A stretch of 64,000 nucleotides of DNA from a bacterium (GTDB lineage: Bacteria > UBA8248): the NCBI GenBank assembly GCA_965218885.1, contig OZ244713.1, forward strand, positions 2,104,638-2,168,637. Direction: 5' to 3'. Of this stretch, positions 1 to 64,000 are shown piece after piece. The translations under genes were made by a program, and so were the position numbers. How positions within the stretch are numbered: position 1 is the stretch's first letter; every line of letters starts with the position of its first letter. The notes under the pieces were generated by a model. It was given only the letters and a program-made list of their open reading frames with translations. It was not told the origin of the DNA and made no database searches.

Positions 1-199
1 TCACTATCCTCTAATTTGGCGTTTACGCACACGCACAGGATTTCTGTTGACACGGAGAGTGAATTTTGATAGAGGAAAGTTCTCTGGGCTTTCCTTTATC
101 AAAACCAACAATCCGGGTCTGATTCATCCCCATTTGGGGGGGTCGGCCCTCCCCACTAGGGCCAGACGTTAATTATACCACTTCCACAACTCTGGGGGT

Positions 200-1270
200 C
201 AAGGGTGAATTTCACTATCACGCCCACGACTTGACGGAAAATAACTCACGACCTAGATTCAGGTAGACCACCCGTTTTACGGGAATGTGCATTGTCTGCA
301 ATTCGCATTCCATCCTAAACGGAGGTCTCCCGTGACAATCATTGAATTACTCGAGATGTTCCCGGATGAACCTACTGCGCGAAAGTGGTTTGAAGAAATC
401 CGCTGGCCTGGCGGAGAGCGCTTCTGCCCTCTCTGCGGAAGCGTGAGAACCACGCACGTCCACAACGAAAAACCCCTGCCTTATCGGTGCCTCGACTGCC
501 GACAGTTTTTCAGCATTCGGTCAGAAACCCCGATGCACCGAAGCAAGGTCCCGCTCCACAAGTGGGCTGCCGCGATATACCTGATGTCCACGGCCGTCAA
601 GGGGATCTCGAGCATCCGGCTCCACCGGTATATCGGCGTCACCCAGCGGACCGCGTGGTTCATGTTGCACCGCATCCGTGAGGGTTGGCTCAAGGGTGAC
701 GATCTGATGAGCGGTCCGGTCGAATTGGACGAGAGCTATATCGGGGGCAAGGAACGGAACAAGCACGCGAACAAGAAGTTGCGTCCGGGCGGTGGCGGAG
801 CCGGAAAGGTCGTGCTCCTCTGTATGCGCGATCGCGGAACGGAAACCATCCGTTCGGAACCGACCAAGGTATACGGCGAATGGGGATCCGGTTTGGACGC
901 CATGCAGTTGCGCGGCTTCGTGCGGCGCAATGCCGAAGCTGGAGCAACGCTCTTTACCGACAACAACCGCTCATATCGCCGGTTGCGCGAGTACAAGCAT
1001 TCCTACGTGACGCACAGCCGCGGCGAGTACGTTCGCGGCGACACGCACGTCAACGGATGCGAGTCGTTCTTCGCACTGTTCAAGAGAGGGTTTTTGGGAC
1101 CTATCATCAGATGAGCGTCAAGCATCTGCACAGATATTTGAATGAATTTGTCGGCAGATCGAATTCGAGGAAAATGGACACTATTCACCAGATGAAGGCT
1201 CTTGCTGGCGGGTGCGAAGGACGGCGTTTGACTTGGAAACAACTCACGTCATAAGTGATCATAAATTTAT
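200..1270 (+). mobile_element. IS1595-family (ISXO2-like) insertion sequence carrying the transposase below. The ends are approximate and inverted repeats were not identified.
   Basis: It contains a recognisable IS1595 transposase. The GC content drops sharply immediately to the right. The stop codon of the adjacent minus-strand gene lies within ~13 nt of the transposase stop. Confidence 0.45.
287..1254 (+). pseudogene. IS1595-family transposase that is frameshifted; the two ORFs 287-1114 and 880-1254 join with a -1 shift around 1095-1110.
   Basis: The N-terminal region has a zinc-ribbon-like CPLCGS...CLDCRQ motif and the core reads ...ESYIGGKERNKH... The C-terminal GTYHQMSVKHLHRYLNEFVGRSN motif, typical of ISXO2-like transposases, is found in the other frame after the KRGF/GTYH junction. 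The shift lies at a T5/G3 run, gggtttttgggacc. Confidence 0.7.
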
Positions 1271-1670
1271 GATTTCAATCTGTCCCCTAGCCTTTCGATT
1301 AACTCATCGACGGATGTTTCGTTCAGATCTGATTGTTCCTCTAGATCAATTTCCCACAATGGCACATAAATTCCTGTAATCACTTCACGTTTCCTTGACT
1401 CAATGAGTTTTTGATTGTGAGTTATAATGGTTTCCATGATTTTTACGATTTGCTTGATCTCTCTATGGAAGCCTGCCAAATATATGAATCTAATGTCGTC
1501 TTGAGGGAAATTTTCCGTTGGCATTGGTTCAGTGTCCAGCATTTGGATAAGCCTAGCATCTCGTTCTTTTGGTTTTTGTGATGAAGCTAAAAGCCACCCC
1601 AGAATGTCCTGCTGGGCTTTCAGTCTTCCTTCTAATTCCGCGAATTTTTGACCAGATAGGCTCACCATCT
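1267..1670 (-). CDS. Hypothetical protein of ~134 aa in an AT-rich cassette. The longest ORF runs to 1803, but the likely start is MVSLSGQKF.
   Basis: It is an ORF in a low-GC region and co-oriented with the downstream-facing peptidase gene. I recognise no domain. Confidence 0.4.
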
Positions 1671-1931
1671 CGTATCCTCCGGTTTTGGGTTTTAACGCTG
1701 AGAGGTCGCCTCCCACTATGGGAGGCGACCTCTTTGGTTCGTTCGCAATGTTCGATGTTCTCTTGGTTCGACTCGTTCGTACTCCGTGCTGTTCTGGCCT
1801 CACGACTCATTCAGACAATAGCTTAACTCGCACTTTTAGGCTTGGTTGCTACACCCTTTCCGCCAGTAGAACTTGTTCCACGTTCCATTTTTTGATAGGG
1901 ATATACGAGCTTTTGTGGACGGTTTTTAATG

Positions 1932-2792
1932 TCAGATATCCTCTGCTTGTTGGTTTGTTGGCTGTTGGCCGACATGATCGGTCTCCATTGGGTTTAGTGA
2001 TGCGGGATAGTAATGCTTTCGCTTAATCCACTTAAATCCTTCATGCTTCGTAACTGTTGCAATGTCGGTTTCGCCTCCAACGATATTCGCTAGCGGCAAA
2101 AATGAAAAATACTTCTTTGTCAAGTCTACTAGAAAATCAGCTAGATTTATAGCATCTTGAACCGGCATTGCGGGATTCACCAAGGGAGTGTTCGATCTAG
2201 CAGCGTATTCCTCAATGATTGAATCAACTGTATTCTTAGGCAAATTATGTTTTTCTAAAGTCTCATATAAAATGTTTAGCTCAGTACCATAGATTAAACG
2301 CGATATCGCACTTTGCTGACCACCCCAAATTATGTCACTCATATCTGGACCCAGCATAAGCAACGGCTTTCTTAGTGCCCCGTCAAGAATAGAAATTTGC
2401 CATATTTCACCTTGGGCATCATCAGAGCCATAGCCTCCAATCCAAAAATTAAAATTAGAATTCCCTGGGGGAGGATTTAGTTCTTTGTATTTTTGCTCGA
2501 AAAATTTATGTGATTTTTCAGCAATTTCCTCAATGCTGTAATTAGAATTATCAAGGCTTTCTGTCAATTCTAACCTTAAATCCTTAGCCAAGTTGCTGAT
2601 GGACGCGGGACCGAAGTTCCCCATGCCCGCGGTCATTGCAACGACAGGAAGTTTTTTGTGCAGGTTGAATACCTTAATGCCGTATTCCCATATATTGGCG
2701 ACAGTTCCAGGCTGATCACTTAATAAGGTCGATGCGCTATCTGCTGCAAAAACGATGCAGTTATAGACTTTAACGCCAACACATACGGTCAT
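1932..2792 (-). CDS. Standalone HslV/20S-proteasome-like Ntn threonine peptidase (T1 family-like) with a ~100 aa C-terminal extension.
   Basis: The N-terminus MTVCVGVKVYNCIVFAADSAST places Thr immediately after the initiator Met. An Asp sits 16 residues later (as proteasome Asp17) and a Lys follows in GIKV (as Lys33). The GMGNFG Gly-rich segment matches the proteasome beta fold pattern. No HslU-like ATPase is adjacent. Confidence 0.5.
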   Translation of the reverse strand: MTVCVGVKVYNCIVFAADSASTLLSDQPGTVANIWEYGIKVFNLHKKLPVVAMTAGMGNFGPASISNLAKDLRLELTESLDNSNYSIEEIAEKSHKFFEQKYKELNPPPGNSNFNFWIGGYGSDDAQGEIWQISILDGALRKPLLMLGPDMSDIIWGGQQSAISRLIYGTELNILYETLEKHNLPKNTVDSIIEEYAARSNTPLVNPAMPVQDAINLADFLVDLTKKYFSFLPLANIVGGETDIATVTKHEGFKWIKRKHYYPASLNPMETDHVGQQPTNQQAEDI

Positions 2793-3210
2793 TATCGACT
2801 CCCGAATTCTGCGCTGATTTCATCAAGAAGGTTTTGTATGATGTTCGTGGGCGAGAAGCGCGAAAAATTTCTTTCTGTCTCCTATGGTTTCGAGTACACG
2901 GATCCTGCCACCTGCACAAAAAGAGTGTCAAGCTTACTTCTGGGTATTCTTGGAACATGCAAGATTGGATAAGCTTAACACCTACACCTTCCCGGCCCCA
3001 AAAGCCCCAATCGCTTGTGGATGCATGAAAACGCCTCCCACTTCCGAATAACCAGGGCCACAGAATCGGACATGAATGCTCCGTGTGTTCCTTTCCTGAT
3101 TGAAGGAACCAGTTCCGTCAACGATTAGCTCGGACCAGCGCAGGTCCTGAAATCTCGCGCCCGTATTGAGTTTGTAAATGCCCTTGAACGAAACGTCTAG
3201 ATCGTTTCAG

Positions 3211-3849
3211 CACACGTCATAGGTCAGGGGCGCGGCTATCGCCCTGACGAGCTTGAAGCGCATGCTGGCGTACTCGAGCATCGGACATGCGGGCTACGTG
3301 CTGATGGGCGTGGTGGCCACCATGAGCGTTGTGGACGGCAAGGTGACCTTCACATCGATAGGCATCAGCGCGGTGACTTTTTACCTTCTCGCCTACCTGT
3401 TCACGAACCTGGGAGCCTTCGGCATGTTGATTCTCGTGTGCCGGGAGGGCTACCGGGGAGACAACATCGAGGACTGGAGGGGAATCGGCCAAGCCCATCC
3501 CTGGGCGGGGATGGCCTTCGTGGTGTTCCTGCTATCGCTCGGCGGCATTCCGCCGACGGCCGGCTTCGTGGGCAAGCTCTACCTGTTCGCCGCGGCGGTG
3601 CAAAACGAGTATTACTGGCTCGCCGCTATCGGGCTCCTCATGAGCGCGGTTTCGATGTACTACTACGGGCGCATCATGATGGTGATGTTCATGGAGAACA
3701 GGGGAGAGAGCCAGGAGGTGATGAGTCTTTCGAGCGCGCCTTCTCTGTTTTTCGCGCTGGTGGTGCTGGTGGTGGCGACCCTGCTGCTGGGCATCTTCCC
3801 GGGCAGCTTCCTCGACGCGGCGAAGGGCACCGTCGCCGGGTTCATATAG
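3211..3849 (+). pseudogene. nuoN: 5'-truncated NADH-quinone oxidoreductase subunit N (NuoN/ND2 family) fragment. Only the C-terminal ~210 aa are present.
   Basis: ELKRMLAYSSIGHAGYVLMGV... followed by several TM helices is characteristic of the NuoN C-terminal half. The frame opens only at 3211, after a TAG. Upstream DNA is non-homologous AT-rich cassette DNA. Confidence 0.7.
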
Positions 3850-4819
3850 AAACCACACACGACATATAAAGCAGTTACGCCGGCCTCTCGCTCTTACTGA
3901 CCGAGGAGGGAAGAGTCCGATTTTGCGGAATCGGCGCGCTTCATTTCAGGAGCGAACCCCTTGTCGGCCTCGTCTCATGGATTGCGGCTTGCCGTATTGA
4001 AGATGCGGTTACGCAGGAGAACAGGGTGGATTTGCAATCCACTCTTCCGGTTCCATTTCGACCCAAGGGTCAGGTCTTCCGAGAAGGGAAACCCGGGCTT
4101 TTTGAGCAAACCGGCGGTCTGTTTTCCACGCGGCCTCACCACCGCACAATCACTCCCTGCTCGGTCGGGATTGACCCCGCATTTGCCGTATCGGTGAAAT
4201 CTCAAGGTTCGTTATGGTGTGCGCGCACGTGGCGACGCTCACCCAAGTCTTCTCCGAAGCGGCTTCGAGGAGGAGCGAAGGACGGGGTCGCCGGGTTCAT
4301 TCAGAAGTGATGAAACTCAATTTAATACAAAAAATAATATCGATAAAATTAGATAAAATAGCGTGGTTATTCGATAAATTAACGTGGTTTTTCTGAAAAA
4401 TAACGAAGCCTTCAGGATGCGTTCTGCGGGCGTTGTTTTGCGTTATTGGCATTATTTTGGTATTTGAGTCGATCACCCGGATCTCAAGATTGACATTTTG
4501 TCAGAGGCGAATCGCCTATTCCCGAAAAATGGTCAAAGCATGAAGCTGCGCGCCGGAACCCGGAGGCATTTTTACGGGATTTTCCGTACCGAGCAGGTCT
4601 TATATCCTACTGATATGTCTTTGGTTACAGGATTCGCTGATTATCTGCTGGAAACAGGCCTTGTTTGGCATGATTCGTGCATTATATAGGGATGTGAACC
4701 TTTTGCCCTCAATGGGCGCCTTTAGCAGAGGAGCCTTTTCTCCCCGGTGGTCAGTTGAAGGGTCCCCCGATGCTGATTCACTGACATCTCGCCGAATGAT
4801 TCGCTGTTTTTGAGCGAAT

Positions 4820-4862
4820 TCCTTCCAAAATGGGGCATGTCCTTAGGGGCGTGCCCCAAGTC
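4820..4862 (-). terminator. Possible intrinsic terminator downstream of the HAD gene.
   Basis: Minus-strand GGGGCACGCCCCTAAGGACATGCCCC followed by ATTTTGG. The stem is imperfect. Confidence 0.3.
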
Positions 4863-4863
4863 T

Positions 4864-5448
4864 TTATTTATCAAGGAGTTGTTCGAGCAAGGCCGGCGCT
4901 TCCAGTAAGGACGGGAGGGTCAAATCGCTAGGAATGAAGGAATATTCCGACAGATGAACCGACAACATTCCGGCCGTCTTGGCGGCCATCATATCGTATT
5001 TGCCGTCCCCGATGACGATGCATTTTCCGGGCGATACGCCGATTGCCTCGGCTCCTGCGAGCAGGGGCCTCGGGTCCGGCTTCCAATAACCCATATCCCG
5101 GGTGATCAGAACATCGAACGAGATATTGATTTTTTCCGCCATTTTCAGAACATGCCGCTCCGCGTTGTTCGTCACGACCCCGAAGGGGATTCTTTTCGTT
5201 CGCAGATACGCAACCAACTCGTGCGCGCCGTCGTTGGCTTCGGCCATGTCGGCGGCTTTAAGTTCATGTATTTCAAGGATATTCGATATCTCATGCGCAC
5301 GTTCGGGAGAGAGTGTGGGGAGGTGATCCAGAATAGAAATGTCTCCATCGACCAATCCCATCTCCTCTTTCATCGTGGGCCAGTCAAAGGCGGGTTTCGT
5401 GAGGGTACCATCAAAATCAAGCAACACACCCTCCATGGCTCGTTTCAT
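4864..5448 (-). CDS. HAD-superfamily hydrolase (phosphatase-like).
   Basis: It has the LLDFDGTL motif I, a VVTNN motif and the GDGKYD motif IV. A GAGGAAG RBS precedes the ATG at 5448. Confidence 0.75.
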   Translation of the reverse strand: MKRAMEGVLLDFDGTLTKPAFDWPTMKEEMGLVDGDISILDHLPTLSPERAHEISNILEIHELKAADMAEANDGAHELVAYLRTKRIPFGVVTNNAERHVLKMAEKINISFDVLITRDMGYWKPDPRPLLAGAEAIGVSPGKCIVIGDGKYDMMAAKTAGMLSVHLSEYSFIPSDLTLPSLLEAPALLEQLLDK

Positions 5449-5458
5449 ATTTGCTTCC

Positions 5459-6472
5459 TCACAGCACTTTTGAAATTTCATCGGAATCAAATCGTTGAAG
5501 CGGAGAGGTTTTCCCGCCGCGTTGAATCATCACACCAGATTCAGGCGGGCATAATTTGCCGATACGAACACCCATCGCGCCCGTCGTTATGAGCGTTTCC
5601 CGCACGATTTCTTCTCCTTCGGCTGTAACCGCCAGTAAAAGCGCTCCTGATGTAATGACGCCCAAGGGGTCGAGTCCCAATGCTTCGCAAATCTTTTCCC
5701 CTTCAAAAGAGATGGGGATTTGACTCTCCTCCACGATTGCCCCCAAGCCTGCGGCTTCCGCCAATTCGTGAATACCTGTGGCGAGACCGCCCTCGGTCGG
5801 GTCGTGCATCGCGTGCACGCGGCCCGTACCGGCCGCCGCCAGAGCTTGCGACACTATACTGATGCCGGGAGAAACCAGATATCTTTTTGCATTCTCCAGT
5901 ATCTCGATATCCATGATGCTTTTCAGAAAATCGTATTTTGCATCCGCCAGGATCGCCGTTCCTTCAACAGGTATGGGGCGCGTAAGCAGAATCAAGTCAT
6001 CCGTACAAGCGTCCGCGCCTCGTATCAAATTCTCCTTGGATACTTCACCCAGCATGTGGCCCGAAAGAATCGGAAATTCCAATCCCGATGTAATCTCCGT
6101 ATGACCGCCGCATAAGGTAATGCCCAATTCAGTACAGGTATCTCCCACTTCTTCCCAAATACGGTTTATCATCGCCTCATCAGCGCGTCCTTCCGGCAAA
6201 AGGAGAGTCATCAGGAACCACAGAGGGGTAGCTCCCATACAAACGATATCGTTTGCGTTCACATGAACGGCGTAGCGTCCGATATGATGTTCCACAAACG
6301 TGATGGGATCTGATTTTACGACGAGATAACGATCTCCCATGTCGATAACGGCCGCGTCTTCTCCAACCTGTGGACCAACGATGAGGCGCGGGTGAGGATT
6401 CGCGTTTTTGAGTAAAGCGTCCAGCACGTCCGGCGGAAGTTTACCTACGGGAAATGAAGATTTATTCGTCAT
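5459..6472 (-). CDS. AIR-synthase-related protein of the PurM/HypE/ThiL superfamily (HypE-like).
   Basis: It shows the PurM-like N-domain pattern (GEDAAVIDMGDRYLVVKSDPITF) and the C-domain pattern (DPTEGGLATGIHELAEAAGLG). The start is chosen at MTNKSS. Confidence 0.55.
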   Translation of the reverse strand: MTNKSSFPVGKLPPDVLDALLKNANPHPRLIVGPQVGEDAAVIDMGDRYLVVKSDPITFVEHHIGRYAVHVNANDIVCMGATPLWFLMTLLLPEGRADEAMINRIWEEVGDTCTELGITLCGGHTEITSGLEFPILSGHMLGEVSKENLIRGADACTDDLILLTRPIPVEGTAILADAKYDFLKSIMDIEILENAKRYLVSPGISIVSQALAAAGTGRVHAMHDPTEGGLATGIHELAEAAGLGAIVEESQIPISFEGEKICEALGLDPLGVITSGALLLAVTAEGEEIVRETLITTGAMGVRIGKLCPPESGVMIQRGGKTSPLQRFDSDEISKVL

Positions 6473-6665
6473 CCTCTTACCATAAGTGGGAGGTTCAGCA
6501 ACATCAAGCCAGATATCTGGAGCACAAGGCGTTTCAATGTTGACGCCCGGGGTGGAGCGTTTTAGAATCCCGTCTTCCTGATAAAGGCATGGAAACACTT
6601 GCCTTTTACGGAAAATGGGCCGATAAGGAACAACCCTTGGTTGTCTGTCGATTGCTCCACATACT

Positions 6666-6741
<76 letters not shown>

Positions 6742-6768
6742 GAAAGTCTGTAAGAAATTTAGTCCGCG

Positions 6769-7332
6769 TCAATCCGTATTCGTGATTCCTTCTAATACAA
6801 GGTTTTTTCCGTTTATTTCGACAGTGCTCGTGAGTGGAACCGCCGTCTGAACCATTTGCTCGGCATAGCAGCCTTGCTTCGCCAATCGGATGATGTTCAG
6901 GATTTTCTCTTCCGCTTCGCTCGATTCCACCTTGAAATGCGTACGCACCCTTCGGCACCCTGAATTTACATCGCCCTTGAGGACGGAGCCTTTCAGAAAA
7001 TAATCGAATTCAACGCGGCAAGTGGCTTTCGCGAAGGTGGTTTTCGTCATATGGGCGTACCGCCCAAGCTGAGTCAACAGTCAGAATCCGACTCCCATGG
7101 CGATGTATGTGAGAGGCTGCGGATATCTGTCCTCTCCTCCGATGCGGGGTGGTTCGTCGCTAAAGACCTCAAAATGCCGGAAGCGTCCGATTTTGAGTTG
7201 TCCATCGTCCATCGTCTCGGTTTCTGCGAGCATGGTGATCTCATAACCGTCTTTTGGAAGTTCGGGTTTATCAATTGGTCTCTCGCCGGGCACGGTGCTC
7301 TCATGCCAGGGATAGTTTATGCTTTCCACCAT
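6769..7332 (-). CDS. OsmC/Ohr-family (peroxiredoxin-like) protein interrupted by a single in-frame TGA at 7081-7083. It is either a candidate selenoprotein with Sec in place of the first catalytic Cys, or a nonsense pseudogene.
   Basis: ORFs 7081-7332 and 6769-7077 lie in the same frame and are separated only by TGA: ...PLTYIAMGVGF-(TGA)-LLTQLGRYAHMTKTTFAKATCRVEF... The TGA falls where OsmC/YhfA-like proteins have their resolving/peroxidatic Cys (L..G.C..M motif). A second Cys (KATCRV) is retained. A GGGCG-GUA-CGCCC hairpin lies 16-30 nt downstream of the UGA. Confidence 0.5.
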
Positions 7333-7399
7333 ATTTGGTTGTCCTCCAGGGTTTGGACGGGAATGATTCTACTCTGAGAAATGATTGTTTATATGGGTA

Positions 7400-8149
7400 T
7401 TATTCCCATTTCAGCACACAGATGTAACCCTCTTGCGGAATGCTGACGAGCGGTTCCAAGTCTTCCTCTTTTTTGTGCATTTGGATGGTTTTCAAGTGTG
7501 CATACGCCTCCCAGAGCATGTGGCGAAACGTGTATTCCAGGTTGAAATGAAATAGTTCCGTATCCTCCGGGTCAATCCACACGCCTGTGCGATGGGCTTT
7601 GAGGGTGACGTTCTCGCGCCATTGGCGGACATTCTCGCCGGTTCCGGGCCGTATCATGCCCCGCGGCGCGCGCTCGGATATCTTTCTCCCGTCCCGGATG
7701 GATTCGGTCGTCTCCGCTCCCAGCACCTCCCAGGCGAGGGCGAACGAATCCCGCATGACGTCGATAAGGTCTTGAATTTGTGGGCAGTATTCGTCTTTCA
7801 TGATTCGCCCATCGAAGCGCTCGAACAACCCCTTATCGCGCGGAAGCTCATCAGTGAAGAGGATAGCTCCCCAGCGAATGAGCAGCCACCGGTAGGGCAG
7901 AGAGGCCACGTGGCTCACCTGATCCTGGATGGACCAGGAGCCCCAACTCTTCCCCTCTCTCGTTCTCCGCAATGTCCCCTCGGGGAGTCCTTCCGTTTCT
8001 TTTGCATATAATTCAACGACTTGCGGAATTTCGGGGAAAAGCGAGCGCGCTGAATTCTCTCGTTCCTGCATCTTCTTGATTCCTCCGGGCTGGTGTATGA
8101 TGCTCCGCAGTACTGGCCTGAATCGGGCCGGGGATCTCTCGGAAAACAC
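7400..8149 (-). CDS. DinB/YfiT-like (DinB_2 superfamily) putative metal-dependent hydrolase. This is the full-length copy.
   Basis: ORF of 249 aa. The SWSIQDQVSHVASLPYRWLL region resembles the DinB-family helix motif. A second partial copy lies at 11440-11775. Confidence 0.35.
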   Translation of the reverse strand: MFSERSPARFRPVLRSIIHQPGGIKKMQERENSARSLFPEIPQVVELYAKETEGLPEGTLRRTREGKSWGSWSIQDQVSHVASLPYRWLLIRWGAILFTDELPRDKGLFERFDGRIMKDEYCPQIQDLIDVMRDSFALAWEVLGAETTESIRDGRKISERAPRGMIRPGTGENVRQWRENVTLKAHRTGVWIDPEDTELFHFNLEYTFRHMLWEAYAHLKTIQMHKKEEDLEPLVSIPQEGYICVLKWE

Positions 8150-8226
8150 CTCGTTAATTTTCAGAAAAACCCCGTCAATTTATCGAAAAACCCCGTGAAT
8201 TTATCGATATTTTCAGAAATTCCTTA
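8150..8226. promoter_or_regulatory. Tandem 20-bp direct repeat (aaaaaccccgtSaatttatcga x2 plus a partial third copy) immediately upstream of the DinB-like gene. It is a putative operator/promoter element and is duplicated at ~11776-11852.
   Basis: It reads ...tttcagaaaaaccccgtcaatttatcgaaaaaccccgtgaatttatcgatattttcag... in both copies. Confidence 0.4.
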
Positions 8227-9050
8227 TTCTCGAACGCGCCGATTCGCTTCGCAATCATACACGCGCGCGCCTTGAGTCCGATGACGGCAAATGCGGGGAA
8301 ATTAGCCCCTCCGCCGCATCCCGGTGGGTCCGTGTCGGACGATTGCGCAGCCATCTTCCAAAGTCTGATTCGCAACACCTTGCTTACGGTTACGTTCCTG
8401 CGCCCCACAACGTTCACTCAGGAACCACCTCCGATGTGGCGTGCCCCATGAGTTCATTCGAGAAATCACAGAACCTGAGATAGAAATTATATTCGAGAAT
8501 GGATATAAAGCGCAGCCTCCATGGACGCCCTCTTAAGCCCGAGGAAGTTCGGCGCTTCACGGATATGGCGTGGTGGATTGCGAGGATATTGATGTCAATG
8601 GGGAATGATACCGAGGATACACCTCAGGTTTTTTTTGTAGGGGCGGTTCGTCTCTAACCGGGGAAAGATTGGCTGCCTATCTAAACAACCACCTCCCCTG
8701 ATATCATCGCCATCCCGTTCAGATTGTCGTCATTCGCGATTTCGACCACGAACCGGTTCGCCCCTCGTAACCCGTCAGCCTGTCCTTGACGTGGGTGGTG
8801 TAATCGGGCCGGGCCTGCTCGCCGTCGTTGATGACGTCGACTCCCGCCTCCACCTGTTTTCCACGTCGTCTTCTATCGCGCGCGCCACGGCGGCATCGAG
8901 ATCACCGGAATCAGCACCTCCTTCCTCCTGGGCCGGCAACAAATCGACCACTTACTGGGGGCGCGGCAGGCTTCCCGTGTGGGTCGTGGGTATTCTCTCG
9001 GTGCTGCGCTTCATCGTTCGATGCTCCCCTTTCTTCTCAAAAACCGGCCC
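8180..9050 (-). pseudogene. Degenerate cobalamin-independent methionine synthase (MetE C-terminal domain)-like gene remnant in multiple frames. The duplicated copy lies at ~11810-12690.
   Basis: Frame fragments resemble MetE-family motifs: LPAQEEGGADSGDLDVAVARAIEDDVEKRVEAGVDVINDGEQARPD...THVKDRLTGYEG and, further 3', FAVIGLKARA. The reading frame is broken repeatedly. Confidence 0.3.
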
Positions 9051-9752
9051 TTAGCGTTTGCCCCATTTTTTCTTCTCCACCGTCTCTTCTTCTATCTCAT
9101 AGAAGCCCTCGAGGCCGATCAAGTCCTCTACCCCCTGGCGGGCGGCCATGAACTCCTCATGCGTCATGCCCGTGTAATCGCCCGTCTTGCGCACTTCCTG
9201 TAAGGCTTTTTTCATGAAATGGAAACTGACGGTGAGATACAAAATGGCGCGCGATGCCGCCGCCGCCGCCCCGAAAGAGCCGCACGTGCCCGTGGCCCGC
9301 CATCCCTTCAGGCGGTGCGCGGCCATGTTGACCGCCATGCCCACCCGCGCCGCCGTCTCATAACCCGCCGATACCGCTTCTAGAAACGTTTTTCCGTCCG
9401 TTCCCCCAAGTTCACAGGCGGCCAGAGCCGCCGGGATTACGGCCACGCCGGGGTGAAGCTTGGATTTACGGTGCAGATCGTCAAAGATCAGGACGTGGGC
9501 AAGGATGCCGTTCGTAAGAGCAGCGGTGGCCGGGTCGGCCCCGAAATCCCGGCCGATGATCGTACAGGGCCCGTTTCCCGAAGCCGCTTCGGCGGCGCGC
9601 AGGTGAACGCCCGCCTCCTCGGTTCCCAAAGCCCCCAGCGCGCAGCCCAGGTGATCAAGCAGGCAGAACTTCAGAAAATCGGGTATCTCCTTGGGCATAT
9701 CCTCGAGGCGCAGCCCCGACATGAATCCGGCAAGTTGTTTCGAGCGATTCAT
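9051..9752 (-). pseudogene. Chimeric ORF in which the N-terminal ~170 aa of MmgE/PrpD (copy of 14513-15010) is fused in frame to the C-terminal ~65 aa of the PrpB-like gene (copy of 12674-12882). It is the product of an internal deletion in a duplicated segment.
   Basis: The N-terminus [16 protein letters not shown]...GTCGSFGAAAAASRA is ~90% identical to 13628-15010. The C-terminus ILYLTVSFHFMKKALQEVRKTGDYTGMTHEEF...KKKWGKR is identical to the end of 12674-13585. Confidence 0.7.
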
Positions 9753-9779
9753 CGTATCCCTTGGGTGCGATGACGTCTC

Positions 9780-10152
9780 GGCGCAGTGCGCGCACGCGAA
9801 CGGGGCCGACGGGACACTCAAGGCGCACTACAGCAACTGGCGCTGGGTGGTGGCGTCCTGCCGTGATGGTTTCGTGCATACGGCGCCTGTGGGTTCGTTT
9901 CGGGCGAATGGATTCGGATTGCACGATATGCATGGAAATGTATGGGAATGGGTAGTGGATTGTTGGAATGTAAATTATAAAGGCGGCCGGCGCGCCGGCC
10001 ACGGCCCCGGAAAAATAGCATTTGGAGAAGATTGCATTGATGTTTTAACATGGAAACGTTACAATACGGATAAATACTATTGCGATAAAGAAAATGTCCC
10101 ACCTGCATGCTGTACGAGAAAGGTTTCCGGGCGTGCGAACGCCCGTACATAG
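9780..10152 (+). pseudogene. FGE-sulfatase (formylglycine-generating enzyme/SUMF1-like) domain. Only the C-terminal fragment is present.
   Basis: [22 protein letters not shown] is the hallmark FGE-domain motif. The ORF's 5' portion overlaps the antisense strand of the chimeric prpD remnant and has no FGE N-terminal region. Confidence 0.55.
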
Positions 10153-10176
10153 GGTGTGATGCCATAGGGAGGAGCC

Positions 10177-11385
10177 ATGATGCGCATATACTCTTCAAAC
10201 CGGGTCTTGCTCACCTTCTTATGCGCCGCCCTCGCGTTTGTTGCGGCCTCGTTGTGGGGCATGGATTCAGCGCTTGCAGAGGTGCGCAACCCCAAGGGCG
10301 TAGCGGTGATCGTGGGCAACAAGGACTATGAGCACCGCGACATCCCCGACGTCTCTTTCGCCCACCGGGACGCGGACGCCTTTAAGCGCTACGCCGTGGA
10401 CGTGCTGGGTTTCGATCTCAAGAACATCATCGACCTTCGAGACGCTAGGCGCAGAAGGATGTTTGACGCGCTGGGCAGCGAGCGTTCGCCACAGGGGGAG
10501 TTGTGGAGCTACCTCGATCCCGACGGTGGTTCGGACGTCGTGGTGTTCTACTCGGGCCACGGTGTTCCGGGGATGAAGGACAAGCGCGGCTACCTGCTGC
10601 CCGTGGACGGGAGTCCGCACGCGGCGGAAGAAGACGGTTATCCGATCGACCTCCTCTACAAGAACCTGGGGAGTCTCAAGGAAGCGCGTTCGGTGGTGGT
10701 GTATGTGGACGCGTGTTTTTCGGGGAGCAGCGCTGGAGGGAACCTGACGCGTTCGGCGAGTCCGGTCTATGTGCGCGCGGCGCTGCCGAAGGAACTATCG
10801 AAGAAAGTGACGGCGCTGACGGCGGCGAGCGGCAAGCAGTTGGCCTCGTGGGATGATCGTGCGCGTCACGGGTTGTTCACGCATCATCTTCTGGATGCGC
10901 TCTACGGCAAGGGAGATGACGACAAGGACGGCAAGGTGACGGCCAAAGAGGCGAAGAGGTATCTGGACAAGCGGATGACGCGGGCGGCGCGGCGTCAATA
11001 CCGGCGGGTGCAGAATGCGTCGCTGATGGGCTTGAAAGATGCCGTGTTGTCGGTGGCTCGATTCCCGGAGCGCCAGTCTCTGGGCGGCGGGGCGAAGGCC
11101 GTAAAGAAAAAGACAGAAAAAGTCACAACGCTGCTGAAGTCGCCCGTCGTGGACAATGAGCCTGCCCTCGACAGGGAGAAGAAGGTACTGGTGCAGCGCG
11201 GCCTTGGTTCCCTGAAATTCGACCCGGGTCCGGCCGACGGGGCGTTCGGACCGAAGACGCGCGAAGCCATCCGTGGGTGGCAGAAGGCGAAGGGCTACGA
11301 AGAGACGGGCCGCCTCACACAAGAGCAGGCGGATGCGCTGGCCGCTGCAGGAAAATCCGGGAGGAGCGCTCCCTCGGGCGGGTGA
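10177..11385 (+). CDS. Secreted caspase-like (peptidase C14) domain protein with a C-terminal peptidoglycan-binding (PG_binding_1-like) domain.
   Basis: It has an N-terminal signal peptide (LLTFLCAALAFVAASLWG). The caspase core has the His site YSGHG and the Cys site YVDACFSG. The C-terminus GLGSLKFDPGPADGAFGPKTREAIRGWQKAKGYEETGRLT matches the PG-binding repeat. Confidence 0.7.
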   Translation: MMRIYSSNRVLLTFLCAALAFVAASLWGMDSALAEVRNPKGVAVIVGNKDYEHRDIPDVSFAHRDADAFKRYAVDVLGFDLKNIIDLRDARRRRMFDALGSERSPQGELWSYLDPDGGSDVVVFYSGHGVPGMKDKRGYLLPVDGSPHAAEEDGYPIDLLYKNLGSLKEARSVVVYVDACFSGSSAGGNLTRSASPVYVRAALPKELSKKVTALTAASGKQLASWDDRARHGLFTHHLLDALYGKGDDDKDGKVTAKEAKRYLDKRMTRAARRQYRRVQNASLMGLKDAVLSVARFPERQSLGGGAKAVKKKTEKVTTLLKSPVVDNEPALDREKKVLVQRGLGSLKFDPGPADGAFGPKTREAIRGWQKAKGYEETGRLTQEQADALAAAGKSGRSAPSGG

Positions 11386-11439
11386 GGCGGAGCGTGAGTT
11401 TGGGCTACGGTGAAGGAGAGTCAGTCTCCCTCGGACCTC

Positions 11440-11775
11440 GAAGCGCTCGAACAACCCCTTATCGCGCGGAAGTTCATCAGTGAAGAGGATAGCTCCCCAG
11501 CGAATGAGCAGCCACCGGTAGGGCAGAGAGGCCACGTGGCTCACCTGATCCTGGATGGACCAGGAGCCCCAACTCTTCTCCTCTCTCGTTCTCCGCAATG
11601 TCTCCTCGGGGAGATTCTTCGTTTCTTTTGCATATAATTCAACGACTTGCGGGATTTCGGGGAAAAGCGAGCGCGCTGAATTCTCTCGTTCCTGCATCGT
11701 CTGGATTCCTCCGGGCTGGTGTATGATGCTCCGCAGTACTGGCCTGAATCGGGCCGGGGATCTCTCGGAAAACAC
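11440..11775 (-). pseudogene. Duplicated 5' portion (~113 codons) of the DinB-like gene. It is truncated, and the ORF runs on into unrelated antisense sequence of the caspase gene.
   Basis: The first 113 aa are near-identical to 7400-8149, and identity stops at the duplication boundary (~11440). Confidence 0.7.
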
Positions 11776-12673
11776 CTCGTTAATTTTCAGAAAAACCCCG
11801 TCAATTTATCGAAAAACCCCGTGAATTTATCGATATTTTCAGAAATTCCTTATTCTCGAACGCGGCGATGCGCTTCGCAATCATACACGCGCGCGCCTGG
11901 AGTCCGATGACGGCAAATGCGGGAAAATTAGCCCCTCCGCCGCATCCCGGCGGGTCCGTGCCGGATCATTGCGCAGCCATCTTCCAAAGTCTGATTCGCA
12001 ACACCTTGCTTACGGTTACGTTCCTGCGCCCCATAACGTTCACTCAGGAACCACCTCCGATGTGGCGCGCCCCATGAGTTCATTCGAGAAATCACAGAAC
12101 CTGAGATAGAAATTATATTCGAGAATGGATATAAAGCGCAGCCTCCATGGACGCCCTCTTAAGCCCGAGGAAGTTCGGCGCTTCACGGATATGGCATGTC
12201 GAATTGCGAGGATATTGATGTCAATGGGAAATGATACCGAGGATACACCTCAGGTTTTTTTAGGGGCGAATCGTCTCTAACCGGGGAAAGATTGGCTGTC
12301 TATCTAAACAACCACCTCCCCTGATATCATCGCCATCCCGTTCAGATTGTCGTCATTCGCGAGTTCGACCACGAACCGGTTCGCCCCTCGTAACCCGTCA
12401 GCCTGTCCTTGACGTGGGTGGTGCAATCGGGCCGGGCCTGCTCGCCGTCGTTAATGACGTCGACTCCCGCCTCCACCCGTTTCTCCACGTCGTCTTCTAT
12501 CGCGCGCGCCACGGCGACATCGAGATCGCCGGAATCGGCGCCGCCTTCCTCCTGGGCCGGCAACAAATCGACCACTTACTGCGGGCGCGGCAGGCTTTCC
12601 GTGTGGGTCGTGAGATTCTCTCCGTGCTGCGCTTCATGGTTTGACGCCCTTCTTTCTTCTCAAAAACCGGCCC

Positions 12674-13585
12674 TTAGCGTTTGCCCCATTTTTTCTTCTC
12701 CACCGTCTCTTCCTCGATCTCGTAGAAGCCCTCGAGGCCGATCAAATCCTCTACCCCTTGGCGGGCGGCCATGAACTCCTCATGCGTCATGCCCGTGTAA
12801 TCGCCCGTCTTGCGCACTTCCTGTAAGGCCTTTTTCATGAAATGGAAACTGACGGTGAGATACAAAATGGCGTCGATGCAGGCGACGTAGCCCATCTCGG
12901 CCATCTGGGTTTCCGAGTAGAGCGGCCTTCCGTCCCTGTTGCCCCGGCTCTGGACGTACACCAGGGGAATCTTGGACTTCTCGGGGGCGGCGAGGGCTTC
13001 CTTGTGGTTCCGGGGAAAGACGAGGCCCATATCCGCGCCCACGTCCGCGGCCATGTTCACGCGCTTGACCGCCTCGCCGATGCCCCGGAAGCGCGCCGTA
13101 TCCGAACGCGCGATGATGACGAAATCCTTGTCCGTCTCGTCGCGCTGGCGACACGCCATCTTGATCTTGTCGACGAATTCCCTGGCCGGAATCGCGTGCG
13201 CGACGTATTTATGATAGTGCGCGCGCTTGGGGTAGAACTGATCCTCGATGTGAATCCCGGCTATGCCCGCGCGAATGAACTCCCGCACGGAGCGCATGGT
13301 GTGCATCGGCTCGCCGAAGCCCGCCCCGCCGTCTGCGAGGGTGGGTATTTTCACCGCGTTCGCGACGTCTCCGGCCACGTCCACCTGCTCGCGCATCGTC
13401 ACCATCGGCTCGGTGATGCAGCGCGAACCACCCGTCACGAAACCGCCCGTATAGGTCGCCTTAAAGCCCAGGCTCTCCGCCAGCCTGCCCCCGATGGGAT
13501 CGTAGGCGACGGGCATGAAGATGAAATTTCCCCTTTTCAGCAGGGCGCGGAACTTGGTGGTGTTGCGGCGAATGGCCATTTGCAT
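12674..13585 (-). CDS. Isocitrate lyase/PEP mutase-family enzyme (PrpB-like 2-methylisocitrate lyase or carboxyvinyl-carboxyphosphonate phosphorylmutase-like).
   Basis: MQMAIRRNTTKFRALLKRGNFIFMPVAYDPIGGRLAESLGFKATYTGGF... together with the IARSDT/EDQ motifs typical of ICL/PEPM-fold enzymes. Confidence 0.65.
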   Translation of the reverse strand: MQMAIRRNTTKFRALLKRGNFIFMPVAYDPIGGRLAESLGFKATYTGGFVTGGSRCITEPMVTMREQVDVAGDVANAVKIPTLADGGAGFGEPMHTMRSVREFIRAGIAGIHIEDQFYPKRAHYHKYVAHAIPAREFVDKIKMACRQRDETDKDFVIIARSDTARFRGIGEAVKRVNMAADVGADMGLVFPRNHKEALAAPEKSKIPLVYVQSRGNRDGRPLYSETQMAEMGYVACIDAILYLTVSFHFMKKALQEVRKTGDYTGMTHEEFMAARQGVEDLIGLEGFYEIEEETVEKKKWGKR

Positions 13586-13627
13586 CTCCTGTACGGCGAA
13601 ATATGAACCTCTCGGATTTTCCTGGTT

Positions 13628-15010
13628 TTATACTTTTTGAGTTTTCTCGAGGGCAACGAGTTCCTTGAGCTGCGAGAGATTGGGCTGCTCCTCGACACTC
13701 ATCACGAAATCGATGACGGCGTCCTGACTCCCCCGTACAAGCACGGGTGCCGTAAGATCACGGAATTTCTCGACGACCGCCTCCTCGGCGGGCCTGTTTT
13801 CCGGATCGCCCCGGCAGTATTCGACGCGCTCGTGGATGTGCTCGCCATTTTTCAGGTGAAACGTCACGTCGCACGGCTTCTTCTCGTGGTAGATGGCCGT
13901 GAGTTCCGGGTCGGCCTCCACCTGCGTGGCTTTGGCGAATCGCACCAGTTCCGGGTCGTATAAGGATTCGCCCTCGAGATCGGACGGCGAAACCTTGCCC
14001 CGCCTCAGCACAACCGCCATGGCGTATCCCATGTGAAAGATCATCTTGGCGGGCGGACCCGGCTCAAAATCCCAGCCGCACTGGATTTTCGTAATCTCAC
14101 CGGCCCGAATCGAGGTGCGCTCGACGTCCTCGAGCCTCAGGCCATGCTTTTGGCGGGCAAAGAGCGCGGCGTCGATGCCCGTCTGGCTGCTGTGGCAGGT
14201 GGGGTAGAGTTTGATGGAGGTGTCCATGAGCCAATACCGATCGCCCAATCCGTCGGTGAGAATCCCAGGGTTAGGGTCCCTGGTCGTCATGGAGAAAAAG
14301 CCCCCATCGACCGCTTCCAGGGGATCGGATGAGCCTCTGAAGCCTCCCCCGGCCAGAAGCGCCGAGACCACTCCGTTTCTGGCGGCCGTTCCCGCCGCCA
14401 GGTAAAGCTCCATCCCTGAGCCTTGCGTGAAGGCGAAATTACCCGAAGCCTGCCCCGCCGCCGCTGCGATGGCGTGGTGCAGGGTTTCGGACGAGTGATT
14501 CATGGCGCGCGATGCGGCGACGGCGGCCCCGAAAGAGCCGCACGTGCCCGTGGCCCGCCATCCCTTCAGGCGATGCTCGGCCATGTTGACCGCCATGCCT
14601 AAGCGCGCCGCCGTTTCATAACCCGCCGATATCGCTTCTAGAAACGTTTTTCCGTCCGCTCCCCCGAGTTCGCAGGCGGCCAGAGCCGCCGGGATCACGG
14701 CCACGCCGGGGTGAAGCTTGGACTTGCGATGCAGATCGTCAAAGATCAGGAGGTGGGAAAGGATGCCGTTCGTGAGAGCGGCGGTGGCCGGGTCGGCCCC
14801 GAAATCCCGGCCGATGATCATACAGGGCCCGTTTCCCGAAGCCGCTTCGGCGGCGCGCAGGTGAACGCCCGCCTCCTCGGTTCCCAAAGCCCCCAATGCG
14901 CAGCCTACGTGATCCAGCAGGCAGAACTTCAGAAAATCGGGTATCTCCCTGGGCGTATCCGCCAGGCGCAGCCCCGACATGAATCCGGCAAGTTGTTTCG
15001 AGCGATTCAT
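13628..15010 (-). CDS. MmgE/PrpD-family protein (2-methylcitrate dehydratase-like).
   Basis: 460 aa with the typical MmgE/PrpD N-domain and C-domain arrangement. It lies upstream of the PrpB-like gene. Confidence 0.7.
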   Translation of the reverse strand: MNRSKQLAGFMSGLRLADTPREIPDFLKFCLLDHVGCALGALGTEEAGVHLRAAEAASGNGPCMIIGRDFGADPATAALTNGILSHLLIFDDLHRKSKLHPGVAVIPAALAACELGGADGKTFLEAISAGYETAARLGMAVNMAEHRLKGWRATGTCGSFGAAVAASRAMNHSSETLHHAIAAAAGQASGNFAFTQGSGMELYLAAGTAARNGVVSALLAGGGFRGSSDPLEAVDGGFFSMTTRDPNPGILTDGLGDRYWLMDTSIKLYPTCHSSQTGIDAALFARQKHGLRLEDVERTSIRAGEITKIQCGWDFEPGPPAKMIFHMGYAMAVVLRRGKVSPSDLEGESLYDPELVRFAKATQVEADPELTAIYHEKKPCDVTFHLKNGEHIHERVEYCRGDPENRPAEEAVVEKFRDLTAPVLVRGSQDAVIDFVMSVEEQPNLSQLKELVALEKTQKV

Positions 15011-15093
15011 CGCATCCCTTGTGAGCGATGAAAAAGCGCAGCCGCGCCCGCACCCGAGCGGACGCGGCGCGCCGTTTCATCCGGCAAGTGAAA

Positions 15094-16137
15094 TTAGTTG
15101 CCGGTCAGTATCTTGAGCGAGTCCTTGGTCCATTTGTCTCGCATCTTGTCCATCTCGTTCGGGTCCCACCAGTGGTATTTGAGGTCGGAGAGCTTCACGC
15201 CCTCCACGCTGGTGAAATCCTTGCGCAGAGAAAACTTGCCCTTGTCGGAAACCACATTCTGGCCCTCGAGGCTCGAGAGCCATTCGATCAGCACTTTCGC
15301 GCCGGCGGGGTTGGGGCCGCCCTTGGTGATCGCCATCGGGGCGACGAGCAGTGCGCCGCCTTCTTTGGGGAACACCTCTTTGATGGGTGCGTTCTTGCCG
15401 CCCGGGTAGGGGCCGTCGCGGCGAACGAGCATGGAGAGATTCACGCCGAAGTGGCGCTCGCCCGATTTCACCTTGTTGTTCGTGGTGCCGTGGCTGCGCA
15501 CCATCATGGCGTTGTTGTCGCGCGTCTTGATAAACCAGTCGCGCCCGAAGAGCTTGTACATCGTGAACACGAAGTAATAGTGTCCGCCGCCGATCTTCGG
15601 ATCGCCGAAGCTGATCTTGCCCTTCCACTTGGGCTTGTGGAAGTCGAGCCAGCTGTTGGGGATGTCGCCGCCCTTGACGAGTTCGGGGTTGTAGGAAATG
15701 TATTGCAGCCAGGAGGTGTGATAGAAGTAGCCGCAATCCTTCGCCACGGCCCAGTCACGATAGTCCTTGTAGTTCGGGCTGCAATAACGGGTGAGCTGGT
15801 TTTTTCTGTTGAAGCTCAGGAACATTCCCGGATCGGCGGTGGAAATGGCGTCCATGCGCACCTTTCCGGCCCTCAACTCCTGCTTGTAGAGATTGGCGAT
15901 TTTGCCGGACTGGCTCCGGATCATCTTCGCCTTGATGCCGTACTTGGCGAATTTCTTGTTGAACGCCTTGTTCAGTTTTCGCTGGGCGGGCTTGAAGATG
16001 ATGTTGTACACGATGATCTGCCCGCCTTTGGTGCCGGCCGCCATTTTGAGCGTTTCCTTGTCGGCGCCGTGCGCGGCGCCCGCCGCCAGGCCCACCGACA
16101 GCACCAGGCTAATGATGAGGGTTGTCCACTTCTTCAT
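15094..16137 (-). CDS. ABC transporter periplasmic substrate-binding protein (Fe3+/polyamine/phosphonate family, bacterial extracellular SBP family 1).
   Basis: It has a signal peptide and an SBP fold. It is co-oriented with the ATPase and permease. Confidence 0.7.
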   Translation of the reverse strand: MKKWTTLIISLVLSVGLAAGAAHGADKETLKMAAGTKGGQIIVYNIIFKPAQRKLNKAFNKKFAKYGIKAKMIRSQSGKIANLYKQELRAGKVRMDAISTADPGMFLSFNRKNQLTRYCSPNYKDYRDWAVAKDCGYFYHTSWLQYISYNPELVKGGDIPNSWLDFHKPKWKGKISFGDPKIGGGHYYFVFTMYKLFGRDWFIKTRDNNAMMVRSHGTTNNKVKSGERHFGVNLSMLVRRDGPYPGGKNAPIKEVFPKEGGALLVAPMAITKGGPNPAGAKVLIEWLSSLEGQNVVSDKGKFSLRKDFTSVEGVKLSDLKYHWWDPNEMDKMRDKWTKDSLKILTGN

Positions 16138-16167
16138 CTTGCACCTCCTTTGAGATTGAGAAGACAG

Positions 16168-17250
16168 CTACGATTCAACGACGACGCATCGCTCCGGCTT
16201 GGCGGAGACGACCACTTCCTGACCCGTTTCGAACACCTGCGTTGGCTCCGCATGTATCTCGAGCGCCTTTCCGGAAACTTCGACCGCAAATATGGTCGAC
16301 TCCCCCAGGAAAGTAGAATGAATCACCCTGCCATTCCAATGATTCGGTGAATCGCCCCCATCTTGCGGCGCGGACAACCGGAGCGCCTCGGGACGAATCG
16401 AGACGTATACCTTCTCCTCATCCGGCATATGCTGGTCGCCGATGGAAATCTCGATTCCCTCATCCGAAAGAACGAGTGGTTCACCTTCCGCCCCCGCCTT
16501 CTTCGCACCCCCGAAAAGGTTCGTGGTTCCCATGAAACTGGCGACGAAGCGGTTCTGGGGCCGATTGTAGATTTCACGCGGGTCGGCGATCTGCTGCAGC
16601 ACCCCGTGATCCATGATGGCGATGCGATCAGAAAGCGCCATGGCTTCCGTCTGATCGTGGGTGACGTAGACGGCCGTGAAATTCAGCCTCTCCTGCAACT
16701 CCCGAATCTCGAGGCGCATCTGCACGCGCAGATTCGCGTCGAGGTTGCTCAGGGGCTCGTCGAACAACAGCAGGGAAGGTTCCGAAACCAGGCTCCGCGC
16801 GAGGGCTACGCGCTGCTGCTGGCCGCCGCTTATCTGGGTGGAGTAGCGGTGCTCCATGCCGTCGAGTTGAACGAGTTTGAGCGCGTTCATGACTTTTCCG
16901 GAAATGTCTCTGCCCGGCACCCCCCGCGCCCTCAATGGGTAGCCGACGTTCTCGAACAGCGTCATGTGCGGCCAAACGGCGTAGGATTGGAACACCATGC
17001 CCATTTCGCGCTTTTCGGGCAGAACGAAAACGCCGCCATCGATGTCGGTGACGACACCCTCGCCGAGAATGATGCGCCCGGCGGTCGGCCGTTCGAGGCC
17101 CGCGATGCACCGGAGCGTCGTCGTCTTGCCGCATCCGCTCGGGCCGAGGAGGGTCAGCATCTCCCCTTCTTCGACTTCCAGGTCGAGGGCATCCACCGCG
17201 CGCACTTCGTCGAAGTGTTTCGATAGATTCTCGATGGTCAGCGATGGCAA
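16168..17250 (-). CDS. ABC transporter ATP-binding protein (PotA/FbpC-like) with a C-terminal TOBE-like domain.
   Basis: It has Walker A GPSGCGKTT, the signature LSGGQQQRVALAR and Walker B LLLFDEP. Confidence 0.9.
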   Translation of the reverse strand: MPSLTIENLSKHFDEVRAVDALDLEVEEGEMLTLLGPSGCGKTTTLRCIAGLERPTAGRIILGEGVVTDIDGGVFVLPEKREMGMVFQSYAVWPHMTLFENVGYPLRARGVPGRDISGKVMNALKLVQLDGMEHRYSTQISGGQQQRVALARSLVSEPSLLLFDEPLSNLDANLRVQMRLEIRELQERLNFTAVYVTHDQTEAMALSDRIAIMDHGVLQQIADPREIYNRPQNRFVASFMGTTNLFGGAKKAGAEGEPLVLSDEGIEISIGDQHMPDEEKVYVSIRPEALRLSAPQDGGDSPNHWNGRVIHSTFLGESTIFAVEVSGKALEIHAEPTQVFETGQEVVVSAKPERCVVVES

Positions 17251-17265
17251 GGAGCCTCTCCTCCA

Positions 17266-18996
17266 CTATCGGTAGACGGGGGTCACATCCACCTTGAAAA
17301 CCCACTTGAACACGGAAATGACGACGAACATGATCGCCGTCAGAAGCAATGCGCCCGCGCACATGATATTCAACTCCCCGTCCGTCCACTGCTCGAAGAT
17401 CAAAACGGGCAGAACGCGCGTCTCGTGCGTAGTCAAAAGAACCGCCGTGGATATTTCGCGCAGGAAAATGATGAACAGCAAAATCCAGGTGGAATAAATG
17501 CCCGGACGCAAGAGGGGGAAGATGATCCGCCGGAAAGTGAGGAACCAGCTACCCCCGTGAACCCGGCTGCTCTCCTCGAGCTCTCCGTGCACCTGCACCA
17601 CGTTCGCCCCCAGGGCGCGGACGCCGTAGGGCATGAACAGCGTGAGGTACGCGACGACGAGAATCCAGACGGTCGCCCAAATCGGCCACTGGATATACGC
17701 CCATATCATCCCCAGGCCCATGACGATTCCGGGAATTCCCACCGGCATGACGCTCACCTGCTCAAGAATGCCGCGGCCGGGCGCCTTGCTCTTGTGGATG
17801 ATGTAGGCGATGACGGCCGTCATGAGCACGCTGATGGTCGCCCCGCCCGTGGAGAGGTACATCGAGCGGATGAAGGAGTCGAGCAAATCGGGGTTCGTGA
17901 AAAAGACCTCCCAGTTCTCCATCGTCCACAGCCCGAACTTGGGCGTGGCGTAGGGCTGCATGCTGACCTTGATGAGCACCAGCCCGGGCAGGATGACGGC
18001 GAGCAGCGCGTAGAGCGCCGTGAACAAATAGGCGAAGGGCGTCAGGCGGCCGAGAGAGTAGAGCTTGAGGCGAAACCCACGTCCGCTCACCAGGGCGTAG
18101 GAGCCTTTTCTGAGAATCCACCGCTGCAAGAGGATGCAAATGGCGGTGATGGCCATCAGCGTAAGGGCGGCGACGGTCGCCTCCCCGTACAGGGGCGGGG
18201 CGAAAACCGATTTTGCGAAAATATCCGTCGCCAGCACCACGATCCGCGCCGGAAAACCCAAAATGGCCGCCACGCCGAAGATCCCCATCGTAATGACGAA
18301 CACGAGCGTCATGCCCGAGAGGATGGCGGGAAGAATGACCGGAAACGTCACCCGCGTCAGGGTGCGGAACAAGCCCGCTCCCGACATGAACGAGGCCTCC
18401 TCATACGTCGTGTCCACCGAGCGGAGCGCCGCCGAGGTGAACAGAAACATATAAGGCGCCATGTATATGCCCGAGACCCAGATGATCCCCCAGACGGAGT
18501 ACACGTTGATGGGCAGTCCCGTCCAGAGTTTGACCATCCCGTTGGTGGGGTTGCCCAGAAGAATCCAGGCGAGCGCGCCGACGAAGGTGCTGGTGAAAAA
18601 CGGAAGAATGGCGGAAAGCTCCACCCAGCGCTTCCCGCGCATGTCGGTCTTCACGACCAGCCAGGCCAGGGGCGAGCCGATGATCGTCGCCAGGAAGACC
18701 ACGCCGAAACCGACCAGCAGGGTTCTGCCCACCGTGCGCCAGTAGCCCGGATTGCCGAAAACGACGCGGAAGTGCTCGAGCGTCCACACGCCTCCCTCCC
18801 CGGGAGGTTCGGACTGAAACGCGCCGTAGAACAGGTTGAGAACGGGAGCGAGGACGAACCACAGAACCAGCACCGTCATCACAACGACCGTGACGACCTC
18901 GAACGGCGTGACGCCCGCCGCGCGCAGCCTTCTGAGCGGCGCGTGGAAATAGCGCTCGAGCGCCCCTCCCGGGTTCTGAACAACTGTTTCGGCCAT
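17266..18996 (-). CDS. ABC transporter permease with two fused permease domains (FbpB/iron(III)-type).
   Basis: 576 aa and about 12 TM segments, with two EAA-like loops. Confidence 0.8.
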   Translation of the reverse strand: MAETVVQNPGGALERYFHAPLRRLRAAGVTPFEVVTVVVMTVLVLWFVLAPVLNLFYGAFQSEPPGEGGVWTLEHFRVVFGNPGYWRTVGRTLLVGFGVVFLATIIGSPLAWLVVKTDMRGKRWVELSAILPFFTSTFVGALAWILLGNPTNGMVKLWTGLPINVYSVWGIIWVSGIYMAPYMFLFTSAALRSVDTTYEEASFMSGAGLFRTLTRVTFPVILPAILSGMTLVFVITMGIFGVAAILGFPARIVVLATDIFAKSVFAPPLYGEATVAALTLMAITAICILLQRWILRKGSYALVSGRGFRLKLYSLGRLTPFAYLFTALYALLAVILPGLVLIKVSMQPYATPKFGLWTMENWEVFFTNPDLLDSFIRSMYLSTGGATISVLMTAVIAYIIHKSKAPGRGILEQVSVMPVGIPGIVMGLGMIWAYIQWPIWATVWILVVAYLTLFMPYGVRALGANVVQVHGELEESSRVHGGSWFLTFRRIIFPLLRPGIYSTWILLFIIFLREISTAVLLTTHETRVLPVLIFEQWTDGELNIMCAGALLLTAIMFVVISVFKWVFKVDVTPVYR

Positions 18997-19051
18997 AAAA
19001 CCTCGCCTCTCGCCCTACCCTCGGCCTATGAGAGCAGCCGCGCCGGCGGCG

Positions 19052-20314
19052 CTACCCCATGACGCGGCTGATAATCCGCTCGACTTCCGCGTCGGTCGCC
19101 AAGCTCTTCTCCTCGATCAACGCCCGAACGCCCGAGATGATCCGGTCCATCTGGGCCTCGTCCGCCTTTTTGCCCATCTGGTTCACCTTGGCGTCCAGGG
19201 GGCTGTCGGAGCCCTTTTGAAGCGCCGTGGGTCCATACACGATGCGCCTGCCGGCGCCGACGGTCTCCGAGCGCAGGTTCTCCCACAAAAACCAGTCCCC
19301 GCGCAGAATGCCGGGAATGTGGAGCCCGCCGTAGCTGAACATGTTGTGCCCCACCACCGGGGCGTTCTCGGCGACGGGAATCTCATAGAGTTCCGAGACG
19401 AGGCGGCTGAGTTCGGTGATTTTCTTCAGGTCGATTCCCGTCCGATACCCGAAGAAATACTCCAGCCCCACGGCGATCTGCTCGAAGCCCGCGTTGCCGC
19501 AGCGATGCCCCGTCCTGTTGATGCACACGTCGCACCCCATGGCGCCCGCCCTGATGCCCTCGAACGTGATGGCCGTGGCCAGGCCGAAATCGTCATGCGC
19601 ATGAACGGACACCTCTATCTTGTCATCGCTCGCCACACGCACGGCATGGACCACCATCGCCATCGTCTGCGGGAGGAACCACCCGCGCGGATCGTAGCAG
19701 ACCCACCTGTCCACGCCGGCGGCGACGGCGCGGCGAATCGTCTCGGGAATCAGGTCCGCGCGTGGATGATCCGTGCCGAAACCCACCTTGAGGCCCTTTT
19801 CCTTCGCGTAGGCGATGCACTCCTCCATCCGCACGAGAAACGACTCGCCCCGGAGCGTCGGGTGAAGCGCTTCTGTCATCGTGTAGCCCTGCATCCCTAC
19901 GAAATTCACCATGTCGGCCCCGCAACCGGCGATGCCGTCGATGTCGGATTTCCAGTTCGGGAGCCAGCAGCGCGCGTGCATGCCGCAAATGATTTTGGAG
20001 CCGCGCTTTTTGAGTTCACTCACGAATTTCTGATCATCGGGCAGCGAGCCGTAACCCACCTCGGCCTCCTGCACGCCCGCCTCATCGAGCAACTCGGAGA
20101 TCCGCAGCTTCTTCTCCACGCTCGCGTAAACGCCCGGCGTATTCGCGCCCGAGCGCAGCGTGTCGTCGCGCAAGACGATGCGCCGGGGCTGCGCGTTCAC
20201 GGCGTCAGGCACGGCCAGGGAGTTCATCGGGCTGGTTATCCAGCGGTGCTGCTCATCCAGCCGCGCATCGAGGTTCATGGCGTCCTGATCGACCCAGGAG
20301 GGAATCTCTTCCAT
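19052..20314 (-). CDS. DRE-TIM metallolyase (pyruvate carboxyltransferase/HMG-CoA-lyase-like domain protein).
   Basis: RDDTLRSG at the N-terminus resembles the RDGxQ motif. The HxH metal site (VHAHDDFG) is typical of HMGL-like/IPMS-fold enzymes. Confidence 0.55.
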   Translation of the reverse strand: MEEIPSWVDQDAMNLDARLDEQHRWITSPMNSLAVPDAVNAQPRRIVLRDDTLRSGANTPGVYASVEKKLRISELLDEAGVQEAEVGYGSLPDDQKFVSELKKRGSKIICGMHARCWLPNWKSDIDGIAGCGADMVNFVGMQGYTMTEALHPTLRGESFLVRMEECIAYAKEKGLKVGFGTDHPRADLIPETIRRAVAAGVDRWVCYDPRGWFLPQTMAMVVHAVRVASDDKIEVSVHAHDDFGLATAITFEGIRAGAMGCDVCINRTGHRCGNAGFEQIAVGLEYFFGYRTGIDLKKITELSRLVSELYEIPVAENAPVVGHNMFSYGGLHIPGILRGDWFLWENLRSETVGAGRRIVYGPTALQKGSDSPLDAKVNQMGKKADEAQMDRIISGVRALIEEKSLATDAEVERIISRVMG

Positions 20315-20905
20315 GGCGTCTCCAAATCCGGTTCAGTTACGCAAACCTCTCCGAGGGAAGCCTTCCGACACCTTCATCGGAAGCAGTAGAAATTCCCCGC
20401 AAAGATGAAGAGGTGAATTGTGATTGACGAATTGATTACAACACGATTCCCCATGGGCGCGCAATCCAAACCAGCCTCCGGAACAACTACTGAAAGACAA
20501 TCCTCTCCACCCTCTTTCACCAAGCGCAAGAAAAGGCGGGAGAACGAACCCTGGTTCGGATTGGCGCGGCGTCTGAGCAGGATGGGTTGCGCGACTTCGC
20601 TAAGGCCTTTGCCCAAAAGCGCAAAACTCGTGTAAAACTTCTTCTCGAAAACCCCGGATCGACATATCCGCACCATCTTGACGCTGCGCCCAGGAAGCGG
20701 AATGCGCGTGTGGTTTTCCCCTGAAGTTGTAGCGAAAAACCCGGGCGTTGCATGAGTTGGTGCGTTCGCCTCCAAAAACGTCCCGGCGGTGAACGCGCGC
20801 TTGCGAAACGCCTCGCCTTGTACGAAGAACAGAAAACGATTTTGACGGATGAGTGACGCGCCTTTCCGTCCCCTAAATCCACCCAAGTGAAGGAGAGAGA
20901 ATTTC

Positions 20906-22690
20906 ATGCCGGCCGGACGCACGAAAGCGAGCTCGAAAAAAGCGGCCTCGCGCCGCAAACCCATGAAGCGGCGCGCTTCCTCGGTGCCCGATCCGGTCGC
21001 GCTCGAGGTCTTCTCGAACGCCCTGCTCTCGGTGGCCGAGGAGATGGGCGCGGCGCTCATTCGCACGGCCTATTCCACGAACATCAAGGAGCGCCAGGAC
21101 GCCTCGACGGCCATATTCGACGCCGAAGGCCGCCTCATCGCCCAGGCCGAGCACATCCCCATGCACCTGGGCGCGATGCTGAGCATCATCCGCAACATTT
21201 TGAAGCGTTACCCGCTCGAGGAACTAAAACCCGGCGACGCTTTTCTGGCGAACGACGCCTATCACGGCGGCGGAACCCACCTCGCCGACGTCACGGTGGC
21301 CTCTCCGGTGTTCGAGGGTAAACGACTCATCGGCTTCGTCGCCAACATGGGCCACTGGCCCGACGTGGGCGGCATCAAGCCGGGCGCCGCGATGACCGAG
21401 GGCTGCAACGAGATATACCAGGAGGGCTTGAGGATACCGCCCATGAAAATCTTCAAAGAAGGCGAACTGCAAGAAGACCTCTTCTCCTTCATTCTCCTCA
21501 ACATGCGCTTTTCAGAAGACAGGCCGGCCGACCTCCGCGCGCAGGCCGCATGCAACCAGCTCGGCGTCCGCCGTCTCCAGGAACTCAGCGAGAAATACGG
21601 GGCCGAGCGTTTTCTCGAACTCGTGGAGGGCGTGCTCGACTACAACGAGCGAACGATTCGCTCGAAGATCAAGGAACTGCCCGAAGGAACATGGGACTTC
21701 GAGGACCAACTCGACGACGACGCCCACGTGCCCGGCCCGGTTCCCCTGAAGGTGACGCTCACCATCTCCCACAGCCCCGAGCCGCACATGGTTTTCGATT
21801 TCACGGGTTCGAGCCATCAGAGAACGGGCGGCGTGAACGTGGTCTACGAAGCGTTGTTCGCCACCGTCGCCTACGCGCTCAAAGCGACCATCGACCCCGA
21901 ACTCTGGTCGAACGCGGCTTTCGAGCGCGTGGTGAGGCTCGTCGCGCCCGAGGAGAGCATCGTGAACCCGAACGCGCCCGCGCCCGTGGGCGGACGCGGC
22001 ACCACCTGCCAGCGGCTGGCCGATCTGCTCATCGGCGTCATGTCCAAAGTGGCGCCCGAGCGCGTCTGCGCCTGCGGCCACGGCACCACCTCCATCAACC
22101 TCCACGGCTTCGACACCATCCGGCAAAGGCCGTTCATCTGCATCGACGGCATCGGCGGCGGCATGGGCGGCCGCGATACGAGCAATGGCATGGACGCCGT
22201 TCAGATTCACACGAACAACATACCGAACCTGCCGGTCGAGATTCTGGAGAGTGAATATCCCATCCGGGTGGAGCGCTTCGAACTCGTACCCGACAGCGGC
22301 GGCGCGGGACGCCACCGGGGCGGACTCGCCACGCGCAAGGATTTCCGGATGCTCAGCGACACGGGCTTCATCGCGCACGCCGACCGGCACGATTTCTCCC
22401 CCTGGCCTCTTTACGGCGGCAAAGAGGGGGCCCGGGGAATTCATCTGAAAAATCCCGGTGAGGAGAACGAAACGAAGCTGCCGAGCAAGGGCGGCCCCCT
22501 CGAGTTTCGAGAGGGCGAGGTGCTTAGGTGCCAGTCGGCCGGGGCCGGTGGATACGGCGATCCGGCAGAGCATTCCCCCGAAGAGTTGGCGATCGATCTC
22601 GCGGACGGGAAAATTTCGCTCGAATACGCCAGGGCGTCCTACCCGGAACCACTGGTCGCCGAAGCGCTGAAACGCAAGGAGACGCTCTAG
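20906..22690 (+). CDS. Hydantoinase B/oxoprolinase-family protein (HyuB-like; acetone/acetophenone carboxylase-type subunit). This is pair 1.
   Basis: 594 aa of the HyuB family. The next gene starts 3 nt after the stop. Confidence 0.8.
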   Translation: MPAGRTKASSKKAASRRKPMKRRASSVPDPVALEVFSNALLSVAEEMGAALIRTAYSTNIKERQDASTAIFDAEGRLIAQAEHIPMHLGAMLSIIRNILKRYPLEELKPGDAFLANDAYHGGGTHLADVTVASPVFEGKRLIGFVANMGHWPDVGGIKPGAAMTEGCNEIYQEGLRIPPMKIFKEGELQEDLFSFILLNMRFSEDRPADLRAQAACNQLGVRRLQELSEKYGAERFLELVEGVLDYNERTIRSKIKELPEGTWDFEDQLDDDAHVPGPVPLKVTLTISHSPEPHMVFDFTGSSHQRTGGVNVVYEALFATVAYALKATIDPELWSNAAFERVVRLVAPEESIVNPNAPAPVGGRGTTCQRLADLLIGVMSKVAPERVCACGHGTTSINLHGFDTIRQRPFICIDGIGGGMGGRDTSNGMDAVQIHTNNIPNLPVEILESEYPIRVERFELVPDSGGAGRHRGGLATRKDFRMLSDTGFIAHADRHDFSPWPLYGGKEGARGIHLKNPGEENETKLPSKGGPLEFREGEVLRCQSAGAGGYGDPAEHSPEELAIDLADGKISLEYARASYPEPLVAEALKRKETL

Positions 22691-22692
22691 CC

Positions 22693-24816
22693 ATGGCCTC
22701 GAGAAAGAAAGAAAAATATCGCGTCGGCATCGACATCGGCGGCACGTTCACCGACGTCGTCCTCATGGGAGAGGAAGAGGGGCTCATCGCCTCCTACAAG
22801 GTGGACACGACGCCGGTAAATCTGGAGGGCTGTTTCGTGGGCGGACTCCTGAGGGCGACGAAAGGCATATCCCCAGAAGAGGTGGGGCGCATCCTCCACG
22901 CCACTACGGTGGCCACCAACACCGTTTTGGAATCAAAAGGCGCGCGCACCGCCCTGGTCACCACCCGGGGGTTTCGGGACATTCTCGAGATCGCCCGCCA
23001 GCGCAGGCCGAGTCTGTACAACTTACAGGAGGTGAAGGCCAAGCCCCTCATCCCCCGGCGGCTCAGCTTCGAGGTGAACGAGCGGCTGGGATGGAACGGA
23101 GACGTCGTCACCAAACTGACGAAAGCGGAACTCGACCGGCTAGCGGATGCGCTCGATGCCTCGGGCGCCGAATCGGTGGTGATCGCGCTGTTGTTCTCCT
23201 ACGTGAATCCAGCCCACGAGCTTCGGGTGAAAAAACATCTCCTCCGCGCGCTTCCGGGCCGCCACATCGTGGCCTCCTCGGACATCACGCCCGAATTCCG
23301 CGAGTTCGAGCGAACCAGCACGGCAGCGCTCGTCGGCTACCTGAAACCCATATTCGCGCGCTACACGGAAAGGCTGCACGATGAGGTATCCAGGCTCGGC
23401 CACCGCCCCGAAAAGCTGCTCATCATGAACTCCGCCGGCGGGCTGATGTCGCCGGCATCTGCGCGCGAACGCCCCCACACGCTCATCGAATCGGGCCCCG
23501 CGGCGGGCGTCATCGCCGCCACCGTCCTCGCGCGGGAGATCGAAGAACCCGACATCATCTCCTTCGACATGGGCGGCACCACCGCCAAGACGAGCCTGAT
23601 CGAGGGCGGCGTCTACAAGACCACCACCGAATACGAAATCGGGATGGGCATGCACCAGTCCCTGGCGGTCCGTTTTACGGGATATCCCGTCAAGACGCCC
23701 GTCATCGACCTGACCGAATGCGGCGCGGGCGGCGGCTCCATCGCTTCGGTGGACGGCGTGGGCGTTCTGAAAGTCGGCCCCCACAGCGCGGGTTCGGAAC
23801 CAGGCCCGGTCTGCTACGGGCGCGGGGGCGGGGAACCCACCGTCACGGACGCCAACCTCGTTCTGGGCCGCCTGAACCCGGATTATTTCGTCGGCGGAGA
23901 ATCGCGTCTCCATCTTGATTACGCGGAAAAGGCCATCGAAGAGAAGATAGCCGAACCACTCGGGCTATCCACCATGGAAGCCGCCGCGGGTATCATCGAA
24001 GTCGTGAACGCCCACATGGTTCGCACCCTGCGCGTGATCTCGGTCGCCAGAGGCTATGACCCGCGCGATTTCGCGCTCATCAGCTTTGGCGGCGCGGGCC
24101 CCCTGCACGCGGCCGACCTGGCGAACGAACTCGGCATACCGCGCATCATCATCCCCGAGGCGCCGGGCGTTTTCTCCGCCCTCGGCCTGCTCTGGGCGGA
24201 CATGAGAGCGGACTTCACGGCCACGACCCGACTGAGCCTCGACAAAGAAAACGCGGAGCGAATCGCCGCTCTCATGGCCGAGCTCGAAGCGGAGGCGGAC
24301 GAATGGCTCAAAGGCGAAAAGGCGCCCCGGACGAAGCGCATGCTCGTGCGCTCGGCCGACCTGCGCTACCCGCTTCAAAACTATGAGATCAACGTGCCGC
24401 TGCCCGGCGGAAAGATAGGCCCCGCGTGGCTCGGCAAGGCGCGAAGGGCGTTTCACGACGCGCATCTGCGCCAGTACAGCTATTGCGATGAGGCGGAAAG
24501 CGTTCAGGCCGTGACCCTTCGCGTCTCGGCCATCGGCCTCACGGATCGCATTCGCCCGAAAAAAATCGCCGCTGGCTCCCAAAGTCCCAAGGCGGCGTTC
24601 AAGGGCGAGCGGGGGGTGCATTTCCAGGAGGCCGGAAATTTCATCGACTGCCCCATCTATGAACGGGAGTTTCTGAAAGGCGGAAACCGGGTTCAAGGCC
24701 CTGCGGTCATCGAACAACCCGATTCCACGGTGCTCATCCCGCCCTCGTTTCGCGTGGAGGTGGATTCTCTGGGCAGATTCGTTATGACGCGCAAGAAAAC
24801 GAGCCGGACGAAATGA
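22693..24816 (+). CDS. Hydantoinase A/oxoprolinase-family protein (HyuA-like ATPase). This is pair 1.
   Basis: The N-terminus YRVGIDIGGTFTDVVLM is the hallmark ASKHA-fold motif. Confidence 0.85.
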   Translation: MASRKKEKYRVGIDIGGTFTDVVLMGEEEGLIASYKVDTTPVNLEGCFVGGLLRATKGISPEEVGRILHATTVATNTVLESKGARTALVTTRGFRDILEIARQRRPSLYNLQEVKAKPLIPRRLSFEVNERLGWNGDVVTKLTKAELDRLADALDASGAESVVIALLFSYVNPAHELRVKKHLLRALPGRHIVASSDITPEFREFERTSTAALVGYLKPIFARYTERLHDEVSRLGHRPEKLLIMNSAGGLMSPASARERPHTLIESGPAAGVIAATVLAREIEEPDIISFDMGGTTAKTSLIEGGVYKTTTEYEIGMGMHQSLAVRFTGYPVKTPVIDLTECGAGGGSIASVDGVGVLKVGPHSAGSEPGPVCYGRGGGEPTVTDANLVLGRLNPDYFVGGESRLHLDYAEKAIEEKIAEPLGLSTMEAAAGIIEVVNAHMVRTLRVISVARGYDPRDFALISFGGAGPLHAADLANELGIPRIIIPEAPGVFSALGLLWADMRADFTATTRLSLDKENAERIAALMAELEAEADEWLKGEKAPRTKRMLVRSADLRYPLQNYEINVPLPGGKIGPAWLGKARRAFHDAHLRQYSYCDEAESVQAVTLRVSAIGLTDRIRPKKIAAGSQSPKAAFKGERGVHFQEAGNFIDCPIYEREFLKGGNRVQGPAVIEQPDSTVLIPPSFRVEVDSLGRFVMTRKKTSRTK

Positions 24817-24835
24817 CGACGCTAGCCGCGCGCCT

Positions 24836-26554
24836 TCATTCGCCGCGCAGTTTCATCGTCGAGGCTTCATCGAGCGCACCCGCTTCATCGACCGCGACCC
24901 TGTAGACCTCCCGCGCGCGCTGGGGAGAGATTTTCCCGTCCCGCACGTCGAGAGCCACCAGAGCCGGTTCACGCTCCTGCGGCGGACCGTGCCCTCCCGC
25001 TCCGGGAGTGACGTGGACATACACCGTTCCTTCGGGTACGTGAATCGTCTCGTTTCCCTTGAGACGCTTCTCGTTCGGGGTGTCGGGGTCGAGAACATTC
25101 TGGCAGATGGTGCCGTCGTGACCACCGTGAAGCCCCCACGGGGCGTGTTCCGCCCTTCCTGAGCGAACCTGGAGCACTCCGCCCTCGGGCGCGAGAATGC
25201 GAATCTTGCGCCGCACGCCCAGACCGCCCCGAAACTTCCCCGCGCCCTCCGAATCGGGCTCGTAGCCGTATTCCTCCACCAATACCGGATAGGTGCTCTC
25301 CACCATCTCGACGGGCGAGTTCGCCATGTTGGCGGCGACGTTCGCCACGCCGTCGATGCCGTCCATGTGAGGATGACCGCCCCAAGCGCCGACGAGCGCT
25401 TCGCTGAGTATGCTGGGCGCGCCTTTTTTCGTAGCGCCCACCGTATAGCGCGTGGTGCCGCCCTCGCTCGCCGCCCTTACCAGATGCGGAGCCGCCTGCC
25501 CCAGGGCGCCGAAAACGCAATCCGCCACCCGGTAGCCCACCACGCCCATCGCGCCCACGGCCGCCGGGAAGCTGGGATGAACGAGCGTTCCCTCGGGCGC
25601 GACGAGTCGCAGCGGGCGGAAAAAACCCGCCGAGTTGGGAATCTCCTGGTTCATGATGGAGCGCACCGCGAGATAAAACGCCGAGCGCGAATACGCGAGA
25701 GGAGAGTTGATGGCGGTGGGCGCCTGTAAATCCGTGCCCGTGAAATCGGCGGTCAAATCATCCCCGTCTATCGTGACGGTGACGAAGAGGCGCTGCGGCC
25801 CGCCATCCATGCCGTCGTTATCGAGCCAATCCTCAAAAGAATAGACGCCGTCGGGCATCGCGGCGATTTCCGCGCGCGCCATCTTCTCGCTGCGGTCGAG
25901 CAAGCCCGCCATGGCGGCGCGCATCACCTCGTTGCCGTAGCGCCGCGCCAGGGCGGAAAAACGCCTCTCCCCCAGGCGGCAGGCCGTGAGCTGGGCTTCC
26001 AAGTCGCCGAAAAAATCTCTCGGAAGCCGGGAGTTTTTCTCGATCAAGGCCATGAGCGTCGCATCGCGCTTCCCGCCGCGCTCCAGCAAGAGGGGCGGGA
26101 TCCTGAGGCCCTCGGCGAAAATCTCCCGGCTGTTCACCGGAACGCTTCCCGGCACGTGGCCGCCGACGTCCGTCATGTGGGCCATGGCGACCGCATGGCC
26201 CATCAATTCATCGGCGCAGAATATCGGCGTGACGAGCACGATGTTGGGCAGGTGCATACCGCCCTCGTAGGGGTCGTTCATGATGAGGGCGTCGCCCGGG
26301 CGGAGGTTTCCCTCGAACCGTTTGAGCATGGCGGCCACAGCGGTCGGCAATGCGCCCAGGTGAATCGCCATTCCCACGCCCTGAACCACCATCTCCCCTC
26401 GCGGGTTGCAAAGCGCGACGGTGAAATCGAGCAGGTCGCGGACCAGGGGGGAATAGGCCGTACGAACGATGACGGCGGCCATTTCATCGGCCACGCTGAA
26501 CAATCCGCGTTCCACGACGGAGGTCGTCACAGGGTCCAGACGCTTTTCAAGCAT
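24836..26554 (-). CDS. Hydantoinase B/oxoprolinase-family protein (HyuB-like). This is pair 2, transcribed divergently.
   Basis: It is a paralog of 20906-22690. The start is chosen at MLEKRLDPV (26554), which has a GGAGAA RBS. Confidence 0.75.
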   Translation of the reverse strand: MLEKRLDPVTTSVVERGLFSVADEMAAVIVRTAYSPLVRDLLDFTVALCNPRGEMVVQGVGMAIHLGALPTAVAAMLKRFEGNLRPGDALIMNDPYEGGMHLPNIVLVTPIFCADELMGHAVAMAHMTDVGGHVPGSVPVNSREIFAEGLRIPPLLLERGGKRDATLMALIEKNSRLPRDFFGDLEAQLTACRLGERRFSALARRYGNEVMRAAMAGLLDRSEKMARAEIAAMPDGVYSFEDWLDNDGMDGGPQRLFVTVTIDGDDLTADFTGTDLQAPTAINSPLAYSRSAFYLAVRSIMNQEIPNSAGFFRPLRLVAPEGTLVHPSFPAAVGAMGVVGYRVADCVFGALGQAAPHLVRAASEGGTTRYTVGATKKGAPSILSEALVGAWGGHPHMDGIDGVANVAANMANSPVEMVESTYPVLVEEYGYEPDSEGAGKFRGGLGVRRKIRILAPEGGVLQVRSGRAEHAPWGLHGGHDGTICQNVLDPDTPNEKRLKGNETIHVPEGTVYVHVTPGAGGHGPPQEREPALVALDVRDGKISPQRAREVYRVAVDEAGALDEASTMKLRGE

Positions 26555-26662
26555 GCGTTCTCCGTGCCAAGATGGTTCAAATATCAAAGTAGAGCGGGAA
26601 GCTATCATAACACCACGGTGGGACGCCATTCCCGGGCGCTTCCGCCTCCAGAAATCGAGATC

Positions 26663-28759
26663 ATGAGCGGACAATCTTTTCGAATCGGGGTGGACATCGG
26701 AGGTACGTTCACCGACATCGTTGTAATCGACGAGCAGGGATGCGTTCACACGGCCAAAGCCATCTCCACGACGGACGCCTACGAGCGAGGCATCCTGGAA
26801 ACGCTTGAAAATCTGCTGGCGGAGAACCGCTTATCCACCGGAGACTGCGCCGAGGTGGCCCATGGAACCACCGTGGCCACCAACGCCATCATCGAGCGCG
26901 AAGGCGCGCGGACCGGCCTCATCACGACCCGGGGTTTTCGGGACGTCCTCGAGCTGAGGCGAATCCGCATCCCCACCCAGTATGACTTGAACTGGACGAA
27001 ACCTCCGCCTTTGGTGGAGCGGTTCCTCCGCGCGGAAGTGCGTGAGCGAATGAGCCACACGGGCGAGGCGCTCGAAGCCCTGGACGCGGATTCGGCCCGA
27101 AGCGCCATCGCCGAACTCACCCGCCAGGGGGTGGAATCCATCGCGGTCTGTCTGTTGAACGCCTATGCGAATCCCGGGCATGAGCGCGCCGTGCTCGACA
27201 TCATCCGCGCTGAAAGCCCGGGCGTCGACGTCTCCATCTCCTCGGACATCCTGCCCGAAATGAGGGAATACGAACGCACCAGCACGACGGTCATCAACGC
27301 TTTCGTGATGCCGGTGGTCAAGCAGTATCTCGAATCGCTCGAAGCGGGCCTGCGCGCCCGGGAGTTCACGGCCCCGCTGCTGATCATGCAGTCAAACGGC
27401 GGAATCATGACAGCGGAAGTGGCCCGCGCGCAGCCCATTCACATCATCGAATCAGGACCCGCCGCAGGGGTCGTCGCGGCGCATCACCTCGCCAGGCGCA
27501 TTAACGTGAACAACGCCATCACGATGGACATCGGAGGCACCACGGCCAAGGCGAGCCTTATCGAAAACGGCGAGACGACATACTCCCCCGAATACGAGGT
27601 CGGCGGCGGATTCTCCCAGTCGAATCGCCTCGCGCGCGGCGGGGGCTACCTTCTGCGCGCCCCCACCCTCGATATCGCGGAAATCGGCGCGGGCGGCGGC
27701 AGCATCGTCTGGATCGACAAGGGAGGCGCTCTGCAGGTGGGACCCAAGAGCGCGGGCGCGAATCCCGGTCCCGCATGTTATGGACTCGGCGGCGAGGAAC
27801 CCACCCTGACGGATAGCTGCCTGCTCTTGGGCTATCTCGATTCTGAGGGCATCGCGGGCGGTTCGGTGAAGCTCGATTCATCCGCCGCCGAGCGCGCCCT
27901 CGGCGAGAAAGTGGCGAAGCCTCTGGGTCTCGAGATCACGACGCTCGCCCACGGAGTCGTTCAGATCGCGACGTCCAACATGACGCGGGCGATTCGTTCG
28001 GTCTCCACCGAGCGCGGCAAGGACCCTCGGGATTTCAGCCTGTTCGCCTTCGGCGGAAACGGGGGGCTGTTCGCGGCCTCCGTGGCGCGAGAACTGGAAC
28101 TCCCCCAAGTGGTCATTCCCCCTTCTTCGGGTATTTTCTCCGCCTTCGGGCTGCTTTATTCCGACCTGGAGCACCACTTCACCCAAACCCTTTTGGGAAG
28201 AACGGACGAACTCGACCCGGAGTCGGTCGAGGCCTATTGGGCGCATCTCGAGGTCGAGGCGCGCGATTTGCTCTCCAGGGAGGGATACCCGGGCGAGAGA
28301 TGCCGCCTCCGCAGGCGCGGGGAGCTCCGCTACTACGGGCAAACGCATGAGCTGTCGATTCCCTGGCCCGAGAACGGCTCGGCCGGCGATGCGCTCGCGC
28401 AAGCCTCCGAGGCCTTTGAAGATGAACACGAGCGCACCTACGGACACCGGGGAGGCGACGGACTCGTGGAACTGGTGAACCTCCACCTGGTCGCCACGGG
28501 CGTTCCCGAAACGCCGCGTTTCCCCGACTCGCTCTTGTTCCCGGAAATCCTGAAAACCAAGACGGGCGAGCGGCAAGCCTATTTCGGCGCCGAGATGGGC
28601 TGGGCCGCCGCGAAACTCATCAACCGCTCCATGCTCGATGAAACCATGACAAAAGGGCCTTTCATCTTACAGGAGTTCGACGCCACCATACTCGTTCCCC
28701 CCGATTTCACCGTCGCGAGGGATGCGTTCGACAACATCATCATGCGGCTTGAACGATGA
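26663..28759 (+). CDS. Hydantoinase A/oxoprolinase-family protein (HyuA-like). This is pair 2.
   Basis: The N-terminus FRIGVDIGGTFTDIVVIDEQG is the HyuA motif. It is a paralog of 22693-24816. Confidence 0.85.
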   Translation: MSGQSFRIGVDIGGTFTDIVVIDEQGCVHTAKAISTTDAYERGILETLENLLAENRLSTGDCAEVAHGTTVATNAIIEREGARTGLITTRGFRDVLELRRIRIPTQYDLNWTKPPPLVERFLRAEVRERMSHTGEALEALDADSARSAIAELTRQGVESIAVCLLNAYANPGHERAVLDIIRAESPGVDVSISSDILPEMREYERTSTTVINAFVMPVVKQYLESLEAGLRAREFTAPLLIMQSNGGIMTAEVARAQPIHIIESGPAAGVVAAHHLARRINVNNAITMDIGGTTAKASLIENGETTYSPEYEVGGGFSQSNRLARGGGYLLRAPTLDIAEIGAGGGSIVWIDKGGALQVGPKSAGANPGPACYGLGGEEPTLTDSCLLLGYLDSEGIAGGSVKLDSSAAERALGEKVAKPLGLEITTLAHGVVQIATSNMTRAIRSVSTERGKDPRDFSLFAFGGNGGLFAASVARELELPQVVIPPSSGIFSAFGLLYSDLEHHFTQTLLGRTDELDPESVEAYWAHLEVEARDLLSREGYPGERCRLRRRGELRYYGQTHELSIPWPENGSAGDALAQASEAFEDEHERTYGHRGGDGLVELVNLHLVATGVPETPRFPDSLLFPEILKTKTGERQAYFGAEMGWAAAKLINRSMLDETMTKGPFILQEFDATILVPPDFTVARDAFDNIIMRLER

Positions 28760-29420
28760 ATTTCATGACGCGGGCGGAGAAAACCCCGGTTTTAATGAAA
28801 ACGGGGATCAGGCGGAACCCTGCTTCTTCAACAGGGAAGTCCGCTTCAGAAAAACGATGATGAGGTAGATCAAGCCCAAGGCCAGAAACATCAGGCTTAT
28901 CGGCTTGCGGAAGAAAATCCCTGGGTCGCTATCAGAGAGAAAAAGAGACATTCCGCCCGCATAGACAGAGAGCGGTCTTCATCAGCGATGAAATCCCGTT
29001 ATCCATTGATATCATTGGGAAACTTGCATTGTTCCCAGTTTCGTTCGAAACCTTCCTTCCGCAGCGTGTAGTCAAACCGAAAGCGGATGAATAAAAACTC
29101 CCGCGCATCCCGGAGGGTATCTGTCGAATCATTCTCCGCTTTTCCAGAAAAAGCCCGTCTCGCAACGGATTGCCTGCGACGGGCTGTACGTCTCTTCTCG
29201 CCGGGGGCTAGGGGTTCATGCTCAGGCGGGTCGAGGAGGCCGGCCGGGACGTACGGCCGCGCCTCGCGCACGACGCCTGCGATGATGTTTCAGGGGTTCT
29301 GTCCGCGCATCCGGTTCGGCGCCGGCAGGCATGAACGACTCCGGGTTCGCCCCTTTATGGTTCGCGTATGTATGGGTATAGTGCTTGAAAATTCACACTC
29401 TCATAATAAGAGCAAACCAC

Positions 29421-30803
29421 ATGAGAAATAAAAATCGTTTCGCTCAGAAGGCTTTCACCGTTCTTCTCTCGTTCGCATTGATATTGCCCGGCTGCGGCGG
29501 CGGAGGCGGCGGCGGATCGTCTTTCCCCAGGCAGCCCGCCCTGATACCGGCTCAGGCGGTAAATGCGCCGGTCATTTATAGAAGAGATGGCGTCCAGATT
29601 GGCGGTGATGTCAGGCCGTCACGCCGCAGCTTGTCGCCGGCCGGAACGCACGGGGAGGTGTATGTATCAACTGGCCGCATAAGCGATGGAGAGAGTGCCG
29701 AGCGCGTACTTGATTTCATAGAAAAAATAGTGTTCTGGTATTCAAGTGATCCGGGAAAAAAATACTTGGAACTATTCGAAGGGACTCCAGTTGTCCGCAT
29801 TCGGGATACAACGCCGGACAGATATATCGATGATGTGATCCGTGTTGTGCAGCTTATGAATACCGCACTGCCCTACGATAAAAGAATCATTGTTTCCCCG
29901 GAGCGCGCCCCGCGTCCTGGCCTTGATGAATCATGGCCTAGTTACATTCCCGGCAAACATATATTCGTTGGCATCGAACCGCAAGGCTCGTGGCCTCCGG
30001 ATGAAATACCGCCAGTGCGTGTAGCAGGAGTTCAAGTAGGAGGCAGTTCGCTGGGCATCTATATCTGGCTCAATACGGACCTTCTAGACAATACAATTGA
30101 AATGAGGAAGGTCCTGGCTCACGAGCTTGGACATGCGATCGGTTTACTGGATCATATCGAGCGGAGTGACTACAACTCTATTATAAATATAGATTATCGG
30201 GACATTTTCATTCCGGCGCATATCCTTCATCAGATTGATACGGATGTGCTCTATGCACTTTACACTCGCTTCCTGGAACAATACGGAGACAGCCTGTACG
30301 ACCCTGACAAGCTAGGCCCGTGGACGGACGTATCCTTTCACCTGCGCGGCGATATGGATGACGTATCGTTCGGAGCCTCGTCGAGGAACGGGCTTATTCA
30401 GCCCTGGGCGCACGGTCAAAGCCCTGAAACGAATCTGGCGGATAATCAGTCGCTATTGGGAAGCGCAAGCTGGGCAGGCAGGCTCCTGGGGTTCACTTCC
30501 GAATCGGAATCGCTCGCAGGCGCTACGGATCTGACCATCAACCTCTCAACGCTCAGGGGCCGGATTGACTTTACCGGCCTCGAGCATTGGGGCGTGAACG
30601 CGACGCCGGGGCCTGCAGGCTCAGGAACGATGTGGAACGACGGCGACCTGCGGTACAGCGTCATCGTCCGGGGCAATACGTTCAATCAAACTGGCGGCGA
30701 TGCCGGAGAGGTTACGGGCGCGTTCTTTGGAGCACGGCACGAAGGAATGGGCGGTGTCGTCGAGAGGAGCGATATGTCCGCCGGATTCGGCGGAACCCGA
30801 TAG
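29421..30803 (+). CDS. Lipoprotein zinc metallopeptidase (HExxH).
   Basis: It has a lipobox (LILPGC) followed by a Gly-rich linker, and an HELGHAIGLLDH zincin motif. It sits in a local lower-GC region. Confidence 0.6.
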   Translation: MRNKNRFAQKAFTVLLSFALILPGCGGGGGGGSSFPRQPALIPAQAVNAPVIYRRDGVQIGGDVRPSRRSLSPAGTHGEVYVSTGRISDGESAERVLDFIEKIVFWYSSDPGKKYLELFEGTPVVRIRDTTPDRYIDDVIRVVQLMNTALPYDKRIIVSPERAPRPGLDESWPSYIPGKHIFVGIEPQGSWPPDEIPPVRVAGVQVGGSSLGIYIWLNTDLLDNTIEMRKVLAHELGHAIGLLDHIERSDYNSIINIDYRDIFIPAHILHQIDTDVLYALYTRFLEQYGDSLYDPDKLGPWTDVSFHLRGDMDDVSFGASSRNGLIQPWAHGQSPETNLADNQSLLGSASWAGRLLGFTSESESLAGATDLTINLSTLRGRIDFTGLEHWGVNATPGPAGSGTMWNDGDLRYSVIVRGNTFNQTGGDAGEVTGAFFGARHEGMGGVVERSDMSAGFGGTR

Positions 30804-32084
30804 AAAAAGAAGAAAAGGCAAGAATGAAGGAGTAGGGATCGCGAAATATCAAGCTGATCTGTATCTTTTTTCCGCTCTAACAATTGAGTCTGGAGTTTGT
30901 CGACTCTTCCTGGCAATTCCTGAAGAATCACTCCCCTCGGTACTGACTCTCGCCCGCTTTCAGACGGTAGGGTATTTCCAACGGCTATGAAATACAGTTA
31001 TCCTGTTGATATTGGTAGGACAAGTTCATTGTTCCCGATCCCGGCTGGAATTCGCCTACCGAAGAATGTAATCAAAACGGAAACGAGGAAATTCTAACTC
31101 CTGCGCATCCCGGCGCGTCCGTGTCGGTAAGCGTTCGGACGGGCGTGATAGCAGCACCCGAGTAGCGATAGTTCGGTGTCATGTCAGAACGTACCTAGTC
31201 CGGCCAAATGCTATCGCCCCATACAAGTCGGCAGAATCTCTAAGCACTTGTGGTGCATAGCTAGTATTCTCATCTTAGCCATCATGTCGTTGAACCCGCC
31301 GTCAAGCTCGACCCAGCCGATACTGTGGTCCGCTCTATCACGGCACGAGCAAACGCTTACCTCCTGTCGGAGCGTTGTACAACGCTCCTCCAAAGTCCGA
31401 CCCGAAACGGCTTGCTCATGGTCATGTTCCAGTACTCCTCAACCGCCCGGATTACCGGGGAAGTTCGAATTTTAATTTTGTTACAACATTCCAGAGTCAA
31501 CCCTTCTACTATACATATAGCAGGGTCGTATGCATTTTGTGATTTTCGCCGGGAGGAGTCGTTGGAGGGTCGAAGCCGTTTGCGGCGACCCAGGCGCAGT
31601 CGGCATCGAAAAGACGTTCCTCTTTCTTGATGACGCTTCGCCGATGAAGAGTAGGGAAGACGGTTTTGGAATAATCGACGTTCGACGATTGAGAAGGGAT
31701 TCAGGGAATCGGGGTTCCCCCTCTTCCATGTTCGCCGTCCGCCCAGCCGGCCACGACCTCCTCCCCACCCGGACCTCCGCCATGAGCGGAGCGACGTCGC
31801 TGCACCTCGCCTTGAGCTTGTCGAGATGGCGGATGATCTTGACTGCGTCCGCCTCCTCTATCCCGCCTGCCACGGCGACGAGGGTTCCCTGCGGTCGCAG
31901 TCATGCGGGCCGAAAAATCACATTGACATCTCGGCCGCTCAAACCTATCCTTTTGATATAGGCGCAAGATAAGCGCATCGTTGGACCCACGGAATTAGAC
32001 CCCCGTTCGGGGGGAGGAGAAAGGAGCCGGAGAAGATTCGTCCCGCCGACATAAGAGCAGAAACTGTTCGAGAGGAGAGGAGTT

Positions 32085-32825
32085 ATGAAGAAGTGGCGCT
32101 CATCCTTGGTTCCCGTCGGTTTTCTCCTCACTTCTTTGCTCATCGTCACATTCCTTTTCCCCACCGAAACCAAGGCTTTTGAGCGGGATTCCAAATGGGA
32201 TTCCGTCTATTCGAAGGGTAGCCGGCTTTACCTGACACACTGCGCGGCCTGCCACGGGAAGGACGGCGAAGGAGGCGTGGGTCTCCCCCTGAACCTGCAA
32301 AGCTTCCTGTCCGTCGCACCCGAAGGGTACATCCGCCGCTCTATCTTCTACGGACGGTTGCCGCGTCATATGCTCCCGTTCGGGATTTTCCTGAAGAAAG
32401 AAGACATCGAAGCCATCGCCTCCTACGTGCGAAGCTGGCAGCTCCGCGACTATGCAGGGATCGATCAAAACCGGGTGGCGGGCTCCGTTTCCCGCGGAAA
32501 GCTCTTCTTCGACGGGATGTGCTCCGGTTGCCATGGGCGGGACGGCCTCGGCGGCCCCCATGTGGGTGGAGGGCACGTGACCAATGCCATGGCGGGTTAC
32601 GCCGGACCCGCCCTGAACAACCAGGGTTTTCTGAAATCCGCCACCGACGGCTACATCAAGGCGACGATGATGCAGGGCCGGGTCGGTACGCCGATGGGCG
32701 CCTACCTCAAAGGAAAGCAAGGGATGGTGGAACTGACCGAGGAAGAGATTAACGACATCGTCGCTTACATCCGCACCTGGGAAAAGCATGGTTCGGGACC
32801 TGTAGACCCATGGAGGGCCAAGTGA
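32085..32825 (+). CDS. Diheme c-type cytochrome (class I-like) with a signal peptide.
   Basis: It has two CxxCH motifs (CAACH and CSGCH). Its stop overlaps the next start (TGATG). Confidence 0.8.
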   Translation: MKKWRSSLVPVGFLLTSLLIVTFLFPTETKAFERDSKWDSVYSKGSRLYLTHCAACHGKDGEGGVGLPLNLQSFLSVAPEGYIRRSIFYGRLPRHMLPFGIFLKKEDIEAIASYVRSWQLRDYAGIDQNRVAGSVSRGKLFFDGMCSGCHGRDGLGGPHVGGGHVTNAMAGYAGPALNNQGFLKSATDGYIKATMMQGRVGTPMGAYLKGKQGMVELTEEEINDIVAYIRTWEKHGSGPVDPWRAK

Positions 32826-35461
32826 TGCCGAGGTTTAATCGCCGTACGTTTCTGCAGTCGTCCACTGCCCTGGCCACCGGACTCGCCATGGGCGGAACCC
32901 TGACCCGCGACAAGGAGTTGTTTCAACTCGTCGGAGCAGCGGAAGGCGCCCAGGACACGCGAAAGCTGGTCCCCACGCAATGCCCCTACTGCGGAGTGGG
33001 ATGCCACACCTACTACGTCGTCGAGAATGAAAAGATCGTGGCGTGCATTCCGGACAAGGACTCCCCCGTCAACCTGGGTCTGCAGTGCATCAAGGGTCTC
33101 ACGGCCGCGGAGGCCCTCTACGTCGACCGGTTGGACGAGATCCTGATACGCAAGGACATGTCCAACCCGCTGACCGGGCACGTCTCGAAGACGAAAGGGC
33201 GTTTCGATGACGATGTCTTCCGGGTCGGCACGTGGGAAGAAGGCATGGACATCGTCTCCAACATGGTCGTCGGGATCGTGAAGAAACACGGGGGAAACTC
33301 CGTCGGGATCTATCAGTCCGGCCAGTTGACCATGGAGGAGCAATGGCTGGACAACATCCTCTACAAGGGCGTTCTCCAGTCGAATACCATCGAGGCCAAC
33401 GCCCGGATGTGCATGACCTCGGCCGTGACGGGCTACATTCACAGCCTCGGAAGCGACCATCCACCGGGGAACTATTCCGATATCGAAGATGCCGACTTCA
33501 TCAATCACTGGGGCCATAACGCGCGCGGGTCGCACCCCGTCCTCTTCTGGCGCGTGGCCGCCACCAAGGAAAAACGGAACATCCCGACCATGGTGGTCGA
33601 CCCGCGCTATACCGGGACCATGGACGGCTATGCCCAGGTCAACCGCAACAACAGCCTCTCGATCACCATTCGCCCCAACGGCGATCTCTCCCTTCAGAAC
33701 GCCATCGCCCACACCCTGATGAAGGAGTTCCCCCAAGCCGTGGACGAGGCCTTCATCCGGCAGCACACGGACGGGTTCGACGATTACCGCGAGGGAATCA
33801 TGGCCCGGTACAGCCCGGAGCAGGTCATCGATCGAACGGGGATCGCCCCCTCCGTGGTCAGGCGGATCGCCTCGATCTGGGCGGACGCCACCCTGAAGGG
33901 TCGGCGGCGCAAGAAAGGCGGCGTCCTCTCTTTCTGGGGGATCGGGTACAACCAGTCGATCCATGGACAGCACCGCACCATCAACCTCATCAACCTCCAT
34001 CTGCTGACCGGAAACATCGGCCGGCCGGGAGCCGGCCCGTTCTCCATGACGGGACAGCCCAACGCCATGAGCGAGCGCCTCATGGGCGGCCTTACCGGAC
34101 GGCTTCCGTTCAACGAGGGCATCAAGAACACCGGGCACCGCCGGAAGATAAACGAGGCCTGGGGCCTCCCTCCGGGACGGCTCGACGTCACCGCCGCCGC
34201 CCCGAACAAGGGCATGACCATCGGCATGTTCGAGCGCGCCTTGAAGGGTGAAGTCAAGGTGATGCAGTTCGCCTACGCCACCCACGTGGATCTGCCGGAG
34301 GTGGAAACCCTCATCCGGCCCGCCATCACCAAGACGTTTACCTACATGGTGGAGGCCTACCGGCACGCCCCGAATCTTCTCTACGGCGATGTCATCTTCC
34401 CCGCCGCCACCCACGGGGAGAAAGGGGGGGTGTACCAGAACAGCGAGCGAAAGATGTACGTCACGGACAAGGCCATGGAGCCGCCCAGGAACTGCAGGCC
34501 CGATCTGGACGTCATCATCGACGAGGGCAAGTCCATCGCCAGGAAACTCGGCCTGGACGCGGAGAAGATCTTCCCCTATGAGAGGAAGGCGGATGGTTTC
34601 TATGACCCGGAGGAGGTCTATCGGGACATCTGCCGGGCCAGCAAGGGAACGGATGCGGATTTGACGGGAATCGTGGAGGTGGAAAAGCGGGACAAGCTCT
34701 CTCCCTATGAGCAGCTCCGAAAGCGCAAGGGGATATTTTATCCCGCCCCCACGTATGAGATCGCCAAAGAGGGAGGGGTCGCGCGCAAGTACATGGCGCA
34801 GGAGAAGGGCTGGAAGGACAAGCCCTACAGCGCCTTCCGCCGCAAGAACGGCAGGGCGAAGTTCAAGCTCACCGAGCAGGACTATTCACGCGCCAAGGAG
34901 CTGACGGATATCTTCGCGAAAGCGGGCAAAGACCCGAATTTCTTCGCCATGGACCATTACGACGTCCTGATCCAGATGCGCGACAACGGGTTGACGCCGG
35001 AACTTCCGGATTTCGACTACTACGGAAAAGCCATGGCGGAGATTCAGAAAGCCGACAAGTACCCGTTCTGGCTGAGCCTGGGAGTCGTCTTCGAGCACTT
35101 CCACACCACCAAGACGATCCGGGCGCCCACCACCCGCCGGCTGGTGCCGGAACAGTATCTCGAATTAAATCCCCGCGACGCTCGAAAACTGGGAATCGAA
35201 GACGGGGAATGGGTCCGGGTCGTAACGCCGCGGGGTAGTTACGAGGCGCGTGCCAGCATCGGCACGAAGAGCAAGGTCAAACCCGCGCGCAACAAGGTCA
35301 TGCCGGGGCAGCTGTTCTCCCCGTGGAACTTATCCGTCGCGGACAGCGCCGACCCGAAGAAGAACCGCTGGCTCGTCAACGCGGTCACGCACCGGGCCTT
35401 TGATCCGGTATCCGGCCAGGTGGACTTTAAGCACGTAAAAGCAAGGATCGAGAAGATATGA
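32825..35461 (+). CDS. napA: Periplasmic molybdopterin oxidoreductase catalytic subunit of the NapA (periplasmic nitrate reductase) family, with a Tat signal.
   Basis: It has a twin-arginine signal (RRTFLQSSTALATGLAMGG). The N-terminal 4Fe-4S site CPYCGVGC...VACIPD...LQCIKG parallels NapA CRFCGTGC...VACQGD...LNCIKG. CMTSAVTGY aligns with the NapA Mo-ligand Cys segment CMASAVVGF. LLTGNIGRPGAGPFSMTGQPNA matches NapA [22 protein letters not shown]. The C-terminal VFEHFHTT is like NapA VLEHWHTG. Confidence 0.7.
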   Translation: MPRFNRRTFLQSSTALATGLAMGGTLTRDKELFQLVGAAEGAQDTRKLVPTQCPYCGVGCHTYYVVENEKIVACIPDKDSPVNLGLQCIKGLTAAEALYVDRLDEILIRKDMSNPLTGHVSKTKGRFDDDVFRVGTWEEGMDIVSNMVVGIVKKHGGNSVGIYQSGQLTMEEQWLDNILYKGVLQSNTIEANARMCMTSAVTGYIHSLGSDHPPGNYSDIEDADFINHWGHNARGSHPVLFWRVAATKEKRNIPTMVVDPRYTGTMDGYAQVNRNNSLSITIRPNGDLSLQNAIAHTLMKEFPQAVDEAFIRQHTDGFDDYREGIMARYSPEQVIDRTGIAPSVVRRIASIWADATLKGRRRKKGGVLSFWGIGYNQSIHGQHRTINLINLHLLTGNIGRPGAGPFSMTGQPNAMSERLMGGLTGRLPFNEGIKNTGHRRKINEAWGLPPGRLDVTAAAPNKGMTIGMFERALKGEVKVMQFAYATHVDLPEVETLIRPAITKTFTYMVEAYRHAPNLLYGDVIFPAATHGEKGGVYQNSERKMYVTDKAMEPPRNCRPDLDVIIDEGKSIARKLGLDAEKIFPYERKADGFYDPEEVYRDICRASKGTDADLTGIVEVEKRDKLSPYEQLRKRKGIFYPAPTYEIAKEGGVARKYMAQEKGWKDKPYSAFRRKNGRAKFKLTEQDYSRAKELTDIFAKAGKDPNFFAMDHYDVLIQMRDNGLTPELPDFDYYGKAMAEIQKADKYPFWLSLGVVFEHFHTTKTIRAPTTRRLVPEQYLELNPRDARKLGIEDGEWVRVVTPRGSYEARASIGTKSKVKPARNKVMPGQLFSPWNLSVADSADPKKNRWLVNAVTHRAFDPVSGQVDFKHVKARIEKI

Positions 35462-35542
35462 ATCCTCGATGAAACGAGAGGGATGGGGAGGGGACTCTCG
35501 CCTTCCTCATCTTTCCGGGCTTGGAGTTTTGGAGGTGGGAGA

Positions 35543-36133
35543 ATGGGCCTAAACAGACGGAGGTTCCTTCTTGCGGGGGCGCTGGCGCTATCCGGCGTCG
35601 CCTCCTGGGTCGCGGCCGGGCGGAGGGGTTTCGCGAGTTCCAAAACGCGTTTTCGCCGTCTCCTTCGCCCGCCCGGGGCTCTGAGCGAGCAGGATTTCCT
35701 CGATCGGTGCATTCGCTGCGCGAGGTGCGCCGCCGTCTGTCCGAACACCGCCATTCAGATGGCCGGGTTCGGGGAGGGCCTTCGAAACCTCAACACACCC
35801 TACATCGTCCCCCGCGAACAGGCTTGCATGCTTTGTATGAAGTGCACCGAAGTCTGCCCGACGGGGGCCTTGACCCAAATCGCCCCGGACGACGACTCCG
35901 TCCGCACTCAGGTCAAGATGGGACGCGCGGTGGTGGATCAATCCATGTGCTACTCGTACCAGAAGCGCACCTGCGGGGTGTGCATTCGCGCCTGTCCTTT
36001 TCCCGGGGTGGCCATGAAGACCGGAATGTACGAGCAGCCCATCGTGACGGACGCCTGCGTGGGTTGCGGGCTCTGCGAGCGCGCCTGCATCCACGTTCCG
36101 CAGGCGATCCGGATCGTCCCGGTGGAGTCCTGA
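35543..36133 (+). CDS. napG: NapG/MauM-family periplasmic ferredoxin (4x[4Fe-4S]) with a Tat signal.
   Basis: It has RRRFLLAGALALSG and the NapG-signature LRPPGALSEQDFLDRCIRCARCAAVCP. Four Cys clusters are present. Confidence 0.75.
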   Translation: MGLNRRRFLLAGALALSGVASWVAAGRRGFASSKTRFRRLLRPPGALSEQDFLDRCIRCARCAAVCPNTAIQMAGFGEGLRNLNTPYIVPREQACMLCMKCTEVCPTGALTQIAPDDDSVRTQVKMGRAVVDQSMCYSYQKRTCGVCIRACPFPGVAMKTGMYEQPIVTDACVGCGLCERACIHVPQAIRIVPVES

Positions 36134-36137
36134 TACC

Positions 36138-37661
36138 GTGGTTCGGTGGCTTCGAAGAGGGATTCAGTTGGGGGCCCTCGGTCTTCTCCTGGCCGTCCCC
36201 GCCCTCAATTACGGGGGGATCCTCTACCAGCAGTACGGCAAAAACGGGTACCACAAGATATCCCTGACGGGAACCGTTTTTGAACAATGGCTCTTCCACT
36301 TGTTTTCGGTCACGGTCGGGCGCCTGGCGGATCCCGCCGTCTGGTCGATGGACTGGGTGGGCAATTTCGGGTCGTTCTCCGTGTTCGGGTTCCCGATTCT
36401 CGATCCGGTGGTTGCGGCGGAGACCGTGATCCGCACCCCGGGCGCCTGGCTGGCTCTCCTGGCGGGGGCCGCGCTCCCGGTTGTTGTGGCCGTCGCCTTC
36501 GGGCGGATCTTCTGCGGGTGGGTCTGCCCGGTGAACACCCTCCTGGAGGGATTCGACCTCCTGAGACGGCGCGCGCTGCCGAAGATCGGCATCCGCCCGC
36601 CGGACCTCGTCGTTCCCCGGTGGGCCAAGTGGCTCCTGCTCTTCGTCGGGCTGAGCGCGGCGGTCGTCTTCGACATCGCCCTCTGGGCGAACCTCCTCCC
36701 CCACGTTCAGATCGGGCGGGACGTGTTCTCCCTCATGGTGTTCGGCGTCACCAACGGCGGCGTCCTGGTTTTCTCGGCGGTCATTCTGGCCGAACTGCTC
36801 CTCTCACGCCGGGCGTGGTGCCGCTCCCTTTGCCCGACCGGCGCGCTTCTGGGCTTCTTCGGCTCCCTGGCCCCCTTTCGGGTGCGAAAGGCCGAGCGTT
36901 CCTGCATCGATAATTGCACGGCCTGTGCGAGAGCCTGCCCCATGGGGGTCAATCCGGCGAAGCCGTTCTCCCTGGTCGAGTGTTACAACTGCGGGATCTG
37001 TACGACCGCGTGCCCCATCGACCTCCTGACCCTGGGATTCGCTCCCTCCCGCAGACGCTTTCCGGCCAGGCTCCTCTCGCGCCTGAGAAGGGGCGTCTCC
37101 TTGGGGTTGGGGGTGGCTTTGTTCCTGATCCCGGTCGCCGCTTCCGGCCACCATATGCGGGGAAAGCCCCACTACGGTTATGCAGAGAATTACCCCCAGA
37201 TCCCCACGCGCGAAACGCGCGTCCGGGTCGGCCGTTACGACATCACCGTGGTGAGCTATTTTTTCGAGGGGCTGCGCCGGCAAACTTCGGACACGCCGGA
37301 CGACGTGCAGTTCTACGTCAGCCTCACGGACTCTCGGACCGGCCAAAGCTACACGGGTCCCCTGACCATCGAGGTGCGCCGGGGGGAAACCCGGCTTGCG
37401 GTCTTCCAGCACGACCGGCCTCTCGAGGAAGCCGTGTACCGGGTCCGCCAGTCGGTGCCGGGAACGGGGCTTTATAACCTCAGGCTCGTCGCCGACGGGT
37501 TTCAGGGGTCCGTCTCGGTCGACGTCCGGGGCGATACCGTCTCCTGGATGCCGTACGCGGCATCGGGCGGGGTCCTGCTGTTCGTCTTACTCCTCTTTTT
37601 CCATCGCAGGCGAGCCCGGTCGGCCCGCCGAAGGAAGGCTCATGTGGCGCCTGGCGCGTAA
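36138..37661 (+). CDS. napH: NapH/MauN-family membrane polyferredoxin with an extra C-terminal FixH/CcoG-like periplasmic domain and a terminal TM anchor.
   Basis: GRIFCGWVCPVN and AWCRSLCPTGALLGF match the NapH CxxC motifs. There are two CxxCxxCxxxCP ferredoxin motifs. The protein is ~200 aa longer than canonical NapH and ends in a hydrophobic helix followed by RRRARSARRRK. Confidence 0.65.
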   Translation: MVRWLRRGIQLGALGLLLAVPALNYGGILYQQYGKNGYHKISLTGTVFEQWLFHLFSVTVGRLADPAVWSMDWVGNFGSFSVFGFPILDPVVAAETVIRTPGAWLALLAGAALPVVVAVAFGRIFCGWVCPVNTLLEGFDLLRRRALPKIGIRPPDLVVPRWAKWLLLFVGLSAAVVFDIALWANLLPHVQIGRDVFSLMVFGVTNGGVLVFSAVILAELLLSRRAWCRSLCPTGALLGFFGSLAPFRVRKAERSCIDNCTACARACPMGVNPAKPFSLVECYNCGICTTACPIDLLTLGFAPSRRRFPARLLSRLRRGVSLGLGVALFLIPVAASGHHMRGKPHYGYAENYPQIPTRETRVRVGRYDITVVSYFFEGLRRQTSDTPDDVQFYVSLTDSRTGQSYTGPLTIEVRRGETRLAVFQHDRPLEEAVYRVRQSVPGTGLYNLRLVADGFQGSVSVDVRGDTVSWMPYAASGGVLLFVLLLFFHRRRARSARRRKAHVAPGA

Positions 37662-37778
37662 GACAACCCAGACTCTCGCCGGCACGCCCTGGGCCCTTCG
37701 CCTAGTCGACTGGACCCTCGTGGAGTCGCTGAACGCCCTGGGGGCGCTGGCGGTCGCCGGCTGGTCTGAGGATGCGCG

Positions 37779-38357
37779 ATGAAGCCGATCGAATTCGACC
37801 GACGGACTTTCCTGCAAAAAGGGCCTTTCGCCTTTCTCCAGGCGGTCCTCTCCGGGTCTTCAACCGCTAGCGCCGATCCGCCCCGGCCGCCGCTCCGGCC
37901 GCCGGGCGCAGCACCGGAGGAGGAATTCCTCGAGCTGTGCTGTGGCGTCGGCGCGTGCGCGGAGGTCTGCCCGGCCGAAGCCATCCGGCTGGTCCCCGGG
38001 ACGGACGATTCAGGAGCCCTCCATCCGGTCATCGTCCCCCAGGAGGCCGCCTGTATCGTCTGTGAGGACCTCGCCTGTATGAAGGCCTGCCCGAGCGGCG
38101 CCCTCTCCCTGGTGTCCCGCGAGGAGATCCGGATCGGGCGCGCGCAGGTGAGCCCCGACCGCTGTCTCGTGTGGAGCGGGACGGACCCGGGCTGCGATTA
38201 TTGCGTGGACCGGTGCCCGCTCGGGACACAAGCCATCAGGTTCGAACGCGCCGGATCGGTTCGGGGTCCCGTAGTCGAGAAAGGGTGTATCGGGTGCGGC
38301 GTCTGTGAGTATTTCTGCCCGACGCAGCCTTCCGCCATTCGGGTGTACGGCTGCTGA
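37779..38357 (+). CDS. Second NapG/MauM-like Tat-dependent ferredoxin.
   Basis: It has RRTFLQKGPFAFL and LRPPGAAPEEEFLELCCGVGACAEVCP, plus further Cys clusters (CIVCEDLACMKACP, CDYCVDRCP, CIGCGVCEYFCP). Confidence 0.7.
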   Translation: MKPIEFDRRTFLQKGPFAFLQAVLSGSSTASADPPRPPLRPPGAAPEEEFLELCCGVGACAEVCPAEAIRLVPGTDDSGALHPVIVPQEAACIVCEDLACMKACPSGALSLVSREEIRIGRAQVSPDRCLVWSGTDPGCDYCVDRCPLGTQAIRFERAGSVRGPVVEKGCIGCGVCEYFCPTQPSAIRVYGC

Positions 38358-38953
38358 ATCCCGCCTGAAACCTCCGGTTCCGCCGGTTGCACGGCGGCGA
38401 ATGGATTGACGGAACAAAGTCCCCTGCCTTTCGATACGTAACGGAAAATTCCCGTACATTCTCGAATACATGGTTTCACTCCCGGCTTTTCGGGAGATGC
38501 CGGGAAGGTCTTTCTTCGCCCCTCGGCTTGAACAAGTTTGGGGGAGAATGGTAAATGCGGGAGGGGTATGATTTTGGGCCACAACGTTCTTTATGGAATC
38601 GAGCGTGCCTCGTCATGACGAATCTCGAATGCCGAAAGAACCCGACGAACCCCGCGCCACGCCCCCAGATCGATTGGGCCGAAAAAACCGACTCGCCCCG
38701 TCACCATACCCGCGCCCTCTCCCTGTCCCGCCGCCACAAATGCGGGGGAATGCGTCCCTCATATAGGGGTCGTCTCATGATGGTTCATTCCCGGTCGATG
38801 AGAAAAGTTCAATCCCGACCGAGAGGTGAGCGAGGAAAGCCTTCGATGTCGAGCCTTCGATTTCGTGGACAAATGACGCCCCGGCATGTAGATTGACGGT
38901 TCATCCATCGGTCCTCATTTTTTAGGATTCACTTCTTCATTCAGGAGTAAGCC

Positions 38954-41254
38954 ATGGCGGAAGCCAAAGACATGGGCGGCGCCGTAATCGGCGAATCTCT
39001 GCCCTTTTTGGACGATCCCGAAAAGGCGACCGGCGCTGCGGATTATCTCGACGATCTCCAGCTACCGGGAATGTTAACGGGCAAGGCGCTTCGCAGCGAA
39101 TACGCGCATGCCGAGATATGTTCGATCGACACGCGCGAAGCCCTGCGCGTCCCCGGCGTCGTTGCCGTTCTCACGGGCGATGACCTGCCGAACCATTCCC
39201 ACATCATTCCCCACGAGCGGGCCATGCCCGTCATCGCCTACGACAGGGTGCGCTATATGGGCGAAGTGGTCGCCCTCATTGCGGCGGAGACGCTCGAGGC
39301 GGCCGAGGCGGCGATGCGGCTGATACAGGTCGAATACCGCCCCCTGCCCGTCGTCTCCGATCCGCGCGAGGCGATGAAGAGAGGGGCGGAAAAACTCTTT
39401 CCCGGTGGAAACGTCCTGAACCAGGCGAAGATACGGAAAGGGGATGTCGGTGACGGCTTCGAGAAAGCCGACGTGATTGTCGAGAATGAATACTCGACTC
39501 CCTCCGTCGATCATCTTTATCTCGAGGTGGAGGCGGCGTGCGCGAGTCCGAACCCCGGCGGCGGAATTCAAATCTGGGGCTCGACCCAGCAGCCCTTTCT
39601 GGTGCGGCAGAACGTCGCCCGGATGCTGGGGCTCAAGGGTGAGAGTTCGGTTCGTTTCGTCCAGACGATCACCGGCGGGGCTTTCGGCGGAAAGAGCGAA
39701 GCGAGTCTCGACGTGTGCCTGCGCGCCGCGGCGCTCGCCGATGCCGCGGGCAGGCCCGTGAAGCTCGTGTATTCGCGCGAAGAAAGCATGATCGCCTCCT
39801 CGAAGCGTCACGCCACGTTCATCCGCTCGAAAACGGGAGCGACGAAAGACGGCCGCCTGGTGGCCGTTGAAGTGGAGGTATGGCTCGACAAGGGGGCGTA
39901 TGCGGCCAACGGGGGGGATAATCCGCCCGCTTTCAAGCGCGCGACCTACCATGCCGCCGGTCCCTATCAGGTGGCCAACACGAAGGTGGACGTGCACTGC
40001 GTGCACACGAATCACCCCTACGGAGGCCAGATGCGCGGGCCGGGATGTCCCCAGGTTCACTTCGCAGGTGAGCAGCAAATCGATGAAATCGCCAAGGTAT
40101 TGGGTATGGACCCCATCGAGATCAGGCGTATCAACGGGCTCCGGGTCGGTTCCCGTACGGCGTGGAACCAGCATTTGCCCGAGAGCGTCGGTTTTCTCGA
40201 TACGCTGAAGGAAGTGGGGGAGGCCTCATCCTGGGGAAGAGAGGGTGATGGAAACCGGAGACACGAAGATGGCCGTTTGCGTGGGCGCGGCGTGGCGAGT
40301 TGTCTGTATGGGACGGGGAACGCCTATTCTCCGGCCGAGGCGCACGTTTTTCTCCGGGCGGACGGCAAGGTGCAGGTGGCCGCCGGGGTCGTGGATTTCG
40401 GCCAGGGGAGCAAGACGGTGCTTTGCCAGATCGCTTCGGAGACGCTGGATATCCCGTACTCCGAGTTTTTGATGGATAGCGTGGATACCGCCATCGATCC
40501 GTTTGGCGGCACCAGTTCGAGTTCCCGAATCACCATGCAGGGCGGAAAGGCGGTCTACAACGCTTCTCTCAAGGCGCGCGTCGAATTGTTGCGCCTCGGC
40601 GGAATTCTGCTGGAGGCGGACCCCGAAGATCTGGAATTGCGAGGCGGCGTGGTTCGTTCGCGCTCGTATGAGGAAACGAGCATCACGCTTGCCGAGATCG
40701 CCAAGGCGTTCGTCGCCGATGAACTCAAACAAATCGCCGCTGCGGACAGCATTCCACCGCCTGCGAAAACCGACAAGGAAACGGGCCTGGGCGAGCCGTA
40801 TGAAGTCTACGGATTCGGCAGCCAGGTGGCCGAGGTGCTGGTGGACGAAGAGACCGGAGAGGTGGAGATCACCGGCGTCTGGGCAGCGCACGACGTGGGC
40901 CGGGCGATAAGCCCCATGGGCGTGGAGCAGCAGATCGAGGGCGGCGTGTATATGGGCATCGGTTTTTGCATGATGGAGGAAGTCGTTCAGCGGGAGGGTT
41001 TGATGCAAAACCCCGACATGCACGGCTACCTCGCTCCGACGGTGGAGGACGTGCCGGACCGGGTGGCGTCCGTCATCGTGGAGGATTCCTACTCGAACGG
41101 CCCTTACGGGGCGAAGGGAGTCGGGGAGCAGGTGAATGTCCCCACCGCGGCCGCCATCGCCAATGCGATTTACGACGCCACGGGCGTCCGGTTCCATGAC
41201 TTGCCCCTGACGCCGGATAGAGTCGCGATGGCGCTTTTGAAGGCGAGGTCGTGA
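38954..41254 (+). CDS. Xanthine dehydrogenase/aldehyde oxidase-family molybdopterin-binding large subunit (CoxL/XdhA-like). No FeS or FAD subunit genes are adjacent.
   Basis: 766 aa with the a/b-hammerhead and MoCo-binding domains. The GGAFGGK-type motif (TGGAFGGKSE) is typical of the family. Confidence 0.75.
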   Translation: MAEAKDMGGAVIGESLPFLDDPEKATGAADYLDDLQLPGMLTGKALRSEYAHAEICSIDTREALRVPGVVAVLTGDDLPNHSHIIPHERAMPVIAYDRVRYMGEVVALIAAETLEAAEAAMRLIQVEYRPLPVVSDPREAMKRGAEKLFPGGNVLNQAKIRKGDVGDGFEKADVIVENEYSTPSVDHLYLEVEAACASPNPGGGIQIWGSTQQPFLVRQNVARMLGLKGESSVRFVQTITGGAFGGKSEASLDVCLRAAALADAAGRPVKLVYSREESMIASSKRHATFIRSKTGATKDGRLVAVEVEVWLDKGAYAANGGDNPPAFKRATYHAAGPYQVANTKVDVHCVHTNHPYGGQMRGPGCPQVHFAGEQQIDEIAKVLGMDPIEIRRINGLRVGSRTAWNQHLPESVGFLDTLKEVGEASSWGREGDGNRRHEDGRLRGRGVASCLYGTGNAYSPAEAHVFLRADGKVQVAAGVVDFGQGSKTVLCQIASETLDIPYSEFLMDSVDTAIDPFGGTSSSSRITMQGGKAVYNASLKARVELLRLGGILLEADPEDLELRGGVVRSRSYEETSITLAEIAKAFVADELKQIAAADSIPPPAKTDKETGLGEPYEVYGFGSQVAEVLVDEETGEVEITGVWAAHDVGRAISPMGVEQQIEGGVYMGIGFCMMEEVVQREGLMQNPDMHGYLAPTVEDVPDRVASVIVEDSYSNGPYGAKGVGEQVNVPTAAAIANAIYDATGVRFHDLPLTPDRVAMALLKARS

Positions 41255-41373
41255 TTTCGGGATTTTTTAATTCACTCACCGTTGCCGGCTCAGACGCCAG
41301 GAAAAATCTGTCCTAGAAATTGTATGTCACGCTCAGCGCGATGAAGCTGTCTAGCGGGTGAGACGAGCGCGCA

Positions 41374-43668
41374 TCATAATTCCTTCCGGTCGAGAGCCAT
41401 CAGCAGAGTCGGCAGAAGCAGGAAATCGGCCAAAAGCGCAAAGACGAGCGTGATCCCGACCAGAAGGCCGAGTGACCAACTGAGTTCGAATCCCGAGAAA
41501 GAGAACACCAGAAAGCCCAACGATAAAACCGCGGTCGTGGTCCACAGCGCATGACCTACGGTGTTGAAGGTGGCGCGTACCGCATCGGGCGGGGATAGAC
41601 CCTCCTCACGGCGGGTTTTCAGATATTTGCTCAGAAAGTGAATCGTGTCGTCCACGATGATTCCGAAGGCGATGGCGACGACGACCGAGGAGGCAATACC
41701 TACCCGGCCGACCAGATGACCCCACAGGCCGAAGCTCATGGCCGCGGGAATGAAGTTGGGCACCAGGCTGATCAGACCCAGGCGAATGCTTTTGAAAACC
41801 AGTATCAAAATGAACGAAATAAGGGCCATGGCGATGATCGTGCCGCGCAGCATGCTGTGGATGTTTCGTTGGGAAAGGTGGGCGAAGATCATGCTGATGC
41901 CCGACGCTTCGGCCGCGAATTCGGGTAAGTTGGCGCGGAGCCAGGCCTGTGCGCGTGCGTCGAGATCGCGGTGGTCCCGGGAGGATATGCTGCGGACCAC
42001 GACGGTCATGCGCGTTGTGGATTTGGAGACGTCGATGCGGTTGTTGAGGTCGCTGCCGAAGGGAAGCGAGAACTCGTAGAGCAACAGATATTGCGCGGCG
42101 AGTTTGGGGTTGTCCGGTATTTGGTAGAAGGCCGGATTATCCCCGTGCATGTTCTTGTTCAGGCGCTTCATGATGTCCGGGAAGGCACGGACGTGACTCA
42201 CTTGGGGCTGCTTCCTGTACCATTCTGCGAAGGCGTCGACTTTTTTCAGGTATGCGGGGTCGGTGATGCCGCCTTCGCGTCCCGCTTTCAGCGCGTATTC
42301 CAGCGAATCCACGCCGGTCAGGTTTTCGATGACGAAGTCCGTGTCGCGCCGGAACTCGTAGCGCTCGTCGAAATAGTGCGCCCATCTGTCGGTCAACTCG
42401 TTGCGGGGAATGCCGCTGATGAGAACAACCGTCAGAATGGCGATGAACCAGAGCAGAGGCGTGCGGCGCTCGACGACGAAAGCGCCGAAGCGGTCGAAGA
42501 AGGCGGGCCGCTCGGCGCGGCGGCGCGGCGCGCGCAGCGGCAGGATGGAAAGCAGCGCCGGCAGAAGCGTCATGGAGTAGACGAAGGCGCACACCACGCC
42601 GAACGCCACGAAATTGCCCAGGACGTGAAAAGGCGGCGAATCCGAGGCGTTCAGGCTCAAAAATCCGATCACGGTCGTGATCGAGGTCAGGAACACGGGC
42701 CAGACGTTCTCTCGAAACGATTCCGCGATCGCCGCGTTCCTGTCTAGCCCACGCCCCATGCCCATCAGCGTGGCCGTGACGATGTGGACCGAATGGGCGA
42801 CGGAAACCGCCATAATGATGATCGGGACACCGGAATTGGCGGGGCTGAACACCGTGCCGAGCCAGCCTGCGACCCCCATGGTGTTCATGACGATGAACAC
42901 GAGCGCGATGATGATGGACAAGGTGCCGAGCACAGAGCGCAGGAGGAGTATGGTGGTGGCTACGATGATGAGAAACACAATCGGCGTGAGGATTTCGAGA
43001 TCGTCCTTCGTGGCGTCGGAGAAGGCGCGATGCATGACGACGTCGCCGGTCAGGTAATAGGCGATGTCCGGATGTTTCGCGCGCGCCTCCTTCAAAGCGG
43101 CGTTCAGATAATCGTTTATTTCGAGCACCGCGGCGTCGAGGTTGTCAGGCAGGATGAAAGTGACGGCCAGAGCTCCCACGCGTCCGTCGCGGGAGACGAG
43201 GCGCCCGGCGATTTCTGTGGCGCCCAGCGCGATTTTCCTGATTAGCGCGAGGTCGGCGTCTGTAAGCGCGCTCGCGTCGTCGACGAGCGGCTCGACAATC
43301 AGATCGTCTCCCTCCGCCCGGCTGTGGGAATAGTTGGTGAGGGAGTCGACCCGGCTGGAATGTGGCGTCTTCCACGCGGCTTTGGTCAGATCCTCGATAG
43401 CGCCGAGCGCCTCTTTGGTGAACACCGAGCCTTTTCGGGGCGCGATGGCGATGAGCGCCGTGTCGGATGTGGAGAAGGTGTTCTCGAGCGCGTTGAAAGC
43501 GGCGAGTTGCGGATTGTTTTCGCCGAACATAATGCGGTAATCGTTCGTGGTCTTGATGAAGCGCCCGCCCCCCGCCGTGATCAGCATGAGCAGCGTGGCG
43601 AGCGCGACGACCAGCCACCGATGGCGCAGAACGACGTCGATATAGCGGTCCAATTGCACGGGATTCAT
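41374..43668 (-). CDS. RND-superfamily MMPL-type exporter (COG1033-like). This is copy 1.
   Basis: 764 aa with two 6-TM bundles and two periplasmic domains. It is ~60-70% identical to 48450-50738. Confidence 0.8.
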   Translation of the reverse strand: MNPVQLDRYIDVVLRHRWLVVALATLLMLITAGGGRFIKTTNDYRIMFGENNPQLAAFNALENTFSTSDTALIAIAPRKGSVFTKEALGAIEDLTKAAWKTPHSSRVDSLTNYSHSRAEGDDLIVEPLVDDASALTDADLALIRKIALGATEIAGRLVSRDGRVGALAVTFILPDNLDAAVLEINDYLNAALKEARAKHPDIAYYLTGDVVMHRAFSDATKDDLEILTPIVFLIIVATTILLLRSVLGTLSIIIALVFIVMNTMGVAGWLGTVFSPANSGVPIIIMAVSVAHSVHIVTATLMGMGRGLDRNAAIAESFRENVWPVFLTSITTVIGFLSLNASDSPPFHVLGNFVAFGVVCAFVYSMTLLPALLSILPLRAPRRRAERPAFFDRFGAFVVERRTPLLWFIAILTVVLISGIPRNELTDRWAHYFDERYEFRRDTDFVIENLTGVDSLEYALKAGREGGITDPAYLKKVDAFAEWYRKQPQVSHVRAFPDIMKRLNKNMHGDNPAFYQIPDNPKLAAQYLLLYEFSLPFGSDLNNRIDVSKSTTRMTVVVRSISSRDHRDLDARAQAWLRANLPEFAAEASGISMIFAHLSQRNIHSMLRGTIIAMALISFILILVFKSIRLGLISLVPNFIPAAMSFGLWGHLVGRVGIASSVVVAIAFGIIVDDTIHFLSKYLKTRREEGLSPPDAVRATFNTVGHALWTTTAVLSLGFLVFSFSGFELSWSLGLLVGITLVFALLADFLLLPTLLMALDRKEL

Positions 43669-43798
43669 CGCCTCGGTATCACGGGCCGGGTGCGGCTAGG
43701 GGCTCACCGATTCGAGCGCGCGGCACCATCGACGCGACCAGGCTTTCTTTTGACGGATGGAGACGGGCGCGCCACGATACGCACAATATGAACATCGC

Positions 43799-44965
43799 TT
43801 ACCAGTCGCTTGATTCTGCCGTGTGTACGTGGTCGGGCATCTTGTAACTCAGTCCACCTTCGTCGTACACCGAGATTTGGATAAGCTGGGAGAAATTCTG
43901 TGATCTGACGAACTGTTTGTTCTTCAAAAATCGCTGGATGCGTTGTTTCAGCCGGAAACTGAACAGGGTCGTCGCGTTTTCAAAGAAAGAGAACCTCGGA
44001 AAATCGAACTGTTCGGCGAGGTCTTTTCCAATCAACGACCGCGAAAGGCGGTAGGCCAGATTCGTCAACTCTTTCTGCTCATCCGGATCCGTTACGCCCG
44101 CGACTATCGGAATGGCCGTGATCAGCGTATTCGCCACGGCTACCGAGTCGGCGTCCGCCCGGGGTTCGCACATATAGCCGATCTCGTATATTTTTTGCGC
44201 CTCAGCACCTGTGGTATAGAGGATGGTTTCGGGTATCCCCATGAGATAGCCGGCGTAGCGCCAAATGGCGAGAACGCTTTCTTGTTCTTCCTTGTTGTAG
44301 CGCGCGCCCATCGCCATCGAGTATTCCAACAGGCGCATGGAGAAGACGGAGATGGCGAAACCCAGGTGCGCCGCGCTTACCGGCGCGCCCCAGGCTCCGT
44401 GGTCCCAATCCTCGGATTGATTCAGCAGGTGCCTGATTCGGGCATGAATGAAGCGAATGCGCATGGACAGCTTCCATCCATCGCCGTTTCTCAACATGCC
44501 ACCCGGGAAAAATATCTCCATCATGTGGCGGTTGTTCTGCTGGAGGCGTCTTTTGGTCATCGCCACTCGCCCGGTAATCGAGAAAGACTTGGCGATGAGC
44601 GTCGAGAAGCCCTCCACCAGCACTCCCGTAACGAATGCGGTGAGCATGAGGTCTACGTTTACGTTAAAGGAGCGAATCCCTGGCTGGAAGGCTTTGTAGC
44701 CGAGCCAGGGAGGTTCTTCGAAGTTGTTGAAGAAATCGCGCAGGATTTTTGGCGCAATAGCCAGAGTCTCATCCTGCTGCTCTATGCCGGCCTCGACGAA
44801 CCGATGCAGGATCCTGGGAGGCAACGAGGAGAGTTCCTCCATGATCTCGTCCATCACGGGGTCGCCAATCATGGTGTGCTTGATATAGTTGTCGGCCGCG
44901 GCTTTATCGCGGGGAAGAACCTTCTTCTCGTAACCCTCAACGTATGCCGATGGGATTTCCGTCAT
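43799..44965 (-). CDS. Hypothetical protein, possibly DUF2236/MpaB-like. It was not confidently recognised.
   Basis: ORF of 388 aa with good coding look. No motif was confidently identified. Confidence 0.3.
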   Translation of the reverse strand: MTEIPSAYVEGYEKKVLPRDKAAADNYIKHTMIGDPVMDEIMEELSSLPPRILHRFVEAGIEQQDETLAIAPKILRDFFNNFEEPPWLGYKAFQPGIRSFNVNVDLMLTAFVTGVLVEGFSTLIAKSFSITGRVAMTKRRLQQNNRHMMEIFFPGGMLRNGDGWKLSMRIRFIHARIRHLLNQSEDWDHGAWGAPVSAAHLGFAISVFSMRLLEYSMAMGARYNKEEQESVLAIWRYAGYLMGIPETILYTTGAEAQKIYEIGYMCEPRADADSVAVANTLITAIPIVAGVTDPDEQKELTNLAYRLSRSLIGKDLAEQFDFPRFSFFENATTLFSFRLKQRIQRFLKNKQFVRSQNFSQLIQISVYDEGGLSYKMPDHVHTAESSDW

Positions 44966-45189
44966 CTTATCAGACCCTCTCTGATGTTTATCTACATGCG
45001 TTCACGAATCTACAAGACTTTAGAAATATGAAGCCATCTTGAAAAAAGTCAAGAGCTCATACTCGTCAGCGTAGATAGAACTTAGAGAATGCCCTCGTGA
45101 AGGTAACTTCTGCACCCGTTTGTTCCATTTTTCTTTAACATATCCTTACAACTTGTTTAATATACTATCCATGCGTTCTCTTATGCAAT

Positions 45190-45330
45190 AGATTTTTCAG
45201 CCGATTCCGGACGGGTATCCCAGCCTCTTGGTTCGCCCACAATTCCTGCGACAGGATTCACGCGGAATCTCTCACCCTTTGTCCCAAGGGTGAGACGAGC
45301 GCGCCCTATCACTCCCTCCGGTCGATGGCC
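45190..45330. repeat. ~230-nt repeat unit (degenerate livF 3'-end remnant, a short hairpin and the last ~8 codons plus 3' flank of an MMPL gene). Related copies lie at ~48340-48470 and ~47940-47990, in part at ~50950-51050 (the intact livF end), and at the 3' end of MMPL copy 1 (~41345-41410).
   Basis: Shared strings were read directly: ...tttcagccgaKYccggacggg...cctcgttcgcccMMaattSc...aggattcacgSg...ccctttgYYccaagggtRagaYgRgc...tcactccYtccgRtcRatggcc. Minus-strand translation of the 45300-45330 copy gives ...AIDRRE*, the MMPL C-terminal motif. Confidence 0.6.
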
Positions 45331-45772
45331 CTCACCGCGCCGCTTCCTCATGGAGTGCCTGCGCATGTACCCGATTGTCCCGATGTCTATGCGAGACGTG
45401 ATGAATTCGTTTGTGGTCGAGGGCTACGAACTACCGGTGGGGTCACGGATCTACATTGCCCAGACGGCCTCGCATTACGTGGACGACGTCTTCCCGGACC
45501 CCTACTCATTCGATATCGATCGCTATCTGCCTCCACGCAACGAGCACCGCAGTCCCGGGTACGCGCCGTACGGGCTGGGCACGCACACGTGTCTCGGCTC
45601 CCGGTGGGTGGAGCTGCAACTGGCCGTCAACGTGCTGATGGTCGCGCATTACTTTACCCTCGAGGTGTCCCCCGCGAACTATAAGCTCCGGTTCAGCCCG
45701 CTTCCGTCGATGAAACCGAGCAAAAAGCTGAAGTTCCACATCACCGGGCAGAAGCGCGAACTGCCCGTCTGA
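45326..45772 (+). pseudogene. Cytochrome P450 C-terminal fragment (~140 aa including the heme-binding loop). The N-terminal ~260 aa are missing.
   Basis: It has the ExxR motif (ECLRMYP), a PERF-like region and the heme Cys loop YGLGTHTCLGSRW. The homology starts abruptly at a junction with an MMPL 3'-end remnant. Confidence 0.7.
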
Positions 45773-45902
45773 CGCACCAGGGCCTCCGGATCCGGGGCAC
45801 GGGGTAGGTGGGTTTTCCGCACTTGAACACCTTCTGCGCACAAGTCCGAAGGTGTCCACCAAAACGGGGTAACTCCAGGCACAGAGGCAAGAAAAATCTG
45901 CT

Positions 45903-47159
45903 CTAGAAGTTGTACGTCACGTTCAGCGCCACGAAGCTGTCTCGCCTCGTGTCATAGATGATGTCCTCTTCGTCGACATCCATGAGAACAATCGCTTCGA
46001 GCTTCAGGGACCACTGGTCCGAAAGTCGGCGTCTCATTTCGATGCTCAGGGTGCGTGTTGTATGATCCGCGTCCGCGAGAACACCGGCGATGAGTTCCGT
46101 GCTCTGGGTGTCGTTCAGCGCAAGGCGAACGGCGTAGAAGAGGTCGTTCTGGAACTCGGAGTTCGAACGCAGTCCCCGCTCGTCGTAATTCCATTCGGCG
46201 AGCAGGCCGAGATCGGCGGCCGAGCCCCAGATGGAGTTGAAGGTGTATTCACCCCCGATAACGAAAGCGGCGTAGTCTTCTTTCACGCCCCGGAGGTTTC
46301 GGGCGCCTTCGCGCTGAAGGGCTTCCAACTTGAACAGCCAAGACTCCACGGTAAACTGGGCGTCCACGCTGAACTGGCGCATCTGCTCGTAGTGTTGGCT
46401 TAAGGTCACCGCGCCGCGAGAGTCCACGCGCGGCATGAAAAAAGGCTCCCGGCTGGTGCCCTCGAATACGCTGAGCCCTAAATCGAAAGGCCCGAAGCTG
46501 TGGCTGTAGCGCGCCGCGAGGTCCACGCGCCACTCCTTGGCGGCGCTTTCGTATGAAACGTGCTCATCGTCTATGAGAATCGAGGAGCGCAGGCGGCCAT
46601 GGCGGCCCGGGAAGGTGCGCGCGCGGTGATAGGTCAGGGCGAAAAATTCCAGGATGCCCCACTCCGCCGACCAGGTGAGGTGGGCCATGGGCTGGCCCAG
46701 TTTGGCCTCTTTGTTCGGATGTTCGATGAGGTCGGTCTGGTTGATGATGTCGACCAAGTGCTGCGATTCGGTGACTCCCCAGAACACGCGGTCCACACCC
46801 AGTCGTAACTCCCATTCCCCATGGCTGATTTCACCAAACACCAAGAGATAGGCTTCGCGCAGATCGGCATGGGTGCGGCGCGAGTCCGCCCCGTCGTAGC
46901 GAAAAAACGGCGCGATCGTGAAACTCCAGTTGCCCTCGTCTTTGAGATGGAGTTTCGGCTCGGCGGCGAAACCGCTCACATGTGCGCGCTGGCCGGGATG
47001 GGCCGCGTCCTGGGGATACCACCGGCTGTCGACGTCCAGGCTGCCGGAGAGTTCGTGCTCGATGCTTTCGGCCCCGTGGCTCGACCCGGCGAAAAAGAAA
47101 ACAGCCAGGAAGGGGACGGCGGCGAGCACCGCGCGGTGAAGAGCGGCGCGCAGCGGCAT
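45903..47159 (-). CDS. Outer-membrane beta-barrel protein with a signal peptide and a C-terminal aromatic residue.
   Basis: It has a signal peptide, alternating amphipathic strands and a C-terminal ...VTYNF. It is cotranscribed with the LolA-like gene and an MMPL gene. Confidence 0.5.
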   Translation of the reverse strand: MPLRAALHRAVLAAVPFLAVFFFAGSSHGAESIEHELSGSLDVDSRWYPQDAAHPGQRAHVSGFAAEPKLHLKDEGNWSFTIAPFFRYDGADSRRTHADLREAYLLVFGEISHGEWELRLGVDRVFWGVTESQHLVDIINQTDLIEHPNKEAKLGQPMAHLTWSAEWGILEFFALTYHRARTFPGRHGRLRSSILIDDEHVSYESAAKEWRVDLAARYSHSFGPFDLGLSVFEGTSREPFFMPRVDSRGAVTLSQHYEQMRQFSVDAQFTVESWLFKLEALQREGARNLRGVKEDYAAFVIGGEYTFNSIWGSAADLGLLAEWNYDERGLRSNSEFQNDLFYAVRLALNDTQSTELIAGVLADADHTTRTLSIEMRRRLSDQWSLKLEAIVLMDVDEEDIIYDTRRDSFVALNVTYNF

Positions 47160-47977
47160 CAGCGCACCCGTTTCAGCCCGGTCCGGGTGAAGTCGCGGTC
47201 TTTGAGGTTGGTGCGGAACTTGTAGTCCTTCCAGCGCAGCACGGTGCTTTTGCCCGTCAGGTGGTTCACCATCTTCATTTCGCTGGCCTGCCAGTAGCGA
47301 TCCAGATACTTCTTGTATTTCCCCAGCGTGAGCGTCTTTAAGTGTGAGTTCTTCCGGTCGTAGTACTGCACCTTCCAGGCGCGAAGATCGCCCTTATCCT
47401 GCCAGACGATTTGGCGCCGGTAGCCCGACCTCTTGCTCACAGGGAAGCGCTCGACGACCGTGCAGGTCAGTTTGCCGCAAGCCTCATCGCGCAGGTAGCG
47501 GTATGTGTATTTCTCCACCTCCTGGGTGCCCATGTCCTCATAAGCGAATTCGCTTCCCATGAATGAGCCGGATTGGTTCGACGAACTGATGCGCTTGACC
47601 CGTTTGAGAGCGGGCAGGTAGAGCCATTGATCGTCGTTCTTCTTCTTGTGTGTGTGGACGAGCAGCGCGGTGCCTTTGACGTCGCGCGGGCGATCGAAGA
47701 CGAACAGGCTCTTGTTGCCTCCTCCGTCCGTCTCGAGAACCTTCACGCGGAGCCGGCGCCGGCTCTCCTGCCCGTGCTTGTTGCGCAGCACCATGTTCTG
47801 CTCGGCCGTGAAATTCCCAAAACCTTTCGCTTTCTCGCGGGTCTCGCTAGCGATCTTCAGCCCTTTTTCTTCGGGCGTCGCGCCCTCGGCACTCGGCGGG
47901 GCAAGCGGATGAACCAGAACGCAAGCGCAGATCGCGAGAAGCAGGAGAGTCGAGCGGGCGAGACGAGCGTGCATCAT
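47159..47977 (-). CDS. Outer-membrane lipoprotein-sorting (LolA-like) family protein, commonly partnered with COG1033 RND exporters.
   Basis: It has a signal peptide. The family assignment rests on overall similarity and context, so confidence is moderate. Confidence 0.45.
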   Translation of the reverse strand: MMHARLARSTLLLLAICACVLVHPLAPPSAEGATPEEKGLKIASETREKAKGFGNFTAEQNMVLRNKHGQESRRRLRVKVLETDGGGNKSLFVFDRPRDVKGTALLVHTHKKKNDDQWLYLPALKRVKRISSSNQSGSFMGSEFAYEDMGTQEVEKYTYRYLRDEACGKLTCTVVERFPVSKRSGYRRQIVWQDKGDLRAWKVQYYDRKNSHLKTLTLGKYKKYLDRYWQASEMKMVNHLTGKSTVLRWKDYKFRTNLKDRDFTRTGLKRVR

Positions 47978-48180
47978 GGTTCCCTCCTGTCGATGGCCAT
48001 CAGCAGAGTCGAGAAAAGCAGAAAATCGGCCAGGAGCGCGATAACAATCGTTATCCCGAGCAGGAGGCCGAGCGCCCTGTCATTTGCCAATCCCGATGCG
48101 GCGAAAGCCATGAAACCCAGGGCAAAAACAGCGGTTGTCATACATAACGCATGGCCTGCGGTGCGAAAGACTGACCGCAC
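47974..48180 (-). pseudogene. MMPL exporter C-terminal fragment (last ~68 aa).
   Basis: MRSVFRTAGHALCMTTAVFALGFMAFAASG...LLADFLLFSTLLMAIDRREP aligns with the C-termini of both full MMPL copies. Confidence 0.75.
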
Positions 48181-48449
48181 GGCCTCGGGCGACGAAAACC
48201 CCTCTTACCGGGCATTCTTTCGAAAAGCCGTTAAAATACCCTCTTAAATGCTTGCCTGCAATTATTTGTTTCAGGGCTCCTTACAACTTCTTTCCATTTC
48301 CTTGACATCTTATCAAATTCGTTCATCAGCGCAATATGCATTTCAGCCGAGCCCGGACGGGTTTTCCGGCTTCCTCGTTCGCCCCAAATTGCCCGGCAGG
48401 ATTCACGGGCAGTCCAGTACCCTTTGCTCCAAGGGTAAGATGGGCATCA

Positions 48450-50738
48450 TCACTCCTTCCGATCAATGGCCATCAGCAGAGTCGGCAGAAGCAGAAAATC
48501 GGCCAGGAGCGCGAAGATGATCGTGATCGACACCATCAGGCCGAGCGCCCTGCTGCCCTCGAATCCCGATAAGGCGAATACCAGGAAACCGAGCGTCAAG
48601 ACCGTGGTTGTCGTCCATAGCGCCTGGCCTACGATTCGAAAGGTGGCGCGCACGGCCTCGGGTGCTGCGAGGCCCATGCGTCGGGCATTGAGATATCGGC
48701 TCATGAAGTGAATCGTATCGTCCACGATGATACCGAATGCGATGGCGCTCATCACGGAGCCGGCGAGACCCACGCGACCAACCAGATAGCCCCACAGGCC
48801 GAAGGTCATGGCCGCGGGAATGAAGTTGGGCACGAGGCTGATGAGGCCCAGGCGGACGCTTTTGAAAACCAGGATCAGGAGGAAAGAGATGAGCAGCATG
48901 GCGATGATCGTGCCGCGCAGCATGCCGTGGATATTTCTCAGGGAAAGATGCGCGAAGATCATGGTGATGCCCGACGCCTCGTCCGCAAATTCGGGTATGT
49001 TGGCGCGGAGCCAGCCCTGTGCGCGCTCGTCGAAATCGCGCTGGTCCCGGGAGGAGAGGCTGCGAATCACGACGGTCATGCGCGTCGCGGATTTCGCGAC
49101 GTCGATGCGGTTGTTGAGGTCCATACCGAAGGGAAGCGAAAACTCAAAGAGCAGCAGATATTGCGCGGCGAGCCTGGGATCTTCAGGGATTTTATAAAAG
49201 GCCGGGTCGTCGCCGTGCATGTTCTTGTTCAGGCGCTTCATGATGTCCGAAAAAACCTGGACTTGAGTCACTTCGGTTTGTTTCCGGCACCATTCGGCGA
49301 ATGCCTCGACTTTTCTCAGGTATTCAGGCTCGGTGATGCCGCCTTCGCGCCCCGCTTTCAGCGTGTATTCCAGGAAATTGAGACCGGTCATGTTTTGGGT
49401 GATGAAATCCGTGTCGCGCCGGTATTGATAGCGTTTGTCGAAGTTGTGCGCCCACCTCTCGGTCAACTCGTTGCGGGGAATGCCGCTGATGAGAACGAGC
49501 GCCAGGATGGCGACGAACGAGAGCAGAAACGCGCGACGTTTGACCACAAAAGCGCCGAAGCGATCGAAGAAGGGGGATTTATCGGAGGGAATTCGGCGCG
49601 CGCGCAAGGGCAGAAGCGATAGCAGCGCCGGTAGCAGGGTCATCGAATAGATGAAGGCGCAGACCACGCCGAGCGCCACGAAATTGCCCAGGATGCGAAA
49701 GGGAGGCGAATCCGAGTAGTTCAGGCTGAGAAACCCTATGGCAGTCGTGAGCGAGGTCAGAAACACCGGCCAGGCGTTGCTGCGAAGCGATTCGGCAATC
49801 GCCTTATCCTTGTCCAACCCATGGCCCATGCCCAGCAGAGTGGTCGTGATGATGTGGACCGAGTGGGCGACGCATGTCGCCATGACGATGGTCGGTACAC
49901 CGGCGTTGGCGGGGCTGAACACCGTGCCGAGCCAGCCCGCGATTCCCATGGTGGTCGTGACGACGAACCCGATCACGACGATGATGGACACCGTGCCGAG
50001 AAGCGAGCGCAGGAGAAGGGTGGTGGTGGCGATGATCATGAGAAACGCGATTGGACCCAGGGTGACGAAATCATCGAAAGTCGCCTCGGCGAAGGCGCGG
50101 TTGAGGATCACGTCGCCGCTCATGTAGTAGGCGATGTCCGGGTGTTTCGTCCGGGCTTGCTTCAGAAGAGCGTTCAGATAGTCGCTTATCTTGAGGACCG
50201 CGGCGTCCATGTTGTCGGGCAGGATGAAACTAATCGCCAGCCCGCCCACGCGCTCGTCGCGGGAGACGAGACGTCCGGCCAGGTCGGCCGATTCAAGCGC
50301 GATTTTCCTGATTCGCGCGATGTCGGCATTGCTCAGCGAGCGCGCGTCGTCGACGAGCGGCTCGACGATCAATTCATCGCCCTGCGCACGGCTGTGCGTG
50401 TAATTCGTAAGGGAGTCGACCCGTCTGGAATGAGGCGTTCGCCAAGCGGCTTCCGTCAACTCCTCGAGCGCGCCGAGCGCCTCGCGGGTGAAAACCGATC
50501 CCTTTCGAGGAGCGATGGCGATGAACACCATGTTGGATGTGGAAAAAGTGTTCTCCAGGGCCTTGAAAGCGGCGAGTTGCGGATTGTCTTCGCCGAACAT
50601 GATGCGGTAATTGTTCGTGACGGTGATGAAGAGCGCGCCGACTCCCGTGACCAGCATGATCGATACGGCCAGCGCGACCACCGGCCACCGATAGCGAAGA
50701 ACGGCGTAGATGTAGCGATCCAATTGCACGGGAGTCAT
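48450..50738 (-). CDS. RND-superfamily MMPL-type exporter (COG1033-like). This is copy 2.
   Basis: 762 aa and collinear with copy 1. The 5' leader region is shared. Confidence 0.8.
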   Translation of the reverse strand: MTPVQLDRYIYAVLRYRWPVVALAVSIMLVTGVGALFITVTNNYRIMFGEDNPQLAAFKALENTFSTSNMVFIAIAPRKGSVFTREALGALEELTEAAWRTPHSRRVDSLTNYTHSRAQGDELIVEPLVDDARSLSNADIARIRKIALESADLAGRLVSRDERVGGLAISFILPDNMDAAVLKISDYLNALLKQARTKHPDIAYYMSGDVILNRAFAEATFDDFVTLGPIAFLMIIATTTLLLRSLLGTVSIIVVIGFVVTTTMGIAGWLGTVFSPANAGVPTIVMATCVAHSVHIITTTLLGMGHGLDKDKAIAESLRSNAWPVFLTSLTTAIGFLSLNYSDSPPFRILGNFVALGVVCAFIYSMTLLPALLSLLPLRARRIPSDKSPFFDRFGAFVVKRRAFLLSFVAILALVLISGIPRNELTERWAHNFDKRYQYRRDTDFITQNMTGLNFLEYTLKAGREGGITEPEYLRKVEAFAEWCRKQTEVTQVQVFSDIMKRLNKNMHGDDPAFYKIPEDPRLAAQYLLLFEFSLPFGMDLNNRIDVAKSATRMTVVIRSLSSRDQRDFDERAQGWLRANIPEFADEASGITMIFAHLSLRNIHGMLRGTIIAMLLISFLLILVFKSVRLGLISLVPNFIPAAMTFGLWGYLVGRVGLAGSVMSAIAFGIIVDDTIHFMSRYLNARRMGLAAPEAVRATFRIVGQALWTTTTVLTLGFLVFALSGFEGSRALGLMVSITIIFALLADFLLLPTLLMAIDRKE

Positions 50739-50972
50739 TGTCTTGCCATCACGGTTGAGTGCGGCGGCAGGTCACCGATTCGAGTCCACGACTCCCTCGC
50801 CGCGGCTTGGTTTTCTTCGGGTGATGGAGAGAGGCGCGCCAGAGTTCGAACTCGTTTTCTGGTATGAAACTTTGGAAACGCCCTCGTGGAACCACCTCTT
50901 CGTTCATCTGTTTCACTTCCGACGCAACTATCCAACCATACTATGAAAACATTTCGTTTTGCGAGGTTTTTT

Positions 50973-51683
50973 TCAGCCGATGCCCAGGTGGGTTTTTCTG
51001 ACTTCCTCGTTCGCCCACAATTCCCCCGGCGAGGATTCATGGACGACCTTTCCGTTCGCGATGACGCAAACCCTGTCCACCGTCTTGACGGCGAAGGCGG
51101 CGTTTTGCTCGACGAGCACGACGGCGAGTCCTTCGGCCTTGAGTGATTGTATGGCGTTTCCGATGTCCTGGATGATCATGGGCGCCAGCCCTTCGGAGGG
51201 CTCATCGAGAATGAGGCAACTCGGGTTGGTCATCAGGGCGCGGCCCACGGCCAGCATCTGTTGCTCGCCGCCCGAGAGGGAACCCGCCCGCTGGTTGGCT
51301 CGCTCCCCGAGACGGGGGAAGAGTTCGTAGACTTCCTTGAAATCCCAGCGATAGCCCACGTCGTGTTCCTGCTGGGCCACCAGTAGGTTTTCGCGCACCG
51401 AGAGGGTCGGGAACACGCGCCTTCCCTGCGGGCACAGGCCGATTCCCATTTTAGAGATGTCGAAGCTGCTTGTGGTGGTGATGTCTTCTCCCCGGAAATG
51501 GATGGCGCCCCGCCTCGGCGGCACGAAACCCATGATCGAGTTGATCAGCGTCGTCTTGCCCATGCCGTTTCTGCCGAGAATGCCCAGCGTCTCCCCCTCG
51601 TCGACGTGGATGCTCAAACCCTGTAGGACGTAGGAATCGCCGTAGTAGGTATGAATGTCGCTCACGCTCAGGAGGGCCGACAC
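50973..51683 (-). CDS. livF: Branched-chain amino acid ABC transporter ATP-binding protein LivF.
   Basis: Walker A GRNGMGKTT and the signature LSGGEQQMLAVGRAL. Confidence 0.85.
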   Translation of the reverse strand: MSALLSVSDIHTYYGDSYVLQGLSIHVDEGETLGILGRNGMGKTTLINSIMGFVPPRRGAIHFRGEDITTTSSFDISKMGIGLCPQGRRVFPTLSVRENLLVAQQEHDVGYRWDFKEVYELFPRLGERANQRAGSLSGGEQQMLAVGRALMTNPSCLILDEPSEGLAPMIIQDIGNAIQSLKAEGLAVVLVEQNAAFAVKTVDRVCVIANGKVVHESSPGELWANEEVRKTHLGIG

Positions 51684-51684
51684 G

Positions 51685-52443
51685 TCATTCCGCCTTTCCG
51701 AGGTAGATTTCCTGCACCTTGGGGTCGTTGCGGATGTCGTCGCTGGGCCCCTCGGCGAGAACCTCGCCGTAGTGTAGAACGCTGATGTGGGAGACGACCT
51801 CGAATATGACGTCCAGATCGTGCTCGATGATGAGAATGGCTATTTCCGGATCGAGTGATTTCAGGAAATTGGCCATCTCGTGGGATTCTCCCGTGGCCAG
51901 GCCGGCGGAGGGTTCGTCGAGAAGCAAAACCTTGGGGTCGCTCGCCAGGGCGAGGACGATTTCGAGTTGGCGCTGTTCTCCGTGGGAGAGGTTGCGGACT
52001 TCCTGGTCTCTCAAATGCCAGAAGTTGACATCGCTGAGCAGTTTTTCGGCTTTTTCATACACGTCCTTGTACATGAAGAGGGGTTTCAGCATCATCATCT
52101 TCATCTTCCGCAAGCCCTGCACGGCGAGCAGAACGTTCTCGAGCACGGTGAGCCTGGGAAACAGGCTGGTGATCTGAAAAGTGCGCGCCATGCCCAAGGC
52201 CACGCGCTTGTGGGTGGCCCACCCCGAGACATCCTGTCCGAAAAGGCGGATGCGGCCCGAGGTGAGTGGAAGCACGCCCGTTATCAGGTGAAACAAGGTG
52301 GTCTTCCCCGCTCCGTTCGGCCCCAGGATTCCCCGCCGCTCGCCGAGGCTCAGGCGCAGGTTCACGTCCTCGACGGCGTGGAGGCCGCCGAAATGCTTGG
52401 TGACGCTCTCCAGTTCCAGCCCTGGTTGCTGCCCGTTCGCCAA
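51685..52443 (-). CDS. livG: Branched-chain amino acid ABC transporter ATP-binding protein LivG.
   Basis: Walker A GPNGAGKTT and the signature LSHGEQRQLEIVLAL. Confidence 0.85.
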   Translation of the reverse strand: MANGQQPGLELESVTKHFGGLHAVEDVNLRLSLGERRGILGPNGAGKTTLFHLITGVLPLTSGRIRLFGQDVSGWATHKRVALGMARTFQITSLFPRLTVLENVLLAVQGLRKMKMMMLKPLFMYKDVYEKAEKLLSDVNFWHLRDQEVRNLSHGEQRQLEIVLALASDPKVLLLDEPSAGLATGESHEMANFLKSLDPEIAILIIEHDLDVIFEVVSHISVLHYGEVLAEGPSDDIRNDPKVQEIYLGKAE

Positions 52444-52526
52444 AATCTGGTTGCTCCTTCGAAAAGTCCGCTGGCGCGAATCCGCCGCCCGGGCTGGAGA
52501 GGTCCGGGCGGCGGGAACTTCGCCCT

Positions 52527-53780
52527 TTACTTACAATTCGTGCACGGCGGGAACTTCTTGCTGTACACGGGGTCCTTTAGGAAATCCTTCGCCGGCCACT
52601 TCCAGAACTGGCCCACGGCAGGATAGGTTTTAATCACGAGGTTCCAGAGCGAGTTCGCTTTCACGCCCAGACCCAGGCGATCGCCCTTCACGCGGGTCAC
52701 CCGGCGGATGTAGCTGTTGTGCACCGGGTTTCCGTAAGCGTCCAGATACACCGGTCCCCTGATGGCGTTGATGCGAATGGTCTTGAACGCCTTGAGGAAC
52801 GCATCGGTGTTCTCCGGCTTGTAGCCGATCTTCTTCAGCGTGAGGTCCACCCACTGGGCCGTGGTGTAGCAGGACTCCGAGTAGTAGGAGGCCATCTTCC
52901 CGTAGCGCTGCTGATACTCCTTGACGAACGCCTTGTTTTTGTCCGTCATGAGAGCGGCGCTGTACTGCGAGGCCGTCACGTAGCCGAGCGCCTCATCGCC
53001 CATGCTGGGGAGGATGAACTCGTCCGCGCTCGTCACGCCGCCGAGCATCGGCATCTTGAAGCCCGCGGCGCGGAACTGTTTCGGGAAGGCCAGGGACATG
53101 GGGCCGACCATCAGGGTGAAGATGGCGTCGGCGTCCTTGGGAATCTGCGGCAGATAGGGACCGAAATCCTTCGTGCCGAGTTTCGCCCATATCTTCTTGA
53201 CGACCTTGCCGCCGCGCGCCTCGAAGGCCTTGTGGAAGCCGCCCACGGTCTCGTAGCCGAACGCGTAGTCCGCGCCGATGGTGACCACGTTGCGGTAGCC
53301 CTGGTCGTACGCCCATTCTCCGAGGGGGTGGCTGTTCTGGCTGCTTGTGAAGCCGCTGCGCAGGAAATGCTTGAAGAGCTTGCGCTGGGTGAGGTCGTCC
53401 GCCGCCGGCACGGGCGAGATGTAGGGCACCTTGAAGCGGTTGGACACTGGCGCGAGCGCATAGCCTGTGCTGGCGAGCAGGCCGCCGATGAACATGTGCA
53501 CCTTGTCGCGCTTGATGAGCTTGAGCGCCTTGCGCACGTTCACGGCCGGCTTGCCGGTCGAGTCCTCTAGGATGAACTTGACGTCCAGGGGACCCATCTT
53601 GTTCTTCGAGTGCGCCATGTACATCTTAAAGCCGTTGCTCATGTCTTTGCCGATCTGGGCGAAGATGCCCGTCATCGGCGCGATGAACCCGATGCGAACC
53701 TCGGCGGCCTGGGCGCCGCCGAGACCGGCGGTAAAGGCGATGCCGAGTGCTGCGATGATGGTGATGAGTTTCCGTTTCAT
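52527..53780 (-). CDS. livK: Branched-chain amino acid (Leu/Ile/Val-type) ABC transporter substrate-binding protein.
   Basis: Signal peptide and type-I periplasmic binding fold. It lies between the permease and ATPase genes. Confidence 0.75.
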   Translation of the reverse strand: MKRKLITIIAALGIAFTAGLGGAQAAEVRIGFIAPMTGIFAQIGKDMSNGFKMYMAHSKNKMGPLDVKFILEDSTGKPAVNVRKALKLIKRDKVHMFIGGLLASTGYALAPVSNRFKVPYISPVPAADDLTQRKLFKHFLRSGFTSSQNSHPLGEWAYDQGYRNVVTIGADYAFGYETVGGFHKAFEARGGKVVKKIWAKLGTKDFGPYLPQIPKDADAIFTLMVGPMSLAFPKQFRAAGFKMPMLGGVTSADEFILPSMGDEALGYVTASQYSAALMTDKNKAFVKEYQQRYGKMASYYSESCYTTAQWVDLTLKKIGYKPENTDAFLKAFKTIRINAIRGPVYLDAYGNPVHNSYIRRVTRVKGDRLGLGVKANSLWNLVIKTYPAVGQFWKWPAKDFLKDPVYSKKFPPCTNCK

Positions 53781-53828
53781 GTTTTTCCCTCCTTCATTTC
53801 GTTTAGGAGACGCGGGGCCGCTCCGTCC

Positions 53829-54854
53829 TCAACCCTCCGGGGTTTCAGGCGGGGCGGCGGGTTTGCGGAACTTGCCGAACAATCCGAGAATTCCCTCGAC
53901 GCCGTAGAGGCGTCCCAACATGATGGTGATGATGTAGATGGCGCCCAGAATCAGCGGCCAGCGCTCCACGTAGATGCTGATGAATTGTTGCAGCGATCGG
54001 ATGATCGCCGAGCCGATCACCGGGCCGATCAGGGTGGCGGGCCCTCCCAGCGCCACCATGAAGAGCGCCTCGGCCGAGGTGATGAGTTCGATGTCCGGTG
54101 GACTCACGAAGAGGTTGAACAGCGTCCACATCACGCCAGAAACGCCGCTGAACACCCCTGCGATGATGAACGCGAGGTATTTGTGGAGCCAGATGTTGTA
54201 GCCGAGCATCTCCATGCGCTCCTCGCGCTCCCTGATGCCGACCAGCGTTTTTCCGAAGGGGCTTCTCACGAACAAATACATCAGCCCCAGGCAGATGAGA
54301 AACACCGCGAGTGTGAAATAGAAGAACGGAATTTCCGATTCCAGCGATATGCCGAACAGAGACGGTCTCCCCAGGACGTTGATGCCGTTGTCTCCTTCCG
54401 TCACGGCGCTCCAGCGATAGGCCAGACCCCAGACGACCATGGCGAGAGAGAGGGTGATCATCAGAAAATACACGCCCACGGCGCGTATGGCCAGAAAACC
54501 GAAGAACGCGGCGAAGGCCATGGCCACGATCAGCGCGAATATGAAGATGTAGAAAAGGCCCAGCCCCAACGAGTTTGTCCACTGGAAGGCGGCGTAGGTC
54601 CACGTCCAGTCTTCTTTCGTCATGATGATGGCCGTGGTGTAGGAGGCGACCCCGAAATAGGCGGCGTGTCCCAGAGAGGCCAGCCCGGTGAAACCCAGGA
54701 GAAGGTCGAGGCTCATGGCCAGGATGCCGAAGACGAGGATCTCCGTCACCAGGCTCTGCATGAAGAGGTCGAGAAACGGCGTGAAGACGCCGAGCGCGAC
54801 GAAGGCGCCCAGCACGATGAGCACCCTTCTTTTCTCCGCCAGATTCTCCGCCAA
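53829..54854 (-). CDS. livM: Branched-chain amino acid ABC transporter permease LivM.
   Basis: 341 aa, multi-TM, LivM-like. Confidence 0.8.
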   Translation of the reverse strand: MAENLAEKRRVLIVLGAFVALGVFTPFLDLFMQSLVTEILVFGILAMSLDLLLGFTGLASLGHAAYFGVASYTTAIIMTKEDWTWTYAAFQWTNSLGLGLFYIFIFALIVAMAFAAFFGFLAIRAVGVYFLMITLSLAMVVWGLAYRWSAVTEGDNGINVLGRPSLFGISLESEIPFFYFTLAVFLICLGLMYLFVRSPFGKTLVGIREREERMEMLGYNIWLHKYLAFIIAGVFSGVSGVMWTLFNLFVSPPDIELITSAEALFMVALGGPATLIGPVIGSAIIRSLQQFISIYVERWPLILGAIYIITIMLGRLYGVEGILGLFGKFRKPAAPPETPEG

Positions 54855-54857
54855 GGT

Positions 54858-55955
54858 TTAACCCTTTCCGAACAGGCCGGTCGGCTTGATCGCCAGAATG
54901 ATGGCCATGGGCGCGAAGAGCGCGAAATAGGAGAGTTCGGGAAACAGCGCGGTCCCGAAGTTCTCGATGAAGCCGACCACGATGCTGCCGAGGACGGCGC
55001 CGCCCAGGCTGCCGAGACCCCCGATGATCACTACGGCGAACGCATAGGGGAGTATCTCGAAATCGAGCCCCGGGTAGACGCCGAAGAACGCGCCGCCCAC
55101 CACGCCGCCCGTGGCGGCCAGCATCGCCCCGATGGCGAATATCGCCATTTGCACGACGTTGGTGTTGATGCCGATGCCGCGCGCCATCTCGGGGTCGTCC
55201 ACCGCCGCGCGCATGATGGCGCCGAGACGGGTGCGCTCTATCCCCAGGAACAGGGCCACGGCCACCAAGACGGCGATGAAGATCATGAAGGCGCGGTACT
55301 GCGGCAGCGACAGGCCCCAGACGACGGCGCTGTAGTTGAGGGGCCAGGGTTGTTTGAGCATGAAGTTGTCCCCGCCCCAGGTGTAAAGCGAGCCGTCTTG
55401 TAAGATGAAGGCGAAGCCGATGGTCACCAGCACCTGCGCGAGCGTGTCCTGCCCGAGAAGGCGTAGGAAAAATCGTTCGATGAACATCCCGCACAGCGCC
55501 GCGATGGAAAGCGCGACGGCGATGGCGGCTATCATCCCTGCGAAGTTGATCCTGTCGACCGGCTTGATGGGCACGTGCGGGAAGAAGAGTTCGAAGAATT
55601 TAAAGCCCCATATCAGGCTGCTCAGGGCTTCCAAGACGATATAGGTCAGCAGGAGCGCCAACGCGGCGTGTCTGGGAGCGATGTATCCCGTGAGTCCCCG
55701 CCATGCGAGATACAGCAGGGCCCACGAAATGAGTTGGATGATTCGCGGCATCAGGCTCAGGGAGCCGAAAATGATGTTGTAGAATTCCAGGGCGAGATAG
55801 CCGGCGAAGAGGAAAAAAGCGGCGTGCGCGAGGTTCACGATGCGCATCACGCCGAAGATGAGCGAGAGTCCGCTTGCGAGGAGAAAAAGAATCGCGGCGT
55901 AGGAGAGGGAATTATAGCTGAGAACGAGGATGTTCGTGAAACTCAGAGTGGTCAT
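54858..55955 (-). CDS. livH: Branched-chain amino acid ABC transporter permease LivH.
   Basis: 365 aa, multi-TM, LivH-like. Confidence 0.8.
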   Translation of the reverse strand: MTTLSFTNILVLSYNSLSYAAILFLLASGLSLIFGVMRIVNLAHAAFFLFAGYLALEFYNIIFGSLSLMPRIIQLISWALLYLAWRGLTGYIAPRHAALALLLTYIVLEALSSLIWGFKFFELFFPHVPIKPVDRINFAGMIAAIAVALSIAALCGMFIERFFLRLLGQDTLAQVLVTIGFAFILQDGSLYTWGGDNFMLKQPWPLNYSAVVWGLSLPQYRAFMIFIAVLVAVALFLGIERTRLGAIMRAAVDDPEMARGIGINTNVVQMAIFAIGAMLAATGGVVGGAFFGVYPGLDFEILPYAFAVVIIGGLGSLGGAVLGSIVVGFIENFGTALFPELSYFALFAPMAIILAIKPTGLFGKG

Positions 55956-56250
55956 GCAAGTCTCTCTTTTGTCCGGGAATGGCGCGTCGCGCGATCAAAC
56001 GCCACCTCGCGTCACCGGGTCGTCAAGCCGCGTGAGAACCGAGATGAAATATGACCCTGAATCCTTCATTATGTTCACGATTCCAGGTGTGGGTCAAGTT
56101 GACGGGAAACGGGTTTTTTCAGGCTTCCTCCTTTTTCGCTGGCGAAAATTCGCGCGGAAAGATAGAGTTCGTAATGTCGAGTTTCTCCATTTTACGACTA
56201 TGGACGATGCGCGTTTCGTATCTGTTAAGGTGATATTTCACTCCGGTTAA

Positions 56251-57519
56251 ATGGTCATGAGCGCCGAGATTACGAACGATAGAATTTTTAGGAACGCCAG
56301 AATCGACTTAGGGGGACCCTTGGTGGATTTGTGCGTCGCCGGAGGCCGGTTTTCGGGAATATCGCCTGGAATCGAGAACGATGCCGGCTGCGAGGAGATC
56401 GACCTGGGCGCACGCGTCGTGTTGCCCGCGTTCGTGGAGAGCCATATTCATCTGGACAAGGCGTTTTTGGAAGAGCGTGAGCCCAATCTTTCCGGCACGC
56501 TCGAGGACGCCATATCCATCACGCTCGCCCTGAAAAAAAGTGTCACGAAACAAGACATGATGGAGCGCGCCGAGCGCGCGCTTCGCATGGCCATCCGGCA
56601 CGGCGCCACCTGGTTTCGCGCGCAGGTGGAGGTCGACCCCATCGTCGGACTGAAGGGGGTGGAAGTCGCCCTGGCGCTCAAGGAAAAATACGCCGGTCTG
56701 GCGGATTTTCAATTCGTTATTTTTCCGCAGGAGGGCATCGAGCAGCAGCCGGGAACGGAGGATTTGATGCGCGAGGCCATGCGGATGGGCGGGGACCTGG
56801 TGGGCGGAATCCCGTATAACGACCTGGACGCCGAGCGGCATCTGGATATCGTTTTCGCGATGGCCGAGGCGTTTGGCTGCGGCCTGGATTTTCATCTCGA
56901 TTTCGCGGACGACCCGCGGGTAAGGAACATCGAATCCGTGGCCGCCCGCACGATGGCCGCCGGTTTGCAGGGCAGGGTGGCCGTGGGGCATCTCACTTCC
57001 CCGGGCGCCATGTCGCGGGATGAGGCCGCGCCGGTCATCGAGAAGATTCTGGAGGCGGGCATCTCCGTCCTGCCCTTGCCGGCGACGGATTTGTTCCTGG
57101 GCGGCAGGGGAGAGGAGCCGCCTCGCTTCAGGAGTCTCGCCCCCGTGAAGGACTTACTCAATGCGGGCGTCAACGTGGCCATTTCATCGAACAACATCCG
57201 GAACGCCTTTACGCCCTCGGGTCGCGGTGATTTGCTCGAAATCGGCCTTCTCCTCGCCCATGTGCTCCACATGAGCGGCGCATCGGATAGGGCTGTGGTT
57301 CCCCAGCTTTTCACGACCAACGGCGCAAAGGCGTTGGGGGTGGAGGATAGTTACGGCCTGCGGCCCGGCTGCTCGGCCGATTTCGTGGTACTCGATTCTC
57401 GGAATTTCGACGACGTTCTCATCGATCAGCCCGAGAAGAGATTCGTGGTGAAGGGCGGGCGTCCCATCGTGGAGAACGTCGCGGAGACGACCTGGCGGGA
57501 GATGGCTGGATGGGCGTGA
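56251..57519 (+). CDS. Amidohydrolase-superfamily enzyme (cytosine deaminase/CodA-like, AtzC-like subgroup).
   Basis: It has HIHLD metal-binding motif 1 and downstream His/Asp ligands. Its stop overlaps the start of the next gene. Confidence 0.65.
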   Translation: MVMSAEITNDRIFRNARIDLGGPLVDLCVAGGRFSGISPGIENDAGCEEIDLGARVVLPAFVESHIHLDKAFLEEREPNLSGTLEDAISITLALKKSVTKQDMMERAERALRMAIRHGATWFRAQVEVDPIVGLKGVEVALALKEKYAGLADFQFVIFPQEGIEQQPGTEDLMREAMRMGGDLVGGIPYNDLDAERHLDIVFAMAEAFGCGLDFHLDFADDPRVRNIESVAARTMAAGLQGRVAVGHLTSPGAMSRDEAAPVIEKILEAGISVLPLPATDLFLGGRGEEPPRFRSLAPVKDLLNAGVNVAISSNNIRNAFTPSGRGDLLEIGLLLAHVLHMSGASDRAVVPQLFTTNGAKALGVEDSYGLRPGCSADFVVLDSRNFDDVLIDQPEKRFVVKGGRPIVENVAETTWREMAGWA

Positions 57520-58760
57520 TCACGGACGCGAACACGGAGGCGCTCTCGCGCATCACCGAAGCGGAACCCGTTTTGGTGGACGTGCGCCCGGCGGGGGAGA
57601 TGATACCGGGTTTGGAGGATGGTGTTCTCCTGCATGCAGGCCCCCCGATCGAGTGGGAGCGGATGTGCGGTCCCCTGCGCGGAGCCGTCGCGGGAGCGGC
57701 CGTTCTGGAAGGCTGGGCGGATGATTTGACCTCAGGCGAAGCCCTCGCCGCCTCGGGCGGTGTCGTGTTCCACCCGAATCATCATTTCGACGCCGTAGGT
57801 CCCATGACGGGCATCACCACGCGCTCGATGCCGGTGATGATCGTGGAGAACAGAAAATTCGGGAACCGGGCGTACTGCGCCCTGAATGAAGGCTTGGGGA
57901 AGGTGATGCGCTTCGGCGGAAACGACGAAGAGGTGCTGAACCGGCTTCGCTGGCTGGCGGAGCGCCTGGCGCCCGCGCTCTCAGGCGCCCTCCAGGCCAT
58001 AGGGGGCATGCCGCTCAAGAGCATCATCGCGCGGGGGCTTTCGATGGGGGATGAAATGCACCAGCGCAACGTGGCCTGCACGAGTCTCTTCATGCGCGAG
58101 GCGGCTCCTGCGCTGGCGCGCGTCGTGAGGGAAAGCGGGGCGCTGGAGGAGGTTTTGTCCTTCATCGGCGGAAATGATCAGTTTTTCCTGAACGTCGCGA
58201 TGGCTACCGGGAAGGCGGTGATGGACCCGGTGCGCGATATCGAGGCATCGAGTGTCGTCACGGCGATGTGTCGCAATGGAACGGACTTCGGCATTCGAGT
58301 AAGCGCGACGGGGGATGAGTGGTTCACGGCGCCGGTGGAGATGCCCGAGGGGTTGTATTTCCCCGGCTTCGGCGAGGACGACGCCAATCCGGACATGGGT
58401 GATTCCACGATCATCGAGACGATGGGACTGGGGGGATTCGCCATGGCCGCGGCTCCCGCCGTCGTCGGGTTCGTAGGCGCGGGCAGTGCGGCGGACGCGC
58501 TGAACTACTCCCGCGCCATGTATGAGATTACCCAGGGCCGAAACCCCGAGTGGACGATTCCCGCTCTTGATTTTCAGGGGGTTCCCACGGGCATCGACAT
58601 CACGAAGGTGGTGAAACTCGGCGTCACGCCCGTCATCAACACAGGCATCGCGCACAAAGAACCAGGCGTCGGCCAGGTTGGCGCGGGTGTGGTTCGCGCG
58701 CCGCTCGCCTGTTTCGAGCAGGCCCTGGAAGCCTATGGGGAGAAGATGGGCGTTGCCTGA
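57510..58760 (+). CDS. ylbE: DUF1116-family protein (YlbE-like; in E. coli a component of the oxamate carbamoyltransferase system).
   Basis: It aligns strongly with E. coli YlbE. LHAGPPIEWERMCGPLRGAVAGAAVLEGWA matches LHAGPPMRWQEMTGPMKGACVGACLFEGWA, and HHFDAVGPMTGITTRSMPVMIVENRKFGNRAYCALNEGLGKVMRFG matches HHVNAVGPMGGITSASMPMLVVENVTDGNRAYCNLNEGIGKVMRFG. Confidence 0.8.
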   Translation: MGVITDANTEALSRITEAEPVLVDVRPAGEMIPGLEDGVLLHAGPPIEWERMCGPLRGAVAGAAVLEGWADDLTSGEALAASGGVVFHPNHHFDAVGPMTGITTRSMPVMIVENRKFGNRAYCALNEGLGKVMRFGGNDEEVLNRLRWLAERLAPALSGALQAIGGMPLKSIIARGLSMGDEMHQRNVACTSLFMREAAPALARVVRESGALEEVLSFIGGNDQFFLNVAMATGKAVMDPVRDIEASSVVTAMCRNGTDFGIRVSATGDEWFTAPVEMPEGLYFPGFGEDDANPDMGDSTIIETMGLGGFAMAAAPAVVGFVGAGSAADALNYSRAMYEITQGRNPEWTIPALDFQGVPTGIDITKVVKLGVTPVINTGIAHKEPGVGQVGAGVVRAPLACFEQALEAYGEKMGVA

Positions 58761-58764
58761 GCCC

Positions 58765-60438
58765 TCAGTTCTCCAGGCGTTCGTATTCGATGTGGGCGTC
58801 GATTAAATACGGTTTGCCGCTCGCCAGTCCTTTGCTCATGGCCTCTTTGAGTTCCGCAGGCGTTTTCGCCCGGATGGCGTCCACGCCCATGGAACGGGCC
58901 ATCTGAATGAAATCGAGTTCGGGCTCCTTGAAATCCATGGCGACGAATTGCCGGTGTTCCTGCGTTTTGCCGTCGAGCCTCAAGACTCTCTCTTTGAGAA
59001 TCCGGTAGCTTTTGTTGTTCAGAATCACGAATACGGCGTCCAGACCGTATTTCGCGGCGCTCCAGAGCGCCTGAATGCCGTACATGGCGGAGCCGTCTCC
59101 CGACAGGCAGACAACGGGCGTATCGGGCAGGGCTTTTTTCACCCCGAGCGCGCTGGGAAGGCCCAGGCCGATGCCGCCTCCCTTCATTCCGAAGATGGAA
59201 TCTATCTTGCCGGCGACCGCGCTTTTGAGGCCTCCCCCGTGTCCCATGGTGAGGGATTCATCCACCAGCGCCGTCCCTTGAGGCAGGGCTTCCCCGAATG
59301 CGGCCTGAAAGGACTCTTTCGTCAAGGGGCCTCCATCGTCGCCTGCTTTTGGGGCAATCTCTTTTCTCGCGGCCGCCAGTTCTTTCTCGATCCACGCGCG
59401 GCGCTCGCTTGCGCTTTGAAGGCCCGGTTCGCCCAGTTTCTTCTCCACCTCCCCGGTGAGTTCGACGAGCGTGGCCTTGGGGTCTCCCAGCATGGCGACA
59501 TCGACGGGGAAGTTCTTGCCGATCTCCCAGGGGTCCAGGTCCAGATGAATGATTCGAGCACCGCGCGGAGCCAGCGGAATTTCCGGCGGGAAGGAGAAGG
59601 TGTAGGTTTCGGTGCCGATGAAGAACACGACGTCCGCGTCTTCGATCTGATCCAGAAGCGGCCCGATCGTGTTCAGGAGTTCTCCCGCATACAGGGGATG
59701 GGTGAGGGAGAACGAAAGAGAGTTCGGGCGGTTGTCGGAAAACACTTTCGCACCGATGCGCTCCGCCAGCCGGGCGACTTCGCCCACCGCGCCCGAGCGG
59801 GTGACGCGCGAGCCGGTGACGATGTATGGATTCTCCGCTTCGGCGAGCATCTGCGCCGCGCGATCGATGGATTCAGAAGATGCGGGAAAGGCGCTCGAAA
59901 GCCGCGTGGGACGGCCTGTAGGGCCTCCCGTCTCGGCGAGCATGACGTCCCCAGGCAATGAGAGAAAAACCGGACCCGTAGGGGGTGTGAGCGCGTATTT
60001 GATCGCCCGGCGTACGCTTTGCTCCAAATCCTCCACCCTGCGCACTTCATAGGACCATTTGGTGAGCGGCTCCGCCATGCGCGGCAAATTATCCCAGAGC
60101 ACGGGTTCTGAGAGTTGGCCGCGCTGGCCCTGGTTGCCCGCCGTGACGATAAGTGGAGTGCCGGCCCGCTTGATGTTGTACAGCATGCCCATCGCGTTGC
60201 CGAGACCCGGTGCTACGTGGAGATTGACCACTCCCACGCCGTCCGTGGCGTATGCGTAGCCCTCGGCCGCGCCGATGGTGACGGATTCCTGAAGGCAGAG
60301 GATGTAATCGAGCCTGCTCTCGTTCACCAGCGCGTCCATGAGAGGCAGTTCGGTGGTGCCCGGGTTGCCGAACATGCAGCGGACACCCTCGTCGATGAGT
60401 GTTTCCAAAAACAGGTCCGAGCCGTTTCCGCTATTCAT
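58765..60438 (-). CDS. Thiamine-diphosphate-dependent enzyme (benzoylformate decarboxylase/acetolactate synthase-like).
   Basis: N-terminal TPP Pyr domain (GNPGTTELPLMDA...), a central domain and a GDGS...NN TPP-binding motif (CLSGDGSAMYGIQALWSAAKYGLDAVFVILNNKSY). Confidence 0.75.
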   Translation of the reverse strand: MNSGNGSDLFLETLIDEGVRCMFGNPGTTELPLMDALVNESRLDYILCLQESVTIGAAEGYAYATDGVGVVNLHVAPGLGNAMGMLYNIKRAGTPLIVTAGNQGQRGQLSEPVLWDNLPRMAEPLTKWSYEVRRVEDLEQSVRRAIKYALTPPTGPVFLSLPGDVMLAETGGPTGRPTRLSSAFPASSESIDRAAQMLAEAENPYIVTGSRVTRSGAVGEVARLAERIGAKVFSDNRPNSLSFSLTHPLYAGELLNTIGPLLDQIEDADVVFFIGTETYTFSFPPEIPLAPRGARIIHLDLDPWEIGKNFPVDVAMLGDPKATLVELTGEVEKKLGEPGLQSASERRAWIEKELAAARKEIAPKAGDDGGPLTKESFQAAFGEALPQGTALVDESLTMGHGGGLKSAVAGKIDSIFGMKGGGIGLGLPSALGVKKALPDTPVVCLSGDGSAMYGIQALWSAAKYGLDAVFVILNNKSYRILKERVLRLDGKTQEHRQFVAMDFKEPELDFIQMARSMGVDAIRAKTPAELKEAMSKGLASGKPYLIDAHIEYERLEN

Positions 60439-60468
60439 GCGCTCTCCCTCACGAGAATTTTTTTAGAC

Positions 60469-61644
60469 TTAGAAGATGGATGCTGCCTCATCTTGACTTA
60501 AAACGAAGTTCGACGCCATTTGCAGGCACTTCTCCGTGCTGGGCGGCATCACCAGCGCGGCCCTGGCGTCGCGATGAAACCGCTGGAGCGGCTTGTCGTT
60601 CAGCAGGCCGGGGCCGCCCGCGATTTTCAGGGCCTTTTCCGTCATGGAAGCCGCCGCTTCGGAAGCGGTGTATTTCGCCTCGTTGATGAAGGGAATTGCT
60701 TTGGCCGCGCCCTGGGTCTCCAGCACCCAGGCGGCTTTCTGGATCATGATGAGCGCGGTTTCCAAGGCGATTTTCATTTCGCCGATCTGGCGCTGAATCG
60801 CAGGATAGCTCGCGATGGGCAGGTTATCGGGCAACAGCTTGCGCTTGAGCGCGTAGTCCACAATCCAGTCCATGGCGGCGGCGCCCGCGCCCAGATAAAC
60901 GGCGGCGTAGCCCAGGCCGAACCTGGGCACGAAATCGGGTTGGAGGATGTCCTCGCCCGTGCCCACGATGTTGCGCGCCGGGACCCTCACGTTCTCATAG
61001 GCGAGGGAGTGGCTGGCCGTGCCCCGCATGGCGAAGGCGTCCCAGCGGCTGGGGATACTGATGCCCTCTGAGTTTTTATCCAGCACCGCCCAGCGCAGGC
61101 CGAGCTTAAGCTCCTCGACCCCCTCGAGCAGACACCAGAGCACGTAATAATCCGCCTCCCCGGCCATGGAGCAAAAATGCTTTTTGCCGTTGATGACATA
61201 TTCATCGCCCTCTCTGCGCGCGCGCGTAGAGATAGTGCGGTTCCACTGGGGGCTGGAACTCGCCTCGCCCGCGTGGCTGCCGAAGATGGCCCCGTTTTGG
61301 GCCGCCTCGGCGAAGCGGTGCTTTTGCTCTTCATCCGAGAGTGTGAGGAGAAAGTATAGAATCGAACTGTGCATGTGCAGCGTCATGGCGGTGTTCGCGC
61401 AGCCCTTGCCCAGTTCGTGGAACACCATGGCGTAGCAGACGGGGTCGCGCCAGAGCGCTTGCCCGCCATAGGATTCAGGCAGCGTGAGGCGCGTGAAGCC
61501 CTCCCGGATCAAGGCGTCGAAACTCTCTCTCGGGAAGCGTTGTTCCTGGTCGCAGCGATCCGCGTGCGTGGCCAGCACGTTTCTGGCGAGTTCCCTGGCT
61601 TGCGTGATCAAAGCATCGTTTTTCGGGTTTAGGCGAAGGTCCAT
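60469..61644 (-). CDS. Acyl-CoA dehydrogenase.
   Basis: 391 aa with the ACAD N/M/C domain pattern. It is a paralog of the partial gene at 63272+. Confidence 0.75.
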   Translation of the reverse strand: MDLRLNPKNDALITQARELARNVLATHADRCDQEQRFPRESFDALIREGFTRLTLPESYGGQALWRDPVCYAMVFHELGKGCANTAMTLHMHSSILYFLLTLSDEEQKHRFAEAAQNGAIFGSHAGEASSSPQWNRTISTRARREGDEYVINGKKHFCSMAGEADYYVLWCLLEGVEELKLGLRWAVLDKNSEGISIPSRWDAFAMRGTASHSLAYENVRVPARNIVGTGEDILQPDFVPRFGLGYAAVYLGAGAAAMDWIVDYALKRKLLPDNLPIASYPAIQRQIGEMKIALETALIMIQKAAWVLETQGAAKAIPFINEAKYTASEAAASMTEKALKIAGGPGLLNDKPLQRFHRDARAALVMPPSTEKCLQMASNFVLSQDEAASIF

Positions 61645-61676
61645 GAATTCTCGTTGAAGCGCTCGAAAATGATTCT

Positions 61677-63251
61677 TTACGCTTGTTCTTTAAGCAATCG
61701 GCGCAATATTTTCCCGCTGCCCGATTTCGGGATGGCGTCGGTGAAGGCCACCGCGCGAATGTGTTTATAGCCCGCTATTTTTTCGTTCACGAAATCCATC
61801 AAGGCTTCTTCGTCGATTTGGGTGCCTTCTTTGGGAACAACGAAGGCCATGGGTATCTCGCCCGCCTCGGGGTCCGCCCGGGGGACGACGGCCGCGTCCG
61901 CAACGTCGGGGTGTAAGTGCAGGCAGGCTTCCAGTTCGGCGGGCGCAACGGCGAAGCCCTTGTATTTGATCATCTCCTTTTTCCTGTCCATCAGATAGAC
62001 GTAGCCCTGCTCGTCCACCCGCCCGATGTCGCCCGTATAAAGCCAGCCGTCGCGCAGCGCTTCGGCCGTGGCTTCGGGCGCGTTCCAGTAGCCTTTCATG
62101 ATGTGCGGGCCCCTGATTATCAGCTCGCCCGCCTCGCCCACGGGCAATTCCGTTTTTCCGGTTTCCACGTCGACGATTTTTTGCTCCTGATCGGAGACGG
62201 GAGGCCCCACGGACTCCTCCCGGATGAGCGCCTCCACGGGAGGGTTCAGGTGCGTGAGGGGCGAGGCTTCGGTGAGGCCGTAGGCCATAAAGGTGAGCAC
62301 GCCCGTTCTCTCCTGTACGACCCGCCTCACCTCGGGCGGAAGGGGCGCCGCCCCGCTCATGATGTACCTGAGGGAGGAGAGGTCGTATTCGCCCAGGTTT
62401 TCATGGTGCGCGATGGCCAAGAGCGCGGGCGGCACGCCATAGAAGAGCGTGAGCTTGTGCTCTTGCACGAGGCGCAGGGCGTCATCCACCGTGAATCGCT
62501 TCATCAGCACCTGGGTGGCGCCGGCGAGAATCAACCCGCCCATGATCAGCGCCCCGTATATGTGATAAAGGGGGAGAAACAAGAGACCCGCATCCTGGTC
62601 CGTGATTTGATGATTCGCCACGCACTGGTGGTAGTTCGATACCAGATTTCTGTGGGTCAGCATCACTCCCTTGGGAAGACCCGTGGTGCCGCTCGAATAG
62701 GGCAGGGCGATTAAATCTTGGGCAAAGTCGATTTGAGGCTCGGGCAAGCTCTCCGGCGAGTGCGCGCTTATCCAGTCCTCGAAAAGTATATGTTCTCCTG
62801 CGGCGTCATCCGTGACGATGATGGTCTCGAGCGTCGGGAGTTCTTTTTGCACTTCTCGAACCACGGCGGCTCCCTCCGCCGTAGTGATCAGAATCTTCGC
62901 GCCCGAATCGTTGAGCTGATACGCAGCCTCGGCTTCTTTGTACGCGGGGTTCATCGGCGTGAAGACGGCGCCTATCTTCGATGCGCCGAAAGCGGCGATC
63001 TCGAATTCGGCCGAATTGGGCAGGAACAGGCCGACGCGATCCCCGATTCCCACGCCCTCGGTGAGCATGGCGCGGGCGCAGGCGTTCGAGAGTACGTCGA
63101 GTTCCCGGAAACTCATGCGGATATCCCCATCCACCAGGGCGATGGCGTCCGGGCGACGCGCGCACGCCGTTTTGAGCAGGCCGTGAAACGCGTAATCGGG
63201 ATATTCCAGTGGCGGACGGAAATAAGGAGGAAGACGGACGCTTTCATTCAT
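61677..63251 (-). CDS. AMP-dependent synthetase/ligase (acyl- or aryl-CoA ligase).
   Basis: AMP-binding motif LPYSSGTTGLPKGVMLTHRNL, YGLTE, and a C-terminal GKI lysine motif. Confidence 0.8.
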   Translation of the reverse strand: MNESVRLPPYFRPPLEYPDYAFHGLLKTACARRPDAIALVDGDIRMSFRELDVLSNACARAMLTEGVGIGDRVGLFLPNSAEFEIAAFGASKIGAVFTPMNPAYKEAEAAYQLNDSGAKILITTAEGAAVVREVQKELPTLETIIVTDDAAGEHILFEDWISAHSPESLPEPQIDFAQDLIALPYSSGTTGLPKGVMLTHRNLVSNYHQCVANHQITDQDAGLLFLPLYHIYGALIMGGLILAGATQVLMKRFTVDDALRLVQEHKLTLFYGVPPALLAIAHHENLGEYDLSSLRYIMSGAAPLPPEVRRVVQERTGVLTFMAYGLTEASPLTHLNPPVEALIREESVGPPVSDQEQKIVDVETGKTELPVGEAGELIIRGPHIMKGYWNAPEATAEALRDGWLYTGDIGRVDEQGYVYLMDRKKEMIKYKGFAVAPAELEACLHLHPDVADAAVVPRADPEAGEIPMAFVVPKEGTQIDEEALMDFVNEKIAGYKHIRAVAFTDAIPKSGSGKILRRLLKEQA

Positions 63252-63271
63252 CGGCGATGGTCCTCCATTGG

Positions 63272-64000
63272 TTATGAGCCCAGCACGTTCGCGCTGCCCT
63301 CCAGCACGGTTTTGGCGGTGAGTTCCAGGCACTTTTCCGTGTTGGGCGGCATAATGAGTCCGGCTCTCGCCTCGCGGTGAAAGCGCTGGAGCGGATTATG
63401 CCGGAACAGCCCCGGGCCGCCGGCCACCTTGAGCGCTTTTTCCGTGATGAAGGCGGAGGCTTCCGCGCAAACGTATTTCGCCTCGTTGATGGCGCCATAC
63501 GCTTTGTCTGCTCCTTGGGCGTTGATCATCCACCCCGCTCTCAGGAGCATGAGAATCGCGCCCTCGAGCGCAATTTTCATCTCCCCTATCTGGCGCTGTA
63601 TGGCGTGATATGAAGCGATGGGCACGTTGTCGGGCATGAGCTTTCGGGTTTGCGCGTAGTTGACCACCCAGTCGAAGGCGCCTCCGCCCGCGCCCAGGTA
63701 GACGGCGGAGTAGCCGAAGCCGAACTTGGGCAGAACGTCCGGGCGTATCGGGTCTCCGCCACGGCCCACCAGATCCTCCACCGGTATTTGCACGTCGTCG
63801 TATATCATCGAGTGGCTCATCGTTCCGCGCATGGCGAAGGAGTTCCACTCCTGATCTATCTTGAAGCCGGGGTTGTCCGAGGGCGCGATGAGGAGCCCTA
63901 AGCTTTTCGTGAGGTCTTCCTCGTCTTCAAGCTGTACCCAAAGCACGTAGTAGTCCGCCTCTCCGGCCATGGAGCAAAAGTATTTTCTGCCGTTGATCCT
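63272..64000 (-). CDS. Acyl-CoA dehydrogenase. Partial: the N-terminal part lies beyond the window end.
   Basis: The C-terminal ACAD domains are paralogous to 60469-61644. The ORF runs off the window. Confidence 0.7.
   Translation of the reverse strand, partial: RINGRKYFCSMAGEADYYVLWVQLEDEEDLTKSLGLLIAPSDNPGFKIDQEWNSFAMRGTMSHSMIYDDVQIPVEDLVGRGGDPIRPDVLPKFGFGYSAVYLGAGGGAFDWVVNYAQTRKLMPDNVPIASYHAIQRQIGEMKIALEGAILMLLRAGWMINAQGADKAYGAINEAKYVCAEASAFITEKALKVAGGPGLFRHNPLQRFHREARAGLIMPPNTEKCLELTAKTVLEGSANVLGS

What the first reader, a model, noticed from the sequence alone, without database searches (positions are those of the whole stretch)
1267..2800. AT-rich two-gene cassette encoding a standalone HslV/proteasome-like threonine peptidase plus a small unknown protein, wedged between an IS1595 element and a broken nuoN
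The ~1.5 kb block is conspicuously lower in GC than the rest of the window, which points to horizontal acquisition. It encodes a 286-aa protein whose N-terminus (Met-Thr-VCVGVK...FAADSAST, with Asp and Lys at proteasome-like spacing) fits the Ntn threonine-peptidase fold, but with a ~100 aa C-terminal extension and no HslU-type unfoldase nearby. The second gene is a 134-aa orphan protein. A compact peptidase-plus-partner cassette on an IS-associated island is the typical architecture of toxin-like or phage-defence modules. I do not recognise it as a named system.
Basis: partly seen in the sequence, partly recalled or inferred. Interest (0 to 1): 0.75.

Follow-up and report, generated by a model that had tools for sequence, protein, structure and literature searches.

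The report
Mobile proteasome-like peptidase with hidden micro-protein partner

Summary

The interpretation needs correcting in three places.
- The 134-aa ORF is a lineage-specific orphan. It has 2 homologues among 5.8 billion proteins, and one of those carries an in-frame stop.
- The conserved partner is a 50-aa ORF at 1823..1975(-). Its start overlaps the 3' end of the peptidase gene and it carries a P-x-Y-x-Y-Q motif. Of 142 non-redundant family loci, 94% have such a small downstream ORF, and 65% of these ORFs have homologues at other loci (controls 2.6%).
- The extra length comes from internal insertions, not a 100-aa C-terminal extension.

In three other genomes the pair lies inside IS1595-family units bounded by 20-25 bp inverted repeats. 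Two of these have perfect 8-bp target duplications. The cassette has lower GC than its flanks in 51 of 55 genomes.

No defence association was found, and the function is untested. My best reading is a mobile protease plus dedicated small-protein ligand (substrate or inhibitor). I rate it a new variant of a known kind, of moderately high interest.

The parts
1932..2792 (-). 286-aa proteasome-beta-fold N-terminal-threonine peptidase with no propeptide (Met-Thr start). Thr2, Asp18 and Lys40 form the catalytic set, with Gly56 conserved. It has a two-helix insertion between H3 and H4 and a conserved C-terminal motif, KHEGFKWIKRKHYYP..LNP.ETDH.
1823..1975 (-). 50-aa micro-ORF (MSANSQQTNKQRISDIKNRPQKLVYPYQKMERGTSSTGGKGVATKPKSAS). 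It overlaps the peptidase 3' end by 44 nt in the +1 frame. A GGAG lies 7 nt before its ATG, inside the peptidase's ETDH codons. It is polar and basic (10 K+R, 2 D+E) and carries the family motif P-x-Y-x-Y-Q. This is the conserved partner gene.
   Evidence: ORF, sequence. Homologous ORFs sit at the same position in other loci. Motif statistics: 38/84 loci against 2/304 controls. Start offsets of -7 or -10 and an SD-like sequence in 40/42. The ORF is intact with a conserved core in L084 despite 67-87% DNA identity. Pooled test: 134/142 loci have such an ORF, and 87/134 have homologues against 4/153 controls. No Pfam or PHROG family.
1267..1671 (-). 134-aa ORF, found in the protein collection only as a 91-aa product (1267..1542). 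It is a lineage-specific orphan and not part of the conserved cassette; whether it codes is uncertain.
   Evidence: Good SD. Only 2 homologues among 5.8 billion proteins: a 100%-identical 91-aa entry seen on the same 3.9-Mb contig as the window's peptidase (presumably this genome's own) and L084 at 96%. L084 has an in-frame TAG at codon 20. Absent from the 83 genome and assembly loci compared. No Pfam, PHROG or PADLOC hit. AF2 single-sequence model pLDDT 58, all helical, uninformative.
1701..1733 (.). 15-bp perfect palindrome (AGAGGTCGCCTCCCA tag TGGGAGGCGACCTCT) about 90 nt after the micro-ORF stop. It may mark the operon end or be a repeat element. It lacks a U-tract.
   Evidence: Inverted repeat I3. 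A 10-bp stem is retained in L084 with a changed loop. Not called as an intrinsic terminator. No Rfam hit.
287..1254 (+). IS1595-family transposase gene, convergent with the cassette. It is split by one frameshift at about 1096-1099 in a T5 run, which could be a pseudogene or an assembly error. No terminal inverted repeats or target duplication are recognisable in this window.
   Evidence: Pfam DDE_Tnp_IS1595 and Zn_ribbon_IS1595. tblastn with intact relatives shows frame 2 up to 1099 and frame 1 from 1096. IR/TSD searches were negative.
2793..3224 (.). 432-bp spacer upstream of the peptidase, ending at the nuoN break. Its length is similar to the 385-506 nt between the transposon end and the peptidase start in L080, L054 and L009. 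It holds no conserved ORF; the 62-aa ORF 2770..2958 has no homologue.
   Evidence: (88-93% identical to L084 as far as 2973).
3225..3849 (+). 3' fragment of nuoN (about the last 200 codons). The 5' part is absent from the window.
   Evidence: Pfam Proton_antipo_M positions 171-292 of 294. The frame opens at 3223 after a stop. In L084 the nuoN 3' end lies on the other side of the cassette.

Best explanation
The core of the finding is a two-gene mobile module.

Gene 1 (1932..2792, minus strand) encodes a standalone proteasome-beta-fold Ntn peptidase. Its nucleophile, Thr2, is exposed simply by methionine removal, because there is no propeptide. Asp18 and Lys40 complete the catalytic set. A two-helix insertion between H3 and H4 sits at a site where, according to Fuchs et al. 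2021, insertions could prevent stacked double rings.

Gene 2 (1823..1975, minus strand) encodes a 50-aa polar, probably disordered micro-protein. In most family members its ATG lies inside the peptidase's final His-Val codons, with a Shine-Dalgarno in the Glu-Thr-Asp codons, which suggests translational coupling on one mRNA. In this window the same arrangement holds, but the overlap is 44 nt.

Shown:
- the fold;
- the conserved catalytic residues;
- the conservation, position and protein-level homology of the micro-ORF across bacteria and archaea;
- different peptidase subclades carrying different small-partner families;
- the compositional foreignness of the pair;
- its carriage as cargo inside IS1595-family transposons with inverted repeats and 8-bp target duplications in other genomes.

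Inferred:
- The micro-protein is the peptidase's dedicated ligand.
- Its invariant Tyr-x-Tyr, with alternate residues pointing the same way in an extended strand, docks into the S3/S1 pockets next to Thr1, as proteasome substrates and peptide inhibitors do.
- It is therefore either cleaved after the second Tyr, or it occupies the site as a substrate-mimic inhibitor that keeps a propeptide-less protease in check.
- Because the pair travels on transposons and prophage ends, it behaves as a self-contained accessory module, possibly addiction- or conflict-type, rather than as housekeeping proteolysis.

In this window the copy sits in an IS-scarred junction: a frameshifted transposase, a broken nuoN and an inserted orphan ORF. 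Both cassette genes are intact.
For: Fold and active site:
- AF2 model pLDDT 83, pTM 0.81.
- The only PDB sequence hit of the profile is the Anbu N-terminus.
- hhalign puts T2, D18 and K40 on T1, E17 and K33.
- D18, K40 and G56 are invariant and M1/T2 are conserved in at least 90% of 40 sequences.
- Matches start at residue 1 in most of the 150 best representatives.

Partner gene:
- Window-to-relative DNA homology is limited to 1867-2802.
- Strict Y-x-[YF]-Q occurs in an open downstream frame in 38/84 loci against 2/304 controls.
- The start lies at -7 or -10 nt from the end of the peptidase stop in 29/42, an SD-like sequence is present in 40/42, and the motif sits at a constant ~24 residues from the N-terminus.
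- In the pooled test, 134/142 loci have a small downstream ORF (52% at control anchors), and 87/134 of these have homologues at other loci against 4/153 controls. There are at least 13 partner families, each tied to a peptidase subclade.
- L084 keeps a 50-aa ORF with YPYQKME intact, while the neighbouring 134-aa ORF has acquired a stop.

Mobility:
- L054 and L080 units have 24-25 bp inverted repeats and perfect 8-bp duplications. L009 has a 20-bp inverted repeat.
- The transposase lies downstream and convergent in all 10 loci that have one.
- The gap between the micro-ORF stop and the transposase stop is 2-56 nt, or the two overlap, which leaves no room for an IS end.
- Cassette GC is lower than the flanks in 51/55 loci.
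- Relatives occur in 16 IMG/VR contigs, and distant ones sit next to a phage integrase.
- The commonest flanking genes are the IS1595 transposase (6) and phage integrase (4).
Against: - There is no experimental or structural evidence that the two proteins touch.
- The micro-ORF was not among the genes listed for the assembly contigs inspected, and its translation is unproven.
- In many distant family members (36-42% identity) the downstream ORF lacks the YxYQ motif.
- The secondary proteasome residues do not look conserved on inspecting the sequences. Ser169 aligns to Val238 and Asp166 has no clear equivalent. This is my reading against the Thermoplasma sequence; the hhalign did not cover this half. 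Hydrolytic competence is therefore assumed.
- The window's own copy has no recognisable transposon ends.
- Only 3 of about 180 loci show clear inverted-repeat-bounded units, and in two of those the peptidase is disrupted or frameshifted.
Confidence: 0.55

Rival explanations
1. This is a toxin-antitoxin or abortive-infection defence module. The propeptide-less protease is a toxin and the labile micro-protein is its antitoxin. Phage infection, or loss of the element, removes the micro-protein and frees the protease to cleave host or phage proteins. This is the first reader's idea with the partner corrected, and it is a special case of the best explanation.
For: - A tight, apparently translationally coupled two-gene operon with a fast-evolving small partner.
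- Partner families switch between peptidase subclades, as in polymorphic conflict systems.
- The pair is cargo of transposons and is present at prophage ends or next to an integrase.
- The taxonomic distribution is patchy, across bacteria and archaea.
- The cassette is compositionally foreign.
- PemK toxins and RAMA/PDC-S14 proteins are occasional neighbours.
Against: - Neither protein gave a significant PADLOC match (only a 12-bit, E=0.016 hit for the peptidase and none for the 178-aa ORF), and the micro-protein matched no Pfam or PHROG family.
- Among 148 nearest flanking genes only a handful hit defence models, with no recurrent system.
- Many flanks are housekeeping genes.
- The gene order, enzyme first and small partner second, is not the usual antitoxin-first order (general knowledge).
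- There is no DNA-binding domain in the partner for autoregulation.
- No paper in the library links proteasome-like proteins to defence.
Confidence: 0.2
2. This is a maturation system for a small secreted or bioactive peptide. The micro-protein is a precursor and the peptidase its processing enzyme, or a connectase-like transpeptidase. It would cleave at Y-x-Y|Q and release a C-terminal fragment beginning with Gln.
For: - The motif sits at a constant distance (~24 residues) from the N-terminus, like a leader/core boundary.
- The remainder is hypervariable and the enzyme conserved.
Against: - No modifying enzyme, exporter or immunity gene is conserved nearby.
- The precursor lies downstream of, and appears translationally coupled to, the enzyme. 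That implies roughly stoichiometric rather than excess production (inference).
- The peptides have no signal sequence or Cys/Ser/Thr-rich core.
Confidence: 0.15
3. One reading: the peptidase works with the 134-aa ORF (1267..1671) as its partner.
For: - The two are adjacent on the same strand, and the ORF has a good Shine-Dalgarno.
- Both ORFs are retained with 96% identity in the related contig L084.
Against: - The ORF has only two homologues among 5.8 billion proteins, and both are recorded as 91 aa.
- L084 has an in-frame stop at codon 20.
- The ORF is absent from all 83 other genome and assembly loci compared. In the nearest relatives, L001-L004, homology stops at 1867 and a minus-strand SNase-like gene lies there instead.
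- It is separated from the operon by a conserved hairpin.
Confidence: 0.03
4. This is a standalone housekeeping or stress protease. The downstream small ORFs are not functional partners and are conserved only as overlapping regulatory or terminator sequence.
For: - Fuchs et al. 2021 found no informative context for any of the new proteasome homologues (PMC8665760, Discussion).
- Many flanking genes are ordinary metabolic genes.
- Gene callers did not list the micro-ORF on the assembly contigs inspected.
Against: - Conservation is at the amino-acid level across loci whose DNA no longer aligns: 65% against 2.6% in controls.
- The motif is enriched about 70-fold over controls.
- The start codon and SD geometry are conserved.
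- The distribution is patchy, the composition foreign, and the pair is transposon cargo.
Confidence: 0.07

Closest known systems
20S proteasome beta subunit (MEROPS family T1; for example Thermoplasma acidophilum PsmB, PDB 1PMA/3C91)
   Different: Identity is only 13-18%, and there is no Pfam PF00227 hit. There is no propeptide, no alpha subunit and no AAA+ partner. It has a longer S2/S3 loop and a two-helix insertion between H3 and H4. Ser169 and Asp166 do not look conserved on inspecting the sequences (not covered by the hhalign). It is encoded with a small partner protein and carried on mobile elements.
PMI-type 'proteasome homologs with multiple insertions', most likely PMI-2 (Fuchs, Alva & Lupas 2021, PMC8665760)
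   Same: Uncharacterised prokaryotic proteasome homologues without a propeptide. The H3/H4 insertion is reported for PMI-2 to PMI-6. Neither a long pore-loop insertion nor an S3/S4 insertion is present, which fits PMI-2. The spread across Proteobacteria, Firmicutes, Actinobacteria and Euryarchaeota also fits. Distant phage homologues at 24% identity fit the report that PMI-4 occurs in phages.
   Different: Membership could not be tested by sequence, because the representative WP_137109689.1 is not available here. That paper states that no informative genomic context was found. The micro-ORF partner and the IS1595 cargo arrangement described here are not in it.
Anbu and HslV (bacterial proteasome homologues)
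   Different: HslV is about 175 aa, compact and operonic with the HslU unfoldase. No unfoldase was found here or among the nearest flanking genes of 75 family loci. From general knowledge, Anbu sits in an operon with ATP-grasp and transglutaminase-like genes; no recurrent partner of that kind was seen.
Connectase (Methanocaldococcus MJ0548; PDB 6ZW0)
   Different: Connectase lacks helices H1/H2 and has an S3/S4 insertion (PMC8665760). This protein has H1/H2 and no S3/S4 insertion. Connectase's substrate, MtrA, is a housekeeping protein and is not a co-encoded micro-protein.
IS1595-family insertion sequences that carry passenger genes (ISNwi1/ISPna2 '+' subgroups in ISfinder; from memory)
   Same: DDE_Tnp_IS1595 plus Zn-ribbon transposase, 8-bp target duplications, ends beginning GGnnATTAT, and extra genes between the transposase and the far inverted repeat.
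   Different: I know of no description of a proteasome-like peptidase as IS1595 cargo, and no ISfinder comparison was possible. In this window the element's ends cannot be recognised.
Ump1/POMP proteasome maturation factor (analogy only)
   Same: A small, natively disordered protein that binds inside the nascent proteasome and becomes its first substrate (general knowledge). It is a functional precedent for a small disordered protein dedicated to a proteasome-fold enzyme.
   Different: No sequence relationship was seen, and Pfam scans of ten micro-proteins matched no family. Ump1 is about 140 aa and eukaryotic, and it is not co-transcribed with a subunit.

Membership tests
Proteasome-like Ntn hydrolases (T1 fold) | Four-layer alpha-beta-beta-alpha fold superimposable on 20S subunits | tested here: met
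Proteasome-like Ntn hydrolases (T1 fold) | N-terminal Thr/Ser nucleophile with Asp/Glu17 and Lys33 equivalents | tested here: met
   T2 is conserved in at least 90% of sequences, and D18 and K40 are invariant in 40 sequences. hhalign aligns them to T1, E17 and K33 of Thermoplasma beta (E=0.013, low probability). More distant members have Ser at position 2.
Proteasome-like Ntn hydrolases (T1 fold) | Gly47 oxyanion residue and the Ser129/Asp166/Ser169 support residues | tested here: inconclusive
   G56 is invariant at the end of S4, but hhalign places it one column from G47. G239-G240 match G170-G171, while Ser169 corresponds to Val238 and Asp166 has no clear equivalent (sequence inspection; this half was not aligned by hhalign).
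Proteasome-like Ntn hydrolases (T1 fold) | Recognition by the Pfam Proteasome model (PF00227) or NCBIfam models | tested here: not met
   No significant Pfam, NCBIfam or PADLOC hit. The only PHROG match is phrog_5990, of unknown function.
Proteasome-like Ntn hydrolases (T1 fold) | Peptidase (or transpeptidase) activity | not testable with these tools
   Needs enzyme assays with wild type and T2A.
HslV | Operon or co-occurrence with the HslU AAA+ unfoldase | tested here: not met
   No AAA+ gene in the 19 kb to the right. No AAA+ family among the most frequent Pfam families of 148 nearest flanking genes of family loci.
HslV | Compact subunit of about 175 aa without insertions, and closest structural neighbour | tested here: not met
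PMI-type proteasome homologues (Fuchs et al. 2021) | Insertion between H3 and H4, no propeptide, presence in bacteria and Euryarchaeota | tested here: met
   Extra helices H172-181 and H186-200 lie between H161-168 and H211-230. Matches begin at residue 1. Loci come from Alpha- and Gammaproteobacteria, Actinobacteria, Firmicutes, Acidobacteria, Methanomicrobiales, Archaeoglobi and Asgard archaea. Criteria taken from PMC8665760.
PMI-type proteasome homologues (Fuchs et al. 2021) | Sequence clustering with a PMI representative (for example WP_137109689.1 for PMI-2) | not testable with these tools
   The representative sequences and the MPI 'proteasome_homologs' HHpred database are not available here. 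Accessions retrieved for family members did not coincide with the representatives.
Known anti-phage defence or TA systems | Match to a catalogued defence protein model | tested here: not met
   PADLOC gave only a 12-bit hit (E=0.016, homing endonuclease) for the peptidase and nothing for the 178-aa ORF. The micro-protein was not scanned against PADLOC; it matched no Pfam or PHROG family.
Known anti-phage defence or TA systems | Recurrent location in defence islands | tested here: inconclusive
   Among 148 nearest flanking genes, PADLOC hits are sporadic: PDC-S14/RAMA twice, and single PglX, PD-T4-6-like kinase and MkoA hits. Mobile-element genes are the commonest neighbours.
Known anti-phage defence or TA systems | Toxicity neutralised by the partner, or phage protection | not testable with these tools
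   Needs cloning and phage or plasmid-stability assays.
IS1595-family transposon carrying passenger genes | DDE_Tnp_IS1595 plus Zn-ribbon transposase next to the cargo | tested here: met
   Window 287..1254. Ten loci have the transposase downstream and convergent.
IS1595-family transposon carrying passenger genes | Terminal inverted repeats enclosing transposase plus cargo, flanked by an 8-bp target duplication | tested here: met
   Met in related loci. L054 4028-7721 has a 24-bp inverted repeat and the duplication AAAATTTT. L080 2590-5016 has a 25-bp inverted repeat and the duplication CAATGAAA. L009 5495-10346 has a 20-bp inverted repeat and a 4/8 duplication. Not met for the window's own copy: no inverted repeat or duplication was found.
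RiPP biosynthetic cluster | Precursor peptide plus conserved modifying enzyme(s) and exporter | tested here: not met
   No conserved neighbour other than the small ORF.

The most novel reading that the evidence does not exclude
The peptidase and micro-protein pair may be a previously unrecognised class of mobile, self-contained protease module. It would be the first proteasome-fold toxin (or motif-specific processing enzyme or ligase) with a co-encoded, hypervariable small-protein antidote or substrate. It would spread between bacteria and archaea as cargo of IS1595 transposons and prophages, and would act in addiction, abortive infection or inter-element conflict. This would assign a biological role to the orphan PMI-type proteasome homologues.
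Probability: 0.22. Interest if true: 0.85.

Novelty: new variant of a known kind. Interest (0 to 1): 0.62.

Why it matters
Fuchs et al. (2021) catalogued 22 new prokaryotic proteasome-homologue families. They found no genomic context that hinted at function, and the paper library held no later work characterising them. For the family this window belongs to, three concrete leads now exist.
- An unannotated micro-protein gene overlaps or abuts the peptidase stop codon in 94% of 142 loci. Its motif and position are conserved.
- The partner family changes with the peptidase subclade, which is the signature of a co-evolving pair.
- The pair moves as transposon cargo and is compositionally foreign almost everywhere.

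Together these turn 'unknown protease' into a directly testable two-component hypothesis, with cultured hosts available. They also illustrate how small ORFs missed by gene callers can hide the partner of a system. If the module proves to be a toxin/antidote or a motif-specific ligase, it would be of interest for mobile-element biology and possibly as a tool, as connectase has become.

Tried and rejected
No docking evidence could be obtained.
2. I looked for natural fusions in ten longer family members. None of the tails carries YxYQ.
3. I tested whether short direct repeats at 239-255, 1237-1256 and 3208-3224 are remnants of IS ends. The local alignments are no better than shuffles (z about 1.5-2.5), so I rejected the idea.
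4. I searched for the window element's inverted repeats and target duplication, both by exhaustive scan and with the L054, L080 and L009 ends. Nothing credible turned up; the top hits fall inside the peptidase ORF. The same scan found nothing clear in L012, L018, L031, L037 or L015.
5. The 134-aa ORF gave nothing: Pfam, PHROG and PADLOC were empty, only two homologues exist, and the single-sequence AF2 model (pLDDT 58) is too poor for a fold search.
6. Pfam scans of ten micro-proteins gave no family.
7. Plasmid collection: no hit.
8. The afdb50 fold library was unavailable. The BFVD search gave only weak hits to unnamed phage proteins.
9. The look-up of encoding contigs for the window's own proteins found nothing on record.
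10. Rfam and tRNA scans of 1-6000 were empty. The promoter and terminator scans were uninformative.
11. Literature searches for IS1595 passenger genes, proteasome-like defence proteins and follow-ups of Fuchs 2021 found nothing relevant.

Full report
**1. Observation**

The coordinates and ORFs are as reported. ORF 1932..2792(-) encodes 286 aa beginning MTVCVGVKV. ORF 1267..1803(-) is 178 aa from a GTG, or 134 aa from the ATG at 1671, which has a GGAGG 6 nt upstream.

The 1267-2800 block has 42.2% GC against a window mean of 59.3% (sd 4.3). It is the lowest of all equal-sized windows in the 64 kb.

To the left lies an IS1595-family transposase gene (287..1254). It hits Pfam DDE_Tnp_IS1595 at E=1e-24 plus the Zn ribbon, and it is split by one frameshift at about 1096-1099 in a T5 run. 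That could be decay or an assembly error.

To the right, after a 432-bp spacer, lies only the last ~200 codons of nuoN. The frame opens at 3223, and the match covers Proton_antipo_M positions 171-292.

The next 15 kb encode ordinary metabolic and transport genes and no AAA+ unfoldase.

**2. The 286-aa protein**

Pfam, NCBIfam and PADLOC do not recognise it, and phmmer against PDB finds nothing.

It nevertheless has more than 1199 homologues, all unnamed. A profile search of 1.84 billion cluster representatives finds 303 clusters at E<=1e-30 and 4427 at E<=1e-3. Nearly all are 270-300 aa, single-domain, and match from residue 1.

In a 40-sequence alignment D18, K40, G56, G119-G120, G158, G240 and a C-terminal W-x-x-RK-x-YY are invariant. 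M1, T2 and G239 are conserved in at least 90%.

An AF2 model built on that alignment is confident (pLDDT 83, pTM 0.81).
- Anbu scores 15.0, HslV 11.8, BPH 10.3 and connectase 9.8.
- The family profile's only PDB sequence hit is the N-terminus of a designed Anbu protein.
- hhalign against the Thermoplasma beta subunit, whose sequence I verified against 3C91/1PMA, puts T2, D18 and K40 on T1, E17 and K33.

The extra ~90 residues are a longer, disordered S2/S3 loop (23-36), two extra helices between H3 and H4 (about 170-200), and a ~28-residue tail. They are not a 100-aa C-terminal extension.

**3. Relation to the literature**

Fuchs, Alva and Lupas (2021; PMC8665760) described 22 new proteasome-homologue families.

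The insertion pattern here is H3/H4 only, with no long pore-loop or S3/S4 insertion and no propeptide. The taxonomic spread covers Proteobacteria, Firmicutes, Actinobacteria and Euryarchaeota. Both fit their PMI group, and PMI-2 best. I could not test this by sequence.

They state that they found no genomic context or co-occurrence suggestive of function. I found no later paper in the library that characterises these families or links proteasome-like proteins to defence or to insertion sequences.

**4. The real partner gene**

DNA similarity between the window and its nearest relatives (L001-L004, 74%) covers only window 1867-2802.

Homologous small ORFs sit at the same place in other loci. 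In 42 non-redundant loci:
- The small ORF's ATG lies 7 nt (19 loci) or 10 nt (10 loci) before the last base of the peptidase stop. The typical junction is CATGTCTGA, read as His-Val-stop in one frame and Met-Ser in the other.
- An SD-like sequence precedes it in 40 of 42.
- A motif [M/L]-P-x-Y-x-Y-Q lies about 24 residues from the N-terminus.
- G-[S/F]-G-S often follows 8 residues later.

The strict motif Y-x-[YF]-Q occurs in an open downstream frame in 38 of 84 loci, against 2 of 304 control regions.

After adding 16 viral and 80 metagenome loci, I pooled everything into 142 non-redundant testable loci.
- 134 (94%) have a same-strand ORF of 35-130 aa starting within -50..+25 nt of the stop, against 52% at control anchors.
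- 87 of those 134 small ORFs have a BLASTP homologue at another locus, against 4 of 153 controls.
- The largest family (41 loci, including the window) is the YxYQ type.
- At least a dozen other partner families exist, each confined to one peptidase subclade.

The related contig L084 keeps a 50-aa ORF with 40 of 50 identical residues and YPYQKME intact, although the DNA there is only 67-87% identical.

The micro-proteins are polar: 73% disorder-promoting residues. The window's copy has 10 K+R and 2 D+E. None matches a Pfam family.

**5. The 134-aa ORF**

It has two homologues among 5.8 billion proteins. One is a 100%-identical 91-aa entry seen on the same 3.9-Mb contig as the window's peptidase, so presumably from this genome. 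The other is L084's copy at 96% identity. L084's copy has an in-frame TAG at codon 20.

It is absent from the 83 other genome and assembly loci compared, has no domain hit, and folds with low confidence. A 15-bp perfect palindrome at 1701-1733, whose stem is conserved in L084, separates it from the operon.

It is a lineage-specific insert between the cassette and the transposase, not the cassette's partner.

**6. Mobility**

Ten loci have an IS1595-family transposase within 3.5 kb, and it is always downstream and convergent. In several of them its stop lies 2-56 nt from, or overlaps, the micro-ORF stop. That leaves no room for an IS end.

Three loci show that the pair is cargo.

| Locus | Unit | Length | Terminal inverted repeat | 8-bp target duplication |
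|---|---|---|---|---|
| L054 | 4028-7721 | 3694 bp | 24 bp, GGGAATTATATCG(C/A)AAAGTGCCGA | AAAATTTT, perfect |
| L080 | 2590-5016 | 2427 bp | 25 bp, identical arms | CAATGAAA, perfect |
| L009 | 5495-10346 | 4852 bp | 20 bp | 4 of 8 match |

The internal order is: inverted repeat, 385-506 nt, peptidase, micro-ORF, reversed transposase, inverted repeat.

In L054 a second IS1595-like element has since inserted into the peptidase. L080's copy reads in three frames, which could be decay or long-read error. L009's copy is intact.

Other evidence of mobility:
- A second transposase lineage (L012, L018, L031, L037) keeps the same geometry, together with a ~145-aa upstream ORF and a DUF6471 gene. I found no clear inverted repeats there.
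- Across 55 loci with long flanks, the cassette is on average 10 GC points below its surroundings. It is lower by at least 3 points in 51 loci and higher in 1.
- The most frequent nearest neighbours among 148 flanking genes are the IS1595 transposase (6) and phage integrase (4). The rest are heterogeneous, many of them housekeeping.
- PADLOC hits among the flanks are sporadic.
- There are no plasmid hits.
- Distant homologues (24% identity) occur in temperate Pseudomonas phages directly after the integrase gene.
- 16 IMG/VR contigs carry closer relatives, several with the micro-ORF.

**7. The window's own copy**

No inverted repeat or target duplication is recognisable. The transposase is frameshifted, the orphan ORF lies between the transposase and the cassette, and nuoN is truncated. 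The 432-bp spacer between the peptidase and the nuoN break matches the distance from cargo to inverted repeat in the intact units, which is suggestive only.

In L084 the same cassette lies next to a truncated transposase that abuts the 3' end of nuoN on the opposite side. The region has therefore been rearranged. I could not reconstruct the history.

**8. Mechanism**

Shown:
- the fold and conserved catalytic residues;
- the absence of a propeptide;
- a conserved, apparently translationally coupled small partner;
- partner family switching with peptidase subclade;
- transposon carriage.

Inferred:
- The micro-protein is the enzyme's dedicated ligand.
- Alternate conserved tyrosines (Y-x-Y) are what an extended strand would present to the S3 and S1 pockets of a proteasome-type active site. 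This is the established binding mode of proteasome substrates and peptide inhibitors.
- The micro-protein is therefore either cleaved after the second Tyr or acts as a substrate-mimic inhibitor of a protease that has no propeptide to restrain it.
- The H3/H4 insertion may preclude stacked rings, as Fuchs et al. argue.

Whether the biological role is addiction or abortive infection, peptide maturation, or something else is open. The rival explanations section gives graded probabilities for these.

**9. Verdict**

The peptidase family is probably already catalogued as uncharacterised. New here are the hidden micro-protein partner, its co-variation with the enzyme, and the IS1595 cargo arrangement. 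I rate this a new variant of a known kind, with interest about 0.6.

Noticed in passing
window 10177..11385 (+): A 402-aa protein combines a caspase domain (Peptidase_C14, E=2.6e-13) with a C-terminal peptidoglycan-binding domain (PG_binding_1). This is an unusual bacterial caspase-like architecture.
   Followed up: no
window 9051..9821 (-) and 13628..15010 (-): Two MmgE/PrpD genes are present. The first covers only the N-terminal domain (256 aa) and may be a truncated duplicate or pseudogene. Together with the broken nuoN and the frameshifted transposase, this hints at a genome with many decaying genes or many long-read indel errors.
   Followed up: no
window 1701-1733: A 15-bp perfect palindrome lies between the micro-ORF and the orphan ORF. 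A 10-bp stem is conserved in contig L084 with a different loop. It lacks a U-tract and has no Rfam match.
   Followed up: partly
L084 1-2248 compared with window 917-2973 and 3819-3863: A related contig shows mosaic identity. The peptidase core is 54-75% identical, but its two ends, the micro-ORF start and the orphan ORF are 87-98% identical, which suggests recombination within the cassette. In L084 the nuoN 3' end lies beside the truncated transposase, on the opposite side from its position in the window.
   Followed up: partly
L157, L161, L166, L167, L169 and five further loci; L144/L152/L162; L092/L139/L168; L046/L049/L138/L155: More distant peptidase subclades carry other conserved downstream small proteins. 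Examples are a ~90-aa type ending ...ELDxEIDEMRGR (10 loci), a ~73-aa type ending ...YDELWKELATR, a ~45-aa NIQNYKIIIT type, and an ~87-aa type ending ...REALTELAKW.
   Followed up: partly
L085 (Pseudomonas phage LPPA33, OR188720.1) 3887-4927: A distant homologue lies directly after the phage integrase. Its annotated start (4067) appears too far downstream: the reading frame contains MLWRAPL-TINIAIATYDS, which implies a 7-residue propeptide before the catalytic Thr.
   Followed up: partly
L012 8172-8435, L018 8979-9218, L031 8168-8407: A DUF6471 gene (79-87 aa, E down to 3e-31) sits just beyond the start of the IS1595-family transposase in three sphingomonad or alphaproteobacterial loci. A ~145-aa unknown ORF lies upstream of the peptidase in four. 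This may be further cargo of that IS lineage.
   Followed up: partly
L054 4790-6000: A second IS1595-like transposase (312 aa, Zn-ribbon motif) has inserted into the peptidase gene that is itself cargo of an IS1595-family unit, giving nested insertions.
   Followed up: partly
L001 7190-8004 (also L002-L004): In the closest relatives (76% identity) the peptidase is preceded by a RAMA-domain protein (165 aa; it also hits PADLOC PDC-S14) and a 97-aa ORF overlapping the peptidase start. Neither is present in the window.
   Followed up: no

Follow-up and report, generated by a model that had tools for sequence, protein, structure and literature searches.

An OsmC-like gene with an in-frame UGA and a compact SECIS-like hairpin in a UBA8248 bacterium: a probable further member of a known selenoprotein family

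The locus and its surroundings

We analysed a 64-kb stretch of contig OZ244713.1, referred to below as the window, whose features are listed in Table 1. Its first 10 kb carry an OsmC-like gene on the minus strand that is interrupted by a single in-frame TGA. The gene was found to lie in a conserved setting. A 249-aa ORF precedes it in all 22 orthologous loci compared (L001-L022; 69-90% identity) and was not found beside the paralogues; this ORF may be co-transcribed with the putative selenoprotein gene. On the 3' side, a tRNA-Phe gene sits close by on the opposite strand in 20 of the 22 loci, the exceptions being L010, where none was found, and L021, where it lies about 5.6 kb further off. An AIR-synthase-family (AIRS) gene and a HAD gene likewise follow the OsmC gene in 20 loci, again not in L010 and L021. 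Across the loci the OsmC gene is 88-97% identical, which is higher than its neighbours (approximately 80%, 60% and 83%), and the AIRS gene evolves fast: where the OsmC gene stands at about 95% identity, the AIRS gene stands at about 60%. The AIRS gene was considered as a selD and rejected, as its selD score is below the cutoff, its N-terminus lacks a Cys/Sec-Lys loop and the opposite-strand tRNA-Phe gene stands between it and the OsmC gene.

It was noted that the first 8 kb or so of the window have a G+C content of 0.50-0.52, compared to 0.54-0.67 in the remainder. The cytochrome P450, NuoN-like and PrpD fragments were examined as further TGA-interrupted genes and set aside as remnants with multiple stops. 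Genes for the A and B subunits of hydantoinase/oxoprolinase occur in two adjacent sets at 20906..28759; their start sites are uncertain because of heavy overlap between listed ORFs (24836..26749 and 26156..28759). On the plus strand, a cluster at 32085..38357 contains genes for a dihaem cytochrome c, for an 883-aa molybdopterin oxidoreductase that has an Fe4S4 domain, and for three ferredoxin-type 4Fe-4S proteins. The 883-aa frame of the oxidoreductase is uninterrupted and thus holds no Sec codon.

Table 1. Features of the window discussed in the text, with coordinates relative to its first nucleotide
Feature	Coordinates	Strand	Remarks
IS1595-family transposase	287..1114		
NuoL/M/N-type C-terminal fragment	3253..3849		apparent remnant
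AIR-synthase-family (AIRS) gene	5459..6670	minus	hypE 109.6 bits (cutoff 251.6); selD 95.6 bits (cutoff 125)
tRNA-Phe (GAA)	6666..6741	plus	only tRNA in the window; 27 nt past the OsmC stop codon
OsmC-like CDS, probable selenoprotein	6769..7332	minus	ATG 7332..7330; predicted Sec residue 84; stop TGA 6771..6769
Cys155 codon (QGCYAE)	6870..6868	minus	probable resolving cysteine; invariant in alignments A2 and A4
Cys105 codon (KATCRV)	7020..7018	minus	extra family Cys; near-invariant in alignment A1, invariant in A2 and A4
SECIS-like hairpin	7066..7052	minus	6-bp helix and GUA triloop, over codons L89-H94
In-frame UGA	7083..7081	minus	predicted U84, motif U-L-L-T (UxxT)
Shine-Dalgarno-like GGAGG	7343..7347	minus	10 nt 5' of the ATG; direct sequence reading
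249-aa ORF	7400..8149	minus	unmatched in Pfam and NCBIfam; 67 nt between its end and the start of the OsmC gene
PrpD/MmgE N-terminal fragment	9051..9821		apparent remnant
Hydantoinase/oxoprolinase B/A pair	20906..22690 and 22528..24816	plus	
Second hydantoinase/oxoprolinase set	B 24836..26749; A 26156..28759	B minus; A plus	
Xanthine-dehydrogenase-type molybdenum enzyme	38954..41254		follows the 32085..38357 cluster
Cytochrome P450 C-terminal fragment	45290..45772		

Reading frame and family membership

The ORF list on which the first-pass annotation was based splits the OsmC gene into two ORFs, 7081..7332 and 6769..7077, which that annotation had proposed to be one frame broken by a single TGA. 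Direct translation agrees: the minus strand from 7332 to 6769 reads as 83 sense codons, the TGA, 103 sense codons and a terminal TGA, 188 codons in all, for a product of approximately 186-187 residues with Sec included. The residues around the TGA, YIAMGVGF-*-LLTQLGRY, had been likened to the first conserved Cys motif of OsmC proteins, and Cys homologues do align there.

Profile queries were run with the 187-residue translation, in which Cys replaced the in-frame stop. The NCBIfam model NF041052, 'OsmC-related (seleno)protein', was matched at 160.8 bits (curated cutoff 95), with residues 43-175 covering profile positions 12-144 of 144, and the Pfam OsmC domain PF02566 at 45.1 bits (cutoff 27.5). 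A search of a large protein collection returned ten full-length homologues (P0001-P0010; 43-56% identity), all of which carry Cys at the TGA-aligned position in the context G-F-C-L-L-T-Q. The same search returned fragments that begin just past the TGA position and one sequence with Trp there, the pattern that gene callers yield from TGA-containing copies. The nearest solved structures (3cje, 2opl, 2onf and 9wo1) all have Cys at this position as well. The alignment with Cys homologues that had been suggested as a check therefore places Cys opposite the TGA in P0001-P0010, in two genomic copies with a TGC codon (L069 and L070, described below) and in the solved structures.

The second redox position required more care. 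The first-pass annotation had pointed to the Cys of KATCRV (C105) as the retained second Cys. This residue is indeed present and conserved; the second Cys of the solved relatives, however, aligns with C155 and not with C105, as seen in 3cje (KKGCFLEQ) and 2onf (EKYCFISR). C105 itself is conserved in 3cje and absent from 2opl and 2onf. In the alignment with solved relatives, U84 and C155 occupy the two canonical OsmC/Ohr redox positions. The Cys homologue P0001 (56% identical) was modelled with AlphaFold at pLDDT 79, and the model matched only OsmC/Ohr structures. In this model C92, the equivalent of U84, lies on helix 81-103, and C163, the equivalent of C155, lies where helices 149-162 and 164-170 meet. 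Every family feature that could be assessed at the level of sequence was found in the window gene, and we consider with high confidence that the region encodes a single OsmC-like selenoprotein of the COG1765/YhfA-type OsmC branch represented by NF041052.

Conservation of the TGA and selection on the downstream frame

Species-representative genomes were scanned with alignment A2, which gave 78 loci. Exactly this codon is TGA in 75 copies of the gene, drawn from 38 MAG species; most of the MAGs are labelled Nitrospinota, Nitrospinaceae or Tectomicrobia, and one each is labelled Chloroflexi, Acidimicrobiales and Thermoleophilia. Judging by isolate names, several of these MAGs appear to be sponge-derived. 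Two copies, from Mycobacterium (L069) and Solirubrobacteraceae (L070) MAGs, carry TGC at the codon. The nearest orthologues share 88-97% identity with the window protein across residues 1-187.

An open frame of 96-122 codons follows the TGA in 73 of the 75 copies. Of the two exceptions, one runs into a contig end and the other is a short frame in L072, where a paralogue at 6232 (Nitrospinota MAG PW3.concoct.202) has 28 open codons after the TGA; this copy may be decaying or may contain a frameshift from assembly. Comparing the window gene to the other copies, we obtained median dN/dS values of 0.09 for the part 5' of the TGA and 0.16 for the part 3' of it. In the comparison with L001, the post-TGA part gave dN 0.031 and dS 0.655, and post-TGA dN/dS values lay at approximately 0.05-0.16. 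The low downstream dN/dS together with the open frame indicates that the post-TGA part is translated and under purifying selection. It was also noted that among the ordinary stop codons of the window TGA is the most frequent, ending 20 of the 34 Pfam-supported genes, and that many OsmC genes of the set themselves terminate in TGA. From this we conclude that TGA has not been reassigned.

A compact hairpin 3' of the UGA

The first-pass annotation had reported a GGGCG-GUA-CGCCC hairpin 3' of the UGA at 7053-7065. The core was located exactly there (7065..7053 on the minus strand), and one further U-A pair widens it to the extent given in Table 1. Numbered from the U of the UGA, the pairs run from U18-A32 to G23-C27; the helix starts 15 nt and the loop 20 nt past the UGA, the latter falling inside the bSECISearch consensus range of 16-37 nt. 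Single-sequence folding of 60 nt gave z = -0.83, with 32 of 200 shuffles folding as well, and folding of the 33-nt core gave z = -2.35 (4 of 200 shuffles). On the window sequence alone the hairpin is not clearly above chance, and its significance comes from the comparison of homologues.

Covariation was assessed on 67 distinct TGA-form sequences, aligned without gaps. In the 6-bp helix 96.8% of cells are paired, and three of the six pairs change on both sides (U-A/C-G/G-C; G-C/U-A/A-U; C-G/G-C/A-U), giving helix variants such as GGGCG/CGCCC, GCGCG/CGCGC, GAGCG/CGCUC, CUCGCG/CGCGAG and GACGCG/CGCGUC. The covariation score was 0.191 compared to 0.045 in shuffles, a value reached by none of 500 shuffles, and shifting the partner columns abolished the helix pairing. 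The central compensatory change couples position 2 of codon +6 (Gly GGG, Ala GCG, Glu GAG, Ser UCG or Thr ACG) to the wobble base of the Ala codon +9 (GCC, GCG or GCU). The two innermost pairs are invariant and lie over conserved Arg-Tyr codons, so they hold no covariation information on their own. A lower helix in the minimum-free-energy fold (U12-A37, C13-G36, A14-U35) was rejected, since one pair (21-46) is unpaired in 63 of the 67 sequences and the other two never vary.

Synonymous sites in the hairpin were found to be constrained. Codon +6 ends in G and Arg +7 is encoded by CGG in all 72 sequences, and Tyr +8 is encoded by UAC in all 71. Third-position entropy is 0 bits at +6 and +7 and 0.11 at +8, compared to a gene mean of 1.19 bits. 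Another conserved Tyr, eight codons 5' of the UGA, is encoded by UAC 52 times and by UAU 20 times. The hairpin is absent from all four Cys-form genes for which DNA was examined (L069, L070, L079 and L082). Two of the Cys forms retain R-Y-A, encoded as CGA UAC GCC and CGU UAU GCC, without a hairpin.

No Rfam SECIS family matched the window at gathering thresholds, nor did any match 6950..7150 at E-values up to 10. Rfam SECIS models are lineage-specific, and this result lowers only the case for membership in those particular families. We infer from its position and conservation that the hairpin probably acts as a bacterial SECIS, to which SelB would bind.

Probable selenocysteine decoding and alternative readings

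The first-pass annotation had regarded selenocysteine as a credible reading of the UGA, and the match to NF041052, the Cys/TGA pairing, the hairpin conserved in TGA forms only and the purifying selection downstream all bear this out. Judged from these comparative data, the in-frame TGA is very probably a genuine selenocysteine codon. The UGA at 7083..7081 would then be decoded as selenocysteine and translation would run on for 103 codons, with the hairpin predicted to recruit SelB, GTP and Sec-tRNA(Sec) to the ribosome. Delivery by SelB-GTP-Sec-tRNA(Sec) is the established route of bacterial Sec decoding.

We searched for the corresponding machinery. ARAGORN found no tRNA-Sec in the 64-kb window or in any of the 78 related loci, nor did selA, selB or selD turn up in the window or in related loci totalling 820 kb. 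Pfam scans of approximately 40 window genes gave no SelA or SelB, and the sole SelD-like protein with an AIRS domain was the product of the rejected AIRS gene. For the SelB G1, SelA PLP and SelD N-terminal signatures, motif scans of the window and related loci yielded two spurious matches and nothing else. Related genomes have been reported to use selenocysteine on a large scale. The MAG FO_M_Nitrospinota_01, from which L026, L059 and L061 derive, was described with 54 selenoprotein genes, and two more genomes of the GTDB phylum UBA8248 with 48-50; the same study took at least two Sec pathway genes as its criterion for a Sec biosynthetic system. In a study of sponge microbiomes, SelA and SelB COGs were found to co-occur in most symbiont bins. 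Between the window gene and the copy in L026 (FO_M_Nitrospinota_01) identity is 78%; gene identity together with synteny suggests that the organism of the window belongs to that MAG's lineage.

Other selenoprotein genes were also sought in the window, where a codon-usage scan for in-frame TGA codons gave only the OsmC gene as a candidate. Two in-frame-TGA matches near 63 kb were attributed to off-frame ORFs over unlisted minus-strand genes. A scan of all loci for a hairpin plus TGA returned mostly off-frame artefacts in GC-rich DNA; a recurrent match, 'ACEDEP..L*.HPFQ', has GC1 > GC3 and looks like an antisense frame.

Three other readings of the TGA were weighed. In the first, the UGA is read through without selenium by a near-cognate or suppressor tRNA that inserts Trp, Cys or Arg, with help from the hairpin, in a genome devoid of Sec machinery. 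Such a genome would agree with the failure to find Sec machinery in the window and related loci, and the clearly translated downstream frame would be explained by any form of read-through. However, pairing of Cys and TGA forms at a conserved redox Cys is a signature of Sec, a curated selenoprotein model recognises the gene, the hairpin shows the placement and the small G-containing loop of a SECIS, and related genomes are reported as Sec users with approximately 50 selenoproteins each. We regard selenium-free read-through as very unlikely.

In the second, the TGA is a true stop, and the locus would be either a nonsense pseudogene or two small genes of 83 aa and 93-102 aa. Database entries can be cited in its favour, as GenBank holds an 83-aa 'hypothetical protein' (MYA94910.1) identical to the N-terminal half of the window gene and the protein collection includes a C-terminal ORF of 93 aa; other gene fragments also lie within the first 10 kb of the window. 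Set against this, 73 of the 75 copies, which span several phyla, retain both the TGA and the open frame behind it, at the dN/dS values given above, each half alone would be half an OsmC domain, and the second half has neither a conserved start codon nor a ribosome-binding site of its own. Termination at this codon is therefore highly improbable.

The third, in which TGC or TGT was misread or misassembled as TGA, has in its favour only the general possibility that attends metagenome-assembled sequence, and is effectively excluded: the same TGA recurs in 75 copies from 38 MAG species in independent assemblies, including complete long-read chromosomes, and the RNA hairpin accompanies the TGA forms only, which leaves a negligible chance.

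Proposed enzyme mechanism

With the UGA read as selenocysteine, Sec84 is predicted from the homologue model to take the place of the first conserved OsmC/Ohr Cys on a long helix. By analogy with OsmC/Ohr, its selenolate would attack a hydroperoxide or other oxidised substrate. Cys155 would then resolve the selenenic acid to a selenenylsulfide, as in two-Cys peroxidases, and a cellular thiol reductant might reduce the selenenylsulfide and so regenerate the enzyme. The resolving Cys is likely C155 rather than C105, by comparison with the solved relatives. For this branch of the OsmC proteins the peroxidase mechanism is putative and drawn by analogy.

Paralogues, distribution and annotation

Most of these genomes were found to possess a second copy elsewhere at approximately 67% identity, and some up to four. 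Copies occur as tandem pairs (L026 at 5637 and 6250; L048 at 5790 and 6378; L052 at 1262 and 1868) and dispersed, with 2-4 per genome, such as L007 and L028 on one chromosome. Every duplicate carries its own TGA and its own hairpin variant. The neighbours of the L028 paralogue (2-hydroxyacid dehydrogenases, an aquaporin and an FAD oxidoreductase) were uninformative for function. The GCGGUACGC core of the hairpin was also found in the copies from the Chloroflexi, Acidimicrobiales and Thermoleophilia MAGs. It is possible, as a tentative proposal on which we place rather little confidence, that in the clade labelled Nitrospinota/Tectomicrobia the family has expanded to 2-4 paralogues per genome, and that it carries a family-specific minimal class of SECIS that moves with the gene by horizontal transfer. 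If this were true, the minimal SECIS with the GCGGUACGC core could serve as a compact, portable recoding signal.

The practical value of the present case lies in annotation. Gene callers split the gene at the TGA, and the active-site residue and half of the domain are thereby lost. The cluster of fragments of the MYA94910.1 type has 43 members, on contigs of up to 4.39 Mb, which indicates that the gene is routinely mis-annotated. The 75 TGA copies together with the four Cys forms with DNA also provide a clean case of covariation and synonymous constraint in a very small SECIS-like element, and the gene adds one more case for a lineage reported to have among the largest bacterial selenoproteomes. 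Existing knowledge of selenoproteins is left unchanged by it.

Comparison with known systems

OsmC-like proteins (COG1765) with the motif UxxT were described as a new selenoprotein family from the Sargasso Sea by Zhang, Fomenko and Gladyshev (2005), and reviews of 2022 and 2026 list the family likewise. The first-pass annotation was correct that such selenoproteins had been described before; it had placed them in Sec-utilising anaerobes, whereas the source was oxic surface-ocean metagenomes (Sargasso Sea and GOS), not specifically anaerobes. The window gene is an ordinary further member of a selenoprotein family known since 2005 and no new discovery. As in that family, the window protein has an OsmC domain with the predicted Sec in UxxT at the first conserved Cys, Cys homologues exist, and a SECIS-like stem-loop with a small G-containing loop follows the UGA. 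Compared to the NF041052 domain it has an N-terminal extension of approximately 40 residues, with no essential difference from the family. The clade to which this copy belongs comprises sponge-associated and other environmental MAGs, labelled Nitrospinota/Tectomicrobia, with 2-4 paralogues per genome, sometimes in tandem.

The closest solved relative is 3cje (Jann_2040 of Jannaschia sp. CCS1, from structural genomics), with a profile E-value of 9.4e-18 and the top Foldseek match. All three Cys positions are common to it and the window protein, including the CxxTQ motif; it has Cys instead of Sec and is itself an uncharacterised protein. More distantly, E. coli OsmC (1qwi/1nye) and P. aeruginosa Ohr (1n2f) have the same fold, as judged from the P0001 model, and the same two redox positions. 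They share 10-19% identity with the window family in structure-based alignments and differ in that the window protein would have Sec in place of the first Cys and carries the extra C105.

Bacterial SECIS elements have been described with a small apical loop that contains a G. Like those of the E. coli fdhF type and the bSECISearch consensus, the element here is a stem-loop inside the coding sequence just 3' of the UGA with a G in a small loop. Compared to the bacterial consensus it is very compact, with 6 bp, a triloop and an invariant GCGGUACGC core.

Follow-up and report, generated by a model that had tools for sequence, protein, structure and literature searches.

A microhomology-joined segmental duplication on both sides of a caspase-gene island, a probable structural polymorphism among related bacterial lineages

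The 64,000-nt stretch of bacterial DNA analysed here (the window) contains a true segmental duplication, the two copies of which lie on either side of a caspase-gene island. The locus probably represents a real structural polymorphism at the population level, combining a microhomology-joined duplication, the erosion of copy 1 and the mixing of alleles. It adjoins an ABC-transporter operon, the last two genes of which belong to the MmgE/PrpD and PEP-mutase families, and a tRNA-Phe gene is located 1.1 kb away.

Layout of the duplication and the island

The window was compared with itself by BLAST and by a repeat search. Blocks A1 (7812-9257) and A2 (11438-12879) were 95.9% identical over 1,448 columns with 6 gaps, and the differences were evenly distributed over the block. 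Blocks B1 (9244-9773) and B2 (14502-15031) were 93.2% identical with 0 gaps (self-BLAST). Both copies are in direct orientation. The first-pass annotation had placed the duplication at 7811-9249, 11440-12882 and 14513-15020, which agrees with our boundaries within a few bases; the measured divergence between the copies is 4-7%. The internal 1.6-kb deletion that it had proposed for copy 1 was also recovered by self-BLAST: copy 1 equals copy 2 minus 1,636 nt, corresponding to 12880-14515 or, within the junction overlap, to 12866-14501. As it had further stated, the intact 223-aa DinB-like gene is found at copy 1 only and the intact enzyme pair at copy 2 only. A tandem arrangement of the copies was rejected, as both flank the caspase-gene island, which also occurs in relatives that lack the duplication; the copies lie 1,664 nt apart, with unique DNA (9774-11437) in between. 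The features of the locus are as follows.

7400-8071, minus strand: intact 223-aa gene (from its translation), DinB-like as a hint only; its 5' 260 nt lie inside the duplication
7812-9257, no strand: block A1 (copy 1); parts of two genes, DinB-like (5' 260 nt, with the region upstream) and PEP-mutase-family (3' end), together with the 21-bp array and ~840 nt of remnant or non-coding DNA
8142-8207, plus strand: 21-bp array of three units GAAAAACCCCGTCAATTTATC, 71 nt upstream of the 223-aa gene (TRF, motif census)
9051-9752, minus strand: chimeric ORF, 233 aa, intact and in frame, MmgE/PrpD-family N-terminus and PEP-mutase/ICL-family C-terminus
9244-9257, no strand: junction of the 1,636-nt deletion at a perfect ATGGCG (9244-9249), itself part of a 14-nt near-match
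9244-9773, no strand: block B1 (copy 1), 5' 503 nt of the MmgE/PrpD-family gene and 21 nt upstream
9767-9773, no strand: B1/spacer joint, microhomology GCGATGA, from a three-way comparison with B2/Q and the intact FGE-domain gene of L011 and L012
9774-11437, plus strand: unique spacer U, the rest of a two-gene caspase island
9774-10152, plus strand: 3' fragment of an FGE-sulfatase gene, ~126 codons (FGE-sulfatase match on ORF 9691-10152)
10177-11385, plus strand: Peptidase_C14 (caspase) and PG_binding_1 gene, 402 aa (Pfam)
10795-11697, minus strand: second by-product ORF, 300 aa, the first 86 codons of the DinB-like gene and its upstream region, running into the caspase gene antisense
11438-11445, no strand: spacer/A2 joint, 8-nt microhomology TCGAAGCG, present also at 7812-7819
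11438-12879, no strand: block A2 (copy 2)
11768-11833, plus strand: second copy of the 21-bp array (TRF, motif census)
12342-12575, minus strand: MetE-like remnant ORF, 77 aa (Meth_synt_2, E = 5.7e-4)
12674-13585, minus strand: intact PEP-mutase/isocitrate-lyase-superfamily gene (prpB-like), 303 aa (Pfam PEP_mutase)
12880-14515, no strand: segment X, copy 2 only, running from the PEP-mutase-family gene (5' 713 nt) across the intergenic gap into the MmgE/PrpD-family gene (3' 888 nt)
13628-15010, minus strand: intact MmgE/PrpD-family gene, 460 aa (Pfam N and C domains)
14502-15031, no strand: block B2 (copy 2)
15041-15068, minus strand: terminator-like hairpin after the solute-binding-protein gene (consensus scan only)

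The content of the spacer had been left undescribed in the first-pass annotation. The fragment at 9774-10152 derives from a gene for a caspase, PG-binding and FGE-sulfatase protein, the 5' part of which was lost at the joint; a fuller gene is present in the related contigs L011, L015 and L016, each of which has it annotated as two or three overlapping ORFs. The 402-aa caspase protein scored 73.6 bits against NCBIfam caspase_w_EACC1, under the 140-bit cut-off, its PADLOC caspase match was weak and its defence role is putative only. Near-identical homologs of it occur in other assemblies. In the 300-aa ORF the N-terminal 86 aa aligned with the intact DinB-like gene.

The 223-aa gene itself gave E = 0.11 against DinB_2, with no match in PDB or NCBIfam; it is conserved in L001, L009, L012, L015, L016 and L017 and split into shorter ORFs in L011, L013 and L019. 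The 21-bp array has an inverted copy at 4336-4406, and the structural breakpoints of the relatives cluster at its end. The MetE-like remnant reached 19.7 bits against Meth_synt_2, just under the gathering score of 21, and its copy-1 counterpart (~8719-8951) contains a 1-nt indel at 8859.

The chimeric reading frame and its parent genes

The names prpB, prpD and DinB, which had been given to the genes of this locus, hold at the superfamily level and fail as specific gene names on the NCBIfam cut-offs and PDB neighbours. The prpB-like protein scored 138 bits against NCBIfam TIGR02317 (cut-off 354), and its PDB neighbours were scattered over several lyases. The MmgE/PrpD-family protein scored 41-48 bits against the NCBIfam PrpD equivalogs, below all of their cut-offs (458-950), and its closest solved structures were iminodisuccinate epimerase and IRG1/cis-aconitate decarboxylase. 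2-methylcitrate dehydratase was not among these closest solved relatives.

The proposed in-frame fusion of a PrpD N-terminus to a PrpB C-terminus at 9051-9752 was confirmed as an intact ORF of 233 aa, with both family names taken at the superfamily level. Residues 1-168 aligned with the N-terminus of the 460-aa MmgE/PrpD-family protein (BLASTP), and residues 169-233 were identical (65/65) to the C-terminus of the 303-aa PEP-mutase-family protein, with the gene of which the chimera shares its stop codon. The chimera covers positions 1-162 of the 244 in the Pfam MmgE_PrpD_N profile, and the C domain is absent. The gene call of the source genome for this ORF is P0133, with 223 aa. At the junction, the ATGGCG at 9244-9249 matches 12867-12872 and 14502-14507, and the same junction was found in L009 and L010. 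Three contigs carry the chimera (the window, L009 and L010), each with an uninterrupted ORF, and the pairwise dN/dS between the chimeras is 0.11-0.35, so that some constraint may act on it. Its ribosome-binding region is retained, only 21 nt of duplicated sequence are kept upstream of the copy-1 start codon, and a promoter scan limited to sigma-70 consensus sites detected no sigma-70-like site upstream of it. Next to copy 2, the T-tract of the terminator-like hairpin ends exactly at the duplication boundary, 15031. That the fusion is in frame appears to be accidental; the deletions in L019 and L012 left different products, unrelated to it. The product of the chimera is probably that of a pseudogene or a by-product of the deletion, and most likely non-functional.

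Structural variants and allelic divergence among relatives

The locus occurs in several forms, the structures, joints, microhomologies and allele series of which are read directly from the contigs. L001 has a single copy and no island. L011, L013, L015 and L016 have a longer island without a large duplication, flanked only by a ~173-nt repeat; in these L011-type alleles the 173-nt direct repeat at the flanks ends in the 21-bp array. The B1/island joint of the window and its deletion junction are both present in L009 (2x) and L010 (4x), two separate contigs of low coverage that may share the sample of the window. The B1/island joint was also found in L019 (12x, different sample), where copy 1 carries the deletion 8899|14166 at the microhomology GCGGC(A/G)TCGA; this different deletion indicates that a complete copy 1 once existed and was eroded independently. 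A sister duplication, in which segment X (14470) is joined to the FGE gene at an imperfect 12-nt G+C-rich microhomology (CCCCGCC.CCGC in L012), is present in L012, L017, L014 and L018. L012 is a 3.97-Mb contig at 26x that is labelled circular, L014 still has an intact copy-1 prpB-like gene, and L018 is a short-read assembly from another study. At the spacer/A2 joint, L009, L011, L012 and L013 differ in alignments against the window and L010: they have 36 extra nt of island DNA and then resume at 11646.

Copy 2 was intact in 12 of the 12 island-bearing alleles whose contig reaches it, and erosion was confined to copy 1, which is detached from the operon. Reciprocal decay of the two copies, as had been suggested, does not describe this one-sided pattern, and the DinB-like piece at copy 2 owes its truncation to a rearrangement joint at the 8-nt TCGAAGCG. 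The suggested mis-assembly is contradicted by the recurrence of the joints on L009, L010 and L019 and by the sister duplication in four contigs, including the short-read assembly. Judging from these other contigs, the window itself is presumably contiguous over 7.4-15.1 kb.

The differences between the copies fall on the three codon positions as 7, 6 and 26, a third-position excess (p = 5.7e-5), and in the prpB-like part 6/6 are synonymous. The dN/dS of B1 versus functional alleles was 0.08-0.27, the same range as between functional alleles, and no private substitution common to the B1 clade was found. B1 shares 96% identity with the L003 and L011 alleles but 93% with its own B2, and alleles of other genomes resemble the 3' part of A1 more closely than its sister copy does. 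The full identity of A2 11438-11645 to the intact L009 gene also fits an allelic origin of the differences. The third-position bias, the synonymous changes, the lack of private B1 changes and the proximity of B1 to L003 and L011 indicate that the divergence is allelic and arose in functional genes, which argues against divergence after the recent duplication that had been put forward. On this sequence evidence, the copies are alleles from recombining lineages of ~95% identity, and their 4-7% divergence is not post-duplication decay.

Origin of the locus

The novel joints each sit on a microhomology of 6-13 nt, and a perfect microhomology of at least 6-8 nt has a chance of ~1e-3 to 1e-4 at each random joint. 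The order of events and the donor and recipient history may have been the following. Illegitimate recombination at the 7-nt GCGATGA would have linked sequence immediately before the PrpD-like start codon to a point midway in the FGE-domain gene of the island, either within one genome or on uptake of DNA from a sister lineage. The outcome would be a second, promoter-less segment (21-bp array, remnant DNA, prpB-like and prpD-like genes) beyond the island. The operon-attached copy 2 would have stayed intact, and the detached copy 1 would have been lost piecemeal through microhomology deletions. In the lineage of the window, the 1,636-nt deletion at ATGGCG would have fused the PrpD-like N-terminus to the PrpB-like C-terminus in frame, and a further microhomology event at TCGAAGCG would have created the island/copy-2 joint, adding 200 nt of the neighbouring 223-aa gene. 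The difference between the copies would stem from different alleles that were combined or overwritten by homologous recombination among co-occurring lineages of ~95% identity. One ancestral duplication with two different joint-removing deletions and two independent duplications fit the data equally well.

Other explanations were considered. An assembly artefact, in which mixed reads of co-occurring strains gave a collapsed or chimeric repeat and the real genome is single-copy, is extremely improbable. Several strains of ~95% identity coexist in these metagenomes, a setting where chimeric contigs arise, and A2 agrees at every position of 11438-11645 with the intact gene of the strain contig L009. 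However, all three novel joints recur on contigs with flanks that differ by 1-9% from the window and therefore derive from other molecules, related duplications are present in L019, L012, L017, L014 and L018 from other samples and another assembler, every joint lies at a microhomology, as biological illegitimate recombination predicts, and copies that have diverged by 5% would not collapse. A scenario along the lines of the first-pass annotation, a simple recent tandem duplication in situ with neutral decay of the copies within the genome, would account for the direct repeats in the same orientation, the complementary gene losses and the even distribution of the differences. It is nevertheless quite unlikely, since island DNA lies between the copies, the differences are third-position-biased and synonymous, the chimera-bearing contigs have no B1-specific substitutions in common, and other genomes have alleles that resemble B1 and the 3' part of A1 more than the sister copies do. 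In addition, several lineages share the duplication in different states of erosion, so it is not young relative to the divergence of the strains.

That the chimera is a new functional gene under selection, for example with a product that joins the parental oligomers as a regulatory or dominant-negative subunit, is very doubtful. Its intact ORF in three contigs, its ribosome-binding region and its low dN/dS would be in line with such a role, but of its two parts one is a helical domain reduced to two thirds and the other a TIM-barrel tail of 65 aa, it is severed from the operon with no promoter recognisable in the sigma-70 consensus scan, and L019, L012, L017 and L014 erode the same copy differently, with no conserved product. 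Sequences recently drawn from functional alleles would also show a low dN/dS, and the counts are unreliable because the contigs are of low coverage. We consider it unlikely that the locus is the footprint of a site-specific or cassette-type insertion, in which the array and a conserved ~200-nt leader would serve as attachment or anchor site and cargo that is circular or arrives from outside, with part of the locus on it, would integrate there and duplicate the flanks, as in a Campbell-type single crossover. Cargo does start just past the array and leader across contigs (the caspase-FGE gene, an S8 subtilase, R-M genes and two tyrosine integrases), and the repeat at the flanks of the L011-type island and the inverted array copy would fit as well. 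On the other hand, the defining joints of the large duplication (GCGATGA, TCGAAGCG and the L012 CCCCGCC.CCGC) lie far from the array and inside genes, the 64 kb of the window contain no integrase and no repeat of the tRNA-Phe 3' end, and the breakpoints near the array are equally explained by homologous recombination anchored on the conserved promoter region.

The preferred reading, a microhomology-joined polymorphism, resembles known rearrangements. Spontaneous short-junction duplications and deletions were found in Salmonella chemostats (PMC3411829), tandem duplications by illegitimate recombination in E. coli and B. subtilis (PMC11111574, PMC6614815) and amplifications in Acinetobacter (Reams and Neidle, 2004, as cited in PMC11111574). 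These spontaneous bacterial deletions and duplications, where experimentally confirmed, have the same microhomology signature as the locus described here (PMC3411829, PMC11111574). Likewise, the joints of the window lie on G+C-rich direct microhomologies of 6-13 nt, the repeats are direct, there are relatives with a single copy, and the secondary deletions also occurred at microhomologies. Unlike those cases, the copies in the window are different alleles and are not head-to-tail, with island DNA in between, so that one copy of the island was lost or incoming DNA was involved. Homology-facilitated illegitimate recombination in natural transformation, reportedly described by de Vries and Wackernagel in 2002, would give the layout of the window in one step, through one homologous anchor and one microhomology joint. 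A single-copy recipient and an island-bearing donor would then also explain the differing alleles of copy 1 and copy 2. In contrast to that case, no donor with the copy-1 alleles was found among the sampled contigs, the L009 alleles fit the recipient rather than the donor side, and the competence of this uncultured organism is putative.

As in gene-fusion pseudogenes that arise by deletion between adjacent co-oriented genes, the chimera begins as the upstream gene (5' part) and ends as the downstream one (3' part), at the stop codon of which it terminates; unlike them, it lies in a redundant copy with both parents intact nearby, and hence no function was lost. In common with variable cargo or defence hotspots, one site holds caspase, R-M, subtilase or integrase genes in different strains, close to a tRNA-Phe gene, but no integrase or att repeat was found within the 64-kb window and the caspase protein matches the defence-database model weakly. 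Unlike the laboratory rearrangements, the present variants are standing variation in wild populations. The locus is an ordinary structural polymorphism at a variable cargo hotspot, and as such an instance of ordinary bacterial genome plasticity.

Structure of the duplicated locus and its joints

Self-comparison of the window resolved the repeat into two collinear matches in identical orientation, with similarity above chance. Positions 7812-9257 (block A1) aligned to 11438-12879 (A2) with 95.9% identity over 1,448 columns including 6 gaps, and 9244-9773 (B1) aligned to 14502-15031 (B2) with 93.2% identity over 530 nt without gaps, a divergence of 4-7% overall. It follows from these two matches that copy 1 (A1 and B1) equals copy 2 (A2, segment X and B2) minus 1,636 nt (12880-14515). 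The first-pass annotation had described a near-identical segmental duplication whose first copy lacks about 1.6 kb and contains an in-frame fusion ORF; both points were borne out, with the ORF at 9051-9752 (-) and a single-copy state in relatives.

Genes of the locus (window coordinates)
7400-8071 (-), 223-aa gene (first labelled DinB-like), DinB_2 hint
77-aa ORF ("MetE remnant"), Meth_synt_2, E = 5.7e-4
Within 9774-11437 (island), 3' end (~126 codons) of an FGE-sulfatase-domain gene
10177-11385, caspase (Peptidase_C14) + PG_binding_1 gene of the island, intact
12674-13585 (-), PEP-mutase/isocitrate-lyase-superfamily gene, 303 aa (prpB-like), intact in copy 2
13628-15010 (-), MmgE/PrpD-family gene, 460 aa (prpD-like), intact in copy 2
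15094-16137, solute-binding-protein gene, then ABC ATPase and permease genes; the enzyme pair lies downstream of all three

A simple head-to-tail tandem duplication was ruled out, as 1,664 nt of island DNA and two novel joints (9773/9774 and 11437/11438) lie between the copies. Homology extending past 9773/15031 into the next gene was tested for and was absent. The internal-deletion joint of copy 1, where the A and B matches overlap by 14 nt, carried a perfect ATGGCG (9244-9249 = 12867-12872 = 14502-14507) followed by a near-identical CGATGC. The B1/island joint carried a perfect GCGATGA (9767-9773 = 15025-15031), and the island/A2 joint a perfect TCGAAGCG (11438-11445 = 7812-7819). Every novel joint was located on microhomology, namely these three and those of the relatives L012/L014 (CCCCGCC.CCGC) and L019 (GCGGC.TCGA), and the chance of at least 6-8 nt of microhomology at a random joint is ~1e-3 to 1e-4 each. 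Short identity of both parental sequences exactly at each joint is the mark of microhomology-mediated illegitimate recombination. The same signature is found in experimentally verified spontaneous illegitimate-recombination deletions and duplications of Salmonella (PMC3411829), and for E. coli and B. subtilis the use of such rearrangements is described in PMC11111574.

The labels prpB and prpD held at the superfamily level (Pfam: PEP-mutase/ICL for the 303-aa and MmgE/PrpD for the 460-aa protein) and failed at the level of equivalogs. The NCBIfam cut-offs were missed for PrpB (138 bits vs 354) and for PrpD (41-48 bits vs 458-950). The closest PDB sequences to the PrpD-like protein were iminodisuccinate (IDS) epimerase and IRG1/cis-aconitate decarboxylase (CAD), and the neighbors of the PrpB-like protein included several different lyases and hydrolases. 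Judged by these profile scores and nearest solved relatives, the enzyme pair is not bona fide prpB/prpD. At 20906-28759, 3' of an HMGL-like gene and the transporter operon, we noted a hydantoinase B gene and two genes of the hydantoinase/oxoprolinase A type (762 and 867 aa), a neighborhood that suggests a catabolic role for the pair outside the methylcitrate cycle. The 223-aa gene matched DinB_2 weakly (E = 0.11, 13.4 bits vs 24.8), and Pfam, NCBIfam, PADLOC and PDB sequence searches gave no confirmation of a DinB assignment, those of NCBIfam and PDB yielding no match at all. The 440-aa ORF at 15028-16350 (+) was rejected as a gene, being an antisense shadow of the solute-binding-protein gene.

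Other repeats were observed elsewhere in the window. A second, older duplication comprised two MMPL-family transporter genes (764 and 762 aa; 41371-43774 vs 48444-50841, 80% nucleotide identity), with extra short copies of the 3' flank (47971-48189 vs 48444-48662 and 41349-41472 vs 47949-48072). Near the window end, a weak direct repeat (73-87%; 60520-60933 vs 63323-63735 and 61135-61194 vs 63938-63997) lay in the same region as an acyl-CoA-synthetase-like (AMP-binding) gene at 61677-63332 (-), and probably represents paralogous gene ends.

Alleles of the locus in related genomes

Six related MAG loci were recovered with the PrpD-like protein as query, and the remaining allele series was drawn from the contexts of near-identical caspase proteins. 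On the 4.27-Mb chromosome L001, the sequence was collinear with window 4473-9257 and 11438-25003 via one shared copy, without the spacer. Four loci (L011, L013, L015 and L016) contained the island and lacked the large duplication. Their order was the 223-aa gene with a 21-bp repeat array, a longer caspase + PG-binding + FGE gene (called as 2-3 overlapping ORFs), a caspase + PG-binding gene, 36 nt, a ~173-nt promoter-region repeat, and a single prpB-like/prpD-like pair. In L002 and L003, the flanks past the prpB-like gene were unrelated housekeeping genes; this synteny break makes both loci uninformative on the island.

The duplication itself recurred in several forms. Both the deletion junction and the B1/island joint of the window were present on the separate low-coverage contigs L009 and L010, the latter also having the window's island/A2 joint and a 5.2-kb restriction-modification (R-M) insertion in copy 1. 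L019, from another sample (12x), shared the B1/island joint and had another copy-1 deletion, from 8899 to 14166, at GCGGC(A/G)TCGA. A sister duplication was found in L012, L017, L014 and L018; here copy 1 stops at 14470, and its joint to the FGE gene lies on an imperfect 12-nt microhomology and is displaced 319 nt upstream within that gene. The prpB-like gene of copy 1 was still complete in L014, and part of it had been lost by a 756-nt internal deletion in L012 and L017. Copy 2, beside the transporter operon, was intact in 12 of the 12 island-bearing alleles whose contig extends that far; copy 1 was the truncated or eroded copy in every case.

The first-pass annotation had also considered a collapsed-repeat mis-assembly, which would predict junctions confined to one contig. 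As the window's joints recur on L009, L010 and L019, and the sister joint is seen in L012, L014, L017 and L018, such an artefact can, from comparison of the contigs, be excluded for practical purposes.

Several alleles had features of their own. In L010, window 8313-9033 was replaced by a 5.2-kb block (505-5693) that encodes a type IV-like restriction enzyme and two DNA methyltransferases. Strain-specific insertions were seen in L009 (8878-14051; a 218-aa ORF and an S8 subtilase) and in L014 (11434-21179; two tyrosine recombinases, then cadherin-like and autotransporter genes). The surviving X fragments of L012 (7994-9273 vs 12843-14120) were 99.1% identical, with adjacent A segments at 92-93%, which indicates a recent gene-conversion tract between the L012 copies.

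Divergence between the copies and proposed history

The 97 differences between the copies were evenly spread, with no long identical or hyper-divergent tracts. In the prpB-like part, 6 of 6 differences were at third positions and synonymous; in the prpD-like part they were distributed 7/6/20 over the codon positions, giving [7,6,26] for both parts combined (p = 5.7e-5). The dN/dS of B1 against functional alleles was 0.08-0.27, the same as between functional alleles, and no substitution was common to the three B1 sequences and missing from the functional genes. B1 and the 3' part of A1 were ~96% identical to the L003/L011 alleles vs 93-94% to the sister copy, and a full-length prpB-like protein from elsewhere (P0130) had a C-terminus identical to that of the fusion ORF. 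The A2 fragment 11438-11645 was 100% identical to the intact L009 gene and 96% to the window's own copy 1. Depending on the segment, copy 1 of L009 was either similar to window copy 2 or unlike both window copies. Among the duplication-bearing alleles, the islands were 98-100% and the flanks 91-98% identical.

The most economical interpretation is that co-occurring lineages of ~95% identity frequently exchange DNA by homologous recombination, with the window's copies sampling different alleles. Going by these substitution patterns, the divergence between the copies is allelic and not decay, and purifying selection had already acted on the differences by the time the two copies were brought together. 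Of the earlier proposal of a recent duplication followed by reciprocal decay, the duplication stands; decay does not, given the synonymous and third-position bias, nor does reciprocity, given that only copy 1 is eroded.

We infer the whole of the following history. An island-bearing single-copy allele of the L011 type would have been the start. GCGATGA would have been the site of an illegitimate exchange that joined the region upstream of the prpD-like gene to the FGE gene, so that everything from the 3' part of the FGE gene to the 5' end of the prpD-like gene became duplicated. Once the first of the island copies had been lost between the 173-nt repeats, the order would have been array, A, X, B, truncated island, array, A, X, B. 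The same result would be obtained if such a segment entered an island-free allele. Copy 1, outside the operon, would subsequently have lost DNA by independent microhomology deletions (window/L009/L010; L019; L012/L017). In the window and L010, the island/copy-2 boundary would have been re-formed at TCGAAGCG, which brought in 200 nt of the 223-aa gene. This could have come about when a break was repaired from the intact gene copy, or in one step, if incoming DNA underwent homology-facilitated illegitimate recombination. An exchange between A1 and A2 would remove both copy 1 and the island, restoring an allele of the L001 type.

The two kinds of copy-1/island joint may reflect one older duplication or two independent origins; the close similarity of the islands in all duplication-bearing alleles mildly favors the former. 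Integration of a circle in a single Campbell-type event, or homology-facilitated illegitimate recombination in one step, would be compatible with the topology as well, but no donor was present among the sampled loci, and we therefore keep both as variants of the stepwise explanation and do not claim them.

Probable by-product ORFs, the cargo site and implications

The 233-aa fusion product is encoded by an intact in-frame ORF across both parents. Residues 1-168 correspond to the PrpD-like N-terminus and residues 169-233 to the PrpB-like C-terminus (65/65 identical, same stop codon). Of the helical N-domain it retains 162 of 244 positions; the C domain is missing altogether, and a TIM-barrel enzyme contributes a 65-aa tail. 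Scanning metagenome contigs with the fusion as query returned distant PrpD relatives only, and substitutions specific to it were too few for measuring selection. Exact-sequence look-ups of the window's PrpD-like, fusion and caspase proteins matched no record. Block B terminates at 15031, on the final T-tract base of a terminator-like hairpin (15068-15041) and only 21 nt upstream of the start codon, and a sigma-70-like consensus scan found no promoter-like site upstream of the fusion ORF; copy 1 thus appears, by consensus scans, to be cut off from the operon's transcription. The fusion is most likely a non-functional by-product. In a second by-product ORF of 300 aa, at 10795-11697 (-), 86 codons of the 223-aa gene together with its upstream region are linked to antisense sequence of the caspase gene. 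In annotation, the 233-aa "PrpD" is best marked as a fusion pseudogene and the 300-aa ORF as a junction artefact, and PrpB/PrpD naming of the enzyme pair should be avoided.

The array upstream of the 223-aa gene consists of 21-bp units (AAAACCCCGTCAATTTATCGA), and an inverted ~65-nt copy lies 3.7 kb away at 4336-4406. Together they bracket HAD, AIRS/SelD-like, tRNA-Phe, OsmC-like and 223-aa genes. In this interval, the AIRS-domain gene (SelD/HypE-like, below cut-offs; 5459-7332 region) was observed to adjoin tRNA-Phe(GAA) at 6666-6741 (+) and an 83-aa ORF at 7081-7332 (-). The latter, which matches only the N-terminal third of the "OsmC-related (seleno)protein" model, may be a fragment, or else a selenoprotein gene broken by an in-frame UGA. 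The 93-aa ORF at 6677-6958 (-), overlapping the tRNA gene, is probably spurious. In relatives, cargo starts just past the array or past a conserved ~200-nt leader, and comprises a caspase-FGE gene, a subtilase, R-M genes or two tyrosine integrases. Ahead of the variable cargo, the leader contains a ~60-nt motif, TGTAATCAAA..GCGGA..CATC..GGG..GTCG, also written TGTAATCAAAnCGAAAGCGGA...CATC..G.GGG....GTCG.

Copies of the 21-bp array
Window: 8142-8207, 11768-11833 (+)
L011: 7023-7064, 11424-11465
L014: 6595, 11413
L004: 13017
L006: 13018

Copies of the leader motif
Window: 29055-29145
L011: 7185-7275
L009: 8975-9065
L014: 11545-11635
L004: 13092-13182
L002: 13000-13090 (-)
L005: 13580-13660 (-)

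The window copy of the motif (~29.06 kb) precedes a metalloprotease-like 472-aa ORF at 29385-30803 with weak metzincin hits. An Rfam search of 3-17 kb returned tRNA-Phe only, and the leader motif had no match. A structured-RNA reading was dropped, since the consensus fold of 8 copies reached -3.3 kcal/mol with no covariation. The motif is therefore probably a DNA-level regulatory element. For the array, possible roles are those of operator, homology anchor or att-like site. A tRNA-linked integrative island was also rejected: the 3' end of tRNA-Phe is not repeated in the window, no integrase lies nearby, and at this locus integrases occur in L014 only.

It is conceivable, but we consider it improbable, that array and leader form a dedicated cargo-docking or regulatory module at which conflict cargo is swapped between strains, with flanking duplications as a regular insertion footprint. 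The cargo would then be protease-type and other conflict DNA (caspase-FGE, subtilase, R-M, integrase-borne), insertion would proceed via a circular or incoming intermediate, and the duplicated promoter would drive antisense transcription into the caspase gene.

The events reconstructed for the duplication are of a known kind, in which a segment is duplicated through microhomology and the redundant copy is then lost by deletion, here at a strain-variable cargo site, and imply no new mechanism. They caution that the percent divergence between copies cannot be read as duplication age in recombining populations. With 14 alleles of one locus from several long-read metagenomes, the series is a clean natural example that captures the single copy, the island insertion, the duplication and at least three independent erosion stages of the redundant copy.
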